Source: Sphingobacteriia bacterium | Lineage (GTDB): Bacteria; Bacteroidota; Bacteroidia; Bacteroidales; TTA-H9 | Assembly: GCA_021286705.1 (NCBI GenBank) | Contig: JAJTBW010000002.1 | Coordinates: 1 to 59,414, forward strand | Direction of reading: 5' to 3' | DNA: 59,414 bases | Shown: positions 1-59,414 of the stretch, piece after piece | How the letters are laid out: the number at the start of each line of letters is the position of its first letter | Numbering within the stretch: position 1 is the first letter of the stretch | Position numbers and translations under genes: made by a program | Notes under the pieces: model-generated | The model's input: the letters and a program-made list of their open reading frames with translations, nothing else | Database searches by the model: none | What the model was told of the DNA's origin: nothing

Positions 1-327
1 TAATCTGCGATTCAAAATTCAACGATTGGCTACTGGCTATTAGCTGCTGGCTACGCACAAAATTCTCATAAAAGTTGTTTTAAGAGATAATCTAAAAAGA
101 GAACACTACAGGGGAACACTAAAAAGAATACTCAAAGAGCCAGATGAAATACCAAATTGCGAATCCAGATTTGCTCAAACAACCAACTGAATAGATTTTT
201 TGGAAAAAAGATTCAAATGACCGAAAGAAAAGCTCTAAAAAGGAGCACAAGCAGCTTTTTTTAGATAAAAATGGCACGATTTATAAAATATTAAGGAAAT
301 TAGATTGTTTGACGATATCACGTTTTA

Positions 328-335
328 TATATTTG
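328..335 (+). promoter_or_regulatory. Bacteroidota -7 promoter motif TATATTTG (TAnnTTTG) upstream of ugd
   Basis: Exact TAnnTTTG match 44 nt upstream of the ATG at 379. Confidence 0.45.
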
Positions 336-378
336 TTTAGGAAACAACAACCATCTAAAAACCTCAAACATCAAGAAC

Positions 379-1704
379 ATGAAAATAACGATCGTTGGTA
401 CAGGTTATGTAGGACTAGTAACTGGGACATGCTTTGCTGAAGTAGGCATTGATGTTACCTGTGTGGATATCGATGTAAAAAAGATTGAAAATTTAAAGAA
501 GGGTATTATTCCAATTTATGAGCCAGGATTGGAGCCCATGGTTATAAGAAACGTAGAAAAAGGTCGGTTACATTTCTCAACTGATTTAAAGGCAACTATA
601 GAAGAAGGAACAGAGGTAATCTTTTCAGCAGTAGGGACACCACCAGACGAAGATGGCAGTGCCGATTTAAAATATGTTCTTGACGTAGCTCGTACAGTTG
701 GAAGTTGCATAAACGACTATGTATTGATAGTTACAAAAAGCACTGTACCTGTTGGCACAGCTGAAAAGGTAAGGAAAGCTGTTCAAGAGGCATTAGACAA
801 AAGAGGTGCAAAAATTTCATTTGATGTGGCTTCCAATCCTGAGTTTCTTAAAGAAGGCGATGCTTTAAATGACTTTTTAAAGCCCGATCGCATAGTATGT
901 GGAGTAGATACAGATAGAGCCCAAGAGCTTTTCTCACGTCTCTACAAACCATTTACCCTTAATGGACACCCAGTAATCTTTATGGATATTCCATCAGCTG
1001 AGATGACCAAATATGCAGCCAATTCTATGTTAGCCACTAAGATTAGTTTCATGAATGATGTTGCTAACTTATGCGAAAGAGTTGGGGCCGATGTCAATAA
1101 AGTCAGAAGAGGTATAGGAACTGATTCACGTATTGGAACAAAATTCATTTATCCTGGAATTGGATATGGTGGAAGTTGTTTCCCTAAAGATGTTAAAGCC
1201 TTAATAAAAACTGCGGATGAGTTTGGATATTCAATGCGTGTTTTAAAAGCCGTAGAAGAGGTTAATGAAGATCAGAAGTCGGTTCTGTTTAACAAAGCCA
1301 TGAAGCATTTTGGTGATCTAAAAGGCAAGACTATTGCTCTTTGGGGATTATCGTTCAAACCGCAGACTGATGATATGCGTGAAGCTCCTTCCGTAGTCAT
1401 CGTAAAAAACCTACTTGAGGCAGGTGTTACAGTAAAAGCTTATGACCCTGTTGCTATGCACGAAGCACAACGCATATTGGGCGATTCTATTTCTTATGCA
1501 ATGGATCAGTATGAGGCTCTTATTGATGCTGATGGACTTATGGTAGTGACAGAATGGTCAGAATTCAAATTCCCCAACTTTAATGTTGTGAAAAAGCTCA
1601 TGCATAAGCCGGTGATTTTTGATGGACGAAATATTTACGATATTGCAGAGATGAAGCAACTGGATATCAACTACTACTGCATTGGTATAGATACCCAAAA
1701 ATAA
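379..1704 (+). CDS. ugd: UDP-glucose 6-dehydrogenase
   Basis: 441 aa. N-terminal Rossmann motif [12 protein letters not shown] and catalytic Cys region [10 protein letters not shown]. Length typical of the UDP-glucose/GDP-mannose dehydrogenase family. Confidence 0.93.
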
Positions 1705-1828
1705 ACGATAATGTCGTAATTAATCTAAGTTCTGCCGGCTCACCGAAAGGGTGGTCCGGCAGTGCTTGCAGAATGTATCAGGTATAACCCGGCCATCCTA
1801 CGGGTCAAATGATCTTAAAAGAAACAAA

Positions 1829-2767
1829 ATGAAGAAAAAGATTTTGGTTACTGGTGGTGCCGGATTTATAGGCTCTCACCTCTGTGAGCGTCTGCTCAAT
1901 GAAGGGAATGAAGTTGTTTGTCTTGATAACTATTTCACTGGTCAGAAAGAAAATATTGTACACCTTTTAAAGAATCCCTATTTCGAGTTAATAAGACACG
2001 ATGTCACAATGCCTTTCTTCATCGAAGTAGATGAGATTTACAATATGGCCTGCCCTGCCAGTCCGATTCATTACCAGTACAACTCCATTAAGACGATAAA
2101 AACATCGGTTATGGGTGCCATTAATATGCTGGGACTGGCTAAACGTATTAAAGCAAAGATTCTACAAGCTAGTACAAGTGAGGTTTATGGTGATCCTAAG
2201 GTTCACCCTCAAACCGAATCATATTGGGGAAATGTGAACCCTATAGGGCCTAGAGCATGTTATGATGAAGGAAAGCGCTGCGCCGAAACTCTCTTTGTTA
2301 GCTATCACCAACAGAACAATGTCAGAGTAAAACTCATGCGTATATTCAATACCTATGGGCCAAGGATGCATCCTAATGACGGTAGGGTAGTTTCAAACTT
2401 TATCGTACAGGCTCTCCAGGGAAAAGATATTACCATTTATGGAGATGGAACCCAGACCCGTAGTTTCCAGTATGTCGATGATCTGGTAGAAGGGGCTATC
2501 CGCCTTATGGCAACCGGTGACGATTTTATTGGACCAGTTAACATTGGCAATCCTGGTGAATTTACAATGCTTGAACTAGCAGAGAAAGTATTAAAGCTGA
2601 CCGGATCTTCCTCCAAAATAATCCACATGCCTCTTCCTGCTGATGATCCCCTTCAACGTAAACCGGATATTTCATTAGCTAAAGAAAAACTAAACTGGGA
2701 GCCACTCATTCCTCTGGAAGAGGGTCTTATTAAGACCATTGACTATTTTAAGACCATTGTAAAATGA
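1829..2767 (+). CDS. UDP-glucuronate decarboxylase (UDP-xylose synthase-type extended SDR)
   Basis: [14 protein letters not shown] motif and YDEGKR catalytic Tyr/Lys region. The ORF-track start at 1751 is a GTG extension, so the ATG at 1829 ([10 protein letters not shown]) is preferred. Confidence 0.85.
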
Positions 2768-3621
2768 TAAAGCAATCAGTTTTAGTTACAGGAAGTAATG
2801 GTCAATTAGGCAATGAACTGCAGATATTAGCCAATGAGTATAGTAATCTTACGTTCCTTTTTAAGGATTTAGATTTGAATATCACAGATTATGAAGCTCT
2901 GGATGGTTTTTTTGCAACGAATAAAATTGAATGGGTTATCAACTGCGCAGCCTATACAGCAGTAGATAAAGCAGAAGAAGAGAACGAAAAAGCCTGGCTT
3001 ATTAACGCCGAGGGTCCTAAAAATTTGGCAAAAGTCTCAGCAAAATATAATGCTAGGTTCATCCATATTAGCACTGATTATGTCTTTAGTGGTCAAGCGT
3101 GGCTACCTTATCGTGAAGACGACCAAGTATCGCCAAACTCTTTCTACGGAAAATCAAAGTTAGCGGGTGAGACTTTAACGCTAACCGAAAACCCAGATGC
3201 AGTAATTATTAGAACAGCTTGGCTCTATTCACAATTTGGTAATAACTTTGTGAAGACAATGCGTAAGTATGGGGCAGAGCGGGGAATGCTTCGGGTTGTA
3301 TTTGATCAAATAGGCTCACCAACATGGGCTGCCGATTTAGCAAAAGCCATTTTACGAGGCATAGAAAAGAATATCCGAGCCGGAATCTATCATTTCTCAA
3401 ATGAAGGAGTCTGTTCTTGGTATGATTTTGCTAAGGCTATCATAGAGCTCTCTAAAATTGATTGTAAAGTGACGCCCATAACAACAGATAAATATCCACT
3501 TCCTGCGCCAAGGCCAAGCTATAGTGTCTTTAATAAAGAGAAAATATCGGAAGAACTTGGTTTAGACATTCCCCATTGGAGGTCTAGCTTAATAGAGTGT
3601 ATTTCTTTACTAGATAAATAA
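2764..3621 (+). CDS. rfbD: dTDP-4-dehydrorhamnose reductase
   Basis: 285 aa. [17 protein letters not shown] and YGKSKLAGE (YxxxK) motifs typical of RmlD. The start overlaps the upstream stop (ATGA). Confidence 0.85.
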
Positions 3622-3654
3622 AAAGACTCTGCTTCCAAAGAAAACAGTAAACCT

Positions 3655-5394
3655 ATGAACACGAATTTAATTGCTGAAGAGATCCTGAATAGAGCTAAAA
3701 AATGGACTTTAGAGCCTTTTGATCAGGAAACGCGTACCGAGGTGACCAATCTCATTCAAAACAATCCGACTGCGGTAACAGATGCCTTCTATCGTGACCT
3801 AGAGTTCGGGACAGGTGGTCTGCGAGGCATCATGGGACCGGGCACAAACCGCATGAATAGATACACGGTTGGCATGGCAACACAAGGACTTGCCAATTAC
3901 CTCAAAAAAAACTTCAGCGACAGAAAACAGATAAGTGTAGCCATCAGCTACGACTCTCGGAATAACAACACTCTCTTCGCCGATACGGTTGCATCTGTCC
4001 TGACTGGAAATAATATCAAGGTATTTTTATCAGACACCTTACGGCCAACACCAGAACTCTCATTTGCTATCCGCCACCTGGGCTGCGAAAGCGGTATTAT
4101 GATTACGGCTTCTCATAACCCTAAAGAGTATAATGGTTATAAAGTTTATTGGGAAGATGGCGCTCAGGTTATTCCACCTCATGATGAAGGAATAATTGAT
4201 GAAGTTAGAAAGATTAGTTCGGTTAATGAGGTAATCTTTGAAGCCAACCCAAGTCTTATTACATCATTTGGGGAAGAGGTAGACAGAGCCTATCTTGCAG
4301 AAATAATCAAACTATCTCTTAGCCCTGAGGCCGTTAAAAAGCAGGCTGAAATGAAAATAGTCTATACGGCAATTCACGGAACCGGAACCAAATTGACTCC
4401 TGCTGCACTTGCCTCATTTGGCTTTAAAAACATTATCCCCGTCGAGGCTCAGATGATTCCCGATGGTAATTTTCCTACAGTACATTCACCAAATCCTGAA
4501 GAACCGGCTGCATTAGCTATGGCTATTAAGTTAGCGAAAGAAGAAAAGGCAGCACTAGTTATGGCCACCGATCCCGATGCAGACCGAGTTGGCATCGCCG
4601 TTCCGGATGACTCAGGTGAGTTTATCCTTCTCAATGGAAATCAAACAGCCTCTCTCCTACTCTATTATCTATTAAACAGATACAAAGAGCTCGGAACCCT
4701 ACCAAATAACAGCTATATCATTAAGACTATCGTCACTACTGAACTACTAGCCGATATGGCTAAAAATGCTGAAATACCTTGTTTTGATGTTCTTACCGGA
4801 TTCAAATATATTGCCGGTCTAATAAGAGAAAGAGAACATGAACATACCTATCTGTTTGGTGGTGAAGAGAGCTATGGATACCTATTTGGGGACTTTGTCA
4901 GAGATAAAGATGCTGTTTCAGCATGCTGTATGATAGCTGAGACAGCTGCATGGGCTGCAACCAGAGGACAGAGTATGCTGAACCTCCTCGAAGAGATCTA
5001 CCAAAAGTATGGGCTCTACATTGAAGGATTACTATCAATAACCCGACCCGGAAAGACTGGTGCCGACGAGATTATTGCCATGATGGCTGGTTATAGACAG
5101 ACACCCCCCACAGTGATAAATGGATCCAAAGTGATTAGAATCATTGATTATAAATCACAACAAAACAACGACCTACTGAATAATACTATTACGGTAGTAA
5201 ACCAGCCAATATCTGACGTTATTCAGTTTTTCACAGCAGATGGGACAAAGATAACCGTAAGACCATCGGGAACAGAGCCTAAGATCAAATTCTATTTCGG
5301 GGTTAAAGTTCCAATAGAAGGTACGGTCAAGGCATCAACAGAGAAAGCACTCCATCAAATTGAGTTGATTAAAAAAGAGATGAATCTTATTTAG
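3655..5394 (+). CDS. phosphoglucomutase/phosphomannomutase (alpha-D-phosphohexomutase family)
   Basis: 579 aa. Phosphoserine loop TASHNPKEYNGYK and metal-binding loop ATDPDADR. Confidence 0.88.
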   Translation: MNTNLIAEEILNRAKKWTLEPFDQETRTEVTNLIQNNPTAVTDAFYRDLEFGTGGLRGIMGPGTNRMNRYTVGMATQGLANYLKKNFSDRKQISVAISYDSRNNNTLFADTVASVLTGNNIKVFLSDTLRPTPELSFAIRHLGCESGIMITASHNPKEYNGYKVYWEDGAQVIPPHDEGIIDEVRKISSVNEVIFEANPSLITSFGEEVDRAYLAEIIKLSLSPEAVKKQAEMKIVYTAIHGTGTKLTPAALASFGFKNIIPVEAQMIPDGNFPTVHSPNPEEPAALAMAIKLAKEEKAALVMATDPDADRVGIAVPDDSGEFILLNGNQTASLLLYYLLNRYKELGTLPNNSYIIKTIVTTELLADMAKNAEIPCFDVLTGFKYIAGLIREREHEHTYLFGGEESYGYLFGDFVRDKDAVSACCMIAETAAWAATRGQSMLNLLEEIYQKYGLYIEGLLSITRPGKTGADEIIAMMAGYRQTPPTVINGSKVIRIIDYKSQQNNDLLNNTITVVNQPISDVIQFFTADGTKITVRPSGTEPKIKFYFGVKVPIEGTVKASTEKALHQIELIKKEMNLI

Positions 5395-5523
5395 ATTAGA
5401 ACTGCTCTTAATCGATTTGGGGTTGATCCATTCGGTGAAAAAAAAAGTTAGGTTAATTCTTTTCAAAATGCTTAAATGATTCATACCTCTACATAACGAG
5501 TAAACATTACTTAGAAAACAAAT

Positions 5524-5574
5524 GGCTCCGAGATGAAAATTTTTTTTGAACTTTCGTCTCGGAGCCTTATTTTA
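5524..5574 (+). terminator. Rho-independent terminator after the phosphohexomutase gene
   Basis: GGCTCCGAGATGAAA ... TTTCGTCTCGGAGCC stem (14/15 bp) followed by TTATTTTA. Confidence 0.6.
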
Positions 5575-5733
5575 AACATTTTAAATGAAGCTTATCATAC
5601 GCCAATAAATAGAGTTAAAAATCGTTTTGCTTTACTCACACAGGATGTTTCTTACTACCTTCATTAAAGATTTAATATCTGGAAACTTAATTTATACGCC
5701 TTTCAGAGAAATTGCCTACCGAATTGTATTCTC

Positions 5734-7758
5734 ATGCGAAGAAAATCTGAGAAAGCCATAATCCAGAAGTCTGACAGGATAAAAGAAACCAGGCATTTGC
5801 TTCCGTTTCTTATTCTCTCAATTACACTATACCTTATCTCAGAAAACGTTTTTTCACAACACCCATGTAATGTATTGGTAAGAGATACACTAAAGCTATG
5901 TCACGGTACTGTTGTTGAGTTAGACGGAACCAGGTTCCTGCTGAATAAGGACACGCTTATCATAGGTCAAAAGAGTAAGAGTGTCAGAATCATCTCCGAC
6001 CCAATACATCAACGCACAACTCTTTATGACACACTAAGGGCTAAAGCTTATAGGCAAGGTAAATGGACTGGAAAGTTCTTTGATTTGCTCATTAAAAGTG
6101 GGAATACAGATTTATTAAATAACCGTGATTTAACAAAGAACCCAGATAAAAGAGAGAATCTATATCGAGAGTATAAGGGCTATAAAATCAGAGATATATA
6201 CTTTTACCGACTTGAGGCATTTGGCCCCGAAATTGGCAACCCAACTTTAAAACCAGAGTCTTCAATAGCCTCCTTAGCAAATAGGCTACATAAAGTATCA
6301 CGAGAGCAATTAATACGTAAGAACCTCTTCATAAAAAAAGGAGACAAGATTGATCCTGAACTGATGGAGACTCAGGCTGCACTAATCCGAGACCTCCCCT
6401 ACTTCAAAGATGTTGAGATTCTCGTCGTTCCCACTGAGGATACAGAAGGGTATGCTGATCTTATCGTCATAACGAAAGACCTTTTTCCATTTGGTATAGA
6501 TATTAAAATCTATAAACCTACCAAGTTTGATCTCGGCATTTTCAATCGTAACTTCCTTGGATATGGCCATAATCTTGAAGTTAGTGCTCGTATGAATTTT
6601 GATCAAGGTACCCCTGTAACGTTAGGGAGCGCCTATTATCAAATAAAAAACATTGGAGGGACCTTTATAGACCTAGACGCTCGTCTCGATCGGGACATCT
6701 ATCAATCAACCTATACCGTTTCAGCTGCACGAGACTTTACAAATACAACTAAAAACACCATCGGTGGAGTAGAATTTGGTCATTACGTACTAAAGCAAAA
6801 CAACTACCAGACTGAGGTTTCGAGTGTCGATCTAAAATACAACACACAATCAATCTGGTTAGGCAGATCCATTGATCTTAAGATCAACGACATGACAATG
6901 AAAATAGCTTTAACTGGTGCTATTAACAATCGCATTTACACCGTTCGCCCTTATACAACTGAAAAAAACTCTCTGTATGAAAATCGTAACATGTTATTAA
7001 TGGCTCTTGATTTTTGGAGGAGCAGATATATAACAGACCGATACATCTATCAGTTTGGCTCTACAGAAGATGTTAATATCGGGTATAGTCTTCGGCTCCT
7101 AGCAGGAAAAGAACAAACAGAATTTAACGTAAGAAAGTACACTCAGGCAACGATGCGATTTGGGATTATGACATCCAGATATGGCTATTTCTCGGTTTCA
7201 GCAGCATGTGATGCATATTGGAATGAAAAGAAAACAGAGCAGGGAATGGTTCAAATTCAAGGTAGTTACATCTCACCATTACAGAGAATGGGACCCTATT
7301 TTATACGTCACTTTTTAAATATCGACTTCACAAGAGGCTTCAATCGGTTGCCTGGAGAAAAAATAAACACAGTTACCTGGCTTGGGGTCAGTGGTATAAA
7401 CAGTTCTGATACCATATATTTTGCCGGTGATTCTCGCTTTGCGTTTAATTTTGCAAGCGTTATCTACACCCCATTATATCTCTATGGTTTCAGGATCGCG
7501 GGATTTACCTACTTTCACGGCGCTTGGATCGGCGGCAGAATACCTCCACTTGAAGATGATGTCTTTAACACCGGCTTTGGTTTTGGATTCTTTATAAGGA
7601 ATGAGAACTTAGTTCTGCAAACTATCAAATTCAGAGTTGGATTCTATCCAGAACTACCAGAACAGAGAAAAGGTATAATCTTTGAGTTTAAGGGGATAAG
7701 CATGCTTAGACTACCAACCTTTAGACCATCGGTACCTAGAGTTCTTCATTATATTTAA
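5734..7758 (+). CDS. putative outer-membrane beta-barrel protein (Omp85/BamA-like, uncertain)
   Basis: 674 aa. Hydrophobic N-terminal signal-like segment, and a C-terminal half rich in alternating aromatic/Gly beta-strand patterns. No catalytic motif recognised. Confidence 0.4.
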   Translation: MRRKSEKAIIQKSDRIKETRHLLPFLILSITLYLISENVFSQHPCNVLVRDTLKLCHGTVVELDGTRFLLNKDTLIIGQKSKSVRIISDPIHQRTTLYDTLRAKAYRQGKWTGKFFDLLIKSGNTDLLNNRDLTKNPDKRENLYREYKGYKIRDIYFYRLEAFGPEIGNPTLKPESSIASLANRLHKVSREQLIRKNLFIKKGDKIDPELMETQAALIRDLPYFKDVEILVVPTEDTEGYADLIVITKDLFPFGIDIKIYKPTKFDLGIFNRNFLGYGHNLEVSARMNFDQGTPVTLGSAYYQIKNIGGTFIDLDARLDRDIYQSTYTVSAARDFTNTTKNTIGGVEFGHYVLKQNNYQTEVSSVDLKYNTQSIWLGRSIDLKINDMTMKIALTGAINNRIYTVRPYTTEKNSLYENRNMLLMALDFWRSRYITDRYIYQFGSTEDVNIGYSLRLLAGKEQTEFNVRKYTQATMRFGIMTSRYGYFSVSAACDAYWNEKKTEQGMVQIQGSYISPLQRMGPYFIRHFLNIDFTRGFNRLPGEKINTVTWLGVSGINSSDTIYFAGDSRFAFNFASVIYTPLYLYGFRIAGFTYFHGAWIGGRIPPLEDDVFNTGFGFGFFIRNENLVLQTIKFRVGFYPELPEQRKGIIFEFKGISMLRLPTFRPSVPRVLHYI

Positions 7759-7856
7759 TAATCATGTTATGATGAAGACAATTCGAATTCTAATAATTAT
7801 CGTAGAAAATTTAAAATCGGGCTTACCATAAATAAAATTAAACTGACAAATTTCTA

Positions 7857-8504
7857 ATGAACATTGAAGGAGTAATCTTTGATATGGATGGTACTATCAT
7901 CCATAATTACAAATATCATGTTGATGCTTGGCTCAGAGTTTGTAAGGAGCTGGGAATTAATAAAACAGAAGATGAAGTGTTAAGTCTCTTTGGAAAGACA
8001 AATGCTGAAACCTTTTATGCCCTTCTTGGTTATGACCTCCCAGATAACGAGTTACATTACTGGGCAGAAAGGAAAGAGATATTCTACAGAGATGGTTACA
8101 AAGGCCATGTGGAACCAATCAATGGCTTAATTCCTTTTCTTGACTTCTTAAAAAACAAAGGAATTAAAACCGGCTTAGCGACAAGTGCCCCTACAGAAAA
8201 TGTAGATTTTGTACTTACTGAAGCTAATCTGAAAAATCGATTTGACATAATAACAGATGCATCAGGCGTTTCAAAAGGAAAACCAGACCCAGAAATCTTT
8301 CTTTTAACAGCAAAACGGCTATCGGTGAGACCTGAACAATGTCTGGTATTTGAAGACGCACCTCTTGGTATTATGGCTGCAAGATCCGCCAAGATGAAAG
8401 TCATCTCACTTATAACTACCTTTAGGAAAGAGCAATTGCCAGAAGCAGATCTTTTCATCAACGATTATACGGATCTGGATCATTATTTGAATCAACTTTT
8501 TTAA
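7857..8504 (+). CDS. HAD-IA family hydrolase (beta-phosphoglucomutase-like)
   Basis: Motif I FDMDGT, motif II ATSA, motif III SKGKPDP and motif IV FEDAPLG. Confidence 0.8.
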   Translation: MNIEGVIFDMDGTIIHNYKYHVDAWLRVCKELGINKTEDEVLSLFGKTNAETFYALLGYDLPDNELHYWAERKEIFYRDGYKGHVEPINGLIPFLDFLKNKGIKTGLATSAPTENVDFVLTEANLKNRFDIITDASGVSKGKPDPEIFLLTAKRLSVRPEQCLVFEDAPLGIMAARSAKMKVISLITTFRKEQLPEADLFINDYTDLDHYLNQLF

Positions 8505-8588
8505 TCCCTAAATACCGAGAAAGTGGAATTATTTAGATGCAAGAAAACTCTTTTCTTGCCCAGTGTGCATTATTCCGTTATGAAATTG

Positions 8589-8596
8589 TAATTTTG
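8589..8596 (+). promoter_or_regulatory. -7 promoter motif TAATTTTG upstream of feoAB
   Basis: Exact TAnnTTTG match 23 nt upstream of the ATG at 8619. Confidence 0.4.
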
Positions 8597-8618
8597 TAAT
8601 TTAAAATTAATCTAAATA

Positions 8619-11204
8619 ATGTCCACTCTTTCTGATTTAAGACAAGGAGAGACTGCGTTAATCGTAAAAGTGAGAGGACGTGGTGCATTTCGGCGAAGGA
8701 TCATGGAAATGGGATTCATTGCCGGAAAGAGAGTTACTGTAATTCGTAAAGCACCACTTCAGGATCCTGTTGAGTATAACATTATGGGTTATAATGTCTC
8801 GCTAAGGAACACCGAAGCTTCACTTATTGAGATAGACATGGCTCACAACTTCTTCGATGAGAATGAGATAAGGGAATGTCATTGGGAACACGGAGAAAGA
8901 AGACACGCCAGGCATAAAAGGCACCATAAATGTAGTTGCGGCCATGCTGAATGCCATCATGGGCATCATTCCAATGCAAATCAGCCACATGTTTTTGGTA
9001 CGGAGATTATTGTCGCCGTGGTTGGAAATCCTAATGCCGGTAAAACGACCCTCTTCAATTATGCATCTGGTTCACATGAGCGAGTGGGCAATTACAGCGG
9101 AGTAACTGTTGATGCTAAGGAGGCGGAGATTCATCATAATGGATATAAGATTATCTTAATTGATTTACCTGGAACCTATTCCGTTAGTGCCTATACCCCT
9201 GAAGAGGTTTATGTTAGAAATAACCTACTGACCAAAATACCGGATATAGTTCTCAACGTTGTTGATGCATCAAATCTTGAGAGGAATCTTTTTTTGACTA
9301 CCCAGCTCATCGACATGGATTTAAAAGTGGTAATGGCACTAAACATGTTCGATGAAATTGAAACCAGAGGAGATCAACTTGACTATGGTACCTTAGCTAG
9401 ATTACTCGGAGTGCCAGCTGTTCCAACAGTTGGCTCCAAAGGAAGAGGGATAAAAGATCTACTTGACAAAATAATCGAAGTCTTTACAGATGCTGATCCA
9501 GACTTTCGTCATATACATATTAATTACGGTGACCGGCTTGAAAAGGCCATTCGCTCAGTTCAGGAGAAAATCAAAAGACCAGAGAACCGCTATCTTACTG
9601 ACCTAATCAGTTCACGCTACCTGGCAATTAAACTCCTTGAGAACGATCAATACGAAACGGATCGGATAAATCAACTCTCAAACAAAAAGGAGATTCTTAA
9701 TGCTGCATCTTATGAGCGGAAGAAAGTAGAAGACTTTTCAGGAGATTCAATAGAGACATTGATTACAGATGCAAAATATGGTTTTATTAACGGGGCTATC
9801 AAAGAGACCCTTAAGCCGGGTGAAGTAACACAACGCAAGAACACAGAAATTATTGATGCCTTCTTTACCCATAAACTCTTTGGTATCCCAATCTTTCTTG
9901 CACTAATGTGGTTGATGTTTCAGGCAACGTTTACCTTAGGAAACTACCCGGTAGCATGGATTGAGGCGGGCGTGAGTTATATTTCATCGTTGGTAGACAA
10001 TTATATGGCGGCAGGGATGCTAAAAGATCTTATCAAAGATGGGATTATTGGTGGTATAGGTGGTGTAATTGTTTTCTTACCCAATATTCTTCTTCTATTC
10101 TTTTTCATTTCACTCATGGAAGATACAGGCTATATGGCTAGAGCCGTGTTTATCATGGATAAGATAATGCATCGTATTGGGTTGCATGGAAAATCATTTA
10201 TTCCACTATTAATGGGCTTTGGTTGTACCGTACCGGCTATCATGGCCACACGCACACTTGAAAACAGAAATGATAGGATGATCACCATGCTAATCAATCC
10301 CTTTATGTCATGTAGTGCCAGACTTCCCGTTTATGTTCTCTTCATTAGCGCCTTCTTCCCTGAAAACCCGGGAACGGTACTGTTTCTCATTTACGCAATA
10401 GGAATACTTACAGCTGTTGCCATAGCATTGCTCCTTAAAAAGACCCTCTTCAGAATAGAGACGGTTCCTTTTGTTATGGAACTCCCCCCATACCGCATTC
10501 CTACCAAAAAAGCCATATTGACTCACATGTGGGATAAAGGAGTTCAATATCTAAAGAAAATTGGAGGAATAATCCTGGTAGCTTCAATCATAGTCTGGGC
10601 CTTAGGATACTTCCCCCTCGACAGAAAAGTTAATATCACTTATCATCAACAGATAGAGAAGACCAAAAGCCAGTATGATATTAAAATCTCGACTACCACT
10701 GATTATACACAATCAAAACTGTTACAAGCTGAAAGAGACAGCATAATAAAGAGTATTGAAGGAAACATCCAGATGCACCATCAGGAAGGATCATACATTG
10801 GTCAAATGGGCAAATTCATTGAACCAGTTATCTCTCCATTGGGTTTTGATTGGAAGATGGGGGTAAGTATTCTTGCTGGTGTTCCGGGAAAAGAGATCGT
10901 TGTTAGCACCCTTGCAGTTCTAATCAGTCCTTCCCATGATTCTGAACAGAATCTTGTAGATCGATTAAGAAATGAGAGACACAAGAGTGGCGATAAAGTT
11001 GGTACTTTTGTTTATACCCCACTTTCAGCACTCTCATTTATGATCTTTGTCTTACTCTATTTCCCATGTCTTGGAACAATTGCAGTTATAAGTAGAGAAT
11101 CCGGAAGTTGGAAATGGGGAGCCTTTACTATACTCTACACTTCAGGACTAGCTTATTTAGTTAGCCTCATCTTCTTTCAAGTGGGCACACTACTTGGATT
11201 TTAG
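8619..11204 (+). CDS. feoB: ferrous iron transporter, fused FeoA-FeoB with His/Cys-rich linker
   Basis: The N-terminal about 75 aa form a FeoA-like SH3 domain. G-domain motifs are GNPNAGKTTLFN and DLPGTYS. The C-terminal region is a polytopic permease. Confidence 0.92.
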   Translation: MSTLSDLRQGETALIVKVRGRGAFRRRIMEMGFIAGKRVTVIRKAPLQDPVEYNIMGYNVSLRNTEASLIEIDMAHNFFDENEIRECHWEHGERRHARHKRHHKCSCGHAECHHGHHSNANQPHVFGTEIIVAVVGNPNAGKTTLFNYASGSHERVGNYSGVTVDAKEAEIHHNGYKIILIDLPGTYSVSAYTPEEVYVRNNLLTKIPDIVLNVVDASNLERNLFLTTQLIDMDLKVVMALNMFDEIETRGDQLDYGTLARLLGVPAVPTVGSKGRGIKDLLDKIIEVFTDADPDFRHIHINYGDRLEKAIRSVQEKIKRPENRYLTDLISSRYLAIKLLENDQYETDRINQLSNKKEILNAASYERKKVEDFSGDSIETLITDAKYGFINGAIKETLKPGEVTQRKNTEIIDAFFTHKLFGIPIFLALMWLMFQATFTLGNYPVAWIEAGVSYISSLVDNYMAAGMLKDLIKDGIIGGIGGVIVFLPNILLLFFFISLMEDTGYMARAVFIMDKIMHRIGLHGKSFIPLLMGFGCTVPAIMATRTLENRNDRMITMLINPFMSCSARLPVYVLFISAFFPENPGTVLFLIYAIGILTAVAIALLLKKTLFRIETVPFVMELPPYRIPTKKAILTHMWDKGVQYLKKIGGIILVASIIVWALGYFPLDRKVNITYHQQIEKTKSQYDIKISTTTDYTQSKLLQAERDSIIKSIEGNIQMHHQEGSYIGQMGKFIEPVISPLGFDWKMGVSILAGVPGKEIVVSTLAVLISPSHDSEQNLVDRLRNERHKSGDKVGTFVYTPLSALSFMIFVLLYFPCLGTIAVISRESGSWKWGAFTILYTSGLAYLVSLIFFQVGTLLGF

Positions 11205-11295
11205 ACTAAATTTTAAAGACTTAGAGTAAGATTTTGATTATTATTGGCAATTGTAATATCAAAAACTATCACTAAAGAATCTAGAATTAAAAAGA

Positions 11296-11369
11296 AATTC
11301 TCTTCATCTTATTCCATTGCTTCTCAAAAAGAGAATAAAAGCAACCTTTCGAATAAGATGAAGAGAATT
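11296..11369. terminator. bidirectional terminator hairpin between convergent feoB and etfA
   Basis: Perfect 19-bp inverted repeat AATTCTCTTCATCTTATTC / GAATAAGATGAAGAGAATT with a 36-nt loop, flanked by A/T runs. Confidence 0.55.
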
Positions 11370-11382
11370 CAAAAGACGTTGA

Positions 11383-12330
11383 CTAATCCAATGCCTCAAT
11401 TAGTTTTGGCAAGACCTGCTGCAAATCACCAATAATCCCATAATCAGCTGCCTCAAAAATCGGAGCCTCAGGATCTTTATTAATTGCCACTATAACCTTT
11501 GACCCACTAATACCGGCTAGGTGTTGAATTGCTCCGCTGATACCCAACGCAACGTATAGTTCAGGAGCTACAATTTTCCCAGTTTGTCCGACATGTTCAT
11601 GGTGAGGGCGCCAACCTTCATCACTAACAGGCCGACTGCAGGCTGTGGCAGCACCAATCCTCTTAGCAAACTCCTCCAAAGCACCCCAGTTCTCGGGACC
11701 TCTCATGCCTCTTCCTCCTGAAACTATTCGACGAGCTTCAGTAAGTGGTAAAGTATCACCAATTTCATTTACCTCAAGCAACTGAATATTAGAAGAGATA
11801 CCACCCGAGAATATGTATGACTCCAATTTATCACACATCTTTGGCTCGAATAAGGTACCAGCTCCTGGTGCTAAAACAATGAAGCGTAATTGTCCATCAA
11901 TGACATAACCTCCTTTAAGTTTGCCAGAATAGATATTACGAGAAAGAGCTGAATCATCAAAGCCGACACCTTGCGTAACACCAGTGAATACTGGTGCACT
12001 CAAAAGACCAGCAGTGTAAGCAACAACGGCACTATTCTCAGTTGCTGAATCAGTAATAAATATAGAGACACTCTTTTCTGATGTCAGATTCTTTAGCCAG
12101 GCGGCACGTGCTGCAATCTGAAAATCTGCAGGGAAATCTTTATCAATTAAAATAACAGTTTCGGCACCCAGATTTTGATAACTATTCTTCATCTCATCAT
12201 TGGCACCTGCCACAGCAACCATAAAAGGAAGCCCCTTTTGAAGTGCTACCTGTTGAGAAAAACCTATTGCCAAAGATGCACCTTGGGTAATCTCTCCGTT
12301 TCTTGTTTCAATATAACATAGTACTGCCAT
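11383..12330 (-). CDS. etfA: electron transfer flavoprotein subunit alpha
   Basis: 315 aa. C-terminal FAD-binding signature [18 protein letters not shown]. Lies directly downstream of etfB. Confidence 0.88.
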
Positions 12331-12348
12331 AATCTTTCCATTTAATAG

Positions 12349-13098
12349 TTAAATTACCCTAGCTTCATTTCTCAAAAGATCGATAAGCTTACCCGCCTCA
12401 TCTGCCGGAACATACTTACAAGCCTGGCGCTTTGCCGGATAACTGTAACCCTTTAATCCGGAAGGCAAAGAACCACTAGAATTGCCTACAACTTGCAACG
12501 GTTTTGTCCTAGCCGACATAACACCCCGCATTGAAGGGATCCTGGGAACAATAGCAATACCCTTTTGGGTAACGATAACTGCTACTCCTGCCAGATTGAT
12601 TGTTTGGGTACCTTGGTTCGATTCACGTTTTACGGAAGCTTTTCCCGCCGTTATATGAAGTGAACTCACATTATTAATCAGATCCAATCCTAAATCTGCA
12701 GCAAGTAAGACACCCGTTATACCACCATTAAAATCAGAAGACTCCAATCCGGTAAGAATTAAATCATACGGCTCACTCTTGAAATAATCAGCCAGAGCCT
12801 TGGCTGTTGAAGCTGAAGAATCAGGTTTAGCATCAATTCTCACAGCTCTGTCAGCTCCCATGGCGAGTGCTTTTCTTATAACAGGTTCAGCATCAACTCC
12901 ACCAACATGAACAACGACTAATTCAGTCACTTGACTATCTGGAGCTTCTCTTAACTCAATTGCACGAGTGAGGGTTAGTTCATCCCACGGATTAATAACC
13001 CATTGTATTCCCTGCGACTCAATCGAGCAATTATCACCAGCTATTTTTATAGGTGTAGTTGTATCAGGTACCTGACTCAGGCAAACTGCTATCTTCAT
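12349..13098 (-). CDS. etfB: electron transfer flavoprotein subunit beta
   Basis: 249 aa. MKI.VC.K.VPD-type N-terminus and ETF-beta length. Adjacent to etfA and an acyl-CoA dehydrogenase gene. Confidence 0.85.
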   Translation of the reverse strand: MKIAVCLSQVPDTTTPIKIAGDNCSIESQGIQWVINPWDELTLTRAIELREAPDSQVTELVVVHVGGVDAEPVIRKALAMGADRAVRIDAKPDSSASTAKALADYFKSEPYDLILTGLESSDFNGGITGVLLAADLGLDLINNVSSLHITAGKASVKRESNQGTQTINLAGVAVIVTQKGIAIVPRIPSMRGVMSARTKPLQVVGNSSGSLPSGLKGYSYPAKRQACKYVPADEAGKLIDLLRNEARVI

Positions 13099-13118
13099 TT
13101 TTACTTTGTATTTGAATA

Positions 13119-14273
13119 TTAAAAGTTAATCTCATTGCGTGAAATAGCTCTTGAGATGACTACCTTCTGAATCTCAGAGGTGCCTTCATAAATCTGAGTC
13201 AACTTAGCCTCACGCATCAATCTTTCAACATGGTATTCTTTAACATAACCATAACCACCATGAATCTGAACCGCTTCTGTTGTCACCTCCATAGCGATAT
13301 CCGCACAATACTGTTTAGCCATAGCACTTGCTATACCATAAGGCTTATGCTGATCTTTTAACCAAGCCGCTTTAAGAACTAATAGTCTTGCGGTTTCAAT
13401 CTTAACAGCCATGTCAGCCAGTTTAAACGCCACAGCCTGATGGTTTATAATCTCTGTGCCAAAAGCTTTCCTCTGTTTTGCATATTTAACGGCCAACTCA
13501 TATGCACCTGAGGCAATGCCTAACGCTTGAGCAGCAATACCTATTCGTCCGCCATCCAAGGTCTGCATGGCAAACTTAAAACCAAAACCATTTTCACCAA
13601 TACGATTTTCTTTAGGAACCTTAACATCGGTAAACATCACAGAATGGGTGTCACTAGAACGCATACCCATCTTATTTTCATGAGGGCCTACACTAATTCC
13701 AGCAGAATGGCGGTCGACAATAAATGCATTAATGCCTTTATGACCTGCTGAAGTATCTGTCTGTGCAATTACCAGATAGGTTGAGGCAGTATTTCCATTA
13801 GTAATCCAGTTCTTTGTACCATTAAGTAGATAAAAATCACCATGATCTTCGGCAGTAGTTCTCTGAGATGTTGCATCAGAACCGGCTTCTGGCTCAGAAA
13901 GCAAGAATGCTCCAATCTTTTCACCACGAGCTAATGGCTTGAGCCATTTCTCCTTTTGCTCCTCATTTCCAAAAGTCTCAAGCCCCCAACATACCAGACT
14001 ATTATTGACCGACATGATAACCGCTACCGAAGAATCAACTTTTGAGATCTCCTCCATAGCAAGTACGTATGAGACAGCATCCATGCCCCCACCATCATAC
14101 TTAGGATCAACCATCATTCCCATAAAACCCAATTCAGCCAAAGCCTTTACATGCTTTTCAGGGTAAATTGATTTTTCGTCACGCTCAATGACATCAAGAA
14201 AAAGCTCACGTTGAGCATAGTCACGGGCAGCTTGCCTGATCATTAATTGCTCTTCAGAAAAGGAGAATTCCAT
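13119..14273 (-). CDS. acyl-CoA dehydrogenase (short/butyryl-CoA type)
   Basis: 384 aa. ACAD signatures GSDA and IYEGTSEIQ, with the catalytic Glu region near the C-terminus. Confidence 0.9.
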   Translation of the reverse strand: MEFSFSEEQLMIRQAARDYAQRELFLDVIERDEKSIYPEKHVKALAELGFMGMMVDPKYDGGGMDAVSYVLAMEEISKVDSSVAVIMSVNNSLVCWGLETFGNEEQKEKWLKPLARGEKIGAFLLSEPEAGSDATSQRTTAEDHGDFYLLNGTKNWITNGNTASTYLVIAQTDTSAGHKGINAFIVDRHSAGISVGPHENKMGMRSSDTHSVMFTDVKVPKENRIGENGFGFKFAMQTLDGGRIGIAAQALGIASGAYELAVKYAKQRKAFGTEIINHQAVAFKLADMAVKIETARLLVLKAAWLKDQHKPYGIASAMAKQYCADIAMEVTTEAVQIHGGYGYVKEYHVERLMREAKLTQIYEGTSEIQKVVISRAISRNEINF

Positions 14274-14340
14274 AACTAATGTTTTTAGGTTAGGTTCGTT
14301 TTGTTCACATACGGTACTCTCAATTTACCAATACGAAAAT

Positions 14341-14374
14341 GCCCGTGTGATAGACATTTAACAATCACACGGGC
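14341..14374 (-). terminator. terminator hairpin downstream of the hydrolase gene
   Basis: GCCCGTGTGAT ... ATCACACGGGC perfect 11-bp stem, followed on the minus strand by ATTTTCGTATT. Confidence 0.45.
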
Positions 14375-14408
14375 TCCCTTGTTTGATTAATTCAAAAAAA
14401 TGTTTGGT

Positions 14409-15206
14409 CTATGGCAATATTAATCCTTCTCTAGCCATGAAAAGTTTAAAACCCTTAATTACTTCGCCACTTTTTTGAAGATGGGGAATATGTCCACAGT
14501 CCTCCATCCATAACAGATCAGGACTTAGCTTTAATAGTTTTTTCAAATGGTCATATTGTGCAACAGAACCAAAATGATCTTCATCACCCTGAATGAAAAG
14601 AACAGGTACATCAATCTTCTTAAGCAAATCATCCATTTGCCACTTGTGCATCTCTCCTGAGAGCCAACAATCAAGCCAATCATAAACAAGATCAGCCGTT
14701 CTTTGCCCATGATATCTGGATAGCTTAAAGAGTGTATCCCCCTTTCCCATAAGAGATCGGGTTTGATTTAAGCCCTGAAAAGTAACCTCCTCAATTATTA
14801 CATGTGGCGCTTCTGCAATGACCGCAACAGGTTTTTTATCCATTGAAGCCGAAGCTGCCAGTGCGATAGTAGCCCCGTCACTATGACCAAATAAGATTAT
14901 ATCATTTTCTACTTCAAGTTTAGATAAAACCTGTGGCAATAAAACTTCAGCCTCATGCCTGATATAATCCATTTTAAACCCATATCTGGAAGCTGACGAC
15001 CTACCATACCCCAAACGATCATAGCTCAACACAGGCAGCCCAGTTGCGACAAACAACGCCTCAGGGAACTCACGCCACATTGCTGTACAACCTAGCCCTT
15101 CATGCAATAAAACTATTACAGGCCTTTCTGAATCAATTGCAGTTTTACCCCACCATTGATAAAAGATTTGACTACCATCATCAAGCACTATTTTGCTCAT
15201 CTTCAT
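14409..15206 (-). CDS. alpha/beta-fold hydrolase
   Basis: 265 aa. Nucleophile elbow GHSDG (GxSxG), an HEGLG oxyanion-type region, and His near the C-terminus (CGHIPH). Confidence 0.75.
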   Translation of the reverse strand: MKMSKIVLDDGSQIFYQWWGKTAIDSERPVIVLLHEGLGCTAMWREFPEALFVATGLPVLSYDRLGYGRSSASRYGFKMDYIRHEAEVLLPQVLSKLEVENDIILFGHSDGATIALAASASMDKKPVAVIAEAPHVIIEEVTFQGLNQTRSLMGKGDTLFKLSRYHGQRTADLVYDWLDCWLSGEMHKWQMDDLLKKIDVPVLFIQGDEDHFGSVAQYDHLKKLLKLSPDLLWMEDCGHIPHLQKSGEVIKGFKLFMAREGLILP

Positions 15207-15293
15207 ATTCTATTTTACTATTAATCTATCCCGACTAATAATAGGAATTAACCGAATGATATGATCAACCATTTTCCAAAGGAAACCAAAGGA

Positions 15294-16241
15294 CTATTCC
15301 ATCAACTTTAGACGATTAAGCGCATCATTAAATGAGCTTTTTAACTCATCAAAGATCTCATTGACTGATTTCACACTTTCAATACAGCCGGCTATCTGCC
15401 CTATCTCAAGCTCTCCATTTTCCATATCTCCTTCAAACATCCCAATTCGTGCCCTCCCCTTTCCGAGCAAATCTTTTAATTCATCAGCAGAGCCACCATT
15501 AAGTTCCAACTCTTTCACCTCATTGTAAAACCTGTTTTTTAACAGTCTAGTGGCACCAATCTTTTTAAGAACCAAATCTGTAGCCCCATCACCAGCACTA
15601 ACTATCAATGCCTTAAACGAGTCATGAGCCGAAGATTCACGAGCTGCAGCAAAAAGAGAACCAATCTGTACACCATCAGCACCCATAGCCATTAAACCAA
15701 GAATAGCCTCACCTGATCCAATGCCACCAGCAGCTAAAAGCGGAACTCGAATATGCTTTCTCAAAAGTTGCATCAAGACGAGTGTTGATGTCTCTTCAGT
15801 GCCATTATGTCCACCAGCTTCAAAACCTTCAAAGACAATTGCATCAACCCCCGCCTCTTGACTTTTTAAAGCGAACTTCAGATTAGATACCACATGAATA
15901 ACCTTAATCCCAGCTTCATGAAATCGGGAAGTATACTTTGAGGGACTTCCTGCTGAGGTTATTATAACGGGAACCTTCTCCTCAATCATAACTTCAATCA
16001 ACTGATCTGCATGAGCATACATTAATGGAACATTGACACCAAAAGGTTTCTCAGTGGCAGCTTTGATCTTCCGGATATGGTCTTTAAGAACTTCAGGATA
16101 CATACTACCCGAACCTATTATACCCAACCCACCTGCCTCAGAAACAGCACAAGCAAGTCGCCATCCTGAGCACCAAACCATCCCACCTTGTATCACAGGG
16201 TACTTAACCCCGAATATCTCTGTAAATGATGTTTTAATCAT
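15294..16241 (-). CDS. NAD(P)H-dependent flavin oxidoreductase (nitronate monooxygenase / FabK-like)
   Basis: 315 aa. TIM-barrel FMN family pattern with PVIQGGM, FEGFEAGGH and AAGGIGSG. Confidence 0.8.
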   Translation of the reverse strand: MIKTSFTEIFGVKYPVIQGGMVWCSGWRLACAVSEAGGLGIIGSGSMYPEVLKDHIRKIKAATEKPFGVNVPLMYAHADQLIEVMIEEKVPVIITSAGSPSKYTSRFHEAGIKVIHVVSNLKFALKSQEAGVDAIVFEGFEAGGHNGTEETSTLVLMQLLRKHIRVPLLAAGGIGSGEAILGLMAMGADGVQIGSLFAAARESSAHDSFKALIVSAGDGATDLVLKKIGATRLLKNRFYNEVKELELNGGSADELKDLLGKGRARIGMFEGDMENGELEIGQIAGCIESVKSVNEIFDELKSSFNDALNRLKLME

Positions 16242-16344
16242 ATCTAATATAATTAAATCTTACTAGCTTCCTCCAGCTAGAAAATTGCCTATTCTATGGG
16301 GCAAAGGTAGTCATACCTATCGAAAGCAACGAAACATGAGCTAT

Positions 16345-16383
16345 CCTCGAATCTTGAATCCTCGAATCTTGAATCCTCGATCC
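16345..16383. repeat. 15-bp tandem repeat CCTCGAATCTTGAAT x2.6
   Basis: Read directly. Two perfect units plus a partial third, in an intergenic region. Confidence 0.9.
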
Positions 16384-16596
16384 CTACATCCATACCCTAC
16401 CATCATCTTTTAATTCCCTTAACTCAGAAATCAACTATTGATTTTCATTACTAGACCAAACAATTTCTAAATATAATCATCAAAAACAAAAAGATTGGAA
16501 CGAAATTTGAAGGTAAGAGATCATGTTAACTACCGAACAATGTTAACACTTTGAAAAATCCGGAATAGAAAAAAAGTATCGAGTTTGTTAAAAAAG

Positions 16597-16640
16597 AAGC
16601 CATGAGTAAAGAAAAAGTTCTTACTCATGGCTTAATTTTT
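16597..16640. terminator. bidirectional terminator-like hairpin in the 550-bp gap downstream of the thiolase-like gene
   Basis: AAGCCATGAGTAA ... TTACTCATGGCTT perfect 13-bp stem, with an A-run on the left and a T-run on the right. Confidence 0.45.
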
Positions 16641-16820
16641 CGGGTTCTCAACAAAAAAACCCTTATGTCGAAATAAATTCTATCAAAAAAAAGGCTGTTC
16701 CAATTGTTCTAACCTATTGTCTATGAGGAAAAATGAATGATATGCCTTGGGGTACATATCCGAAAAATCCGGAACAGCCTGCGACAAATATAAGTAATTA
16801 AGTCTACCACATGCAAATTT

Positions 16821-18056
16821 TTAGTGGTTTTTTTTGTAGACAATTGCAACAACCGTAACATCATCACCGCCCATATTGATACTCAGCGCATAAGGCTTAT
16901 CAGGATTAATAATGATTTGAGCGGCACCCGCTTTTCCGGTTAATTGCTCCCACACAGTGACAGCCTGATGCACACCTGTTGCTCCGGTTGGGTGCCCCCA
17001 ACCAATCAAACCACCGGTAGTGTTAATAGGCATTACACCATCCCGAGCTGTGGCACCATCTGCTACAAAAGCTGCACCCTGCCCGTGAGCTGCCAAACCC
17101 ATAGCCTCAACGCCAAGTACACCAGCAATGGTAAAACAGTCGTGTGTTTCAACCGTCGAGACCTGGTTCATCGAGATTCCTGCAGATTTTAAAGCCTTAG
17201 CTACAGCCAAGCGGGTAGCACTCATTACAGTAAGATCTTCGGGATCAGCTGTGATATCACGTGCCACCTGAGACCAGCCAGCGATTTCTACTGCATCCTC
17301 TGGATTGATACCACATTTTTTCAAACCCTCCTCAGAAAGCACTAAAATAGCACTCGCTCCATCAGAGACTTTTGAACAATCATAGACATTCAGATGATCG
17401 ACAAAGAACTTACCATTAGGTTCAGTTAGAGCCAACGCCTCAAGGTCGACTACCTTATTCTCAAACTCCTGAGCTGTAGGACAGAGTCTTGCATTCTCAA
17501 TAGCATTCTTAAACCATCGGGCTAATCCTTTACGAGTATAATCTCTGCCAAATCTTTCATAATAGGCACCAGCGCGATTACTAAACTGACCAGGAAAGAA
17601 ATAGGCATGACCACTCTTTCTTTTCTGATACCAGCCAGCGGCAGCTAATACATCAGCGCCATAGATAGCTTTCAGTGTATTTTGAACCTCGACACCCATT
17701 GCTAAAACAACATCACCAGTGCCTGCAAGTACTGATCGGATAGCTGAGGCGAGAGCCAAACCACCTGAGGCACATGCCCCTTCAACACGCATGGCAGGCT
17801 TTCCTGCTAAGGCTGGATCAATCATAGGGATAAAGCCCCCCAAGTGAGCCTGCTTATTAAAAAGAGAGGCCTGGAAGTTTCCAATGAATGCCTCATCAAT
17901 TAAATCTCCCTGTTGATTTATACCAGCAATGACAGCTTTTCCTGCCTCTGAAATATAATGTTCTAAACCCGGACGGGGTTTTGCGGGATGAAACTCAGGA
18001 CGGCCTGTTCCCATTGAGATGGTGTTATAACCAACGGCCATATATACTTTCTTCAT
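16821..18056 (-). CDS. thiolase-like protein (acetyl-CoA C-acyltransferase family, SCP-x-type)
   Basis: 411 aa. Active-site Cys context EGACASGG and a C-terminal GGLIGWGHPTGATG region. Confidence 0.75.
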   Translation of the reverse strand: MKKVYMAVGYNTISMGTGRPEFHPAKPRPGLEHYISEAGKAVIAGINQQGDLIDEAFIGNFQASLFNKQAHLGGFIPMIDPALAGKPAMRVEGACASGGLALASAIRSVLAGTGDVVLAMGVEVQNTLKAIYGADVLAAAGWYQKRKSGHAYFFPGQFSNRAGAYYERFGRDYTRKGLARWFKNAIENARLCPTAQEFENKVVDLEALALTEPNGKFFVDHLNVYDCSKVSDGASAILVLSEEGLKKCGINPEDAVEIAGWSQVARDITADPEDLTVMSATRLAVAKALKSAGISMNQVSTVETHDCFTIAGVLGVEAMGLAAHGQGAAFVADGATARDGVMPINTTGGLIGWGHPTGATGVHQAVTVWEQLTGKAGAAQIIINPDKPYALSINMGGDDVTVVAIVYKKNH

Positions 18057-18159
18057 CTGTTCTTAATTATGGATTTAACACTAGGTTAAATAGCCCCAAT
18101 TTGAAATAAATCCGCAATTGATCCATAAACCAGAGCTAATTTGACGCAATATTTATGAA

Positions 18160-19491
18160 TTAAAAGCTATGAACCGGTCCATACGAGTGGAAAAAGCCGG
18201 TGGTCAACACTACATTAACATCCTTTGTAGAAGCAGCTACGCCATCATCAACGAGAGCCTGTCCGACCTTACCAGAATAACTATTGTATTCTAATGCCAT
18301 AACCGCACCAGTCTCACTGCAGTTCCTTAAAATCTCAAAGTGCTTCTTCAGGTAATCCTCACGATTTGCCATCTTCATAACATTCTGCCAAGGTTGAATA
18401 CCTTCCGGCATCTTGCCTAACCATGCATCAACAACTGGAATAACCTCATCGGCATTTGCATACTGTTTTGCCTCAGGATCCCAGATAGCAATGATCTTTC
18501 CTTTTGCATACTTGAATATGCCATCTTTTTGTGACCCATCCGGAAACTGACCACCTTTAACTCCCATTGTTATTAATGAGTCAATAAAATCGCTATGCAG
18601 ATTCTTGCCCGGGATAAATTTATCCATTACACTTAGGATATATTGACAGACATCAATACCAACATAATCCATAAGTTGAAAGATACCCATAGGTCTAACC
18701 AGATACTCCCTCGAAATCTTATCCATCATTAAGATAGAAGCCGGAATTGAGAAATCTCTTGAAGCTTTCGTCATTTGAGAAATTGCATAAAGCAGATCCC
18801 GCATAAAATGGCCATTTCCGATAAAGCCAGCGATATCATTCGAGATCACAACCGTTTTCTTAAGAGCTTTTGCCCATTGTTCGGCGAAAGTTGCAAGCTC
18901 TGGCAGAGTATTCTTTGCAGGAATCAATTCAAGTAACTTCTGAATGGCTGGAGGGTTATAGAAGTGAAAACCAACTAGTCTGCCAGACAGATTAGATCTT
19001 TCATCAAGATACCCAATAGGGATTGAAGAGGTATTAGTAAAAAACCAAGGCTCTCGCTGAGAATTCTGATCTATTTGAGTGAACAACTTAACCTTCAGAT
19101 CAGGATTTTCACTTGCTGCTTCAAAGACGAGATAGCTATCATAGGCAGACTCTAGTCTTTGAGTGAAGTTTACTATTGACAGAGCATCCGAAACATACCG
19201 GTTTATGAAATCAGAGTTATCAACCAATGAAGCTTCTGACTTGTAAACCTCGCGCAACCAAACACATTTCTTCTCAGCTGCTTTTAAAACCTGTGTCTCC
19301 AGATATTTCCTTAAACCCCTAAGAGTATCAAGGTTTGGATCTATCGCCTGAATCACAGGAGAGAATGACTCTCCTTGATTAGAAAGCTTCATATCAAGTA
19401 ACTGCATAGTAGTGAGAAGCATAATACCGCTTCCCATCTTACCAGCCGCACCTAAAACGGCAACATTTGTTAATCGAATATTGGTTTCCAT
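18160..19491 (-). CDS. 3-hydroxyacyl-CoA dehydrogenase family protein (long form)
   Basis: 443 aa. N-terminal Rossmann VAVLGAAGKMGSGI and an HFYNPP motif typical of 3HCDH. Confidence 0.75.
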   Translation of the reverse strand: METNIRLTNVAVLGAAGKMGSGIMLLTTMQLLDMKLSNQGESFSPVIQAIDPNLDTLRGLRKYLETQVLKAAEKKCVWLREVYKSEASLVDNSDFINRYVSDALSIVNFTQRLESAYDSYLVFEAASENPDLKVKLFTQIDQNSQREPWFFTNTSSIPIGYLDERSNLSGRLVGFHFYNPPAIQKLLELIPAKNTLPELATFAEQWAKALKKTVVISNDIAGFIGNGHFMRDLLYAISQMTKASRDFSIPASILMMDKISREYLVRPMGIFQLMDYVGIDVCQYILSVMDKFIPGKNLHSDFIDSLITMGVKGGQFPDGSQKDGIFKYAKGKIIAIWDPEAKQYANADEVIPVVDAWLGKMPEGIQPWQNVMKMANREDYLKKHFEILRNCSETGAVMALEYNSYSGKVGQALVDDGVAASTKDVNVVLTTGFFHSYGPVHSF

Positions 19492-19501
19492 TATTTATTA
19501 T

Positions 19502-20275
19502 TTATAAGTTCCAGTTTGGTTTACGTTTTTCTAAAAAGGCGGTCATCCCTTCAGCCGACTGATTTTCTGGTGTAAACAATGACCCAAAAACTTGCGCTTC
19601 CAATTCAAGACCATCAGCCAAAGAGAGGTCAGCTGATAGATTCACCACTTTCTTCACCGTTGAAACTGCATTTGGTCCCATTCCAACAATTTTATTACAA
19701 TAATCAACAGCAGTTTCAATTAATTGCTCACTTGCAACTACCTTCTGAAGCAACCCTAACTGATAAGCTTCATTTGCATCAACCATCATTCCACTGCATA
19801 AGAGCATCATTGCATTTCCTTTTCCTATCAGACGTGGTAAGCGTTGAGTTCCTCCAAATCCAGGTATTAAACCCAAACTAACCTCTGGCATTCCCATTTT
19901 AGCCCTCTCTGATCCAAAACGAATATCACATGATAATGCCAACTCAAGTCCTCCTCCTAAAGCAAATCCATTGATTGCAGCAACTACAGGAACGTGAAGT
20001 GCAGCTATTCTTGCAAATGTTTTCTGTCCTATCTTGCCAAATTCCTCACCCTGTGAAACCGACATCCCACGCATCGCTGCAATATCTGCCCCGGCAACAA
20101 AAGCTTTACCAGCTCCCGTTACTATTAGAGCCCTTAAACCAGACTCCCTCTCAAGCTCATCAAGATGTTGATTTAACTCTTTGAAAACATCGGCATTCAA
20201 GGCATTTAACGCCTCAGGCCTGTTAATGGTGAGCATAGTAATTCCACCATCAAGATCCTTTCTTTCTATTAGCAT
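19502..20275 (-). CDS. enoyl-CoA hydratase (crotonase family)
   Basis: 257 aa. FVAGADI, GGGLELALSCD and MPEVSLGLIPGFGGTQRL motifs. Confidence 0.9.
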   Translation of the reverse strand: MLIERKDLDGGITMLTINRPEALNALNADVFKELNQHLDELERESGLRALIVTGAGKAFVAGADIAAMRGMSVSQGEEFGKIGQKTFARIAALHVPVVAAINGFALGGGLELALSCDIRFGSERAKMGMPEVSLGLIPGFGGTQRLPRLIGKGNAMMLLCSGMMVDANEAYQLGLLQKVVASEQLIETAVDYCNKIVGMGPNAVSTVKKVVNLSADLSLADGLELEAQVFGSLFTPENQSAEGMTAFLEKRKPNWNL

Positions 20276-20581
20276 GTTGTTATACCTGTTAGATTAGTAT
20301 CGCAATCGTTTGTTAAACCGATTCAATAAAGAATCAAAGATATTAATAATCGGATATGACTAACATAAGGAAGTCTGGGACTAGCCTATTTTTTTCTTTA
20401 CTCATTTACATTCATCCCTTCAAAATAAACCAACTAGTCAATCGACTTCAAAATACATTCAGCCATAACAAAAACCTGATTTTAAAAACCATAGACTCAT
20501 ACATCACCTTATCCTTACAACTTTTTCCAACCAAAAGCAAAGTGATCTAAATCTTAATTGGAACATCGCACAACTCTTCCT

Positions 20582-20589
20582 TACCTTTG
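20582..20589 (+). promoter_or_regulatory. -7 promoter motif TACCTTTG upstream of rpe
   Basis: Exact TAnnTTTG match 26 nt upstream of the ATG at 20615. Confidence 0.45.
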
Positions 20590-20614
20590 TAAAAATAAAT
20601 TGAACTATCCCACC

Positions 20615-21271
20615 ATGCCTCTAATTGCCCCTTCCCTACTTTCAGCTGATTTCGGCCACCTGGCGGATGAAATCGAAATGCTCAACAGAAGCCAAGCCGA
20701 TTGGATTCATCTAGATATTATGGACGGTCAATTTGTACCCAATATCTCTTTCGGATTACCTGTGGTAAAAGCCGTAAAAAAACTAACATCTAAACCTCTT
20801 GATGTCCACCTAATGATAGTTCATCCTGAGAAGTATATTAGCTCTTTTGCTGAGGCAGGAGCTGACATACTAACTGTTCACTACGAAGCTGTTACCCATC
20901 TTCACCGAACCATTGATCAAATTAAATCGGAAGGAATGAAAGCTGGTGTGGTACTGAATCCGCATACCCCGGTTTCGCTTCTCGAAGATATTATTAAAGA
21001 GTTAGACTTAGTTTTACTAATGTCAGTTAATCCCGGCTTTGGTGGGCAGAAATTCATTGAGCAAACCTATAGAAAGATTGCTAAACTACGTGACCTGGCA
21101 CTAAACAATAACCATAACTTACTAATTGAAGTTGATGGCGGTGTGACTCTTGAAAATGCGCCCAAACTCTTCGCAGAAGGAGCTGATGTATTAGTTGCTG
21201 GAAATACGGTTTTTGTAGCTACTGACCCTATTAAGATGATTGAGAGTTTAAAGAAACCAGTGAAAGGATAG
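20615..21271 (+). CDS. rpe: ribulose-phosphate 3-epimerase
   Basis: PSLLSADF, HLDIMDG, VHLM, NPGFGGQKF and VDGG motifs. The ORF-track start at 20558 is a TTG extension that overlaps the promoter motif. Confidence 0.92.
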   Translation: MPLIAPSLLSADFGHLADEIEMLNRSQADWIHLDIMDGQFVPNISFGLPVVKAVKKLTSKPLDVHLMIVHPEKYISSFAEAGADILTVHYEAVTHLHRTIDQIKSEGMKAGVVLNPHTPVSLLEDIIKELDLVLLMSVNPGFGGQKFIEQTYRKIAKLRDLALNNNHNLLIEVDGGVTLENAPKLFAEGADVLVAGNTVFVATDPIKMIESLKKPVKG

Positions 21272-21334
21272 ACTGGGAGACTGGGAGACTGAGGGACTGG
21301 GAGACTAGGAGACTGGGAGACTAGGAGACTGGGG
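21271..21334. repeat. 8-bp tandem repeat GACTGGGA x8 (variants GACTGAGG, GACTAGGA, GACTGGGG)
   Basis: Read directly. Starts at the last base of the rpe stop codon. Confidence 0.9.
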
Positions 21335-21446
21335 GATCGAAGTATAGAAGCATCTTTCGCTTATTATACCACTTTTAGTATTTACAGGAGCTAATAAGTT
21401 TTAGTGCTCGAATGGATGATATATTCGCAGAACCTATCTGCGAGCA

Positions 21447-22490
21447 ATGCCAAACACCAACAATTTTATCTTAAGAACTACAATATTTACCTTAGTTTTT
21501 TTCTTAACCCAATATTGTATAAGCCAAGAGCAGCAGGCGAAGTTGATGTTCTGGAATTTCGAGAATCTTTTTAACCCAAGCAATGATATCAGTCCCGGGG
21601 ATGACCCTTATACGCCAAAAGGGGAAAATCATTGGACAAAAGCAAAGCTAAACCAGAAGCTTCAAAGGCTGGCCAAAACCATTATTTCAGTTGGAGAGGG
21701 AAATCTTCCATGGGCTATAGGTTTTTGTGAGGTAGAAGATGATTCGGTAATAAATAAATTGATCAGGTTTACACCGTTAAGTCTCGGTAAATTCAGATCT
21801 GTTCACTATGAATCAAAAGACCCAAGAGGTATCGATGTTGGGTTAATATATCGAACTGATCAATTAGACCTTTTATCAGCATGCCCTCTTGAAATTACTG
21901 ATAATAGTAATAATGGGAAAATCTACAGGGAGATCCTGTTCTGTCTTTTTGACTACAGAGAAAAAGCCAAACTAATACTTTTAATCAATCATTGGCCTTC
22001 AAGGTATGGCGGCAGAGAAGCCTCAGAACATGGAAGAATCAGGTGTGCTGAGAGATTGAATGCTATTGCTGATTCGCTGGCACGAGAATGGCCAGAGGCA
22101 ATAATCCTAGCCATGGGCGATTTTAATGACGAACCAAATGACTATTCAATTGAAACCGTTCTGGGTGCAACGGGATATAACTGCGAAAAACAAGGGAGGT
22201 GGATCAACCTACTTAAGGACTATTCAGAAAACAGTAAAACAGGCACCATTAAGCATCAAGCACACTGGTCGACATTTGATCAAATATTGGTTTTCAACCG
22301 TAATCCCAATGTAATAAATCGTCATTTAACAATAAAAGAAAGAAGCGGAGCAATATTCTCCGCCTCTTTCTTATTAGTTGAAGATCAAACTTGGGGTGGG
22401 TTAAAGCCCTTTCGAACTTACCAAGGACCAACCTATCTAGGTGGTTTTAGCGATCATCTCCCAGTCTATATCACACTCATATCAGACTAA
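21447..22490 (+). CDS. endonuclease/exonuclease/phosphatase (EEP) family protein, secreted
   Basis: 347 aa. Signal-like N-terminus. WNFENLF near the N-terminus, GDFND and SDHLPV near the C-terminus match the EEP fold pattern. Confidence 0.7.
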   Translation: MPNTNNFILRTTIFTLVFFLTQYCISQEQQAKLMFWNFENLFNPSNDISPGDDPYTPKGENHWTKAKLNQKLQRLAKTIISVGEGNLPWAIGFCEVEDDSVINKLIRFTPLSLGKFRSVHYESKDPRGIDVGLIYRTDQLDLLSACPLEITDNSNNGKIYREILFCLFDYREKAKLILLINHWPSRYGGREASEHGRIRCAERLNAIADSLAREWPEAIILAMGDFNDEPNDYSIETVLGATGYNCEKQGRWINLLKDYSENSKTGTIKHQAHWSTFDQILVFNRNPNVINRHLTIKERSGAIFSASFLLVEDQTWGGLKPFRTYQGPTYLGGFSDHLPVYITLISD

Positions 22491-22572
22491 CTTAACTTTT
22501 AAAAGATAATAACGTTTTATGACATCAAATAAAACGTAGATGATCTGCAAAACATCCAATATTCGCAAATGA

Positions 22573-23559
22573 CTATTCGATTCCTGAGAAATGTTTCATG
22601 AACTGAACACGTTCATAAGCCGCAGGGTTCTGTGAATTTTTGAGACTTAATTTACCTCTAAAATCTTCAATAGAATTAAACCCTTTTTGATCCATCCAGG
22701 AGGCGATTTTCTCATTCATCAGAGTCACTTCTGCAACACCTCGCTTATATAGAACACTGGTGACCTGAACAGCCTTTGCACCCGCTAGCAACAGTTTAAT
22801 AGCAGCATCACCGCTCTCAACACCAGTACTGGCACAAACATCGCAATGTAATCTACCACTTAACATGGCAATCCACCTTAAAGGCATCGATATATCAGAA
22901 GGATTACTAAATACAAATCCGGAAGTAACCTCCATTTTATCAATATCAATATCAGGAGAATAGAAGCGATTAAACATTACCATACCCTTTATACCAGTCC
23001 ATGAAAGTTGCAAAGCAGTCTTTCCTAAACTAGAAAAGTATGAGCTCATCTTAATACTTACGGGGATACTTACTACCTTGAGAATCTGATTAATGATCGA
23101 GTGATATACTGCCTCATTATCATCGCCGGTCCTATAAGTATCTGAAGGCAGCATAAACACATTTAGTTCTAATGCATCAGCCCCTGCCATCTCAATCTTT
23201 GAAGCAAAATCAAGCCATTCATTAGCTGAAACACAGTTAATACTGGCTATTACAGGGATAGTGAGCTTACTTTTAGCCTCTCTGATTAAATTAAGATAGG
23301 TCTCAAGACTTTCTGCACGGGTATACTGAGCAATATAATCATACGCTTCAGGATATACAGAACTATTATGGCCTTCGGAAGATGCCTTAAGTATCTCATT
23401 TCTGATTTGCTCTTCAAAAAGAGACTTAAGAACAACAGCACCTACACCTGCTTTCTCAAGTGCGACCAAGTTATCAATTTGATTGGTTATTCCGGAGCTA
23501 CCAGCAATAATTGGACTTTTCAGGGATAGTCCCATGTAAGAAGTATCTAAGCTAGCCAT
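22573..23559 (-). CDS. dihydroorotate dehydrogenase-like protein (class 1 DHOD/DPD family TIM barrel)
   Basis: 328 aa. G..L..P...aSG N-terminal pattern (GLSLKSPIIAGSSG), ELN and SIK motifs. Confidence 0.7.
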   Translation of the reverse strand: MASLDTSYMGLSLKSPIIAGSSGITNQIDNLVALEKAGVGAVVLKSLFEEQIRNEILKASSEGHNSSVYPEAYDYIAQYTRAESLETYLNLIREAKSKLTIPVIASINCVSANEWLDFASKIEMAGADALELNVFMLPSDTYRTGDDNEAVYHSIINQILKVVSIPVSIKMSSYFSSLGKTALQLSWTGIKGMVMFNRFYSPDIDIDKMEVTSGFVFSNPSDISMPLRWIAMLSGRLHCDVCASTGVESGDAAIKLLLAGAKAVQVTSVLYKRGVAEVTLMNEKIASWMDQKGFNSIEDFRGKLSLKNSQNPAAYERVQFMKHFSGIE

Positions 23560-23635
23560 TGTTGTATAATTATCAATTTGGTATTAGGGGTTCGTTAAAA
23601 CAAACCTACACTTTTTTTTTCTTTTAGCAATGTGG

Positions 23636-25201
23636 TTATGGCAGTGATTCACCTATTTTTCGGGAAACTTCTAGTGGACTTCTTGAGATAAGAGAAGAAT
23701 ATTCTGCTTTATTCTGAATTAACCTTAATGCTTCAATGTAAGCCAACTCAGTTGGGATAAGAATTATATTATAAACATCCGCAGAAAAAAGATATCTTCC
23801 AATCGAAGCCTTCACCATAGCCATCATCATTCCCTTTGTCAGATCATCCATCTTTGAATACAAAACCCCTTTAGACTCCAGTACATGTATAAATTCATTC
23901 ATAGTACAAGTGTCTATGGTCCATTTTTTGACATAACGCTCAGGGTCTGAATAATCTGCTAGAATCTTTTCACGTAATGCCTGACTCTTTTGTAAGGCAA
24001 AAACCGAGACTGCACTTAACCGTATAGCCTTATTCCAGTTGACAGTACTTAGACTATCAGGTTTGGGCAATATATAGTCAGGCATGATACCACCACTGCC
24101 TGATACGCTCCTTCCATGATCTGTTAAGTAGATTAAAGAATCTTTCTGTAATACCCCGGATGAACTGATCGACTTATAAGGCCTCTGAATGACTCTACCT
24201 GAAGGGGTATGATATCTCGCAATTGTAAGTCGAATCGCAGATCCATCTATAAGATCAATTGGGCGTTGGACTAACCCTTTTGAAAAGGTCTTAGAACCTA
24301 GAATAATGGCTCTATCATGATCCTGAAGCGCACCAGCCACAATTTCAGAAGCCGAGGCAGTAGCACCATCGGTTAAGACTATCAGCTCACCATCCACAAA
24401 TAAACCCTTACCGTCTGAGAAATAGTCTTCTCTCTTACTATTCTCTCCCTCTGTATAGGTGATCAATTGGCCTGCTTGTAGAAACTGATTCGCAACCTGA
24501 ACCCCAATATCCAAATACCCTCCTGTATTTCCTCGAAGATCAAGAATCAATCGCTTCATTCCACGACCCTTTAAGAAGGTAAGTGCCTCGGTTAATTCTT
24601 TCGTCGATGTACGGGCAAATCGTTCAAGTTTAATATAGCCAGTCCTTTTATCGGACATCCAATAAGAGGGAATACTCTCCAGATTTATACGCTCGCGATT
24701 TACCAAAAATTGAATAGTATCACTCTCACGCAAGAAGAGCAATCTTACTTGAGTGTTTTCACGACCTCTGATTCGTTTGGTCAAACTCTCGGTTGAAAGT
24801 CCGATAGCTGATTCATCATCAATTTTTAAAAGGTAATCCCCGCCTAAGATTCCAACCCGTTGGGCAGGACTTCCATTGATTGTCCCAGTAACCACAACCG
24901 TATCATTAAGCGTAAGATATTGCATTCCTACTCCTACAAAAAGCCCATCCAATTTTTCTGTAGCATCTTTTTGTTTAGCAGGAGGAAGATAAACGGTATG
25001 CGGATCCAGATGCTTAAGCATACCTTCTATTGTCAGTTCGCTTAAGCGTTTCATGTCCACATCATCAATGTAACTACTCTTAATCTGATTCCAAACCTGA
25101 ATAATCTTCTGTAATGAGCTATCTGCCACAGTATTTTGTCCATGAAGAACAACACAGCCCATTAAGATTAACAGTAAAAGACTAAATTTTACAAGTCTCA
25201 T
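23636..25201 (-). CDS. S41 family C-terminal processing peptidase with PDZ domain
   Basis: 521 aa. Signal peptide, PDZ-like GSPAQRVGILGGDYLLKIDD, RGNTGGYL, a Ser nucleophile in GATASASEI and Lys in TFSKGLVQ. Confidence 0.88.
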   Translation of the reverse strand: MRLVKFSLLLLILMGCVVLHGQNTVADSSLQKIIQVWNQIKSSYIDDVDMKRLSELTIEGMLKHLDPHTVYLPPAKQKDATEKLDGLFVGVGMQYLTLNDTVVVTGTINGSPAQRVGILGGDYLLKIDDESAIGLSTESLTKRIRGRENTQVRLLFLRESDTIQFLVNRERINLESIPSYWMSDKRTGYIKLERFARTSTKELTEALTFLKGRGMKRLILDLRGNTGGYLDIGVQVANQFLQAGQLITYTEGENSKREDYFSDGKGLFVDGELIVLTDGATASASEIVAGALQDHDRAIILGSKTFSKGLVQRPIDLIDGSAIRLTIARYHTPSGRVIQRPYKSISSSGVLQKDSLIYLTDHGRSVSGSGGIMPDYILPKPDSLSTVNWNKAIRLSAVSVFALQKSQALREKILADYSDPERYVKKWTIDTCTMNEFIHVLESKGVLYSKMDDLTKGMMMAMVKASIGRYLFSADVYNIILIPTELAYIEALRLIQNKAEYSSLISRSPLEVSRKIGESLP

Positions 25202-25472
25202 CTTTATATTAATTACTTTCTTTCAAACATAATTATTTTATCCCAACAATTCTCTTTCTCGTTACAAGAAGTAACCATTGTTTATAAAAAACAAATGAAA
25301 AGAGCCACCTTATCTCACTTGAAACCAGCCTATTTTACCATTACACGTATAAACCACTTTTTTAGCTTTCTAATCAATCGAATTGAGCAACTAATCGATA
25401 ATATTGATAATAATTTGTAACACATATATCAATGAGATAGCCAATTGTAGAGACCAAAATGACTAATATAAA

Positions 25473-26171
25473 ATGAGCTATTCACAAGAGAAAAGCACCA
25501 TCAGAGAGTGGGCAGAAGACGATAGACCAAGGGAGAAGTTAATCTTAAAAGGAGCCAACTCGCTCAGCGATGCAGAGCTATTGGCGATCCTCATCGGTAC
25601 CGGAACACGGCATGAAACAGCTGTCGACCTAGCCAAGAGTATTCTCGCTGCCTTTGACAATGAACTACAAAAGCTAAGCAGAACTGATCTCAAAGAGCTT
25701 ATGCAAATCAAAGGGATTGGCCCCGCTAAAGGAATAACAATCTTAGCCGCACTCGAACTCGGTCGACGAAGGCTAAATAAAAACAACAAAGAGAAGGTAA
25801 TCATCAACGCAAGCAATACCGCTTATGATGAACTCGCTGGCCAACTGATCGACTTAGACTATGAACAGTTTATGGCACTATTTCTTAATAATAGAAATGA
25901 GGTAATTGAAAAATATGTGGTAAGTCGCGGCGGACGAACCTCCACGGTTGTCGATCCCGTTTTACTCTTGAGATCGGCAGTCTTGGCAAAGGCAAAAGGA
26001 ATCATTATCGCTCACAACCATCCCTCAGGGAACCCTCAACCCTCTCCAAGCGATATCACTCTCACAGGACGTATTAAGGAAGCTTCAGCACTCTTCGATA
26101 TACAACTCCTAGATCACTTAATCATAACCAATAATCAATACCTGAGCTTTGCCGATAAAGGCATGCTTTAA
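25473..26171 (+). CDS. radC: RadC-family JAB/MPN domain protein
   Basis: 232 aa. HhH segment IKGIGPAKG and JAMM motif AHNHPSGNPQPSPSD. Confidence 0.9.
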   Translation: MSYSQEKSTIREWAEDDRPREKLILKGANSLSDAELLAILIGTGTRHETAVDLAKSILAAFDNELQKLSRTDLKELMQIKGIGPAKGITILAALELGRRRLNKNNKEKVIINASNTAYDELAGQLIDLDYEQFMALFLNNRNEVIEKYVVSRGGRTSTVVDPVLLLRSAVLAKAKGIIIAHNHPSGNPQPSPSDITLTGRIKEASALFDIQLLDHLIITNNQYLSFADKGML

Positions 26172-26384
26172 AGTAATTCAAATCTTCATCATTACTTATG
26201 TTATCTCAGCCACCGGGTTTCGGCTACGCTCAACCACCGGGTCGCTGTCTGAGCGGAGTCGAAGGCAAAGGGTGGGGACATGTTTTGGCCTTTCATTTAG
26301 GGTGTTCATGTGTCGAAGTCAGGAAATATAATCTAATACCCCTCTGCTTAAGGTAATCCGGCAACCAAATTATCAATCACATAT

Positions 26385-26421
26385 AAAGAGAAATAGCCCG
26401 GATCAAAGAATGATCGGGCTA
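26385..26421 (-). terminator. Rho-independent terminator of rpsT
   Basis: TAGCCCGATC ... GATCCGGGCTA stem, followed on the minus strand by TTTCTCTTT. Confidence 0.6.
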
Positions 26422-26448
26422 CAAGCTTTTATAATAAGAAGTAATGAC

Positions 26449-26700
26449 TTACAGAGTATTAACTCTTCTCATTAACTTCGACTTCAGGTTCGAAGCTTTG
26501 TTTTTATGAATAATAGCTCTTTTTGCTAATTTGTCAAGAAGAGAAACAACCTTAGGAAGCTGAGCTACAGCTTCAGTCTTTTCTTCCAGACTACGGAATT
26601 TTCTAATAGCATTACGCATGGTACGAGCATGGTAACGATTTCTAAGTCTTCTTTTTTCGTTCGAGCGAATTCTTTTAAGAGCTGATTTATGATTTGCCAT
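26449..26700 (-). CDS. rpsT: 30S ribosomal protein S20
   Basis: 83 aa. [13 protein letters not shown]-terminus, a highly basic helical protein. Confidence 0.95.
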
Positions 26701-26739
26701 TGCGTTACGGATATTTTATTTCCTATTCAAACGGGAGTG

Positions 26740-26747
26740 CAAAATTA
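26740..26747 (-). promoter_or_regulatory. -7 promoter motif TAATTTTG upstream of rpsT
   Basis: Exact TAnnTTTG match on the minus strand, 40 nt upstream of the start at 26700. Confidence 0.45.
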
Positions 26748-26894
26748 ACAATTTTTCATCATCTTACACTACTTGCAGCAATTATTTTCACTTTTTCTTT
26801 CAAAAAATATACATGAAGACACTCACATTATGCTATACTTTATGCTTTATTTCCTGTCATCCGGTCGTTTTAATCACCCCTAAATCCGAGCTGT

Positions 26895-28412
26895 TCAAAG
26901 CGAATTCAACTCCCGGAAAATCTTCTTAATTCCCCTATTAATATCGTCACTATCAACCGCTTCTACTCCAATGCTCTTAATGGCAATATCAGCTGCTTTA
27001 CCATGCAACCATACCCCAAATAATGCAGCTTCAGAAGGGGAATATCCTTGAGCAATTAAGCCGGCTATTACTCCCGTCAGGATATCGCCTGTACCACCTT
27101 TGGCTAATGAGGGATTTCCCGTAATATTAAACCAGATCTTCTCACCCGGAAAGGTAATTGAAGTATGAGCCCCTTTTCTTATAATAATCACCTGATACCT
27201 GTCTGACATCTCCTGCTGAATTCTGAACGCATCAATACTATTATCAACCGGCCCAAACAGACGATCAAACTCACCCGGGTGCGGAGTCAAAATAGAGTAT
27301 GGAGGAAGTAGTTTCATCCACCCACTATTCATTGATAATATGTTAAGAGCATCAGCATCAAGAATCAAAAAGCCACCATATCTCGTAAGTAATGAATATA
27401 ATCTGTCTTGAGCTATCTGCCCGGTTCCCATTCCAGGGCCAACAGCTACCACATTATACTGTTGCCAGTTAACATCAACTACCGAAGCATCATCATCAAT
27501 AACAGAGGTCATTACACCCGGAAGCGAAGTGTTAATTACTGGAATAAGACGATCAGAAACAGCTAATGTAGTCTTACCGGCTCCTGAAGTAATAGAGGCC
27601 TGACCTGCCATCAAGATTGCACCTCCCATTTCCCGATTACCACCAATAAGCAAAGCATGACCAAAACTCCCTTTATGCACAAAACGCTTTCGGGGTCTAT
27701 AAATATTATGTATTACATCATCAGTTATTAGCCACGCCAAAGGAGATATTGCCTCTAAATAATCACTATTTAAACTAATATCCAAAGGCACTAACGAACC
27801 AATAAAATCCATATTTTCAGGCAGCAAGAAAGAGAGCTTTAAAGGCAAAAAAGTCAGAGTATAGTGCGCCCTAAAACAACTATCGGGTGTTAAAACAAAT
27901 CCATCTGCAGTCAGTCCACTTGGGATATCAATCGCTATTCTTATATAAGCTCCTCGATTCACCTTAGTAATAACTTCACTAACCTCGACACTCAGCTCCT
28001 TATTTAAGCCAGCCCCAAACATAGCATCAATGATAACACTTTCAGGCTTGGGATTAAAAAGGGTCTTTGTCTCCTCAAAAGGATGTATTTTAACAAGTTT
28101 CTGGTAGACCAGCCTTCGCTGATTGATCTCAAAGGAGCTACTAAAAGGACCATCTGCGACCAACCACACCGATGTTTTAAAACCCCATCCGGCAAGCCAT
28201 CGGGCCACAACCAATCCATCACCACCATTATTACCCGGGCCACAAAGCACATGAATACGTGATGCCGGGGCCATGTTCTCTCGTAACCAGTATGCACAAA
28301 GTGTTGCTGCCCGCTCCATTAAATCAATTTCAAGGATTGGTTCCCGCTCTATGGTTGCTGCATCAGCCTCACGAATTTGCTGTGCCGACAAGATTTTATT
28401 TAATCCTTTCAT
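26895..28412 (-). CDS. nnr: bifunctional NAD(P)H-hydrate repair enzyme (epimerase + ADP-dependent dehydratase)
   Basis: 505 aa. N-terminal YjeF_N pattern GPGNNGGDG and C-terminal carbohydrate-kinase pattern GGTGDILTG. Confidence 0.9.
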   Translation of the reverse strand: MKGLNKILSAQQIREADAATIEREPILEIDLMERAATLCAYWLRENMAPASRIHVLCGPGNNGGDGLVVARWLAGWGFKTSVWLVADGPFSSSFEINQRRLVYQKLVKIHPFEETKTLFNPKPESVIIDAMFGAGLNKELSVEVSEVITKVNRGAYIRIAIDIPSGLTADGFVLTPDSCFRAHYTLTFLPLKLSFLLPENMDFIGSLVPLDISLNSDYLEAISPLAWLITDDVIHNIYRPRKRFVHKGSFGHALLIGGNREMGGAILMAGQASITSGAGKTTLAVSDRLIPVINTSLPGVMTSVIDDDASVVDVNWQQYNVVAVGPGMGTGQIAQDRLYSLLTRYGGFLILDADALNILSMNSGWMKLLPPYSILTPHPGEFDRLFGPVDNSIDAFRIQQEMSDRYQVIIIRKGAHTSITFPGEKIWFNITGNPSLAKGGTGDILTGVIAGLIAQGYSPSEAALFGVWLHGKAADIAIKSIGVEAVDSDDINRGIKKIFRELNSL

Positions 28413-28509
28413 TATTAATCCCTATGATACGTTTTTTAAAGAGAAAGTTGAAAACCTTATGAAGGTAGAAATATTCAGGCATACGCCAAAACAATTTCAG
28501 CACAAACAA

Positions 28510-28541
28510 GACCTCCCTTCCTAATTAAAGAAAGGGAGGTC
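28510..28541 (-). terminator. terminator hairpin downstream of the response regulator gene
   Basis: GACCTCCCTT ... AAGGGAGGTC perfect 10-bp stem with a T-rich tail on the minus strand. Confidence 0.5.
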
Positions 28542-28635
28542 ATATCTTACTTAACAAGAAAATCCTAAAGATGTATATTAGGTAGGCGATAAAATCAATG
28601 TCTCAGGGTAAGCCCGAACAACCTTAAGTCAATGA

Positions 28636-29397
28636 CTAACCAATTGATCTGGCATAATTATGCAAATCTAGCATAAAATCACTCTTCTTTCTCACTGAAA
28701 CCTCTAATTCAACTCCACCTTCCATCTTAACCGACCCTCCTTTGCCCCTGATATACTGTACACAGTATCCAAGATTTACAAGGTATTTACTATGGATTCG
28801 TGAAAAATGCTGATCATATAATAGCTTCTCAAATGACGCCAACGGACGACTTGCCAGTAGTTTTTTACCGCCTACAAGGTAAAACATCGTATAAGTATCA
28901 GAAGCTTCAAGATAGAGAATCTGATCAGATTTGACTATATGAATAGCTTCAGCATCAGGAACCAATATGCGTGAAGGAAGAATTCTTCTTGCTTCAAGAA
29001 TCTTATCAGTACAGTCGCTAGCTTTTCCCGATAAGGCATTGAATCGAGTTAACGCCTTTTCCAGATCTTTTTGACGAATTGGCTTTACTAAGTAATGGAT
29101 TGCATGAACATCAAAGGCTCTCACTGCCTGATTATCGAGTGAAGTAGTAAAAATAACCTCAAAACCATGGTAAGTAACCTGCTCAAGAACATCAAATCCT
29201 TCACCATCCGTGAGCATAATATCAAGAAATACCAAATCAGGCTCAACTGAGTCAATCAAAGCCACCGCTTCAGCTACATTTCCTGCACTACCAATAATCC
29301 TAATCCCAGGATTAATATTATCCACTAACTGACTAATAATCAACCTAGAGGTTTGATCATCATCTACAATTACCGCTTTAATACCTATCTTATCCAT
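28636..29397 (-). CDS. LytTR-family two-component response regulator
   Basis: 253 aa. Receiver domain (VIVDDD acidic pocket, phospho-acceptor context LVFLDIML, K in LVKP) plus a C-terminal LytTR-type DNA-binding domain. Confidence 0.88.
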   Translation of the reverse strand: MDKIGIKAVIVDDDQTSRLIISQLVDNINPGIRIIGSAGNVAEAVALIDSVEPDLVFLDIMLTDGEGFDVLEQVTYHGFEVIFTTSLDNQAVRAFDVHAIHYLVKPIRQKDLEKALTRFNALSGKASDCTDKILEARRILPSRILVPDAEAIHIVKSDQILYLEASDTYTMFYLVGGKKLLASRPLASFEKLLYDQHFSRIHSKYLVNLGYCVQYIRGKGGSVKMEGGVELEVSVRKKSDFMLDLHNYARSIG

Positions 29398-29506
29398 TAC
29401 TCTTTTTTTTATAAAGTTACATCATAATATTATCGAAAGTTCTAATTTAAAATAAATATTCATTTAGGTATTAACTAACCTGAATTCTTAACTTTGCAAG
29501 AAAAAA

Positions 29507-30586
29507 ATGTCTTTTGCAGAGCTACTAAATCAGGATACTTTAAGTCGCAATGACCTCATTGAGATGTTAAACTCAAGTGGAGATGATCGAAAGTTGCTTT
29601 TCTCAAAAGCAGCAGCGATTAAAAAAGAGTATATAGGCGATAAGGTCTATTTTCGTGGGTTGGTTGAGTACTCAAACCGTTGTGGCAAGAACTGTTTCTA
29701 TTGTGGTGTTCGAAAGGGAAACCAGAAGGTTTCAAGATACACAATGACAGATGAGGAGGTCCTGGAGGCTGCAAAATTCGCCTATGAAAACCATTATGGC
29801 AGCATGGTTATTCAAGCAGGGGAACGAAGTGACGATTGGTTTGTTGAGAAAATTGAAGATCTGTTATTAAGAATAAAAGATATCTCAAACTCAACTCTGG
29901 GTATCACCTTGTCTTTGGGAGAGCAATCACAAGAGACCTATCGAAGATGGAGAAAGGCAGGGGCAAAAAGATACCTTATTCGCATTGAGACCTCCAACAG
30001 AGAACTCTATAGCCAATTGCACCCAAACGACAGTATTCACGACTTTGACGCCCGCATACAAGCTCTTAGAGATCTCAGAGCAGAAGGTTTTCAGGTTGGC
30101 AGTGGGGTCATGATTGGACTACCAGGACAAACGATCTCCCATCTTGCCGATGATCTTCTCTTCTTTAAGACAATGGACATTGACATGGTTGGGATGGGGC
30201 CTTACATCGAACATGTAGACACCCCACTGTATGCTCGTATACAAGAGCTAGAGCCTCGCGAATCACGGTTTGATCTGGCTCTTAAAATGGTAGCCTCACT
30301 ACGTATTTTAATGAAAGACATCAATATAGCCGCAACCACAGCCATGCAAACTATTGATCCACAAGGCAGAGAAAAGGCACTGATGGTTGGGGCTAATATC
30401 ATTATGCCTAATCTCACCCCTGTTAAATACCGTGAGAATTACAAACTCTACGAAGATAAACCATGTATGGATGAAGATGCTGACGAATGTCGCTCATGCC
30501 TGGAGGCAAGAATTCATATGTCAGGAAACCAAATCGGGTGGGATGAATGGGGTGATTCAAAGCATTATGCTGCTCGTCAAAGCTAA
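29507..30586 (+). CDS. radical SAM protein, HydE/BioB-like
   Basis: 359 aa. CGKNCFYCGVR (CX3CX2C) cluster motif about 60 aa from the N-terminus. Length and overall pattern resemble HydE/biotin-synthase-type TIM-barrel radical SAM enzymes. Confidence 0.6.
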   Translation: MSFAELLNQDTLSRNDLIEMLNSSGDDRKLLFSKAAAIKKEYIGDKVYFRGLVEYSNRCGKNCFYCGVRKGNQKVSRYTMTDEEVLEAAKFAYENHYGSMVIQAGERSDDWFVEKIEDLLLRIKDISNSTLGITLSLGEQSQETYRRWRKAGAKRYLIRIETSNRELYSQLHPNDSIHDFDARIQALRDLRAEGFQVGSGVMIGLPGQTISHLADDLLFFKTMDIDMVGMGPYIEHVDTPLYARIQELEPRESRFDLALKMVASLRILMKDINIAATTAMQTIDPQGREKALMVGANIIMPNLTPVKYRENYKLYEDKPCMDEDADECRSCLEARIHMSGNQIGWDEWGDSKHYAARQS

Positions 30587-30597
30587 AGTTAAATCCC

Positions 30598-31164
30598 CTA
30601 TCTTCTGATAATTATCTGACGACTAAATACCTGTCCCTCTTTCTCAATCTTCAAAGTATAGCAGCCGTCGAGCAGGCTCGTAATATCAAGTTCTATGTTA
30701 TCTTTTAGCTTACCAAAATAGACCTGCTTACCCATACAAGTAAATACATAGAGACGGCCTTTATCAACACCCTTAACAACCAACTTATTCTTTGAGGCAT
30801 TAACCAATACCTGAATCTCACTCCCCTCGAATGAATTAACACTGTACCCATCACTGACTTTTGACTGCTCTTTTCCAGGTACACAAACCACCTTTCCAGC
30901 ACTCTGATGGCTCATTGCTAATCGGATGTGATGATCAGTGGCCCGGCTCTTAGAACTACCTTTTGATTTAACCTGATTCCTAATTGTATCAACTCTATCA
31001 GATTCATTTCCAGCAAAAACAAGACTTGATGCGATCGTAAATAAGGGATGATTAAGAGCCATTGAAGAAGAAGAAAAGCCAGCTCCAAATATCAACTTGC
31101 CAGGGCCCATCATCATAACAAGTAACGTGGTGAAAAGAATAAGTCTTCTGGTATTGCTGTTCAT
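30598..31164 (-). CDS. secreted protein with T9SS-type C-terminal sorting domain
   Basis: 188 aa. N-terminal signal/TM segment. The last about 70 aa (LYVFTCMGKQVYFGKL...GCYTLKIEKEGQVFSRQIIIRR) have the typical Por/T9SS CTD pattern. Confidence 0.55.
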   Translation of the reverse strand: MNSNTRRLILFTTLLVMMMGPGKLIFGAGFSSSSMALNHPLFTIASSLVFAGNESDRVDTIRNQVKSKGSSKSRATDHHIRLAMSHQSAGKVVCVPGKEQSKVSDGYSVNSFEGSEIQVLVNASKNKLVVKGVDKGRLYVFTCMGKQVYFGKLKDNIELDITSLLDGCYTLKIEKEGQVFSRQIIIRR

Positions 31165-31621
31165 GAGTGCTAAATTACTACAATCTGAACGTAATCTCAG
31201 TACTTGACACCATTTTCTCTTACGTTACCTGTAATATCTCCTTTAATGCCTCGACATTGAAAATAACTACGCACTAATTATACTCTAATATTCAATCACA
31301 TATAAATACTCAGCAATTATAGTCATGTTCGGACGAACATTATAGCAATGTTCAAAGCGGATCAAGATTCCAAAAAATACAATTTCAGAAGTTTCTTATC
31401 TAATAACCACTAAAACAGTTAAAAAACGGAAGGTGACACATCCAAAGATGGGGCATCAGTTATACAAAACACACACAACTTACTGTAAAATTTAAACTTT
31501 GGCCTGATTGTTGTATATAATACACTCAGAAGTTCTGACCACTTTTTAACTATTATCGAAAAAGTCTAAAGTATCAACGGATTATTTTCAACTCCGTATA
31601 CAATGAACACCAAAATGTTAC

Positions 31622-31629
31622 TATCTTTG
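31622..31629 (+). promoter_or_regulatory. -7 promoter motif TATCTTTG with no annotated gene downstream
   Basis: Exact TAnnTTTG match on the plus strand, inside the 966-bp gap between two minus-strand genes. Confidence 0.35.
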
Positions 31630-31636
31630 TATCAGA

Positions 31637-31920
31637 TTTGGATGGAGGCAAAACAAATTCTTATCGTTGGAAATGACATTACGAAAGAAATAAGCATCTA
31701 ATTTCCATAATAGTTTAAAACGTTCACCACGAAAATTATCCTAATCTTGTTCAGATTAATTATTTTGAATGGTGAGACTCTGTAGGGTAACCACAGAGAG
31801 ACTCCGGTTTTAACCGGCCCGAATTTTGAATTTCCTTTCAGGAAGTTTTCTCATAATTGTTAGATTTTGGTTGATTGATTAGCCAATGACGCCGGGAGGC
31901 ATCGTTGGCTACTTTTTTTT
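31637..31920 (+). ncRNA. candidate small RNA (promoter motif to intrinsic terminator, about 280 nt)
   Basis: Lies between the TATCTTTG motif and a strong terminator. Contains several local hairpins (31774-31808, CCGGTTTTAACCGG at 31805-31818, TTCCTTTCAGGAA at 31832-31844). The longest ORF inside the interval is 19 aa, and a 32-aa ORF starting upstream at 31604 overlaps it. Confidence 0.3.
31881..31920 (+). terminator. Rho-independent terminator (orphan, plus strand)
   Basis: AGCCAATGACGCC-GGGA-GGCATCGTTGGCT stem followed by a T8 run. Confidence 0.6.
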
Positions 31921-32070
31921 CATTACAGAGATGGAAAACTGGATTCATCAAGACGAACCATTTCGAATAATTTAATTTTGAATCGTTGAATTTTGAAACA
32001 TCTTAACCTTCTCCACCCCTTTTAAAACAGATCAGACAAAACCCAATGTACGAATTGCATCAATTGGGAT

Positions 32071-32106
32071 AAAACTAAAAGAGGCCCCCGGTACACCGGC
32101 GGCCTC
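32071..32106 (-). terminator. Rho-independent terminator of rpoD
   Basis: GC-rich stem GAGGCCGCCGG ... CCGGGGGCCTC, followed on the minus strand by TTTTAGTTTT. Confidence 0.65.
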
Positions 32107-32130
32107 AGTAAAATAATCTTTAAAAGAAAA

Positions 32131-32994
32131 TTAGCCCAGATAACTTTTCAGGATCTTGCTTCTTGTGGTATGTTTCAGACGTCTGATAGCCTTTTCCTTA
32201 ATCTGTCTGACTCGTTCGCGAGTAAGGTCGAACTTTTCGCCTATCTCTTCAAGAGTCATGGGATGTTTTCCCTCCAGGCCAAAATACAATCTGATAACAT
32301 CAGCTTCTCTGGGAGTAAGAGTACAAATAGCTCTATCGATTTCGCGGCGTAGCGATTCATAGATAAGCCCACTTTCAGGAGTAGGGCCATCGTCACTACG
32401 CATAACATCGTACATTGTATTCTCTTCATCCTGAACCAGAGGAGCATCCATAGAAACATGTCGTCCTGAGTTTCTCAACGATTCTTTAACCTCATTTTCG
32501 GTTATTTCAAGAAGGCCAGCGATTTCTTCAGCGTTAGGTTCCCGCTCATACTCTTGTTCCAGTTTAGCATAAGCTTTATTGATCTTGTTAATTGATCCAA
32601 TTTTGTTGAGGGGAAGCCTTACGATTCTTGACTGTTCGGCGAGAGCCTGCAGAATAGACTGACGGATCCACCACACAGCGTAAGAGATAAATTTGAAACC
32701 ACGAGTCTCATCAAATCGTTGAGCAGCTTTAATCAAGCCAAGATTGCCTTCATTAATAAGGTCAGGCAGACTTAGGCCTTGATTCTGGTACTGTTTTGAA
32801 ACGGAAACTACAAAACGCAGGTTAGCCTTGGTTAGTTTCTCGAGAGCGACTTGGTCACCTTGCTTGATGCGTTGTGCCAGAGCCACCTCCTCTTCTGCTG
32901 TGATTAGCTCAACTTTGCCAATCTCCTGCAGATACTTATCCAGTGAAGCTGTTTCCCTGTTTGTAACCTGCTTTGTAATTTTTAACTGCCTCAT
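32131..32994 (-). CDS. rpoD: RNA polymerase primary sigma factor (short Bacteroidota sigma-A)
   Basis: 287 aa. Region 2 is [10 protein letters not shown] and region 4.2 is [27 protein letters not shown]. Lacks region 1.1, as in Bacteroidota. Confidence 0.95.
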
Positions 32995-33056
32995 TTTAAA
33001 TACTTCAATTAATAACTATAATTCCTGAACTTGCTGTTACAGTTATCAGGCTAGAA

Positions 33057-35186
33057 TTACTTTTGTCCTTCTGGTTTTGGTAATAGTACCTTTCTTGAGA
33101 GTTTTAGTTTACCAGTTTTAGAATCTACTTCAATCAGTTTAACTTCAATCTCTTCTCCAACCTTAAGAACGCTTTCTACATCATTCAATCTGCGCCATTC
33201 AATTTCAGAGATGTGTAAAAGACCGTCTTTACCAGGTAAAATCTCAACAAATGCACCGAAAGCAGTGATCGTCTTAACCTTACCCTTATAAATCTGGCCT
33301 ACCTCAGGAATCGCAACGATAGCACGAATACGAGCTTTTACAGCATCGATTGAATCCTTATTTACAGCGACGATGTCTACTACTCCAAGATCACCTACCT
33401 CTTCAATAACGATAGTCGAGCCTGTTTCACGTTGCATCTCCTGAATTACTTTACCTTGTGGGCCAATAACTGCGCCTATGAACTCTCTGGGAATAGTCAA
33501 TTGAACTATTCTGGGTACATGAGGTTTGTAATCTTCACGAGGTTCGGTAATCGTTTTTGCCATCTCACCCATGATATGAAGTCTACCTTGACGAGCCTGC
33601 TCAAGAGCTTGAGAAAGAATCTCGTATGGTAACCCATCAATCTTGATATCCATCTGACAAGCAGTGATACCATCTTTCGTGCCACAGACCTTGAAGTCCA
33701 TATCACCCAAGTGATCTTCATCACCCAGAATATCAGAAAGTACCGCCCATTTGCCTGTTGCCTTATCAGTAATAAGACCCATAGCAATACCTGAAACAGG
33801 TTTGCGAATCTTTACACCAGCATCAAGAAGAGCAAGGGTTCCGGCACATACTGTGGCCATTGATGATGAACCATTAGACTCAAGGATATCGGAAACGACA
33901 CGAATTGTATAGGGATTTTCAGGATTTCCGGGGATAACCGGCTTTAAGGCGCGTAAAGCAAGATTACCATGACCAATCTCACGACGGCTGGTACCTCTTA
34001 ATGCTTTAGCTTCTCCAGTAGAGAATGGAGGGAAGTTATAATGAAGCATGAAGTTATTCTTGCCTTCAATCACGGCTCCATCAATGGTCTGCTCATCGAG
34101 TTTGGTGCCCAGTGTAACTGTAGAAAGTGACTGAGTTTCACCACGTGTAAAGATGGATGATCCATGTGCGGAGGGCAGATAATCAACTTCACACCAGATT
34201 GGTCTAATCTGATCTGTCTTACGGCCATCAAGACGAATTCTCTCATTTAAGACAACGTCTCTAACAGCATGTTTATGGACATCATGGAAATAACGTCCAA
34301 TCATGGCAGCCTTTTCTGTACGAGTCTCTTCAGGAAGAGTCTCAAGATAATCTTTAAGAACCTTTTCAAAAAGTTCAGTTCTCTCGTGTTTACCACTTGC
34401 TTTACAAGCAATATCATAGATTGGTTTGTAACAGAAATCATTTACTGATTTTCTGATCTCCTCATCATTAACCTCATGGCAATAAACGCGCTTTTCTACA
34501 CCACGACCTGACTCTTTAACCATATCGATCTGAGCCTGACACTGGATCTTAATCGCATCATGAGCAAATTTAAGAGCTTCAATCATGTCAGTCTCTGAGA
34601 TCTCTTTCATCTCGCCTTCAACCATCATGATGGTCTCCATAGTGGCAGCAACCATGATATCAAGATCAGACTGTTCGAGTTCAGATAAAGAGGGATTAAT
34701 TACAAGCTTTCCATTGATACGTGCAACACGTACTTCAGACACAGGGCCATTGAAAGGGATATCCGACACAGCTAAAGCAGCTGAAGCAGCTAAACAGGCA
34801 AATGCATCGGGTAGAGTATTTTTATCGCCAGAGATCAAATAAACCAACACCTGAGTCTCGGCATGATAGTCATCGGGAAATAAGGGTCTGAGAGCACGGT
34901 CAACCAGACGAGCAGTAAGGATTTCTAATTCGTGAGGACGTGCTTCTCTCTTAAAGAAACCGCCGGGGAACCTGCCAGTAGCAGCATACTTCTCCTGATA
35001 CTCAACGGTAAGTGGCATAAAGTCAACATTCTCTTTTGCCTCTTTGGCCGAAACGACCGTTGCCAGCAGCATGGTGTTATCCATCTTTATAACGACGGCA
35101 CCATCGGCTTGCTTGGCAAGTTTTCCAGTCTCCATCTGAACAGTCCGTCCATCAGGAAGTTGAAAGGTTTTGTAAAAAGCTTGCAT
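33057..35186 (-). CDS. pnp: polyribonucleotide nucleotidyltransferase (PNPase)
   Basis: 709 aa. Two RNase PH-like domains, [13 protein letters not shown], and C-terminal KH and S1 ([15 protein letters not shown]) domains. Confidence 0.97.
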
Positions 35187-35384
35187 AATCTAAATCAAAT
35201 TAATCTGTTACAACATCTTAACATCTTGTGCCAAAATTGTAGCAAAGATAGCTCAATTGGCACCATCAAACAGCACAATAACCTAACACTAACACAGATA
35301 TTGTCTTCTTAACAACATTTAACTGCATTGTGTCGGGCTAAATCATTTTGTAATCCTTGAATTCAAAATAGCGTGCCATAAATA

Positions 35385-35414
35385 CCAAAAAAAGGCAATT
35401 CATGAATTGCCTTT
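35385..35414 (-). terminator. Rho-independent terminator of rpsO (upstream of pnp)
   Basis: AAAGGCAATTC-AT-GAATTGCCTTT palindrome, followed on the minus strand by a T-run. Confidence 0.7.
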
Positions 35415-35446
35415 CTAAGGTTCTTCCGGTTAAAACCGAAAAGAAA

Positions 35447-35716
35447 TTACTTTCTGAGGTTCAGTTTTGCAATAATTGCTCTGTAACGCTCGATATCTCT
35501 TTCTTTCAAATAATCGAGCAGCTTTCTGCGCTTACCTACCAAACGAACCAGCGAACGCTGGGTGAATAAATCCTTGCGATTGCTACGCAAATGATCGGTA
35601 AGATGAGTAATACGATACGAAAAAAGTGCAATCTGACTTTCTGCACTACCTGAATCACTATCAGTAATGCCGTACTTCGTAAAGATATCCTTTTTAATTT
35701 CAGGCGTTAAATACAT
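35447..35716 (-). CDS. rpsO: 30S ribosomal protein S15
   Basis: 89 aa. GSAESQIA and HLTDHL...KD..S.R.L signature. Confidence 0.96.
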   Translation of the reverse strand: MYLTPEIKKDIFTKYGITDSDSGSAESQIALFSYRITHLTDHLRSNRKDLFTQRSLVRLVGKRRKLLDYLKERDIERYRAIIAKLNLRK

Positions 35717-35756
35717 ATCTGTTTTCTGCTAAATTTTTGTGAGCCAAAACGGGTTG

Positions 35757-35764
35757 CAAAGATA
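35757..35764 (-). promoter_or_regulatory. -7 promoter motif TATCTTTG upstream of rpsO
   Basis: Exact TAnnTTTG match on the minus strand, 41 nt upstream of the start at 35716. Confidence 0.45.
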
Positions 35765-35893
35765 AAAACTTTTTTCCGGAATATAGCACTAATCTTCAAT
35801 TTTTCTTTTATAACAAGTTGTTAACAACTACAAACACCCCTAATTCATCAAACTCATACTATTATTTACACCTGTAAGATCGGTTAAAATTTG

Positions 35894-35901
35894 TAAATTT
35901 G
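35894..35901 (+). promoter_or_regulatory. -7 promoter motif TAAATTTG upstream of ffh
   Basis: Exact TAnnTTTG match 56 nt upstream of the ATG at 35957. Confidence 0.4.
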
Positions 35902-35956
35902 CACCCCTGCGATCAAATCGCATGTAATATTCTGATAATTTAACACCCCAGATATC

Positions 35957-37294
35957 ATGTTCGAAGGTTTAAGCGATAAACTCGATAGAGCCTTTAAAGT
36001 CCTTAAAGGACAAGGGCAAATCAGCGAAATAAACATAGCCGAAACCCTCAAAGAGGTTCGCAAAGCATTGCTTGACGCAGACGTTAGCTACAAAATAGCA
36101 AAGCAATTTACCGACGATGTTAAGAAGAAAGCTCTCGGTCAAAATGTACTGACAGCTATCTCGCCGGGTCAGTTGATGGTAAAAATCGTTCATGATGAAT
36201 TAGCTGCCCTGATGGGTGGAGAAAAATCAGACATCAACCTCAAAGGCCAACCCGCAATCATCCTTATCGCAGGACTTCAAGGTTCAGGTAAAACTACCTT
36301 CTCAGCCAAACTAGCCAACTTCATTAAAACTAAAAGGTCTCATAAACCGCTTCTCGTTGCCTGTGACGTCTACCGCCCTGCAGCTATTGATCAGTTGAAG
36401 GTACTCGGAGGGCAAATTGAAGTTGAAGTATATACGGAAGAGGGTAACAAAAACGCTGTTGCAATCGCTAAAAATGCTATAACCCACGCCAAAAACATGG
36501 GGCATAGTGTTGTCATTATCGATACTGCCGGTCGTCTGGCAATCGACGAGGAGATGATGAAAGAGATCGCTGCTATTAAGCAATCAGTTAACCCTCAAGA
36601 AACGCTCTTCGTAGTTGACTCTATGACGGGTCAAGATGCGGTAAATACGGCTAAAGCCTTCAATGACCGTCTCGACTACAACGGGGTCGTCCTTACTAAA
36701 CTCGATGGTGATACCCGTGGCGGAGCTGCCCTTACCATCAGATCAGTCGTTGATAAACCGATCAAATTTGTCGGCCTCGGTGAAAAGATGGATGCTATTG
36801 ACATCTTCTACCCCGAACGTATGGCCGACCGTATCCTGGGCATGGGTGACATTGTCTCTCTCGTAGAAAGAGCTCAGGAACAATTCGACGAAGAAGAGGC
36901 TAGAAAACTACAACAGAAGATTGCTAAAGATCAATTCAATTTTGATGACTTCCTAAATCAGATCAAACAGATCAAAAAGATGGGTAACATCCGTGATCTG
37001 ATGGGTATGATTCCCGGAATGGGCAAGGCTCTAAAAGATGTTGATATAGATGACAATGCCTTTAAAAGTATTGAAGCCATTATACACTCTATGACCCCTG
37101 AAGAGAGAGCCAACCCGGCAATCCTGAACGGATCAAGAAGAAAACGTATTGCCAATGGCTCAGGTACTGAAATCCAAGAGGTCAACCGACTCATCAAACA
37201 ATTTGATGAAACCCGTAAAATGATGAAACTCATGACTACCAGCGGGGGACAAAAAATGATGAAGATGATGGGTGGAATGAAAAAGAAACGCTAA
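35957..37294 (+). CDS. ffh: signal recognition particle protein
   Basis: 445 aa. GTPase motifs GLQGSGKTT, DTAGR and TKLDGD, plus a Met-rich C-terminal M domain. Confidence 0.96.
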   Translation: MFEGLSDKLDRAFKVLKGQGQISEINIAETLKEVRKALLDADVSYKIAKQFTDDVKKKALGQNVLTAISPGQLMVKIVHDELAALMGGEKSDINLKGQPAIILIAGLQGSGKTTFSAKLANFIKTKRSHKPLLVACDVYRPAAIDQLKVLGGQIEVEVYTEEGNKNAVAIAKNAITHAKNMGHSVVIIDTAGRLAIDEEMMKEIAAIKQSVNPQETLFVVDSMTGQDAVNTAKAFNDRLDYNGVVLTKLDGDTRGGAALTIRSVVDKPIKFVGLGEKMDAIDIFYPERMADRILGMGDIVSLVERAQEQFDEEEARKLQQKIAKDQFNFDDFLNQIKQIKKMGNIRDLMGMIPGMGKALKDVDIDDNAFKSIEAIIHSMTPEERANPAILNGSRRKRIANGSGTEIQEVNRLIKQFDETRKMMKLMTTSGGQKMMKMMGGMKKKR

Positions 37295-37407
37295 TATCTT
37301 CACCCCAATCCCTCACAATTACCAGTTTGGATTATACCTTCATCACAGTATAATCTATCCACCTCGGTAGTTTCAATGGGGCAAAATGAATATCAAATCT
37401 ATTTGAC

Positions 37408-38289
37408 ATGAAGTTACTCGACGGGAAAACCATTTCTGAGGCCGTTAAAAACGAGATAAAAAAAGAGGTCGCTTCACTTATTGATGCCGGACAAAGAGCA
37501 CCTCACCTGGTTGCGGTACTGGTTGGAAACGACCCTGCCAGCCAAAGCTATGTTGCTTCTAAAGATAAAGCTTGTAAATCAATAGGGATGACCTCCTCGC
37601 TCTATCTCCTAGAAGAGACTATCAGCGAACAGGAACTCCTTAAAACCATTGATTTTCTTAACAATGACCCCGATGTCGATGGCTTTATCGTTCAACAACC
37701 ACTCCCAAAACATATCAATGCCGATAGAATCCTTGAGGCTATCAATCCCGAAAAAGATGTCGATGGCTTCCATCCAGCTAACGTAGGTAAAATGGCACTC
37801 GGATTGGATACTTTCCTCCCAGCAACTCCTTACGGAATTATGGAACTCTTGGAAAGATATGACATCCAAACTGAAGGAAAACATGTCGTAGTTCTTGGAA
37901 GAAGTAATATAGTAGGTACCCCTGTCTCTCTCCTCCTTAGCAGAAAAGCTAAAAGAGGTAATGCTACGGTCACCCTGTGTCACAGCAAGACTGATAACCT
38001 CGCAGATTACTGCCGTCAGGCAGATATCCTTATAGCTGCCATCGGACAACCTCATTTCGTAACCGCTGACATGGTAAAACCAGGTGCCGTAATCATCGAC
38101 GTTGGTATCCATCGAATTGAAGATTCGTCCAAAGAAAAGGGCTATTATATCACCGGCGATGTGAAATTTGATGAGGTAAGCAAAGTGGCTAGTGCCATCA
38201 CTCCTGTTCCGGGCGGTATCGGTCTTATGACTATCGCTGCACTTCTTATGAACACAATGAAAGCCTACCACAAAAATCAGAAACAGTAG
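37408..38289 (+). CDS. folD: bifunctional methylenetetrahydrofolate dehydrogenase/cyclohydrolase
   Basis: 293 aa. YV.SK.K, DGFIVQQPLP, GRSNIVG and PVPGGIGLMT motifs. Confidence 0.95.
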   Translation: MKLLDGKTISEAVKNEIKKEVASLIDAGQRAPHLVAVLVGNDPASQSYVASKDKACKSIGMTSSLYLLEETISEQELLKTIDFLNNDPDVDGFIVQQPLPKHINADRILEAINPEKDVDGFHPANVGKMALGLDTFLPATPYGIMELLERYDIQTEGKHVVVLGRSNIVGTPVSLLLSRKAKRGNATVTLCHSKTDNLADYCRQADILIAAIGQPHFVTADMVKPGAVIIDVGIHRIEDSSKEKGYYITGDVKFDEVSKVASAITPVPGGIGLMTIAALLMNTMKAYHKNQKQ

Positions 38290-38307
38290 TCGCACCTGAT
38301 AAATATA

Positions 38308-38343
38308 AGAACAGCGCCCATCAGGAGCGCTGTTCTTTTTTTG
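38308..38343 (+). terminator. Rho-independent terminator of folD
   Basis: AGAACAGCGC ... GCGCTGTTCT perfect 10-bp stem followed by a T7 run. Confidence 0.75.
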
Positions 38344-38402
38344 TATTCATCACAATAATAGAGCCTGTCATGAAGTTTAGCCATAACTTTGCATAAAAAT
38401 CA

Positions 38403-39662
38403 ATGATGATGATTCAATTTATTTCATGGTTGACCCTCCTACCCCTCCTCTTTAATGCCTCAGGCTTCCCGAAAAACACTCCTGAACAGAGTTCTGGCAC
38501 AAGAATATCACATAGCCTTTATCAGCAAAAAACCGATACTATTCAACCTGAAATTAAAGTAATCAATCTTGTAAAAGCACCTTACTGCTCCTGTAATCAG
38601 CTCCCCGACAAAGTCAATGAGACTTCAGGACTGCAATGGATGGCCAACGGCTGGTGGACCCATAATGACAGTCAAGGAGAACCTGAAATATATGCCCTTG
38701 ACAGCAGTGGATGTAAAATTATCAAGACAATCAGATTCAAGGAAGCCATCAACAGCGATTGGGAAGATATAACTGTTGATGATAAATACATCTATGTCGG
38801 TGACTTTGGAAATAACATTGGTAAACGAAAAGATCTTACCATTTACCGTATCAATAAAGAGGCTATTAACTCCAGTAGATCAATTGAGGTACAATCCGAA
38901 AAAATAGGATTTAAATGGGATGACCAGACCGACTTCTCTCCTCGTGACCGTAAACAAAACTTTGACTGTGAGGCTATGTTCAGTGCAGGCAAAAAACTAT
39001 GGTTCTTTAGTAAAGACTGGGGAGATAATCAAACACGCTTTTATTGCATGGATTCATGGAAAGATGGGGAAAGCCTCAAACCTATTCAAAAAATCAATAT
39101 TGGTGGACTGGTAACCGGAGCCGATTACTTTGAAAAAGAGAAACTTTTAGCTCTAATCGGATATGACTTTTATGCACCGGTTATCTGGTTAATTCCCGAA
39201 TTTCACCCTAACCAACCAACGATAAAGCATATAGTCAGGATAAACCTTGTCACTCTCTTTGGGGCACAGACTGAAGGAATTGCCTTTCGACCCGACGGAA
39301 AACTGTTTTTCAGTTGTGAAGAGACTCCAATCATCAAGGCCTCTCTCTTCTCTCTCGATCCAAAAAAATACCTTCCGGAATTAAGGATAGACTCTCAAGA
39401 CACAACGCTACCCTATATTGTCTCAGTTCTTCATACAAACGACAATAATCAAGGTGAAATTGAGATAGAAGGAAAAAGCAGTTTATCTTTCTCAGCCACA
39501 CTTCAGAACCGAAAAGGGGATCAATTGACTAAAGAATCGACTAATAATGGGAAGTTGAAGCTGATTATATCTAAAAAGGATTCCTCTTCAAAGCTTCTTG
39601 TGGTAAGAATCGAAGAGGGTGAAAAAACCTACTATATTAAAGTAAAAAGGACGCAAGATTAG
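38403..39662 (+). CDS. hypothetical secreted protein (possible beta-propeller, possible T9SS-like C-terminus)
   Basis: 419 aa. Hydrophobic signal-like N-terminus. No catalytic motif recognised. The C-terminal beta-rich tail is only weakly CTD-like. Confidence 0.5.
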   Translation: MMMIQFISWLTLLPLLFNASGFPKNTPEQSSGTRISHSLYQQKTDTIQPEIKVINLVKAPYCSCNQLPDKVNETSGLQWMANGWWTHNDSQGEPEIYALDSSGCKIIKTIRFKEAINSDWEDITVDDKYIYVGDFGNNIGKRKDLTIYRINKEAINSSRSIEVQSEKIGFKWDDQTDFSPRDRKQNFDCEAMFSAGKKLWFFSKDWGDNQTRFYCMDSWKDGESLKPIQKINIGGLVTGADYFEKEKLLALIGYDFYAPVIWLIPEFHPNQPTIKHIVRINLVTLFGAQTEGIAFRPDGKLFFSCEETPIIKASLFSLDPKKYLPELRIDSQDTTLPYIVSVLHTNDNNQGEIEIEGKSSLSFSATLQNRKGDQLTKESTNNGKLKLIISKKDSSSKLLVVRIEEGEKTYYIKVKRTQD

Positions 39663-40295
39663 ATGACAGAAGAGATAAAAGATAGACTCGACAAAGGATT
39701 AATGCTGCCTTTGGTCGAAGAGTTTTACACATTACAAGGCGAGGGATTACAAGCTGGAAGAGCGGCCTACTTCGTCAGACTTGGCGGTTGTGATGTTGGA
39801 TGCGCCTGGTGCGATACCAAACATTCATGGAACCCTACACTTTTTCCACCCGTAGATACCGATGAGATTGTCAGTCGATGTATTGAATGGCCGGGTAAGG
39901 CAGTCGTTGTTACCGGAGGAGAGCCATTAAATTACAATCTGGAATACTTCACACGAAAACTTAAAGAGTATCAGATAGAGACTTTTCTTGAGACCTCAGG
40001 AGCCTACCCTATCTCAGGATACTGGGATTGGATCTGCCTTTCACCAAAGAAAAACATGCCTCCTGTTAAGCCAATCCACCAAATGGCTCATGAACTCAAG
40101 GTTGTTATTCAAAACGAAGATGATCTGCTTTGGGCTGAAGAGAATGCAAAGGAGGTTAGTTCAAAATGCTCACTGTTACTACAACCTGAATGGAGCAAAC
40201 GTGAACAGATACTCCCCCATATAATTGGGTACATTCAAGAGAATCCCCGATGGCGCCTCTCTCTTCAGATGCATAAGTGGATCCACATTCCCTAA
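39663..40295 (+). CDS. queE: 7-carboxy-7-deazaguanine synthase (radical SAM)
   Basis: 210 aa. EEFYTLQGEG N-terminal motif and GGCDVGCAWCDT cluster motif typical of QueE. Confidence 0.85.
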   Translation: MTEEIKDRLDKGLMLPLVEEFYTLQGEGLQAGRAAYFVRLGGCDVGCAWCDTKHSWNPTLFPPVDTDEIVSRCIEWPGKAVVVTGGEPLNYNLEYFTRKLKEYQIETFLETSGAYPISGYWDWICLSPKKNMPPVKPIHQMAHELKVVIQNEDDLLWAEENAKEVSSKCSLLLQPEWSKREQILPHIIGYIQENPRWRLSLQMHKWIHIP

Positions 40296-40327
40296 CAGAG
40301 TGTCATAAAACAAAAACTGATTTACAC

Positions 40328-42292
40328 ATGAGAACCACTCTTTCACTTACTCTTTTACTGACACTCCTTACCGTCTCAGGCGGTTTGGTGGCTCAAAACA
40401 TGCGCCTTTCGACAGAATCTCAACGTGCAGAGAAATCGTACTATCGGGCATCAGAACTGTATCGGAACAACCGATTAGATCAGGCTGTTGAAGAGATGCG
40501 CAAGGCGGTCGCCTACGATACCGCTTTCTCGGAAGGGTGGTTAACATTGGGTGATATCTATACAGACCTTCAAAATCTGCCTGAGGCCATTAAAGCCTAT
40601 CGTAGCGGCATGGAAAAAGGGAGACAACCCTATCCTCAGGTTTGGCTTCTAATAGCTAACCTCGAACAAAAAGAGGGAAATTATCAGGTTGCTATAGATA
40701 CCTACAATAAGGCTTTAAAATTCGAACCGGCCAGTAGCACTAAACTCCCAAAGATCGAGAAATCGATAAATCAATGTGAGTATGCACTCGAAATGATGAA
40801 ACATCCGGTTGATTTTCACCCTATCAACCTCGGAGCATCAATCAACTCACCATATTCTGAGTATTTCCCTTGTATTACGGTAGATGGTGAGACCTTCTTA
40901 TTCACACGTAGAGTGCCGTCAGAGGTTCTACCGGGTAAAGAACAAGAGGACTTCTATATAGCAGCCAGAAGTGATACTGGCTGGCTCATGTCAAGACCTA
41001 TAGGGGAGCCTATCAATACAGAATGGAATGAAGGAGCTCCTACCCTATCTCCTGATGGACAGTTTCTCTTTTTTACCGCCTGTGCCAATATGATGAGAGA
41101 ATATGGCCCCGATAGGGATGGCTATGGCAGCTGCGACCTCTTTGTTTGTAGAAGACTGGGAAATGGTTGGTCTGATCCGGTAAATATTGGCAGCCCTATT
41201 AATACTGCCAACTGGGAATCTCAACCCTCGTTCTCATCTGACGGACAAACACTCTATTTTATCAGAGGCGGCAGGTCACGACAAAACTCAGAAGATCAAG
41301 ACATCTATACCAGTTGTCTTCAGAAAGATGGAAAATGGAGTACGCCACATCGCCTACCCGATATTATTAATTCAAAAGGCAAAGAAGAGAGTGTCTTTAT
41401 ACACCCAGATGGCCATACCCTCTACTTCTCCTCTGATGGTCACCCCGGCATGGGAGGACTAGATATCTTTGTCAGCCGACTTCAACCCAACGGAGAATGG
41501 AGCGAGCCTGAGAATCTGGGCTACCCCATCAATACTAATAAAGATGAAAACAGCCTTCTGGTCTCAGGAGACGGGAAATGGGGATATTTTGCTTCGGACA
41601 GATCCGGCGGCTATGGAAAACTCGATCTGTACAAATTTAAGCTTCCTGAATCGGCAAAGCCCAAACAACTTACATGGCTTAAAGGCACCGTATATGACGC
41701 AAAGACCATGGCTAAACTTGAGGCCCGCTTCGAACTAATTGAGCTCTCTAACGGCAAAACTGTAGTAGAAAGCTATTCTGACCCATCAGACGGACATTTT
41801 CTTGTTGCCCTACCCTCAGGAACCGAATATGCATTAAATGTCTCAAAGAACGGCTATCTTTTCTATTCTGATCACTTCAATCTGACAGGAAATGCAACTC
41901 AAACAGATCCTTACCTAAGGGATATTCCACTGCAGCCAATTGTAGTCGGAGAGACCGTTATCCTGCGTAATGTCTTTTTTGATACCGATAGTTACCTTCT
42001 TAAGGATGAATCGAAAACGGAGTTACTCCGTCTGGTTGATCTCATGCAGTCAAATCCTAAACTCAAGATTGAACTAAGTGGTCATACTGATAACAAAGGA
42101 GATAACAAACATAACCAAGAGCTATCGCTTAACAGAGCAAAGGCCGTCTTTGATTTTATGATTGAGCAGAAGATTGCATCTGATAGAATAAGCTATAAGG
42201 GGTACGGAGAGACGACACCTATAAGTACCAATGAAACAGAAGAGGGTCGTGCACTAAATCGTAGGACAGCTTTTATGGTAAAAGAAATTTAA
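40328..42292 (+). CDS. OmpA-family protein with TPR and TolB-like beta-propeller repeats
   Basis: Signal peptide at MRTTLSLTLLLTLL, where an ATG at 40328 is preferred to the GTG at 40277. TPR-like N-terminal region, repeated PxFSxDGxxLYF propeller blades, and a C-terminal OmpA domain (NQELSLNRAKAV, NRRTAF). Confidence 0.82.
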   Translation: MRTTLSLTLLLTLLTVSGGLVAQNMRLSTESQRAEKSYYRASELYRNNRLDQAVEEMRKAVAYDTAFSEGWLTLGDIYTDLQNLPEAIKAYRSGMEKGRQPYPQVWLLIANLEQKEGNYQVAIDTYNKALKFEPASSTKLPKIEKSINQCEYALEMMKHPVDFHPINLGASINSPYSEYFPCITVDGETFLFTRRVPSEVLPGKEQEDFYIAARSDTGWLMSRPIGEPINTEWNEGAPTLSPDGQFLFFTACANMMREYGPDRDGYGSCDLFVCRRLGNGWSDPVNIGSPINTANWESQPSFSSDGQTLYFIRGGRSRQNSEDQDIYTSCLQKDGKWSTPHRLPDIINSKGKEESVFIHPDGHTLYFSSDGHPGMGGLDIFVSRLQPNGEWSEPENLGYPINTNKDENSLLVSGDGKWGYFASDRSGGYGKLDLYKFKLPESAKPKQLTWLKGTVYDAKTMAKLEARFELIELSNGKTVVESYSDPSDGHFLVALPSGTEYALNVSKNGYLFYSDHFNLTGNATQTDPYLRDIPLQPIVVGETVILRNVFFDTDSYLLKDESKTELLRLVDLMQSNPKLKIELSGHTDNKGDNKHNQELSLNRAKAVFDFMIEQKIASDRISYKGYGETTPISTNETEEGRALNRRTAFMVKEI

Positions 42293-42351
42293 ACTACCCT
42301 TAAGGTCTTATTTCGCTGTGGATTTATTAAATTCGTTAAAAAAAGTCGAAT

Positions 42352-42951
42352 ATGGAAAACTACTTTGACCCTACTAGTCCTGTCTATACATATCTCATTG
42401 TTCCTCTATTAATATTCCTGGCAAGAGTCAGCGATCAAAGCATAGGAACCCTAAGAATAATCTTTGTTTCAAAGGGCTATCGTTATATTGGTCCTTTTCT
42501 AGGGTTCTTTGAAGTTATCATTTGGTTGATAGCGGTAAGATTCGCATTAGAATATATCGACACCAATATTCTATGTTATGTAGGATATGGGGCAGGCTTT
42601 GCGATGGGTAACTTTGTAGGGATGGTATTAGAAGAGAAGATATCATTGGGCACCGTTTTAGTAAGAATCATCCCAAAAAAGGACACCACTGAGCTGGTAA
42701 AATATCTACGAGAGAACAACTATGGTTTAACTATAATGGACGCAGAGGGGAGTATTGGTCCTGTGAAGATCATTCTAACCATAGTAAAGAGAAAAGATGC
42801 ACAGCACATTATTGAAATTATAAATAGATTTAACCCGAACGCCTTTTACACCGTTGAGGAGGTTAAAGCCGTTAACAGAGGTATTTTCAAGAGGCAGGAG
42901 GCTGATGGATTATTGACGAATATTATGCGGGGGGCACGAAAGGCCAATTGA
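42352..42951 (+). CDS. UPF0316/DUF2179-family membrane protein
   Basis: 199 aa. Three N-terminal TM segments (ARVSDQSIGTLRIIF pattern) plus a C-terminal soluble DUF2179-like domain. Confidence 0.65.
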   Translation: MENYFDPTSPVYTYLIVPLLIFLARVSDQSIGTLRIIFVSKGYRYIGPFLGFFEVIIWLIAVRFALEYIDTNILCYVGYGAGFAMGNFVGMVLEEKISLGTVLVRIIPKKDTTELVKYLRENNYGLTIMDAEGSIGPVKIILTIVKRKDAQHIIEIINRFNPNAFYTVEEVKAVNRGIFKRQEADGLLTNIMRGARKAN

Positions 42952-43403
42952 TTATGAAGACGATAAAGATTCCCTTTAGGTCATACATATTGATAGCCGT
43001 ACAATTGAGTGCGTTAGGGTATCTAATCATTCCGGAGTTACTGCATCAACCCGACAGCTGCTTCTTACTTGGGTTTGTACCCTCTTTTCTGCTGGTTTTT
43101 TGGGCTGTAGTAATGATGAAACGCAGCCATCTGAGTGTATTTCCTGATCTTCCGGGAAAAGCGCGTTTAATAACTGCAGGACCGTATCGTTACATAAGAC
43201 ATCCGATGTATAGTTCATTGGTAATCTTAACCCTGCCAATTGTAATCAGAGACCATACTTGGGATAAAATCCTTGCAGGGACAATGCTTTATATAGTCAT
43301 CTACATCAAGATCAAGATCGAAGAGAGCCAGCTTGGCCAACGATTTTCAGGTTATGCCAGACATAAAAAGCGGACTGGTGCGATATTTCCAAAATTCTTT
43401 TAG
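42948..43403 (+). CDS. isoprenylcysteine carboxyl methyltransferase (ICMT)-family membrane methyltransferase
   Basis: 151 aa and polytopic. GPYRYIRHPMYSS signature and a C-terminal EE..L pattern. Last core gene before the accessory block. Confidence 0.75.
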   Translation: MIMKTIKIPFRSYILIAVQLSALGYLIIPELLHQPDSCFLLGFVPSFLLVFWAVVMMKRSHLSVFPDLPGKARLITAGPYRYIRHPMYSSLVILTLPIVIRDHTWDKILAGTMLYIVIYIKIKIEESQLGQRFSGYARHKKRTGAIFPKFF

Positions 43404-43410
43404 TCCAGCT

Positions 43411-43540
43411 TATAACGGCCGCGGGTATGAGCAGGGGCGGACTTCGTAGCTGCGTCCGTATCCCACGTTACAGACCTAAGCTGCGAGACGAGCTGATGGA
43501 ACACCTGAACTACCCGCCATTACTTATACCCGTTGTTACC
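43411..43540 (-). repeat. attC-like imperfect palindrome D (last site, abuts core genome)
   Basis: Plus strand reads TATAAC...GTTACC. CGGGTAT (43422-43428) pairs with ATACCCG (43526-43532), and GGCGG (43436-43440) pairs with CCGCC (43514-43518). Lies 26 nt after the stop at 43567. Confidence 0.6.
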
Positions 43541-43566
43541 TGCTGTCCTTTATTCTTGTCAATCTT

Positions 43567-44559
43567 CTATTTATTGATTATTATATCTGTCAAGTTTAAA
43601 GCAATCTGTCCGTCACCCTCTTTTAATACATCATAATATTCCTCATCTTCAATTGGGTCATAATAATCCCCAAGGTCACCATAGTAACGAGGATTATAAA
43701 CACGTTCGTATTTGTCTTTAAAATCAGTTGTCAACGTATTGACTTTTTCGTCTTTGAATAAAACTTTTGCAAATATTTCATATTCTGTCGAATTGTCAAG
43801 AGATATGAATTTCCTGAATTGTTCAAACTCTATAAAAATATGTCGAAAGTTTTTGAACTTAAATACAGGATGCACTACTTCTATTTGACTTACGATAGTC
43901 TTGCCAAATTCAAAATTAAAGTTTTTACAAATTGCTTTTGAAACTGGAAGTGGTTGTCCTTTAAATTTCACTTTCAATTTTATTTCTCTTCCAGAATAAG
44001 CAGCTGGAACAAGAAAAAACAATTTGATAATGTTATTTGTGTTATCATATTCATCTTCAATTACTGCTGTAGCTTTTGGAGTCAATAATTCGTTAAATTT
44101 TCTTTGGAGTTTAGTAACTAAATCTTGCGAATTAGAAAATGTATCTATTGTATGTTTGTCTTTAAGAATAGCTTTGAAGTTATTTAGCTTTTGAATTTTG
44201 TCAAACTGAATTAAGTTTGGAGTTACAGCTGAACTTTCTTCGTCAATTAGATAGATTAGTATTTCTTTATTTTGTTCAACCGCTTTTTCATATTCTAATT
44301 GAGAATAGGATTTACCGCTATTCGGTTCTTCGCTACCATACCTCATTCCTATTATTCCAACATATATATCAGACTGTTCAACCTCAGAAATGCAAGTCGC
44401 TAAAGGATTAGATGTTCTTGCACCGAATTGTTCCATTCCTTTTACTGTAACATCAAATTTCTCAAGACTATCCCAAACCTTCTTCCTTTCCTCTTTTAAG
44501 TCAACAAACGTTGATGATATAAAAACAGTTTTTCTTGTTATTGTCTTTTTTGCAGTCAT
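43567..44559 (-). CDS. DUF4062-like N-terminal domain protein with uncharacterised beta-rich C-terminal domain
   Basis: 330 aa. N-terminus VFISSTFVDLKEER...DIYVGIIG.RYG...SYSQLEYEKA matches my recollection of the DUF4062 pattern (FISS.F.DL..ER, G.RYG, S.TE.EY..A). The C-terminal about 170 aa have no recognisable motif. Confidence 0.6.
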   Translation of the reverse strand: MTAKKTITRKTVFISSTFVDLKEERKKVWDSLEKFDVTVKGMEQFGARTSNPLATCISEVEQSDIYVGIIGMRYGSEEPNSGKSYSQLEYEKAVEQNKEILIYLIDEESSAVTPNLIQFDKIQKLNNFKAILKDKHTIDTFSNSQDLVTKLQRKFNELLTPKATAVIEDEYDNTNNIIKLFFLVPAAYSGREIKLKVKFKGQPLPVSKAICKNFNFEFGKTIVSQIEVVHPVFKFKNFRHIFIEFEQFRKFISLDNSTEYEIFAKVLFKDEKVNTLTTDFKDKYERVYNPRYYGDLGDYYDPIEDEEYYDVLKEGDGQIALNLTDIIINK

Positions 44560-44600
44560 TTTCTTTTTATTTTATGTCATTCTCGTATTTCAGGGTTGCA

Positions 44601-44730
44601 GGTAACGGATTGCAGCTACCCGAAGGTGGCGGTTTGGAACACTAAACTGTCTATATGCACCAATGTTTGTTTGAAACACAAATGTTCAAATGCACACTGT
44701 ACCGCCACTTTTGGGTAGGTGCTGTTAGCG
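44601..44730 (-). repeat. attC-like imperfect palindrome A
   Basis: Plus strand reads GGTAAC...GTTAGCG. CTACCCGAAGGTGGCGGT pairs with ACCGCCACTTTTGGGTAG (16/18). Lies 13 nt after the stop at 44744. Confidence 0.65.
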
Positions 44731-44743
44731 GCTGCTGTGCTTA

Positions 44744-45037
44744 TCATTCTTTATTCTTTCGTTTGTTTATCCAATTTGTTAGCCATTGAAGTTGTCCTGT
44801 GTAATAAAGATAAATACCTGAAACAAGTCCAATTAGAAACCACCATTTCATCATGTCAAGGTCTATGGGTTCAAAGTCGTCAGAAACGCCCCTACCATAA
44901 TATATTTCGTGCGGTTTGTTGAAGTCCTTGCCGTCAAAAACAATACCCCAAAATATTTGCCAACCTTGGTATAAAAACATTACCCCACCAATAAGGTAAA
45001 ACCCTATGTATGCTAAAACATTTATAAATCCTTTCAT
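44744..45037 (-). CDS. small membrane protein (two predicted TM segments)
   Basis: 97 aa. Hydrophobic stretches at residues 5-25 and 64-85, with a basic C-terminal tail. No family recognised. Confidence 0.5.
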   Translation of the reverse strand: MKGFINVLAYIGFYLIGGVMFLYQGWQIFWGIVFDGKDFNKPHEIYYGRGVSDDFEPIDLDMMKWWFLIGLVSGIYLYYTGQLQWLTNWINKRKNKE

Positions 45038-45104
45038 ATTCTTATGCTTTAATTTTCAAAGTATTCCAATCTCCGCTCCAAGCGTTCTTTTTATAGTAAC
45101 CTGT

Positions 45105-45236
45105 CTAAGCTCCATTCTTAATTAAGACATTGATTTTGTCTTTGTCCCAAGGGTCTGACTTGTATTTGTAGTCTTTTGCAAATATTAATGTTGCCGCGAA
45201 GACTAACAGTATCAAGAGAAGAATTGCTTTTTTCAT
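45105..45236 (-). CDS. possible 43-aa signal-peptide/membrane micropeptide (below the ORF-track cutoff)
   Basis: Hand translation gives MKKAILLLILLVFAATLIFAKDYKYKSDPWDKDKINVLIKNGA. Lies 67 nt upstream of the 97-aa ORF in the same cassette. Confidence 0.3.
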   Translation of the reverse strand: MKKAILLLILLVFAATLIFAKDYKYKSDPWDKDKINVLIKNGA

Positions 45237-45308
45237 TTTTTTACTTTTTTGTTTTTTATGCTTATAATAGTCGGTTTTCAGCGTCCCTGTTTACGGTCGG
45301 TTAAAGTT

Positions 45309-45444
45309 GCCGCTAACGGTGGCGATATGAAACGTAGCGATTTGCGTGACTGCAAACCTATCCTCTGTTACTGACCTTGCCAGCGGGTACTAAGCTTGCA
45401 AATTGCACTGAAACCACTATGTATTATGACCGCATGTTAGCGGC
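45309..45444 (-). repeat. attC-like imperfect palindrome B
   Basis: Perfect 9-bp terminal inverted repeat GCCGCTAAC / GTTAGCGGC. The inner arms pair only weakly. Lies 27 nt after the stop at 45472. Confidence 0.55.
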
Positions 45445-45471
45445 TCCGTTTTCTTTCTTTTAGTATTTCTA

Positions 45472-45969
45472 CTACCAAAATTTCCACCAAGGTTTTGTCT
45501 GTTCTGGTTCGTCATTTTCCGCTGTTAAAGACCAAAACTCCTCTTTAAAAGGCAAGTTTGTAAATTCCTTTGTCACTAGATGAACATAGGGATAAATCGA
45601 ATCTTCACTCCCATTCTGAAATCGTTTCATAACTTTTTGAATAGGCCAAATTTGTCCGTCATTTGGAAGTCTTAGAAATACATTAAGTTCGGCTTGTGGG
45701 TCATTGTCATCAGTTACCCATTCAGCACCTTTTACGTTTTTGATAATTGTCTCTCCAACATATGAACCAATTGAAAAAAGTTTTGGTCCAAATCCCTTAC
45801 CGTATAGTCGTCCACCTTTTTTAGGTTTTCCGTTTTTTATATTTACTTCAAAAAATCTGTCCACTTCAATAATACTTTCAATAGTGTAATCAAGTTTGAA
45901 GCCATCAGCCTCAAATGCTTTTACTATCCAGTCTGATTGTGATTTAATGTCTTCTTTTAAAGTTGCCAT
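45472..45969 (-). CDS. hypothetical cytoplasmic protein (single-gene cassette)
   Basis: 165 aa, no TM segment and no motif recognised. Trp-rich C-terminus (KPWWKFW). Confidence 0.55.
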   Translation of the reverse strand: MATLKEDIKSQSDWIVKAFEADGFKLDYTIESIIEVDRFFEVNIKNGKPKKGGRLYGKGFGPKLFSIGSYVGETIIKNVKGAEWVTDDNDPQAELNVFLRLPNDGQIWPIQKVMKRFQNGSEDSIYPYVHLVTKEFTNLPFKEEFWSLTAENDEPEQTKPWWKFW

Positions 45970-46020
45970 ATTTCAAATTCTTTTTGTTGCTTAACGTTTC
46001 AGTGGGCGTTTTAAACTGAC

Positions 46021-46098
46021 CGCTAACGTTTTGCGTGTAGGCGATGTTGCCTTGTGTTGCGCCTGCGGCAAGGCAATATTGCTTACACGCTGTTACCA
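46021..46098 (-). repeat. attC-like imperfect palindrome C (shortest, best hairpin)
   Basis: Plus strand reads CGCTAAC...GTTACCA. GCGTGTA (46033-46039) pairs with TACACGC (46084-46090), and GTTGCCTTG (46046-46054) pairs with CAAGGCAAT (46069-46077). Lies 23 nt after the stop at 46122. Confidence 0.7.
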
Positions 46099-46121
46099 CC
46101 AGTGCTATTATACATTTTCAA

Positions 46122-46835
46122 TTATTTCCAATCCACATGCCCCAAGGGTAATTCATTCAACTCCATTCGTGCCTCACGCCAATTGGGATAAAATTTATCC
46201 AATATAGCTATGAATTTTTCATTGTGTACCGGAACAATCAAGTGAGCCAGCTCATGAACAATGACATACTCTATAAGATCTTTGGGCTTTTTCACGAGCT
46301 CTGTATTCAATCTGATGTTTCTCGATTTGTGGTTGCAGCTTCCCCACTTGGTTTTCATCCGCTGTAGAAAATAAGCATTGGCTTTTATTCCAAGAATAGG
46401 TTCCCATTTTGCTACCGTTTCAAGAACATATTCATGAAGTTGCTTTTTTTGCCATTCATAAAATACTTCTTCCCGCTTGGACTTATTAGATCCCAGTTTA
46501 ACGAATAGGTTGATCTTTTTGTGATCAAGCGTCACTTGCTGCTTGCCATCTGTATGAACCACATTAAGTAGATACCTTCTTCCCCATACGTAATGCGATT
46601 CTCTCTTGACAAATTCGCGAGGCTTTTCTCTTGGTTGCTTGGCCAATTTCTCCTGCTGCAATCTTATCCAGGATAATTTTGATATGGCGTATGCTCTAGC
46701 CACTTCAAGGCGCGTGTTCAATGGAGCAGAAAGCGACACCCGACCATCCGGTGGATGAACCGACAGGTGGACATTTTTTATATCCTTCCTGGTCACCTCA
46801 ATTTTTAATTCTCCTAATTGAATAATATCCTTCAT
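46122..46835 (-). CDS. YgjP-like (DUF45/M48-type) zinc metallopeptidase
   Basis: 237 aa. HELAHL (HExxH) motif in [15 protein letters not shown]. Its start overlaps the hsdR stop by 4 nt. Confidence 0.85.
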
Positions 46836-49800
46836 TCGTAACCTTTCATGTTTTTCAGCAATTCAAAAAGCGCAGAAGTTGCTGCACGATCTCTTTGCAT
46901 GATGGGAAAAAGTGCATTTAATACCTGCTTTTCTCTTGTGTCATCTCCGCGCCATCCGGCTGGAGCCATCTCGCGCATTATCCTGTCAATTTCGAGCGCT
47001 AAAAGAACCAATTTATCTCCATATTCAACTTGTGGTTCTGCTGCGATGAGTGGACGAGCAGCATGCGATAAAATATCCGATAGGTTATTATAGATGATTA
47101 TGGCTTCAGACTTTCCTTGCAGTTTGGATGGCACACTGGTGTTGTATTGACCTTTAGCCATCTTTTGAACTAACTCTTCTGCCTTCTTCAAAAAGGCTTC
47201 ATACTCGGCAGTATCTTCTCGCTTTTGTTTTATCAAATCTTCTAAAAGCAATGACATCTCCTTATAAAACCGGGGATCAGTTAATTGATCTCTAATAATG
47301 GTTTGCCTTACGTTATTGATAATTCCCTCTGCTATTGAATTCCTGGATAGCTTCCCTTTTTCATTTAGCTTCTTAGCAATGGCATCGTGTATGCCTGTTT
47401 GGATGATCATCTCAACGAGCGAGTACTTATCGACTTCACCTATTGGATCGGCTGGATCGGCTTGGATATAAGTATTTATCAAATGCCGCATATCCGCTTC
47501 AAATGGCTTGATATCTAATTCTTCTCCACTGTATTTTTTAATCGCTGAGCGTATCTCCGTGTAAAGCTCAACCTCCGTATTAATGGCAAGTGCATCGGCA
47601 TCTGAATAACCTGCTTCGGTTAAATAACTTGATATGGCTGAAAATGCCCTTACAAAAGTTACCACCGATTTGTAAAAAGAGATTCGAAGTGGTTCGGTTT
47701 CAGTAAGAGATTCCGGGTTATTAGCATCGCCACAGAAGTACGCAATAAACTGTTCAACTTCTTTAGGTTGGGCAACGGGCTCGCATAGATATTTTAATGC
47801 CTCTCTTGCAGTATCTAATCGCTTTTTACCTTCTACCAACCAATTTTTTAATTCAACATTATTTTCACGGGTAGTACCATCTTCAGTATCTAATTCATTA
47901 GAGGTATAAACAGCAATGGCTTGCTGCACATCTCCGAATAATTCCTTGAAATCTACGATATAACCGAAATCCTTATCGTCACCATCTAATCTGTTTGTTC
48001 GGCAGATGGCCTGGAATAAATTATGATCTCTTAATTCATTATCCAGATAAATGTAAGAACAAGAAGGTGCATCAAAACCTGTAAGCAACTTACTCACTAC
48101 AATGAGTAGTTTACAATTAGCCGGCTCATCTTTGAACCTTCTTTTTATTTCATCTTCGTATTGTGTTGTTGTTTGATTAGTACTGAGCACATGTTGCGTA
48201 TAAGTATCAAACTTATAGCGTTCATCACTGTTTGCAGGTTCTCTGGAAATGTTATTGTGATTGGGTTCGTAAGAGGTAACAATACCGCAGTACTGGCCAA
48301 ATGATGTGTTCTTAAACAAACGGTAATAATGACAGGCATCGTAAATAGATGCTGCAACCAAAATAGCCGTCCCACGATTATTGTTTAGGCGATTTCTCAA
48401 ACTAAAATCTTCAATAATACTTGCAATAATTCGCTGCTTTCGCTCTCCGGCACTCATCAGTGATTCCATATTCGCCCAAGCTTTGCGAACCACCGCTTTT
48501 TGGAAGTTGTTTAAGTATCTCGTCTTTGCTTCAAACCAATTGTCTATGGCAGCTTGCGAGGTTAATTGTTGAGGAACATTTCGAGCTTCATATTTTAAAT
48601 CCAGCACAACACCATCTTTTACTGCCTCATGGAATTTATAGGTATGGATGTTTTTTCCAAATACTTCTCTAGTCGTTTGTTTGTCTTTTCTGAGTAAAGG
48701 TGTACCTGTGAAGCCAATGAATATGGCATTTTGCATCCAACGTTTCATTTGCTTATTCATATTTCCACCTTGTGTTCGATGGCATTCATCAACAAACACA
48801 AAAAATCGTCCACTCACCGCTGGCAATTCGCCTTCTAGATCGGTTGTATCAAATTTGTGAACCAGCGCACACAATAAACGAGGTGAAGTGGCTGAGATAG
48901 CTTCAATAAACTTGGCTCTTGAGGTTATCCGAGGGGAGGGTGCTGTTTCCGCAATGACTCCGGCATTGCGCATAACACCTTCTATTTGTTTATCCAGCTC
49001 ATCTCTGTCAGTAATCACTAAAATTCGGGCATCAGGATCGTGCTCCATGATCCATTTGGCTAGCAATACCATTAAGATACTCTTTCCACTGCCTTGTGTG
49101 TGCCAAATAACACCGCCTTCTCTGATGCGAATTCGTTCTTGTGCTGCTTTGATACCGGCAAATTGATGTGGACGAGGCACTTTCTTTTGTCCGGCATCGA
49201 AGATGATGAAATTCCGGATCAGATCGAGGATGCGCTCTTTACGACACATTTGTGCCAATGGAATATCCAATAACTCACCGGCAGTATTTCCGATTGGGCT
49301 TTTGGTTTCATCTTTCCATTCTACAAAAAACTGTTCCGGTGTACCGGTGGTTCCATATCGCAAGCCTTGAGAATCACTTCCGGCAAATACCAATTGAACA
49401 GTGGAGAAAAAACGTTCATTAAAAATGGATTCCTGGTTCGTGATCAACTGTCGAACACCATCCGCAACTTCAACAGAGCTTCGTTTTAATTCAATTACAC
49501 CAATGGCTATTCCATTGATGTAGATAACCAAGTCCGGTCTCCTTTCATGGCCACCTTTAAGGGTAACTTCTTCTGCAATTCCGAAATCATTGTTTTCTTT
49601 GTTTTCCCAATCGATGATATTAACATCCTCGTAGGGTGCACTGGCGGATGTTTTTACTTTAATAGGATAACGCAGCAGGCTATACGTTCGCAGATTGGCT
49701 TGATATAAAGTTGTACCTGTTGTATCTGCTGCCGTTTCTAATTGCACCAAGGCAGCCGCTATTTGCGCATCTGAATAACCACGTTTCTTAAGATTGTACT

Positions 49801-49936
49801 TGAGCAAATCAGTTTCAATATTCCTATGGGACTTGCTACTCCAATCACCTAAGTTTTCGTAACCCAAACAATTGGGAACCGAATGATCTGCAAAAAGTTT
49901 TATTACCCTGTTTTGGGTTTTACGTTCTGGTCTCAT
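46832..49936 (-). CDS. hsdR: type I restriction endonuclease subunit R
   Basis: 1034 aa. Helicase motif I TQGSGKS, motif [10 protein letters not shown] (DEAH-type), later SF2 motifs and a C-terminal helical domain. Confidence 0.95.
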
Positions 49937-51102
49937 ACCAATCTAATTTTACCCGTTAACAATGTCTGCATCATGCCTTGCTTTTGGTGTTTGAGCTTTA
50001 GGAGTTTAAAGTCTATTGAAGATATTAGTTCATCCATTTCATTGAGAACTATTGAAATGGAATCTTGTACATCTTTATTGGGGCAGTGTATCTCAATATT
50101 TTTGAGTTCACTCTTATTCAACTTAGCTCTTGTCCCCCCATTAATATAGTCTAATATATTTTTATGAACTACAGAATAATAAATGAAATCTTGATTGAAT
50201 TGACTCTTGGCTTTCAAAATATGGGCATGATTATTTACCCAACATTTACCGGACATTCTATAAGCAATTGATCTTGTTTTAAATTCATCGAAATATCCAC
50301 CATCTTCTGCCATTAATATCATTTCAAAGTCTGTTAAATATTCATTTATATAATCAACAACTCCATTAGCGCCACAATAAGGTATATCTCCTTTCATTCT
50401 TTGTCTTTCAGCATCATTCAAGGGCTTTCTAAGATTATTAAGAATATCACAGCAATCATTAATGGTCATTTTCTCCCAACCCTCCTTCGGCCTGAGCAAT
50501 TCCTGCATTACCCCTTGTTTGATGGCCTTCTTTTTTTCGATGAGCTTTTCGGTTTGGGTTATCAAAGCATCTATATCCGATAAGGCAGTGGCAATGGCGG
50601 TTTGTTCTGGAAGAGGGGGTAAAGGAATCTTTATACTTTTGACCTTAGAGGGGCTTATCTCAAGAAATGTACTTCCGCTTGCATTTTGAAGTAGTACATT
50701 CTTTTTTGTCAACATTAAATAGTAAAGAAATTCATTGTTAATCTTTGAATTAGCAATTAAAGATTGGAATCCTTGATTTGTTGCAGCTTCACATTTTAAT
50801 ATTCCCAAGTCGCCAATCCCCGCTCTAGAAGTAAGTAATATTGTTCCAGGGCACAAAACTTTAGCAGATGAATTTCTTAATCCTAAATCAGTAATTTTTC
50901 TTCTGCTTGAAAATAAATATTTGTCATATCCAACCTCGGTTGGAGTAAACCAATTTATATCTCCATCCCAGAAATCATTTATTCTGGTGCTTGGTGTACC
51001 ACCACCAAGCACTAATGCAACATCAGATATTTCAACAACTACCCATTCATCTGGAATAATCATTATTTCTGTATTTTTATATTTCTCCGCTACTAACTCC
51101 AT
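49933..51102 (-). CDS. hsdS: type I restriction-modification specificity subunit S
   Basis: 389 aa. Two target-recognition domains separated by the conserved central helix [21 protein letters not shown], with a C-terminal [15 protein letters not shown]. Confidence 0.9.
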
Positions 51103-53546
51103 ACAAATCCCATTTTTTTAAGGTGAGTATTCACTTTGTCTTCTAGGGATTTTACTTCCTTATTTAGTAAAGGAAGTGGAGTATCATAGCGTTCAATCAA
51201 TTCTTTTACTCTACCTGTCAATTGCTGGCTAATGCGATCCATTTCAGTTTTAACGGTTATTTCGATTGCCGGTAGCCATTTGTGCTCAATCAAAATCGAT
51301 TGTACTTCTGTTTCGGTAAGTTGCGGATATTTTTCATACGCTTTTTTATCCAGAGCTTCTTCTTGCTTTTTAATGGAGGCTTTTAGTTCTGCTTGTTTAG
51401 CATCTAACTCAATCCATTGATTCAATAATTCGGCTTCTTCTTTGGCCTCTTTATCGCCTTTGATTTCTTTCAATCGCTTGTTGATATCTCCTTTGTTGAT
51501 TTTGTTTAATGTGCTAAAAACACCTTCCTCTCCGCTATCTTGTGGTGAGCCCGCAGAACCATTTTCTTCCTCTAATTCAGTAAGTGATGCTTGTGCGTTT
51601 TCCAGTTCTGCTTGGAGGGTATCTAAAGCCGTTTTTTCTTTTTGAAAATAAATGGATACCAACAGCTCTTTTGGTATCAAGTCGCAAGTCCAACCCTTGT
51701 CTTTTTTCTTGCCTTTATCCTTGCCCGCTTTCACTTCTTCCAATACTCTACGCGTTTCTGCTTTCCAACCATCGGCTGCAATCAAGTAGGCATCATCCTG
51801 CATGGTTTCATTCCAGTAATTCATCAAATGCTGATACACATCGTAGGCATCAATGAGTTTGGCTTTTTTGAACGCATTCAACAGGCTTTCCGATAAATCT
51901 CCGATCAATGCTTTGGGATGTGCATCTTTTCCAAAGGCATTCAGTTGGGGAACTACTTTCTTCTTCCATGCCTCATAGATTTTTGTATTCTCATTTTTCA
52001 AGGTTTCAAATTCTACATCTTGATGAATGGCAGGTTTAATTTCTGTGGCCGCCAACTTTGCCTCCAGATAACCATTTCTTGCGTTTTTGAACAAGGTATT
52101 TCGCAAACCTGGTAAGACTTCCCAGTAGGCACTCATGTTGTCAATATCGCGCAGGGGAATACCGCCATTCAAGTGCGCATCAATATCCTGAATATCTTCC
52201 AGCTCCGTAGCATCAATGTAACGAGGTATATTCAGGTTGTAATCATTTTTAGGATCAGCAATCTCATCTACAGGAACCATTCGGGAAAACTTGTCAATGG
52301 TTTCTTGTTTCATAAAGGTATCCACGATTTTATGAATGTCTTGCTCTCTCAAACGGTTTTTGTTGCCGTCTTTCATAAACCCCTTGCTGGCATCCACCAT
52401 GAATATGCCTTTTCGTGCCTGGGCATTTTCCTTATCCAAAACGAGGATACAGGCCGGTATGCCTGTTCCGTAAAACAAGTTAGCCGGTAATCCAATTACT
52501 CCTTTCAAAATACCTGAGTTGATCAGATTTCTTCTTATTCCAGCTTCCGCATTGCCTCGGAATAATACACCATGCGGCAAAATGCAAGCTGCCTTACCAG
52601 TGCTTTTCATGGAGCGGATGATGTGCAACAGGTACGCATAATCACCTTGCTTTGCAGGTGGCTCGCCCCATTCAAATCTTCTATATAAATCAGAGGTAGG
52701 TGTAATACCGGTGCTCCAGGTTTTATCGGAAAATGGCGGATTGGCTACTACATAATCGTAAGTACGGAGATTGGTACCATCGAGGAATTTGGGATTCGCC
52801 AGTGTATTTCCAGCCATGATATTGGCCGTTGGAAAATCGTGTAGAATCATATTCATTCTGGCCAGACCGGAAGTGGTCACATCCATTTCCTGACCTTCCA
52901 ACGTGATGCGCTTTCCCGCTTCAGCTGCCACTTTCAAGAGCAACGAACCCGATCCGCAAGTAGGATCATAAGCCGTGGTTGCAGCTACAGAATTTTGTGC
53001 ATTGATGCCAATCACCTTGGCGAGAATTCTACTGACCTCGGCAGGGGTATAAAATTGTCCCTTGCTTTTTCCGCTTTCCTGTGCAAAATGCTGCATGAGA
53101 TATTCATAGGCATCTCCCAAAATATCGTCATGGTCTGCACGGTTTTTTGAAAAGTCGAGTGTAGAGTTATTAAAGATATTGATCAGATTAGTCAGTCGAT
53201 CAACCATGGCTTTTCCTTCACCCAGTTTATTGGGATCGTTGAAATCAGGAAAATCACTTCTTGATAATCGAGCGTTTGCATCAATCAGCGGTTGAATTAT
53301 CTGGGTATTGATTTTGTCGCCAATATCATCCTTGCCTCTTAATTCCAGCATATCCTTAAAGCTGGAGCCCTGGGGGATGGTTACCGGAGGGGCAAAATCA
53401 TCGGTGTCAGCATACTTATCAGACACATACTTGATGAACAACATGAACAGTACGTAGTCTTTGTATTGACTGGCGTCCATGCCGCCTCTTAGTTCATCAC
53501 AACTTGCCCAGATGGAGCTGTATAATTCGGATTTTTTGATTGCCAT
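51093..53546 (-). CDS. hsdM: type I restriction-modification N6-adenine DNA methyltransferase subunit M (long form, about 330-aa C-terminal extension)
   Basis: 817 aa. SAM motif DPTCGSGSLL and catalytic VVANPPFSDK, then a Lys/Glu-rich coiled-coil-like C-terminal region. Confidence 0.93.
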   Translation of the reverse strand: MAIKKSELYSSIWASCDELRGGMDASQYKDYVLFMLFIKYVSDKYADTDDFAPPVTIPQGSSFKDMLELRGKDDIGDKINTQIIQPLIDANARLSRSDFPDFNDPNKLGEGKAMVDRLTNLINIFNNSTLDFSKNRADHDDILGDAYEYLMQHFAQESGKSKGQFYTPAEVSRILAKVIGINAQNSVAATTAYDPTCGSGSLLLKVAAEAGKRITLEGQEMDVTTSGLARMNMILHDFPTANIMAGNTLANPKFLDGTNLRTYDYVVANPPFSDKTWSTGITPTSDLYRRFEWGEPPAKQGDYAYLLHIIRSMKSTGKAACILPHGVLFRGNAEAGIRRNLINSGILKGVIGLPANLFYGTGIPACILVLDKENAQARKGIFMVDASKGFMKDGNKNRLREQDIHKIVDTFMKQETIDKFSRMVPVDEIADPKNDYNLNIPRYIDATELEDIQDIDAHLNGGIPLRDIDNMSAYWEVLPGLRNTLFKNARNGYLEAKLAATEIKPAIHQDVEFETLKNENTKIYEAWKKKVVPQLNAFGKDAHPKALIGDLSESLLNAFKKAKLIDAYDVYQHLMNYWNETMQDDAYLIAADGWKAETRRVLEEVKAGKDKGKKKDKGWTCDLIPKELLVSIYFQKEKTALDTLQAELENAQASLTELEEENGSAGSPQDSGEEGVFSTLNKINKGDINKRLKEIKGDKEAKEEAELLNQWIELDAKQAELKASIKKQEEALDKKAYEKYPQLTETEVQSILIEHKWLPAIEITVKTEMDRISQQLTGRVKELIERYDTPLPLLNKEVKSLEDKVNTHLKKMGFVWS

Positions 53547-53552
53547 ATTTCG

Positions 53553-55385
53553 TTAATTCAGTTGTTCGTCTAATTTATGAATGCCCCATATTTTTTTAGC
53601 AAGTTCTTCATACAATTCCTGTCTTTCGAATAATGCTCTTTTGTCAAAAGTAGTATAGGGCTTAAACTGCAAATTTTCCGTTTCCATGAAGCGTTTAAAC
53701 TGTGGATTGTTCTGGTAGCAATCACTGTTGAGTGATTTTGCTAATAAATTTTCACCAAAATAAATCGGTAGCTTCTTATCAAACGTCAAATCGTTTAAGC
53801 TTCTGTTCTTGTCCATTGGCAAAAGCAATAAGCCACCAAACTTGTTGCGATGACGGTCAAAGGTTTCTTTTTCAGGATATTCAGCTACAAACCAATCGTG
53901 ATGATCGCAGATGATATGTTCAATATCATAAGGGTTTTTAATTTCCCTATTGATATAGTTATTGAAATTAGATGGTATGCCACTTTGTGTTTCAATGTAA
54001 TCTGTCACACGCGAAAGAATATGAAGCATGTATCGTATGGTCCAACCATTCAAGCGAAATTCATCGATGGTTTCCAATTGAAATTCACTTTCGGTAATTT
54101 CTTGTTTGCATACTTCAAGCAAATCAGGAAGTGGTTTCCTTCTAATTCTTTTAGAAAGCATAAACACGCTGTAAACAATTGCTGAATAGTCAACGGTTTT
54201 GTAATTAAAAATTCTACGGGTAAAATACAAATCCAAAAAGCAGGAAACTAATTTAATTTTTATGTCTGATTCCTCTTTGGTTTCCGAAGGGTCAATAGCA
54301 GCTAATATTAATTGATACTGCAATGTAAAATTCCTGTCGGCATTATAGAAAACATATTCAAAACCTTTAGTTAGGGTAGCGGAGTACTTTTTTAGGTCGA
54401 GGTAAATCTGGCTGAACTTATCAAACTGTTTTAAAACAAAGTATTCAAAGTCCTTGCTTCTGACCAGTTTCATTTGTGTATTGTGTTCTCTAACCCACTT
54501 GTGAAAGGCAGTACCGATAATATCAAAATCACCCGGTGATGCATTTTTCTTTCTTTCTCTTATGGTTTCTGCGTATTGAGAACGAATCCAGTTTTTAATA
54601 AAATCGCTTTCTTCTTCCTTCCCTAAACCTTTTAATTCAAGTATTCTTTTTTTCCAGAGGTCGTTAGCTTGTTGTCGAACACTATCATTTTCAATTTTAC
54701 TGAGTAAATACCCCTTCAACATTTCGGTTGGTGTTAAACTCAACCCTCTGTCGTTCATGGACACAAATATTTTGTGAGCATCTTGCTCTGTTTGAGCTAC
54801 AATGCGGATGAAATCTACATTGTCAATAAGCCAATCTTTAAAAATATCCAATGATTCTTTAGGCAAAGTATCATTCATGATTGCTTTGATGTCCGCATAG
54901 CGATTGTAGATATTTCGAATTGTTTCCGAATGTTTCGCAACATCCATGTATTTACCCTGCAGCAATGCGTTCATCACATCATAGCGTTCAGGCATTTCGG
55001 GCACATGAATATTAAATGTCTTTGTTCCGGCTTTCTTAGAATAAATCAGTTGTAATACTTCTGCTCTTTCTTCTTCGTCTTCCAACTGATGATATAAATA
55101 GATAAGCAGAAGTGTTAAAGACGTTAATCGTTGTTGTCCATCAATGATTGCGTTATCGTCTGCGGTTAAAACTATGGACCCCATGAAATAATGGCCATAC
55201 TCCAATACTTTTCCTCTTTCGTCTTGGACGGAATAGAACTCAAAGAATTCTTCGGTTAAGTCATCAATAAGTTCCTCAATTTGTTTGGTCTGCCATTGGT
55301 ACTCACGCTGGTAATAGTGGATAGTATATTTTACTCCAGTAAATAACTCTCTGATTGTTTTTGGTGTTCCGTCAATTTTTTTCAT
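53553..55385 (-). CDS. DUF262/DUF1524 protein (GmrSD-family type IV restriction-like enzyme)
   Basis: 610 aa. N-terminal ParB/DUF262 motif IIDGQQRLTSL. C-terminal His-Me finger-like DUF1524 pattern DIEHIICDHH ... LLLLPMDKNRSLND. First gene of the operon. Confidence 0.85.
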   Translation of the reverse strand: MKKIDGTPKTIRELFTGVKYTIHYYQREYQWQTKQIEELIDDLTEEFFEFYSVQDERGKVLEYGHYFMGSIVLTADDNAIIDGQQRLTSLTLLLIYLYHQLEDEEERAEVLQLIYSKKAGTKTFNIHVPEMPERYDVMNALLQGKYMDVAKHSETIRNIYNRYADIKAIMNDTLPKESLDIFKDWLIDNVDFIRIVAQTEQDAHKIFVSMNDRGLSLTPTEMLKGYLLSKIENDSVRQQANDLWKKRILELKGLGKEEESDFIKNWIRSQYAETIRERKKNASPGDFDIIGTAFHKWVREHNTQMKLVRSKDFEYFVLKQFDKFSQIYLDLKKYSATLTKGFEYVFYNADRNFTLQYQLILAAIDPSETKEESDIKIKLVSCFLDLYFTRRIFNYKTVDYSAIVYSVFMLSKRIRRKPLPDLLEVCKQEITESEFQLETIDEFRLNGWTIRYMLHILSRVTDYIETQSGIPSNFNNYINREIKNPYDIEHIICDHHDWFVAEYPEKETFDRHRNKFGGLLLLPMDKNRSLNDLTFDKKLPIYFGENLLAKSLNSDCYQNNPQFKRFMETENLQFKPYTTFDKRALFERQELYEELAKKIWGIHKLDEQLN

Positions 55386-55503
55386 TTATATTCCTTATTT
55401 ACAAGGTCATCGTTAAAGTCTGTCCGCTTGGTCGATATGGTCTGTATGTCGTTTCTATTTTCAGTCATTGTCTTGCTGTGTCGTCTGTCTTTTTAGCATT
55501 GGT

Positions 55504-55634
55504 GGTAACGGTTGACAGATTTGCGATGGGCGGGATTTTTACCACTAATGTTTATGAGGAGCACAAAACTTTTGGCTACCACTAAACTGCCTGCGGAGCA
55601 CGAAACCCCGCCTATTGCAAATGTGCTGTTATAC
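55504..55634 (-). repeat. attC-like imperfect palindrome E
   Basis: Plus strand reads GGTAAC...GTTATAC. Arm 55515-55534 pairs with arm 55607-55626 at 16/20. Lies 6 nt after the stop at 55641. Confidence 0.7.
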
Positions 55635-55640
55635 GCAGCA

Positions 55641-56510
55641 TTACTTCCCTTTATTCGTAACACACGCTTCTCTAAATTGTATTCCTAATTCTGTTAATTC
55701 TATGTATTTTTCAATTTCTGTAATTCCAGTATGTTCAGTATCGTATTGGGCTTTAAATTTTTCATACTCGTCTGTTTTGATTAGAATGTCATAAGCATTT
55801 GGCCCAACAAGATGTCGTCCTGCTGGCATATGTAAAAGTCCAAGTCGGCATAAATTGTCTATATACTTTGATGTCAAGTCTGGATATTTACAGCCCGCCT
55901 CTTGTCCAATATTTGAATAATTATTTACAAGGTTAAGTTCACCACCCGTCCCATTTTTCATTTTTAGTTTAATGTCCATTATTGGCTTATAAACATTTGG
56001 ATAAAAAACCTTCAAAATAAGTCCTTCGTCCGATGTCATATTTTTAATTATTTCAACAAAGCCTGGATGTGCTTTTTTGATTGTCTCCTTATCCATTGAG
56101 TTTGCTATGAGATTAGCATAAAGTTCACTCAGGGTCTCATTGTTGCCTGTATACCTTAATGCTTCTAAAGCAGGTCCAACAATTGAAGGGTCAGGTGTAA
56201 CTATATTTTCTTCTGGAATATCTTTTAGCTTTTCGGCAACTCTGTTTTGAACAAACTCACTAATTTTTTCATAGCCCCAAACTAAAGCACTAATTGGGGC
56301 AAGGGCAATATTGATTGTCTTAGTAACTGTCGCTAATGACTTTCCTATTTCTTTCGCAGCAGGTTGGATTGTATCATTATATACTGGAACTGCTTTTACA
56401 AGTCCTGTTACAGCGTCAATAGTGCTTTTTACATTGCTGTCTTTAGGATTATTTTCAGGTGTCTCCATTGTTTTTATATTTAGTCTGTGTCGTTTCAAAA
56501 TGTTGCGCAT
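55641..56510 (-). CDS. Abi-alpha (DUF4393)-like protein
   Basis: Conserved-looking core PAAKEIGKSLATVTKTINIALAPISALVWGYEKI ... ELYANLIANSMD ... HPGFVEIIKNMTSDEGLILK resembles the Abi-alpha pattern. Start uncertain: ATG at 56510 lies inside the attC-like core, ATG at 56468 gives METPENN, and the track start at 56549 runs through the palindrome. Confidence 0.6.
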   Translation of the reverse strand: MRNILKRHRLNIKTMETPENNPKDSNVKSTIDAVTGLVKAVPVYNDTIQPAAKEIGKSLATVTKTINIALAPISALVWGYEKISEFVQNRVAEKLKDIPEENIVTPDPSIVGPALEALRYTGNNETLSELYANLIANSMDKETIKKAHPGFVEIIKNMTSDEGLILKVFYPNVYKPIMDIKLKMKNGTGGELNLVNNYSNIGQEAGCKYPDLTSKYIDNLCRLGLLHMPAGRHLVGPNAYDILIKTDEYEKFKAQYDTEHTGITEIEKYIELTELGIQFREACVTNKGK

Positions 56511-56639
56511 AACGTTTTGAGGCTTGGTGTAGTAGCGGATTTTTAGCACAAAAGTTCAATCGAAGAACTGCACTTGAACCTACCACAAAACTTTCATACG
56601 AAGCACAGCACCCGCCATTACGCCAAACCGCTGTTGGCG
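56508..56639 (-). repeat. attC-like imperfect palindrome F
   Basis: Plus strand reads CATAAC...GTTGGCG. GAGGCTTGGTG pairs with CGCCAAACCGC (8/11), and TAGCGG pairs with CCGCCA. Lies 7 nt after the stop at 56647. Confidence 0.6.
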
Positions 56640-56646
56640 GTAGTTT

Positions 56647-57105
56647 TTATTCACTTTTATTCTCTGTTGTGTTTTGATTCCATGTCAAACTGATTATAAC
56701 TAAAATTGCAAGTGGGAAAATGGTATAAACCAAGAACTCTGTTATGTCATAATAGTAGGCGAATTTGTCGCCCCAATAATAATATCTTGAAAAGCCATCA
56801 AATGGCCAAAAGTCATTAAAACCACCGTTAGAGTTTTCACTTTTAAAAGCTCCTCCGGAAAATATTAATAAAAGTGAGAGATGCAGAAGTATCCAAGCCA
56901 AATACCATCCCATAGCTTTTTTAAGAAATTGATAGTCTATTGAAGACTTGTGAACTTCAGCTACTTGTCTTGTAATTTCTTTTTCAATAATTACTTCAGC
57001 AAGTTTTTCCTTCAATGTAGGTTCGCCTTCTGTCTGCTTGTGTCCACAATGCGAACAGAATTTTGAGTTGTCTGGGATTTGTGCCCCACATTCTATACAA
57101 TACAT
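56647..57105 (-). CDS. zinc-ribbon membrane protein
   Basis: 152 aa. N-terminal CxxC-X12-CxxC ribbon (YCIECGAQIPDNSKFCSHCG), then two hydrophobic segments (residues about 66-85 and 124-143). Confidence 0.6.
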   Translation of the reverse strand: MYCIECGAQIPDNSKFCSHCGHKQTEGEPTLKEKLAEVIIEKEITRQVAEVHKSSIDYQFLKKAMGWYLAWILLHLSLLLIFSGGAFKSENSNGGFNDFWPFDGFSRYYYWGDKFAYYYDITEFLVYTIFPLAILVIISLTWNQNTTENKSE

Positions 57106-57132
57106 ATTTTTATCTTTTGAATTGGTTGATAA

Positions 57133-57744
57133 TTAACACCTAACTCTTTTAATTGCTTCGTAGTCTTTTACAAATTTGTCAAGCTTGTATTCGTTGGAAT
57201 TGTATAATTCTCCTACAGTTGTCCCACAATAGCAAGTAAGAATAGCATCTTCGGTTGTGTTCTTTTCAAACAAAGCGAATTGATCGGGATTTACTTCAAA
57301 TGTTAATCTCAATACTTCTCCGTATTCAAGTCTTACAGGGAATTTTAACTGCTCCTTTGGAAACATCAGAAAAGTATCGTGCTCAATACCTGGCTTTAAT
57401 TCAAATTTCGGTGACACTTTAAAATATGGTTGATTAAAATATCTGTGCTCCTTTGTTAGATTGGTTATAGTTACACCCCAAAGGACAGCATTGTTCCCAT
57501 AGTTGGCAATTGCCGCAATAACTGTTAAGTAAATATTTGCTCCAACTTTCATTTCGCTTTCTAAATTGTTGTGTTTTTGAAGTTCAGTCAGTATCTCTTT
57601 TGGCAATTCAGATAGTTTGTTTTGAAAATCTATAAAAAATTTTCTCACCTGCTCTGTGTCAGAAAGGCTGATTGAAATTGTTGAGTTGTCGGCATCTTGT
57701 ATTACAACATTACCGTGTCCGTCTATATGTGAATTATTTAGCAT
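57133..57744 (-). CDS. hypothetical soluble protein sharing an N-terminal 25-aa module with the upstream small TM protein
   Basis: 203 aa with no known motif. The N-terminus MLNNSHIDGHGNVVIQDADNSTISI aligns with MKNESKIQGERNVNIQNVSKSKVSI of the 57734-57943 ORF. Confidence 0.55.
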   Translation of the reverse strand: MLNNSHIDGHGNVVIQDADNSTISISLSDTEQVRKFFIDFQNKLSELPKEILTELQKHNNLESEMKVGANIYLTVIAAIANYGNNAVLWGVTITNLTKEHRYFNQPYFKVSPKFELKPGIEHDTFLMFPKEQLKFPVRLEYGEVLRLTFEVNPDQFALFEKNTTEDAILTCYCGTTVGELYNSNEYKLDKFVKDYEAIKRVRC

Positions 57745-57943
57745 AAAACAAATTTATAAGTTGCTCCCATCCAATTAAAATTTGAATAATAAGTCCAAAT
57801 AATGCAATAATAACAGGAATAATGATCCAAAATTTGTTCACTTTACCTGCAGTTACTTTCTTGTCGCCAATTGAAACTTTGGATTTAGAAACATTTTGGA
57901 TGTTTACATTTCTCTCTCCTTGTATTTTGCTTTCATTTTTCAT
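57734..57943 (-). CDS. small single-pass membrane protein
   Basis: 69 aa. Polar N-terminus and one TM segment (FWIIIPVIIALFGLIIQILIGW). Overlaps the next ORF by 11 nt. Confidence 0.45.
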   Translation of the reverse strand: MKNESKIQGERNVNIQNVSKSKVSIGDKKVTAGKVNKFWIIIPVIIALFGLIIQILIGWEQLINLFYAK

Positions 57944-58106
57944 TTTTCATTTTACAATTTGTGTGTCTTTAAAATTACTGTCAACTCATTTATCTTAGTA
58001 CATGACAAAAATTAACCTAATGAAAATCAGTAAATTAAGATAAGAAAAATTTGGAAATGACGTTGATTTTCAATAAATAAGAAGAATAATACTAATCATT
58101 TTTCTA

Positions 58107-58298
58107 ATGAAGAAAACCAACGTCACGAGTAAAATTACTGATTTGTTCCCAATATTAGATACTCATTTCAAAGGAAAAATCAATCGTTCCAGATTAAAAT
58201 TGATGTCTATGTTTGTAATCGCGCTCTGTAAGGTCCAAACGGTCTGCTTTGAGAAGCTTTCGAAGGCTTTCGATAGTGAAGCATTACCCTCTTCCTCC
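58107..58298 (+). pseudogene. N-terminal fragment of a DDE-type transposase (IS4-like, family uncertain), truncated
   Basis: The first about 60 aa (LFPILDTHFKGKINRSRLKLMSMFVIALCKVQTVCFEKLSKAF) resemble the N-termini of IS transposases, from memory. The reading frame runs into the unrelated 119-bp repeat at 58299, and no DDE domain follows. Confidence 0.35.
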
Positions 58299-58417
58299 TC
58301 AAATTCATACCAAGGGATAAACGGATCATAAGTCCCCTCAAGACTCATGCAGTTGTCATAACCTAAAACCAGACATCGGGTTAAAGGATACATCCTACTG
58401 CTCAATTTAGCTTAGTC
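58299..58417 (-). repeat. 119-bp direct repeat, copy 1 (5' UTR + first 36 codons of the glycine-zipper gene family, truncated copy)
   Basis: 107/119 identical to 59295-59413. TTG replaces the ATG start. The coding continuation is antisense transposase sequence, so this is a gene remnant. Confidence 0.85.
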
Positions 58418-58468
58418 AAATATATTAAATTGAAGCAACAGTTGCGATAAAAACACCAGTTGTAGTTA

Positions 58469-58502
58469 AACAATGAACCCCATCTAAACGGACTTCATTG
58501 TT
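58469..58502 (-). terminator. hairpin 3 nt after the stop of the 4-TM gene (weak terminator candidate)
   Basis: AACAATGAA ... TTCATTGTT 9-bp stem with a 16-nt loop, followed on the minus strand by TTTAAC. Confidence 0.3.
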
Positions 58503-58505
58503 AGG

Positions 58506-59006
58506 TTACATTTTTAGGCCCAGGATATTAAGCAAGAATACCAGTAGAACAAAGGCAAATGAAAGCAAGCCATATTTAATTTTATCTGCTTTCCCCCATT
58601 CCTCAAACTGTTCAAAATAACTTAAATACTTGTCTTTCTTAAAAACAAAAAAGTACGATAAAGCTACCGTCAAAATTCCACAAAATATAAAGTGGAGAGC
58701 GGATAGAGTAATATTTCCCGATAATAGCTTTAACAGAATATTAAGAGCTGCAAGAAAAAAGAAAAATAAGATTCCTAACATAGCCCCTCCGGCTACTATC
58801 ATACTTATTCCATATTCTTTATTTCCGAATGCCTTATCTATCTCTTTATAAATATCAATTCCCAACTTCTCATACCTTCTTTTCTGAAAAGGCAATTTAT
58901 GTATGAGAAGAAAAGGGTTTATTTTATTTGCAAATAGATGAAGTTTATAATCAGCTCTATAAAAGCAAAAGTGCAATACGTTTAAATAATTTTCTATCCT
59001 TTTCAT
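58506..59006 (-). CDS. four-TM membrane protein (immunity-like partner of the upstream glycine-zipper peptide)
   Basis: 166 aa. Hydrophobic segments at about 66-92, 98-122 and 142-163. The start codon overlaps the upstream stop by 1 nt (TGATG... context). Confidence 0.5.
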   Translation of the reverse strand: MKRIENYLNVLHFCFYRADYKLHLFANKINPFLLIHKLPFQKRRYEKLGIDIYKEIDKAFGNKEYGISMIVAGGAMLGILFFFFLAALNILLKLLSGNITLSALHFIFCGILTVALSYFFVFKKDKYLSYFEQFEEWGKADKIKYGLLSFAFVLLVFLLNILGLKM

Positions 59007-59401
59007 TATCTGTCGTGATAATAATTAACACTAATTTCTCCAACCTTATTACCAGTGAGACTTCCAGCATTTCCGCCAACAAATCCTCCAATAATGGCAT
59101 CTGGTACTGCTCCAACTCCACCAAACCAGGCCACTATTGCTGCTCCTAGAGCTACTTCGGCTTCTGCACCTGCCAATCCGCCTACAATTCTACCGGTTGC
59201 AGATGTGCCTGCTACATTTGCATTTTCCCATTCAGAAAAAGATAAGGCTTCAGTGGTGCCTTCAACATGTCTCAGTGCACCATTTGGGGCAACATCAAAT
59301 TCATACCAAGGGATAAAAGGATTATAAGTCCACACAAGACTCATGCAATTATTATAACTTAAAACCAGACATCGGGTTAAATGATACATCCTACTGCTCA
59401 T
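59006..59401 (-). CDS. small protein with C-terminal glycine-zipper region (bacteriocin/membrane-toxin-like)
   Basis: 131 aa. Its C-terminal half is rich in GxxxG/A repeats (GRIVGGLAGAEAEVALGAAIVAWFGGVGAVPDAIIGGFVGGNAGSLTG). An in-frame TAA three codons upstream of the ATG closes the ORF inside the window. Confidence 0.5.
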   Translation of the reverse strand: MSSRMYHLTRCLVLSYNNCMSLVWTYNPFIPWYEFDVAPNGALRHVEGTTEALSFSEWENANVAGTSATGRIVGGLAGAEAEVALGAAIVAWFGGVGAVPDAIIGGFVGGNAGSLTGNKVGEISVNYYHDR

Positions 59402-59413
59402 TTTATCTTAGCC
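59295..59413 (-). repeat. 119-bp direct repeat, copy 2 (runs to the window edge)
   Basis: See copy 1. Similarity continues to the last bases of the window, so the true repeat length is unknown. Confidence 0.85.
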
Positions 59414-59414
59414 A

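Follow-up and report, generated by a model that had tools for sequence, protein, structure and literature searches.

A question raised by a contig of an uncultured Bacteroidales bacterium, the whole of which (59,414 nt) is the window analysed here, is whether a block of co-oriented genes separated by palindromes is an integron-type array and, if so, of which kind. The comparisons made in the present study indicate that the array is very probably part of an integron-like system found widely among Bacteroidota, Ignavibacteria and Chlorobi, and that the window holds a recombinase-less copy of it.

The block, extending from 43411 to about 57993, comprises six gene cassettes without a recombinase; no tyrosine recombinase or IntI was found in the whole contig. 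The six imperfect palindromes (78-136 nt) reported by the first-pass annotation are present in the sequence, each directly following a minus-strand gene unit on its 3' side, and their plus-strand termini were read correctly (TATAAC..GTTACC, GGTAAC..GTTAGC and GCTAAC..GTTAGC in E1-E3; GCTAAC..GTTACC, GGTAAC..GTTATA and CATAAC..GTTGGC in E4-E6). The same is true of the 13 minus-strand ORFs, all co-oriented, and of the distances of 6-27 nt from stop codon to site. Comparison of the sequences confirms the palindromes as candidate recombination-type sites dividing the 14.5 kb into gene cassettes. The features are listed below, with scores of R1, a covariance model built from only seven sites (the founding set, i.e., the six window sites and a seventh copy from another strain).

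43411-43540, plus strand: site E1, the last site of the array (R1, 63.1 bits); its TATAAC half is chromosomal
43567-44559, minus strand: cassette cargo, DUF4062 protein of 330 aa (Pfam PF13271, E = 1e-25)
44601-44730, plus strand: site E2 (R1, 71.5 bits; plus-strand fold z = -4.47)
44744-45236, minus strand: two cargo ORFs with no assigned family, of 97 aa (44744-45037) and 43 aa (45105-45236, coordinates transferred from the L006 gene calls)
45309-45444, plus strand: site E3, irregular, with a 9-bp closing stem GCCGCTAAC/GTTAGCGGC (R1, only 18.9 bits)
45472-45969, minus strand: cassette cargo, 165-aa protein of a conserved family without known function
46021-46098, plus strand: site E4, a short form with a 22-bp stem and three G.T pairs on the plus strand (R1, 69.8 bits; z = -4.27)
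46122-55385, minus strand: 9.4-kb unit encoding a YgjP-like peptidase, HsdR, HsdS, HsdM and a GmrSD-like enzyme (Pfam; PADLOC REase_I / MTase_I / HEC-06)
55504-55634, plus strand: site E5 (R1, 62.8 bits; same type at L046:6908 and L099:717)
55641-56470, minus strand: cassette cargo, Abi-alpha protein (PADLOC PDC-S47)
56508-56639, plus strand: site E6, 90% identical to a 140-nt 'master' consensus seen phylum-wide
56647-57943, minus strand: first (promoter-proximal) cassette, a zinc-ribbon protein of 152 aa followed by ORFs of 203 aa and 69 aa
57980-57993, plus strand: start of the first cassette, GTCAAC (AAC at 57983-57985) and 8 nt of the upstream partner site
57994-58293, plus strand: array-truncating flank with a short ORF fragment (58107-58290), 91.7% identical to L013 20017-20450

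Defence makes up part of this cargo (the type I restriction-modification system, the GmrSD-like enzyme and Abi-alpha), and the description of the cargo as mostly of the defence type is correct to that extent only. The Abi-alpha ORF had been drawn as 55641-56549; translation most probably begins at the ATG at 56470, which leaves no overlap with E6. The five-gene unit is far above the typical size of an integron cassette, and R1 found no internal site in it (46122-55385). The 165-aa protein has 286 homologues at E <= 1e-5, the best 120 listed being 58-91% identical to it; the search for relatives of the array through these homologues (L019-L028) was dropped, as they had no flanking R1-type sites. 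The L019-L028 regions vary as well and contain other palindromes. On the minus strand, the start of the first cassette reads ATAAATGA/GTTGACAGTAATTTTAAAGACAC (a slash within a junction sequence marks the breakpoint), which fits the cassette-leader pattern and also matches the integrase-side junction of L110, TATGA/GTTGGCGGTCATTG. Upstream of this first crossover point only 8 nt remain before the array is truncated by a flank, which is shared with another island haplotype (a strain with a different island). The ORF fragment in the flank gives the impression of a transposase N-terminus, but neither Pfam nor NCBIfam yielded a match, so the resemblance stays an impression, and an IS transposase remnant was not accepted. 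Searches of the window with Rfam, at gathering and permissive thresholds, found nothing relevant.

The palindromes had been taken as one family, and this is borne out by the strings CCCGCCATTAC and CACTAAACTG, both found among the window sites, and by compensatory changes in 18 of the 22 stem pairs. In the arms-only alignment of the founding set, 90.5% of the cells are paired, a level approached by none of 500 shuffles and by no slid register; covariation is also seen in 147 aligned matches. E3 is an irregular member with a low R1 score. Read on the strand opposite the genes, a site is closed by the helix (Y)TAAC-G / T-GTTR; its 5' arm has a 4-nt bulge, its imperfect stem measures about 22 bp and contains two G.T pairs that hardly vary, and its central region is constrained in length. 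The classical ends RYYYAAC...GTTRRRY, to which the sites had been compared, fit at the inner five positions only; the actual ends are (Y)TAAC-G ... T-GTTR(G/C)C, with the family consensus GCTAAC ... GTTAGC, and TAAC-G ... T-GTT is invariant in the seven founding sites.

Several of these features differ from those of integron attC sites. The spacer asymmetry pointed out earlier is real, with 4-5 nt following AAC in the 5' arm and 0-2 nt preceding GTT in the 3' arm, whereas integrons have 5-6 nt on both arms (PMC5027507) and the class 1 attC sites fetched for comparison have 6 versus 5-6 nt. Hairpin alignments contain no single-base bulges in the 3' arm, that is, the extrahelical bases of integrons (R''-L'' arm, bottom strand) are absent; fixed G.T pairs and a C.A mismatch occur in their stead. 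The G.T pairs at the two fixed positions, present in about 126-131 of about 133 true-strand rows, also set the sites apart from those of integrons, as do the length, held tightly at about 139 nt (short forms, about 80-100 nt), and the conservation reaching about 12 nt beyond GTT.

Modelled as single-stranded DNA, three of the six plus strands fold far better than shuffled sequences (z = -4.5, -4.3 and -2.9), and E1, E3 and E6 fold no better than shuffles; the mean for the six window sites is -21.8 kcal/mol on the plus strand versus -19.5 kcal/mol on the minus strand (about 2.3 better), and for the 'master' consensus the two strands fold equally well. A reading of GCCGC-TAACGTTTT-GCGGC in the master site as a duplex core site was rejected, since E2 and E4 have not kept the local inverted repeat. 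It could be supposed that the palindromes are structural repeats outside recombination (REP-like elements, terminators or MITE-like palindromes lying between genes by chance), since they are GC-rich, intergenic and located immediately 3' of genes, and the weak folds of E1, E3 and E6 would agree with this. The favoured fold, however, is on the non-transcribed strand, and its G.T pairs become C.A mismatches in the mRNA sense; moreover, one orientation is kept throughout the array, and the R1 search detected no element of this type in the 43 kb of core genes, so that the generic REP-like scatter considered by the first-pass annotation was not observed there.

The boundaries of the cassettes weigh further against structural repeats. 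The array adjoins the ICMT-family gene at TTATAAC/G, a site left empty elsewhere: the sequence of the empty-site strains is GCTTATAACG/TATTATC, from which that of the window and of L008 departs exactly at TTATAAC/G, and the junction of E1 with the empty-site allele lies at AAC/G, 43416/43417. The alignment suggested earlier for this locus, downstream of the ICMT-family gene, thus places a boundary at a site, but it gives an all-or-none picture of the content rather than cassette-sized variation; the array is complete in the window, L006, L014 and L018 and otherwise absent, and no partial variants were seen among the strains compared. Cassette boundaries were found in other genomes. L046, L089 and L090 have a common cassette that begins exactly at GTTAGCGGGCATTG and is preceded by integrase-side sequence in one of them and by two different sites in the others, and the L056-L061 homology stops at ..CTGCTAAC/. 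The boundary of a common cassette is always the AAC/GTT triplet, as in integrons. This exact break of homology between genomes, together with the fixed recombinase linkage described below, largely rules out structural repeats, which we consider highly improbable; an identity as REP or BIME elements was rejected on the absence from core DNA, the single orientation in arrays and the breaks of homology at sites.

The sites are not confined to the window. A 28-nt 3'-arm motif taken from two window sites has matches in at least 118 genome stretches, where our own calculation predicts about one, and nearly all of these stretches belong to Bacteroidota, Ignavibacteria or Chlorobi; the motif search is biased toward one sequence type. 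R1 gave 133 + 59 + 27 + 5 distinct matches after de-duplication (about 224 additional sites), the more than 220 sites being drawn from a biased sample. Five of the six window sites, which are training members, score 62-72 bits, and independent members elsewhere reach 75 bits; the arm sequence of E4 recurs identically at L105:4468. Most of the additional sites form co-oriented arrays behind unrelated genes (the 89 proteins upstream of sites fall into 84 clusters), and sites within arrays share one orientation. An ORF of at least 50 aa ends no more than 90 nt away at 85 of 126 sites in the expected orientation, compared with 19 of 119 on the other side. As these arrays show, a cassette consists of a single gene or several co-oriented genes with a folding site behind them.

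Complete elements also contain a platform with a tyrosine recombinase at the promoter-proximal end. Phmmer searches found 11 recombinases in the motif loci, and a recombinase-side search added 14 more loci with sites, plus two Flavobacterium species. In every one of the 25 loci where sites and a tyrosine recombinase occur together, the recombinase is located at the promoter-proximal (upstream) end of the array, being co-directional with the cassettes in 17 and divergent in eight. Locus L152 has two sites upstream of its recombinase. These proteins possess an IntI-type SAM_4 core-binding domain and, unlike the integrases of integrons, usually an additional N-terminal domain of about 100 aa and no I2. 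None of the 24 array-linked recombinases examined has the IntI-specific I2 insertion: TIGR02249 aligns in two stretches, below the cut-off, alignment to IntI1 leaves a gap of about 52 aa, and residues 184-244 of VchIntIA have only 18 counterpart residues; the same gap exists in 13 further proteins. XerA is the closest match among solved structures, and a single-sequence AlphaFold2 model (pLDDT 34) was unusable. The recombinases form at least 7,997 clusters at E <= 1e-30, and the linkage to arrays need not hold for all of them.

The general plan resembles that of sedentary chromosomal integrons and CALINs, including co-oriented, mostly promoterless cassettes, each closed by a ..TAAC/GTTA.. imperfect palindrome, crossover at the conserved GTT triplet (G/TT of the core site), a promoter-proximal recombinase, diverse and often defence-related cargo and the existence of integrase-less clusters, probably produced by rearrangement. 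It could be assumed, therefore, that the array is a classical integron remnant (CALIN), with divergent attC sites served in trans by an I2-bearing IntI encoded elsewhere and with the neighbouring I2-less recombinases as unrelated passengers. The TAAC/GTTA ends, the GTT-triplet crossover and the bottom strand of the window sites, which on average folds better, agree with this, and integrons and CALINs are known from Bacteroidota, Chlorobi and Ignavibacteria (PMC8618304, PMC9024848). At the same time, no I2-bearing IntI-type protein was found in the 118 + 80 loci searched or fetched, the I2-less recombinase lies at the same end of the array in every locus, and the sites have neither extrahelical bases nor a symmetric spacer. 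The proposed check with an attC covariance model was made with R2, a home-made model built from eight class 1 attC sites; it detects all class 1 sites, including one untrained site, and found no match in the window array and 14 Bacteroidota arrays (cmsearch, default filters), and R1 and R2 detect none of each other's sites. Runs with the filters off miss sites with long central inserts (in L237, none versus four with default filters), so a negative result of such runs has little weight alone, and the search was repeated with default filters. Additionally, IntegronFinder 2.0 reported one complete Bacteroidetes integron among about 21,000 genomes (PMC9024848). A classical remnant therefore seems quite improbable. 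What the first-pass annotation described as an integron-type array retains its co-oriented cassettes, its hairpin-forming sites and the lack of an integrase in view, but loses its filing as attC/CALIN; the caveat that these might be 'a divergent attC class or another recombinase's sites' proved to be the correct part.

In the mechanism suggested for the integron-like system, the recombinase would cleave at the AAC/GTT triplet, and the folded single strand of a site would be recombined with the site adjacent to the recombinase gene or with another cassette site, resulting in insertion, excision or reshuffling of cassettes. Polarity would be set by the bulge and the fixed mismatches instead of extrahelical bases; we infer both the identity of the recombining strand and the single-strandedness of the substrate. 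In the window, the platform recombinase may have been lost or may never have travelled with the array, so that the array would now be frozen unless a recombinase acts in trans.

Perhaps the same elements and the same recombinase operate in a Xer-like manner instead, on duplex or cruciform DNA and with two strand exchanges, without single-strand hairpin recombination and replicative resolution. The proximity to XerA and the similar folding of both strands of the master site are in line with this, as is the absence of I2, a domain considered to prevent the second cleavage in integrons (PMC4792948). However, 70-130 bp of duplex separate the AAC half-site from the GTT half-site, the two meeting only in the folded palindrome, and the fixed G.T pairs and their one-strand bias favour a single folded strand. 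Group II introns that target hairpins are known from integrons, and L237 likewise contains group II intron genes between sites, on the opposite strand. XerCD recombines a folded strand of the CTX phage with one strand exchange, so I2 is not required for hairpin substrates. Taken together, a duplex mechanism appears unlikely, and a folded single strand is the more probable substrate.

Other known systems share some parts of this architecture. XerA and XerCD-dif are likewise simple tyrosine recombinases without I2, but Xer systems act on one chromosomal 28-bp site and build no cassette arrays with their own sites. The pdif modules of Acinetobacter plasmids are gene modules bounded by Xer-type recombinase sites, which are 28-bp duplex sites of alternating orientation with no long hairpin, whereas the window and family sites are palindromes of 78-140 nt, all in one orientation; a Xer or pdif module identity was rejected on this ground. 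In integrons of the Treponema denticola type, the integrase gene has the same direction as the cassettes, as in most loci here, but that integrase is a canonical IntI with an additional domain and the attC sites are canonical.

Two features that have co-evolved, the I2 helix of IntI and the extrahelical bases of attC, serve both to define integrons and to find them. The acquisition of I2 has been treated as the step that enabled single-strand cassette recombination, and natural intermediates have been sought (PMC4792948, PMC7790495); the former paper, which mentions the CTX phage, notes that the I2/attC chicken-and-egg problem calls for a 'functional intermediary form'. A literature search found no published description of an I2-less integron-like system in Bacteroidota, although one may exist elsewhere. 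We tentatively suggest that the family may represent a phylum-wide, hitherto undescribed class of integrons with single-strand hairpin sites lacking extrahelical bases and an IntI/Xer-related integrase that never gained, or has lost, I2, being either such an intermediary form or an independent second invention of cassette capture. The family displays the integron lifestyle (arrays, GTT crossover, platform recombinase, cassettes common to different genomes, defence cargo) without either of the two defining features. If the mechanism is true, cassette capture would reach a phylum described as almost devoid of integrons (PMC9024848), and present integron finders would overlook a whole class. The I2 question would become testable in cultured Flavobacterium palustre, F. 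daejeonense, Algoriphagus ornithinivorans and Halpernia frigidisoli, and a large uncatalogued pool of cassettes, many of them likely anti-phage, would be opened.

Six imperfect palindromic sites, numbered by rising coordinate, punctuate the array of the window, which comprises a complete NCBI contig (59,414 nt) from an uncultured Bacteroidales bacterium:

43411–43540, site E1
44601–44730, site E2
45309–45444, site E3
46021–46098, site E4
55504–55634, site E5
56508–56639, site E6

The first-pass annotation had picked out these palindromes, and their coordinates, termini, shared strings and gene spacing all proved to be as it had described; all 13 ORFs in 43567–57943 lie on the minus strand, as it had claimed, and the gap from stop codon to site is 6–27 nt at each site. 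The uneven spacer that it had reported was recovered in hairpin alignments as four unpaired bases, located on the 5′ arm only. The alignments reveal a common plan, in which TAAC and GTTA are paired, the G that follows AAC stands opposite the T that precedes GTT and, past the unpaired bases, an imperfect stem of about 22 bp follows, its non-Watson–Crick positions being mostly G·T on the plus strand; no single-base bulges on the 3′ arm were found in the hairpin alignments of the window sites. Folded as ssDNA, the plus strands of E2, E4 and E5 surpassed shuffled controls (z = −4.5, −4.3 and −2.9, respectively), and those of E1, E3 and E6 were no better than shuffles; averaged over the six window sites, folding favours the plus strand, which lies opposite the genes, over the minus strand by about 2.3 kcal/mol.

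Together with one site of strain L008, the window sites make a founding set (n = 7) alignable at both ends (alignments A1 and A2). The arms-only alignment of this set has 90.5% of cells paired and compensatory changes in 18 of 22 stem pairs, and G11·T69 and G29·T54 are G·T in all seven sites; none of 500 shuffles and no slid register came near this pairing. The covariance model R1, which rests on these seven sites only, matched these sites alone in the window and strain loci, and a search of 43 kb of core genes gave zero matches.

In eight class 1 attC sites from annotated plasmids the layout is the textbook one, with 6-nt and 5–6-nt spacers and an extra base in L″, in agreement with PMC5027507. 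Across eight loci, no class 1 site was missed by R2, a covariance model of these sites, not even one that lay outside its training set. The attC covariance-model check proposed in the first-pass annotation, run with R2, left the window array unmatched, and 14 Bacteroidota arrays likewise gave zero matches; the R1 search found no class 1 sites. The closing helix CTAAC/GTTAG and the general logic are common to both classes; the spacer and the extrahelical bases set them apart.

The 3′-arm motif common to E1 and E6, CCCGCCATTACNNNNNNCCGNTGTTRSC, was matched by at least 118 stretches of one-genome-per-species contigs, compared with about one expected by chance according to our own calculation, in a search biased towards one sequence type. 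Nearly all hosts among the matches listed are Bacteroidota, Ignavibacteria or Chlorobi, and about seven contigs are labelled as other phyla. R1 searches of 8-kb blocks around the motif matches yielded 133 + 59 distinct sites, many of them in co-oriented arrays (e.g., ten sites per 8 kb in Halpernia frigidisoli). Site length is nearly constant, 138–141 nt, with minor classes of about 100 and 80 nt. Within the full-length set (114 matches and five window sites, n = 119), 38 sites are at least 90% identical to the 140-nt phylum-wide "master" consensus, to which E6 shows 90% identity; 56 are less than 70% identical to it, yet their length and structure are unchanged. The 147 aligned matches have 90% of cells paired and compensatory changes in 22 of 27 pairs, and the two G·T positions are G·T in about 126–131 of about 133 true-strand rows. 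Gene polarity is fixed relative to the sites: an ORF of at least 50 aa ends within 90 nt in the expected orientation at 85 of 126 sites (median 12 nt), compared with 19 of 119 sites on the opposite side. The cargo is diverse, since 89 proteins encoded upstream of sites form 84 clusters.

Discrete site types are nearly unchanged between distant genomes, with the sequence kept beyond structure alone; the arms of E4 are identical in a Bacteroidota MAG (L105:4468–4551), the E5 type recurs in MAGs of Ferruginibacter (L046:6908–7046) and Flammeovirgaceae (L099:717–855), and the E6 type is the phylum-wide master sequence. Conservation runs past the crossover, as cassettes open with GTTAGCGGcAaT (window 55509 and 56513 downwards; compared stretches L029–L146), and many carry an ..ACGAC..ACAGAC.. 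motif 20–45 nt beyond the opening sequence, ahead of the start codon, perhaps as part of a longer recombinase site or as a signal for expression. Homologues of the 165-aa cassette protein lie in a variable region of another Bacteroidota species (L019 10498–10625 and L020 5373–5500), and behind them stands a GC-rich palindrome of another kind, possibly a further site class, whose conservation stops about 17 nt past a GTTAAGG.

The same cassettes occur in different genomes, and their limits place the crossover at the triplet. MAGs of Ferruginibacter (L046) and Chitinophaga (L089) share a two-gene cassette at 97% identity, and a Chitinophagales MAG (L090) has a cassette 85% identical to it. In all three the homology begins exactly at GTTAGCGGGCATTG; what lies upstream of this point is integrase-side sequence in L046 but a family site in L089 and L090, a different one in each. 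For a second cassette, common to stretches L056 and L061, the homology, read along the folding strand, stops exactly at ...CTGCTAAC. The pattern is that of an integron, in which cassettes are inserted beside the integrase and between other cassettes and the GTT/AAC triplet is the point of exchange. Two group II intron reverse-transcriptase genes were also observed amid family sites of Flavobacterium daejeonense (L237 14422–15612 and 20101–21044), on the strand opposite to the cassettes; integrons have attC-targeting group IIC introns, to which these are a parallel.

Among contigs encoding an identical neighbouring DUF2179 protein, the region that follows the ICMT-family gene has five haplotypes:

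L006, L014 and L018 (three contigs): array the same as that of the window
L008: another site and other genes after the ICMT-family gene
Remaining haplotypes: without the array
L005/L013, 10831–19831: in the slot corresponding to window 43417–57993, after the ICMT-family gene, an unrelated island with an SMC-like ATPase, an MmeI-type methyltransferase, an SNF2/PLD helicase and an HTH protein

The empty-site sequence is GCTTATAACG/TATTATCAAATT; both the window and L008 part from this allele exactly after TTATAAC(G), so that the distal array end is a junction formed by recombination at the AAC triplet. The right-hand flank, from about 57988–57994 on, is common to the window and the L005/L013 haplotype, and the first cassette of the window starts, on the gene strand, with ATAAATGA/GTTGACAGTAATTTTAAAGACAC; therefore, just 8 nt of the upstream partner site are left. 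The slot behind the ICMT-family gene is a general hotspot for defence islands, and the window array is most readily explained as an element that has been truncated and lacks its platform. Its cargo comprises:

a DUF4062 protein
three units of unknown function
one 9.4-kb unit of type I R-M genes, a GmrSD-like enzyme and a YgjP-like peptidase
an Abi-alpha gene

Tandem modules were observed in 3–6 copies per strain (window 58294–59414, L001 11235–20203, L004 11240–19560). Each encodes a 166-aa membrane protein and a protein of about 130 aa, the latter with about 190 nt conserved at the 5′ end; in this 5′ region, window 58299–58418 and 59295–59414 are 90% identical. Neighboured by lysozyme, LprI and NlpC/P60 genes, these modules look like a polymorphic toxin/immunity array.

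A probe 100% identical to annotated IntI1 detected 11 tyrosine recombinases in the motif loci (E-values 1e-30 to 1e-45). Their best NCBIfam family is NF040815, "XerA / integron integrase" (194–228 bits, cut-off 220); for TIGR02249, "integron integrase", they score below the cut-off (170–217 bits vs 265), and the alignment is split into two stretches that skip profile positions 180–236. A MAFFT alignment with IntI1 leaves a gap of about 52 residues over I2, the additional domain specific to IntI, and residues 184–244 of the solved VchIntIA (2A3V) have just 18 counterparts. Pfam assigns Phage_int_SAM_4 and Phage_integrase, leaving the N-terminal 75–125 residues without a family. A recombinase-side search of metagenome contigs with alignment A4 returned 80 loci, 14 of them with R1 matches, and 13 recombinases aligned from R1-positive loci have the same gap. 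The family numbers at least 7,997 protein clusters at E ≤ 1e-30, annotated at source only as "site-specific integrase" or "XerD".

Linkage and position are consistent: the recombinase occupies the promoter-proximal array end in all 25 loci holding both sites and recombinase, reading in the same direction as the cassettes in 17 loci and diverging from them in eight, and the orthologues of Flavobacterium flevense and F. daejeonense occupy a conserved place in the chromosome, upstream of family sites. The sole exception is L152, with two family sites (6042–6179 and 7208–7346) upstream of the recombinase and five downstream. Repeats were noticed between recombinase and first cassette in L041 (rc) 4265–4400, L033 (rc) 4228–4350 and L144 (rc) 3524–3730: two CGCTAC-N4-GTAGCG palindromes in the first two and two direct copies of GCGCATTTTGTATTGT in L144, followed by ..TA/GTTRGC; they are candidates for an attI-like site.

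The best PDB matches of the recombinase are XerA structures, and the main mechanistic rival is a Xer-like pathway on duplex or cruciform DNA. In the mechanism that we propose, the I2-less recombinase would cleave a folded single strand at AAC, polarity may be marked by the 4-nt bulge and fixed mismatches in place of extrahelical bases, and resolution would be replicative. An "integron-like" tyrosine recombinase subgroup, in which the insertion is not always present, is mentioned in PMC8138268. We found no description of such a system in the literature, of which our coverage is incomplete, so an earlier description is possible. Among about 21,000 genomes, the IntegronFinder authors counted just one complete integron in Bacteroidetes (PMC9024848), which suggests that the Bacteroidota-type array family escapes detection. 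According to PMC4792948, I2 and the extrahelical bases co-evolved, which poses a chicken-and-egg problem that intermediates would solve.

What the first reader, a model, noticed from the sequence alone, without database searches (positions are those of the whole stretch)
56647..57943. Uncharacterised three-gene cassette: small TM protein, soluble 203-aa protein with the same N-terminal module, and a zinc-ribbon membrane protein
The promoter-proximal cassette holds three tightly linked minus-strand ORFs: 57943-57734, 57744-57133 (overlapping the first by 11 nt) and 57105-56647. It ends at attC-like site F. None shows a motif I can assign to a described defence or toxin family, apart from the CxxC-X12-CxxC zinc ribbon of the third. 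The first two proteins share a 25-residue N-terminal module with 12 identities: MKNESKIQGERNVNIQNVSKSKVSI versus MLNNSHIDGHGNVVIQDADNSTISI (pattern M.N.S.I.G..NV.IQ....S..SI). In one protein the module is followed by a single TM helix, and in the other by a soluble beta-rich domain. A shared short module on adjacent genes suggests co-assembly or a common recognition tag. The context supports a defence role: next to Abi-alpha, type I R-M and GmrSD-like genes, and inside a cassette array. Two of the three products are membrane proteins. Together this makes it a candidate for a new membrane-acting abortive-infection, toxin-antitoxin or exclusion module. This functional reading is inference only.
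Basis: partly seen in the sequence, partly recalled or inferred. Interest (0 to 1): 0.72.

Follow-up and report, generated by a model that had tools for sequence, protein, structure and literature searches.

The report
Shared-motif sensor and membrane-effector gene pair
Two overlapping genes in an integron-type cassette encode a tiny membrane-anchored protein and a soluble sensor-like protein that carry the same short beta-strand tag, which most resembles the amyloid-signalling cell-suicide switches bacteria use against viruses; the third gene looks like a separately mobile passenger.

Summary
The three ORFs, the 11-nt overlap and the shared N-terminal module are real. The window pair has 12/25 identities (0 of 200,000 shuffles reach this). 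The family profiles match at hhalign E=6e-11.

Comparative data split the trio. A (69 aa, module plus C-terminal TM helix) and B (203 aa, module, helices, Ig-like sandwich) form a conserved two-gene unit in Bacteroidota. About 39 of ~41 non-redundant B genes have an adjacent partner carrying the module. That partner is A-type, a ~125-aa helical protein with the module at its C-terminus, or a TM-first protein. The zinc-ribbon gene C sits next to B only in the window's closest relatives, and elsewhere it occurs with other genes.

B's N-terminal unit also heads NB-ARC/TPR, SIR2 and SLOG proteins. B's Ig-like domain is fused to defence-type TIR domains in 14 relatives. No Pfam, PADLOC, NCBIfam or PDB family covers A or B.

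Best reading (inferred): a two-component abortive-infection switch. Sensor B nucleates, through the shared beta motif, assembly of the tail-anchored effector A. This parallels Bab/Agp and Bell/NLR amyloid signalling. I rate it a new variant of a known kind. Defence function and amyloid behaviour are untested.

The parts
57978..57985 (-). G|TTGACAG core: 5' boundary of the cassette (R'-type recombination core)
   Evidence: Aligns with GTTGGCGGTAATTTTAAAG at the attC 3' ends upstream of gene A in O. hominis, Mycovorax and L014, and with the attC/attI ends of the integrase-linked array L088. DNA homology to O. hominis/Mycovorax starts exactly at 57985.
57734..57943 (-). Gene A: 69-aa tail-anchored protein (N-terminal beta module, Lys-rich linker, one TM helix, conserved GW(D/E)xIxxF tail); proposed membrane effector
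   Evidence: ORF. No Pfam, PADLOC or NCBIfam hit. About 27 non-redundant B loci have an A-type gene immediately upstream. Alignment and consensus.
57869..57940 (-). Shared module in A (residues 2-25, KNESKIQGERNVNIQNVSKSKVSI)
   Evidence: 12/25 identities with B; 0 of 200,000 shuffles reach this. hhalign E=6.4e-11.
57764..57832 (-). TM helix of A (about residues 38-60)
   Evidence: Kyte-Doolittle window scan. Conserved in all A-type partners.
57133..57744 (-). Gene B: 203-aa soluble protein; proposed sensor/nucleator
   Evidence: ORF. 126 homologue clusters, all unnamed. 160 representatives by profile search. AF2 model has pLDDT 88.
57667..57741 (-). Shared module in B (residues 2-26, three short strands)
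   Evidence: The same N-terminal unit is found on NB-ARC/TPR, SIR2_2 and SLOG proteins.
57145..57561 (-). Ig-like beta-sandwich domain of B (about residues 62-200), with no Pfam model
   Evidence: AF2. Foldseek finds only generic sandwiches, TM-score <=0.49. Fused to TIR_2/SEFIR domains in relatives.
56647..57105 (-). Gene C: 152-aa zinc-ribbon protein with a long helix and two TM helices; in the same cassette here but not a conserved partner of A/B
   Evidence: Pfam Zn_Ribbon_1 E=3.6e-9. Structure. At least 295 homologue clusters, found in other contexts. Next to B only in the window lineage.
   Evidence: R''-like CGCCAAC and R'-like GTTATGC with complementary inner arms read from the sequence. 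The MFE fold of a slightly truncated segment did not recover the end-to-end stem, whereas four sister sites in the window did. Its first bases resemble the attC following a C-like gene in L088.

Best explanation
A and B form a two-gene, translationally coupled conflict module. It is most likely an abortive-infection type switch, carried on an integron-type cassette.

B is a cytoplasmic sensor. Its Ig-like C-terminal domain would recognise a trigger. Its N-terminal ~25-residue beta motif (xIDGxGNxVIQxxDNSTITI) is the output.

A is a tail-anchored effector with the matching motif (xxKIxGDxNxVxQxxxxSKI) facing the cytoplasm, followed by a single TM helix.

On activation, clustered B motifs would nucleate homotypic stacking of A motifs. 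This could be a cross-beta/beta-solenoid (amyloid-like) assembly or a finite beta-sheet oligomer. Stacking would bring A's TM helices together so that they perturb the membrane and stop the infected cell.

Shown: the gene pair, the shared motif and its portability, the domain swaps, and the context. Inferred: which protein senses and which kills, the templating mechanism, membrane damage, and anti-phage function.

Gene C is a separately mobile cassette gene that has become joined to A+B in this lineage.
For: 1. Conserved pairing. Among ~41 non-redundant module-bearing B genes, ~27 have an upstream A-type gene. About 10 have a downstream ~125-aa helical protein with the module at its C-terminus. 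Two have a downstream TM-first protein with repeated modules, and one has TM helices fused to B. Only 1-2 are orphans, one of them with a degenerate motif.

2. Adjacency of motif hits. A B-derived motif HMM hits 22 non-B ORFs above 6 bits among 4,716 ORFs in the loci. Twenty of the 22 lie immediately upstream of B.

3. Motif homology. A vs B gives hhalign E=6.4e-11. The C-terminus of the helical partner vs the B N-terminus gives E=8.2e-5.

4. Co-variation. Within-pair motif identity is 9.2/23 against 7.8/23 between pairs; permutation p=0.00025.

5. Motif composition. It is 76% G/N/Q/S/T/V/I, with no proline in 575 residues. Sub-threshold Pfam similarity to beta-solenoid repeats: Curlin_rpt E=0.047 and LbR_Ice_bind E=0.002.

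6. Domain swaps typical of conflict systems. B's N-terminal unit heads NB-ARC+TPR, SIR2_2 and SLOG/STALD proteins. B's Ig-like domain follows TIR_2/SEFIR domains that match PADLOC bSEFIR, SpbK, ThsB and PDC-S66. The 14 TIR fusions have no motif partner.

7. Context. Abi_alpha, GmrSD and type I R-M lie in the same array. Five of 150 non-redundant neighbours are OLD/GajA/AriA-like ATPases. The pair is bounded by attC-type sites.

8. Precedent. Bab/Agp, and Bell/NLR pairs with BASS motifs (bioRxiv 10.1101/2024.11.07.622273; 10.1101/2020.01.06.895854).
Against: - There is no experimental data for any member.
- AF2 models B's motif as a moderately confident three-stranded meander (pLDDT 72-79). In NLR, SIR2 and SLOG fusions the conserved unit extends into the following helices. 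It may therefore be a small folded adaptor rather than an amyloid-forming peptide.
- In the window pair both motifs are N-terminal, unlike canonical effector-C-terminal / receptor-N-terminal pairs.
- B is not an NLR and has no NTPase switch, so how it would be held off and then activated is unknown.
- The co-variation test does not control for relatedness of the pairs.
- Neighbour enrichment has no formal background.
- Some loci sit among housekeeping genes (L004, L011).
- The one SIR2 locus examined (L094) has an adjacent nSTAND1 protein without the motif.
Confidence: 0.55

Rival explanations
1. Constitutive membrane tether. The shared motif is a stable beta-zipper that permanently docks B's Ig-like domain onto the membrane anchor A (or onto the helical partner). 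The complex serves an envelope, transport or stress function, with no switch and no cell killing.
For: AF2 gives the motif as a folded meander. Some loci lie among housekeeping genes. Overlapping start/stop codons fit a stoichiometric complex. The Ig-like fold is generic.
Against: The Ig-like domain is swapped onto defence-type TIR domains. The N-terminal unit is swapped onto NB-ARC/TPR, SIR2 and SLOG proteins. Distribution is patchy and horizontally mobile, with ~90% identity across different orders. The pair is carried on cassettes next to Abi, R-M and OLD-like genes.
Confidence: 0.15
2. Toxin-antitoxin logic. A is a small membrane toxin. B neutralises it by capping its motif, and loss or titration of B releases A. 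This uses the same parts as the best explanation with reversed polarity of control.
For: The pair is tightly coupled with the small hydrophobic protein first. The genes are cassette-borne, and integron arrays are rich in TA modules (established knowledge). Motif pairing is shown.
Against: An antitoxin role does not explain why B's domain is fused to TIR effectors without any partner. It also does not explain why the same N-terminal unit heads NLR-like sensors. The partner can be a non-TM helical protein.
Confidence: 0.15
3. One reading: A, B and C together form one three-component membrane-acting system.
For: One attC-like site follows all three genes. The trio is kept at ~87% DNA identity in O. 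hominis and Mycovorax. C-like genes are often tightly linked to some other unknown gene in cassettes or defence islands.
Against: C is absent from ~38 of ~41 non-redundant B loci, including two 84-88%-identical relatives (L014, L031) where attC-like sequence follows B. C is split into two ORFs in Mycovorax. C carries no copy of the motif. The C family is larger and occurs with unrelated partners.
Confidence: 0.08
4. The motif is a sorting or secretion signal recognised by a common export machine.
For: It is a short terminal tag shared by adjacent proteins.
Against: The motif occurs at N- or C-termini. It sits on cytoplasmic NB-ARC/TPR, SIR2 and SLOG proteins. It has no hydrophobic core or cleavage-site features (sequence).
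Confidence: 0.02

Closest known systems
Bab/Agp abortive-infection system of E. coli ECOR25 (BASS11 amyloid signalling; bioRxiv 10.1101/2024.11.07.622273)
   Same: Adjacent genes whose products share a ~25-residue beta motif. One partner is a small membrane-targeting executioner and the other is a non-NLR sensor with the motif at its N-terminus. The locus lies in a defence island. Relatives of B pair with a ~125-aa helical protein carrying the motif at its C-terminus, which is the same layout as Bab.
   Different: [quoted passage not shown] The window's effector is a 69-aa single-TM tail-anchored protein with the motif at its N-terminus. The host phylum is Bacteroidota. No sequence relationship to any solved structure was detected. 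The motif could not be compared with BASS11, because no sequence was available. Amyloid formation is untested.
Bell/NLR gene pairs with BASS1-10 motifs, and fungal HET-S/NWD2 (bioRxiv 10.1101/2020.01.06.895854)
   Same: A short G/N/Q/V/I/S/T-rich motif is shared by adjacent gene products. The same motif also sits at the N-terminus of NB-ARC/TPR proteins and on other immune-type domains (TIR, SIR2) in the same phylum.
   Different: BASS families were reported in multicellular Actinobacteria, Cyanobacteria and Archaea; that text does not mention Bacteroidetes. B lacks any NOD/NTPase module. In B and the NLR-type proteins the conserved unit includes a following helix.
'EAD principle' of NTP-dependent conflict systems (Kaur, Iyer, Burroughs, Aravind; eLife 2021, PMC8195603)
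   Same: The same small adaptor appears on a sensor and on separately encoded effectors in one neighbourhood, with promiscuous fusion to TIR, SIR2 and STAND modules.
   Different: Described EADs are folded, mostly alpha-helical Death-like domains. This unit is a ~25-residue beta motif, and the partner is a minimal TM protein.
Single-protein TIR defence genes (bSEFIR, SpbK, ThsB-like; PADLOC models)
   Same: Fourteen relatives carry a TIR domain of these types fused to B's Ig-like domain. This suggests that the Ig-like domain plays the sensor role.
   Different: The window's B has no TIR domain. The PADLOC matches cover the TIR part only, and the Ig-like domain is in no PADLOC or Pfam model.
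Integron cassettes encoding phage defence (bioRxiv 10.1101/2024.07.02.601719)
   Same: Small, promoter-dependent, same-orientation genes bounded by attC-type sites in an array with Abi and R-M genes.
   Different: The host is in Bacteroidota. The window contains no integrase. The array also holds a 9.4-kb multi-gene unit.

Membership tests
Amyloid-signalling gene pairs (BASS / Bell-NLR, Bab/Agp) | Short (~20-25 aa) motif shared by the products of adjacent genes | tested here: met
   12/25 identities in the window pair; hhalign E=6.4e-11; conserved in ~39 of ~41 non-redundant loci.
Amyloid-signalling gene pairs (BASS / Bell-NLR, Bab/Agp) | Motif at the N-terminus of the receptor and the C-terminus of the effector | tested here: inconclusive
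   B: N-terminal (met). A in the window: N-terminal (not met). About 10 related loci have a helical partner with a C-terminal motif (met).
Amyloid-signalling gene pairs (BASS / Bell-NLR, Bab/Agp) | [quoted passage not shown] | tested here: not met
   B has no Pfam domain and folds as helices plus an Ig-like sandwich. The same N-terminal unit does occur on NB-ARC+TPR proteins elsewhere.
Amyloid-signalling gene pairs (BASS / Bell-NLR, Bab/Agp) | Effector carries a Bell/HeLo-type membrane-targeting helical domain | tested here: not met
   A is a 69-aa single-TM protein. The helical partners in relatives match no Pfam or PDB family, so their Bell relationship is untested.
Amyloid-signalling gene pairs (BASS / Bell-NLR, Bab/Agp) | Motif forms amyloid or prion-like fibrils and cross-seeds its partner | not testable with these tools
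   Only indirect evidence: 76% G/N/Q/S/T/V/I, no proline, and sub-threshold similarity to curlin and antifreeze beta-roll repeats.
Amyloid-signalling gene pairs (BASS / Bell-NLR, Bab/Agp) | Sequence membership in BASS1-11 motif profiles | not tested
   No BASS profiles or sequences were available in the tools or in the papers' held text.
Integron gene cassette | attC site with R''/L''...L'/R' imperfect palindrome at the 3' end | tested here: inconclusive
   Core-like boxes and complementary arms are read from the sequence at 56639-56507. The MFE fold of a truncated segment did not give the stem, whereas four sister sites in the window fold end to end. No attC covariance model was available.
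Integron gene cassette | 5' boundary at a G|TTRRRY-type core shared with other cassettes | tested here: met
   GTTGACAG at 57985-57978 aligns with GTTGGCGG cores upstream of gene A in three other genomes and with the attC/attI of L088. Homology starts there.
Integron gene cassette | Adjacent integron integrase and attI | tested here: not met
   No tyrosine recombinase lies in the window's array. A divergent recombinase with the same type of sites is seen in L088.
Zn_Ribbon_1 (PF13240), gene C | CxxC...CxxC ribbon scoring above the Pfam gathering threshold | tested here: met
   36.5 bits against a cut-off of 25, E=3.6e-9. The AF2 zinc knuckle matches ribosomal and NZF ribbons only.
Known anti-phage defence families (PADLOC-DB v2) | HMM match of A, B or C | tested here: not met
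   0 families at E<=0.1 for all three proteins.

The most novel reading that the evidence does not exclude
A+B is a minimal prion-like immune switch. A new, Bacteroidota-specific amyloid signalling motif lets a 203-aa non-NLR Ig-like sensor template the polymerisation of a 69-aa tail-anchored protein, and the clustered TM helices kill the cell. The same motif would wire NLR-like, SIR2, SLOG and Bell-like proteins into one signalling network in unicellular bacteria, spread by integron cassettes.
Probability: 0.3. Interest if true: 0.82.

Novelty: new variant of a known kind. Interest (0 to 1): 0.66.

Why it matters
- Phylogenetic reach. If confirmed, motif-templated (amyloid-type) immune signalling would extend from multicellular Actinobacteria and Cyanobacteria, and one E. 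coli system, to Bacteroidota.
- A very small test system. The pair totals 272 residues, with an effector that is little more than a motif plus one TM helix. That would be a tractable model for how templated assembly is converted into membrane damage.
- A new sensor domain. The Ig-like domain of B is also used by TIR proteins and is undescribed.
- A new adaptor. The N-terminal unit is shared with NLR-like, SIR2 and SLOG proteins. This gives handles for finding further conflict systems in gut and environmental Bacteroidota.
- Annotation. In this integron type, multi-gene cassettes can be fusions of independent units, which matters when cassettes are annotated.

Tried and rejected
- Family libraries. 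Pfam, PADLOC, NCBIfam and PHROGs found nothing for A or B, and only the zinc ribbon for C.
- Fold searches. Foldseek of the B model against PDB and BFVD gave only generic Ig-like sandwiches (transglutaminase barrels, Kir cytoplasmic domains, ApaG, DUF4352/DUF5067) with TM-score <=0.49. I did not take any of these as functional leads. Foldseek of C gave only zinc knuckles.
- Word-indexed search with A. It found only 3 close relatives, because the protein is short. A-type partners had to be recovered from the loci instead.
- Helical partners. A PDB profile search and a Pfam scan found no Bell, Bab or other family.
- Mobile-element collections. B has no relatives in phage, plasmid or IMG/VR collections, so a phage-encoded exclusion gene is unlikely.
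- RNA and promoters. Rfam found nothing in 55300-59414. The sigma-70 promoter/terminator scan was uninformative, with counts near the shuffle expectation.
- 'Cassette chassis' idea. I considered that a shared 5' end, gene C and attC might form a chassis with swappable front genes. I dropped it because the shared 5' sequence is just the conserved attC R' end of this integron type, and the attC sites after C differ.
- NLR and SIR2 contexts. The attempt to test whether motif-bearing NLR or SIR2 genes have motif-bearing neighbours largely failed. One locus had no DNA, and in the other the adjacent nSTAND1 protein lacks the motif.
- Organism. Cluster look-up did not reveal the organism of the window.
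Full report
**1. Observation**

The three minus-strand ORFs are as described:
- A: 57943-57734, 69 aa.
- B: 57744-57133, 203 aa.
- C: 57105-56647, 152 aa.

A and B overlap by 11 nt. A and B have no hit in Pfam, PADLOC, NCBIfam or PHROGs. C has only an N-terminal Zn_Ribbon_1 match (E=3.6e-9). The cysteine spacing is CxxC-X10-CxxC, not X12.

The first 25 residues of A and B share 12 identities, and none of 200,000 shuffles reaches that. A has one C-terminal hydrophobic helix.

An AlphaFold2 model of B from a 120-sequence alignment has pLDDT 88. It shows:
- three short N-terminal strands (2-7, 12-17, 22-26);
- three helices (30-57);
- an Ig-like beta sandwich (about 62-182);
- a C-terminal helix.

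**2. Cassette context**

Housekeeping genes run to about 43.4 kb. From there to the contig end every gene is on the minus strand. In order these are:
- a DUF4062 protein and small unknown ORFs;
- a block of YgjP peptidase, type I R-M (HsdR/S/M) and GmrSD;
- Abi_alpha (PADLOC PDC-S47);
- the three genes studied here.

GC-rich imperfect palindromes with AAC...GTT ends separate these units. Four of them fold end to end. The site after gene C (56639-56507) has the same boxes and arms by eye.

The 5' boundary of the cassette is a G|TTGACAG core at 57985-57978. It aligns with GTTGGCGGTAATTTTAAAG cores directly upstream of gene A in O. hominis, Mycovorax and L014. It also aligns with the attC and attI ends of locus L088, where a divergent tyrosine recombinase sits next to the array. 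DNA homology to the O. hominis and Mycovorax copies (87%) starts exactly at 57985 and fades inside gene C at 56890.

Upstream of the core the window is AT-rich and not attC-like. It is followed by an IS-like remnant, and there is no integrase. So 'cassette' is supported, while 'promoter-proximal' is plausible but unproven.

**3. The conserved unit is A+B, not A+B+C**

B has 126 homologue clusters, nearly all about 200 aa, unnamed and mostly from Bacteroidota. Copies at about 90% identity occur in Ornithobacterium hominis (Flavobacteriales) and Mycovorax (Chitinophagales), in unrelated surroundings. That pattern indicates horizontal transfer.

I collected 76 loci from genomes and metagenomes and analysed all ORFs. 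Among about 41 non-redundant B genes that carry the module:
- about 27 have an A-type gene immediately upstream. These are 56-89 aa, with the module, a linker, a TM helix and a conserved GW(D/E)xIxxF tail;
- about 10 have, immediately downstream, a 123-129-aa helical protein with the module at its C-terminus (alignment A3);
- 2 have a downstream protein with TM helices first and then two or three module copies;
- 1 has TM helices fused to B;
- 2 are cut by contig ends;
- 1-2 are orphans, and one orphan has a degenerate motif.

A motif HMM built from B alone hits 22 non-B ORFs above 6 bits among 4,716 ORFs. Twenty of the 22 lie directly upstream of B.

Profile-profile comparison confirms that the module is homologous:
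- A family against B family: 97% probability, E=6.4e-11.
- C-terminus of the helical partner against the B N-terminus: E=8.2e-5, with a one-residue gap.

Motifs are more alike within a gene pair (9.2/23 identities) than between pairs (7.8/23), permutation p=0.00025. This test does not correct for relatedness among pairs.

Gene C behaves differently:
- It is adjacent to B only in the window, O. hominis and Mycovorax, and in Mycovorax it is split into two ORFs.
- Two B relatives at 84-88% identity (L014, L031) have attC-like sequence directly after B.
- The C family has at least 295 clusters at 60-80% identity.
- It occurs in other cassettes and defence islands with other tightly linked unknown genes, or alone.

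C folds as a zinc knuckle, a long helix and two TM helices, with no informative structural match. The simplest reading is a fusion of two cassettes in this lineage.

**4. What the parts are related to**

An exhaustive profile search found 160 representatives and shows that B is made of two portable pieces.

The N-terminal unit (motif plus the following helix) heads other proteins:
- NB-ARC+TPR NLR-like proteins (five examples);
- a SIR2_2 protein;
- a SLOG/STALD protein;
- several unknown architectures.

The Ig-like domain follows TIR_2/SEFIR domains in at least 14 non-redundant proteins. Those TIR parts match PADLOC bSEFIR, SpbK, ThsB and PDC-S66 models. None of the TIR fusions has a motif-bearing neighbour.

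Foldseek finds only generic Ig-like sandwiches for B. The family is absent from phage, plasmid and IMG/VR collections. Of 150 non-redundant neighbours within 3 kb, five are OLD/GajA/AriA-type ATPases. Integrases, an Xre/MbcA-type TA and a trypsin-TPR protein also occur nearby.

**5. Mechanism**

Shown:
- a translationally coupled gene pair;
- a shared beta motif that is portable to either terminus and to different membrane-targeting partners;
- replacement of 'motif plus separate membrane partner' by a fused TIR effector on the same Ig-like domain;
- use of the same N-terminal unit by NLR-like, SIR2 and SLOG proteins.

Inferred:
- the Ig-like domain is the sensor;
- the motif is the output that recruits or nucleates the partner;
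- A is the executioner, whose TM helices are brought together by motif stacking.

The Lys-rich segment before A's TM helix suggests that the motif faces the cytoplasm, where B, which lacks a signal peptide, resides.

Several features make amyloid-like templating a reasonable sub-model:
- the motif's composition (76% G/N/Q/S/T/V/I, 17% Asn, no Pro in 575 residues);
- its two-rung repeat character;
- sub-threshold similarity to curlin and antifreeze beta-roll repeats.

This sub-model parallels Bab/Agp, in which synthetic motif peptides form fibrils and Pro mutants abolish defence (10.1101/2024.11.07.622273). It also parallels Bell/NLR BASS pairs (10.1101/2020.01.06.895854).

Against it, AF2 gives B's motif as a moderately confident folded meander, and in B and the NLR-type proteins the conserved unit includes a helix. 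A finite beta-sheet adaptor is therefore equally possible.

My confidence by level of claim:
- A+B is the functional unit, coupled through the motif: about 0.85.
- It is a conflict or abortive-infection system: about 0.6.
- It works by amyloid-type templating specifically: about 0.3-0.4.

**6. Comparison and novelty**

It works like Bab/Agp and Bell/NLR pairs, but it fails several membership criteria:
- the receptor is not an NLR or TGP protein;
- the window's effector is not a Bell domain;
- the window's effector carries the motif at its N-terminus.

BASS motifs were reported from multicellular Actinobacteria and Cyanobacteria. The held literature does not mention Bacteroidetes motifs or this family.

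I classify it as a new variant of a known kind. The sensor domain, the minimal effector, the motif family, the host phylum and the integron carriage are all new, while the logic is known.

**7. Verdict**

Interest 0.66.

Noticed in passing
window 58299-58418 and 59295-59414 (with ORFs 59401-59006, 59006-58506, 58405-58163 on the minus strand, and 58107-58331 on the plus strand): A 120-nt direct repeat (90% identical) covers 13 nt of leader plus the first ~35 codons (MSSRMY.LTRCLVL.Y.NCMSL..TY.PFIPWYEF) of two ORFs. One is a 131-aa protein with a glycine-zipper C-terminus, followed by a 166-aa multi-TM ORF that looks like a toxin/immunity or bacteriocin-type pair. The other is truncated next to what looks like an N-terminal fragment of an IS transposase. 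Neither has a Pfam or PADLOC hit.
   Followed up: partly
window ~43405-56639, minus strand: An integron-like array without an integrase. attC-like sites lie at ~43405-43550, 45300-45450, 46015-46110, 55500-55650 and 56507-56639. One 9.4-kb unit between sites holds GmrSD, a complete type I R-M system and a YgjP/SprT-like peptidase, which is unusually large for a cassette. Abi_alpha forms a single-gene cassette.
   Followed up: partly
L088-L090 (metagenome; also Acetobacteroides hydrogenigenes L089), locus coordinates 80-7444: A tyrosine recombinase lies divergent from a cassette array: Fic | 246-aa unknown + C-like zinc-ribbon gene | ABC ATPase | Mrr-nSTAND3. The array uses the same GTTRGCGG core as the window. 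The C-like gene is tightly linked (12 nt) to an unrelated unknown gene there, and in L092 it overlaps a 343-aa unknown gene next to DpnII/DndB/RT genes.
   Followed up: partly
L023-L027 and L063-L084 (e.g. L026:5629-6450, L027:5620-6516): A family of 273-298-aa proteins has an N-terminal TIR_2/SEFIR domain fused to the B-type Ig-like domain. Members come from Pedobacter, Alistipes, Oleispira and Bacteroidales. In Alistipes and human-gut contigs the gene is flanked by an archaeal-type ATPase (377 aa) and a 690-aa unannotated ORF whose sequence shows a P-loop motif. This looks like an undescribed single-gene TIR defence candidate.
   Followed up: partly
L017:6001-6609 and L013:5347-6591: L017 is an orphan B gene with no partner, and its motif has decayed (INDKKEIVFQ instead of IDGxGNxVIQ). 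L013 is a B gene whose N-terminus, including part of the motif, is replaced by an upstream ORF, giving a 414-aa fusion. Both fit the idea that the motif is maintained only when a partner is present.
   Followed up: no
P0185, P0196, P0240, P0237/P0248/P0257, P0250, P0251: Several other Bacteroidota architectures start with the same N-terminal unit but continue into domains with no Pfam match. These include a 735-aa protein, a ~280-aa family and a TM-containing 289-aa protein, which suggests a wider network built on this adaptor.
   Followed up: no
L006-L008:5594-7540: In one clade the A+B pair is followed, with overlapping stop and start codons, by a 648-aa secreted-looking Trypsin_2+TPR protein. 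It may be an additional component in that lineage.
   Followed up: no
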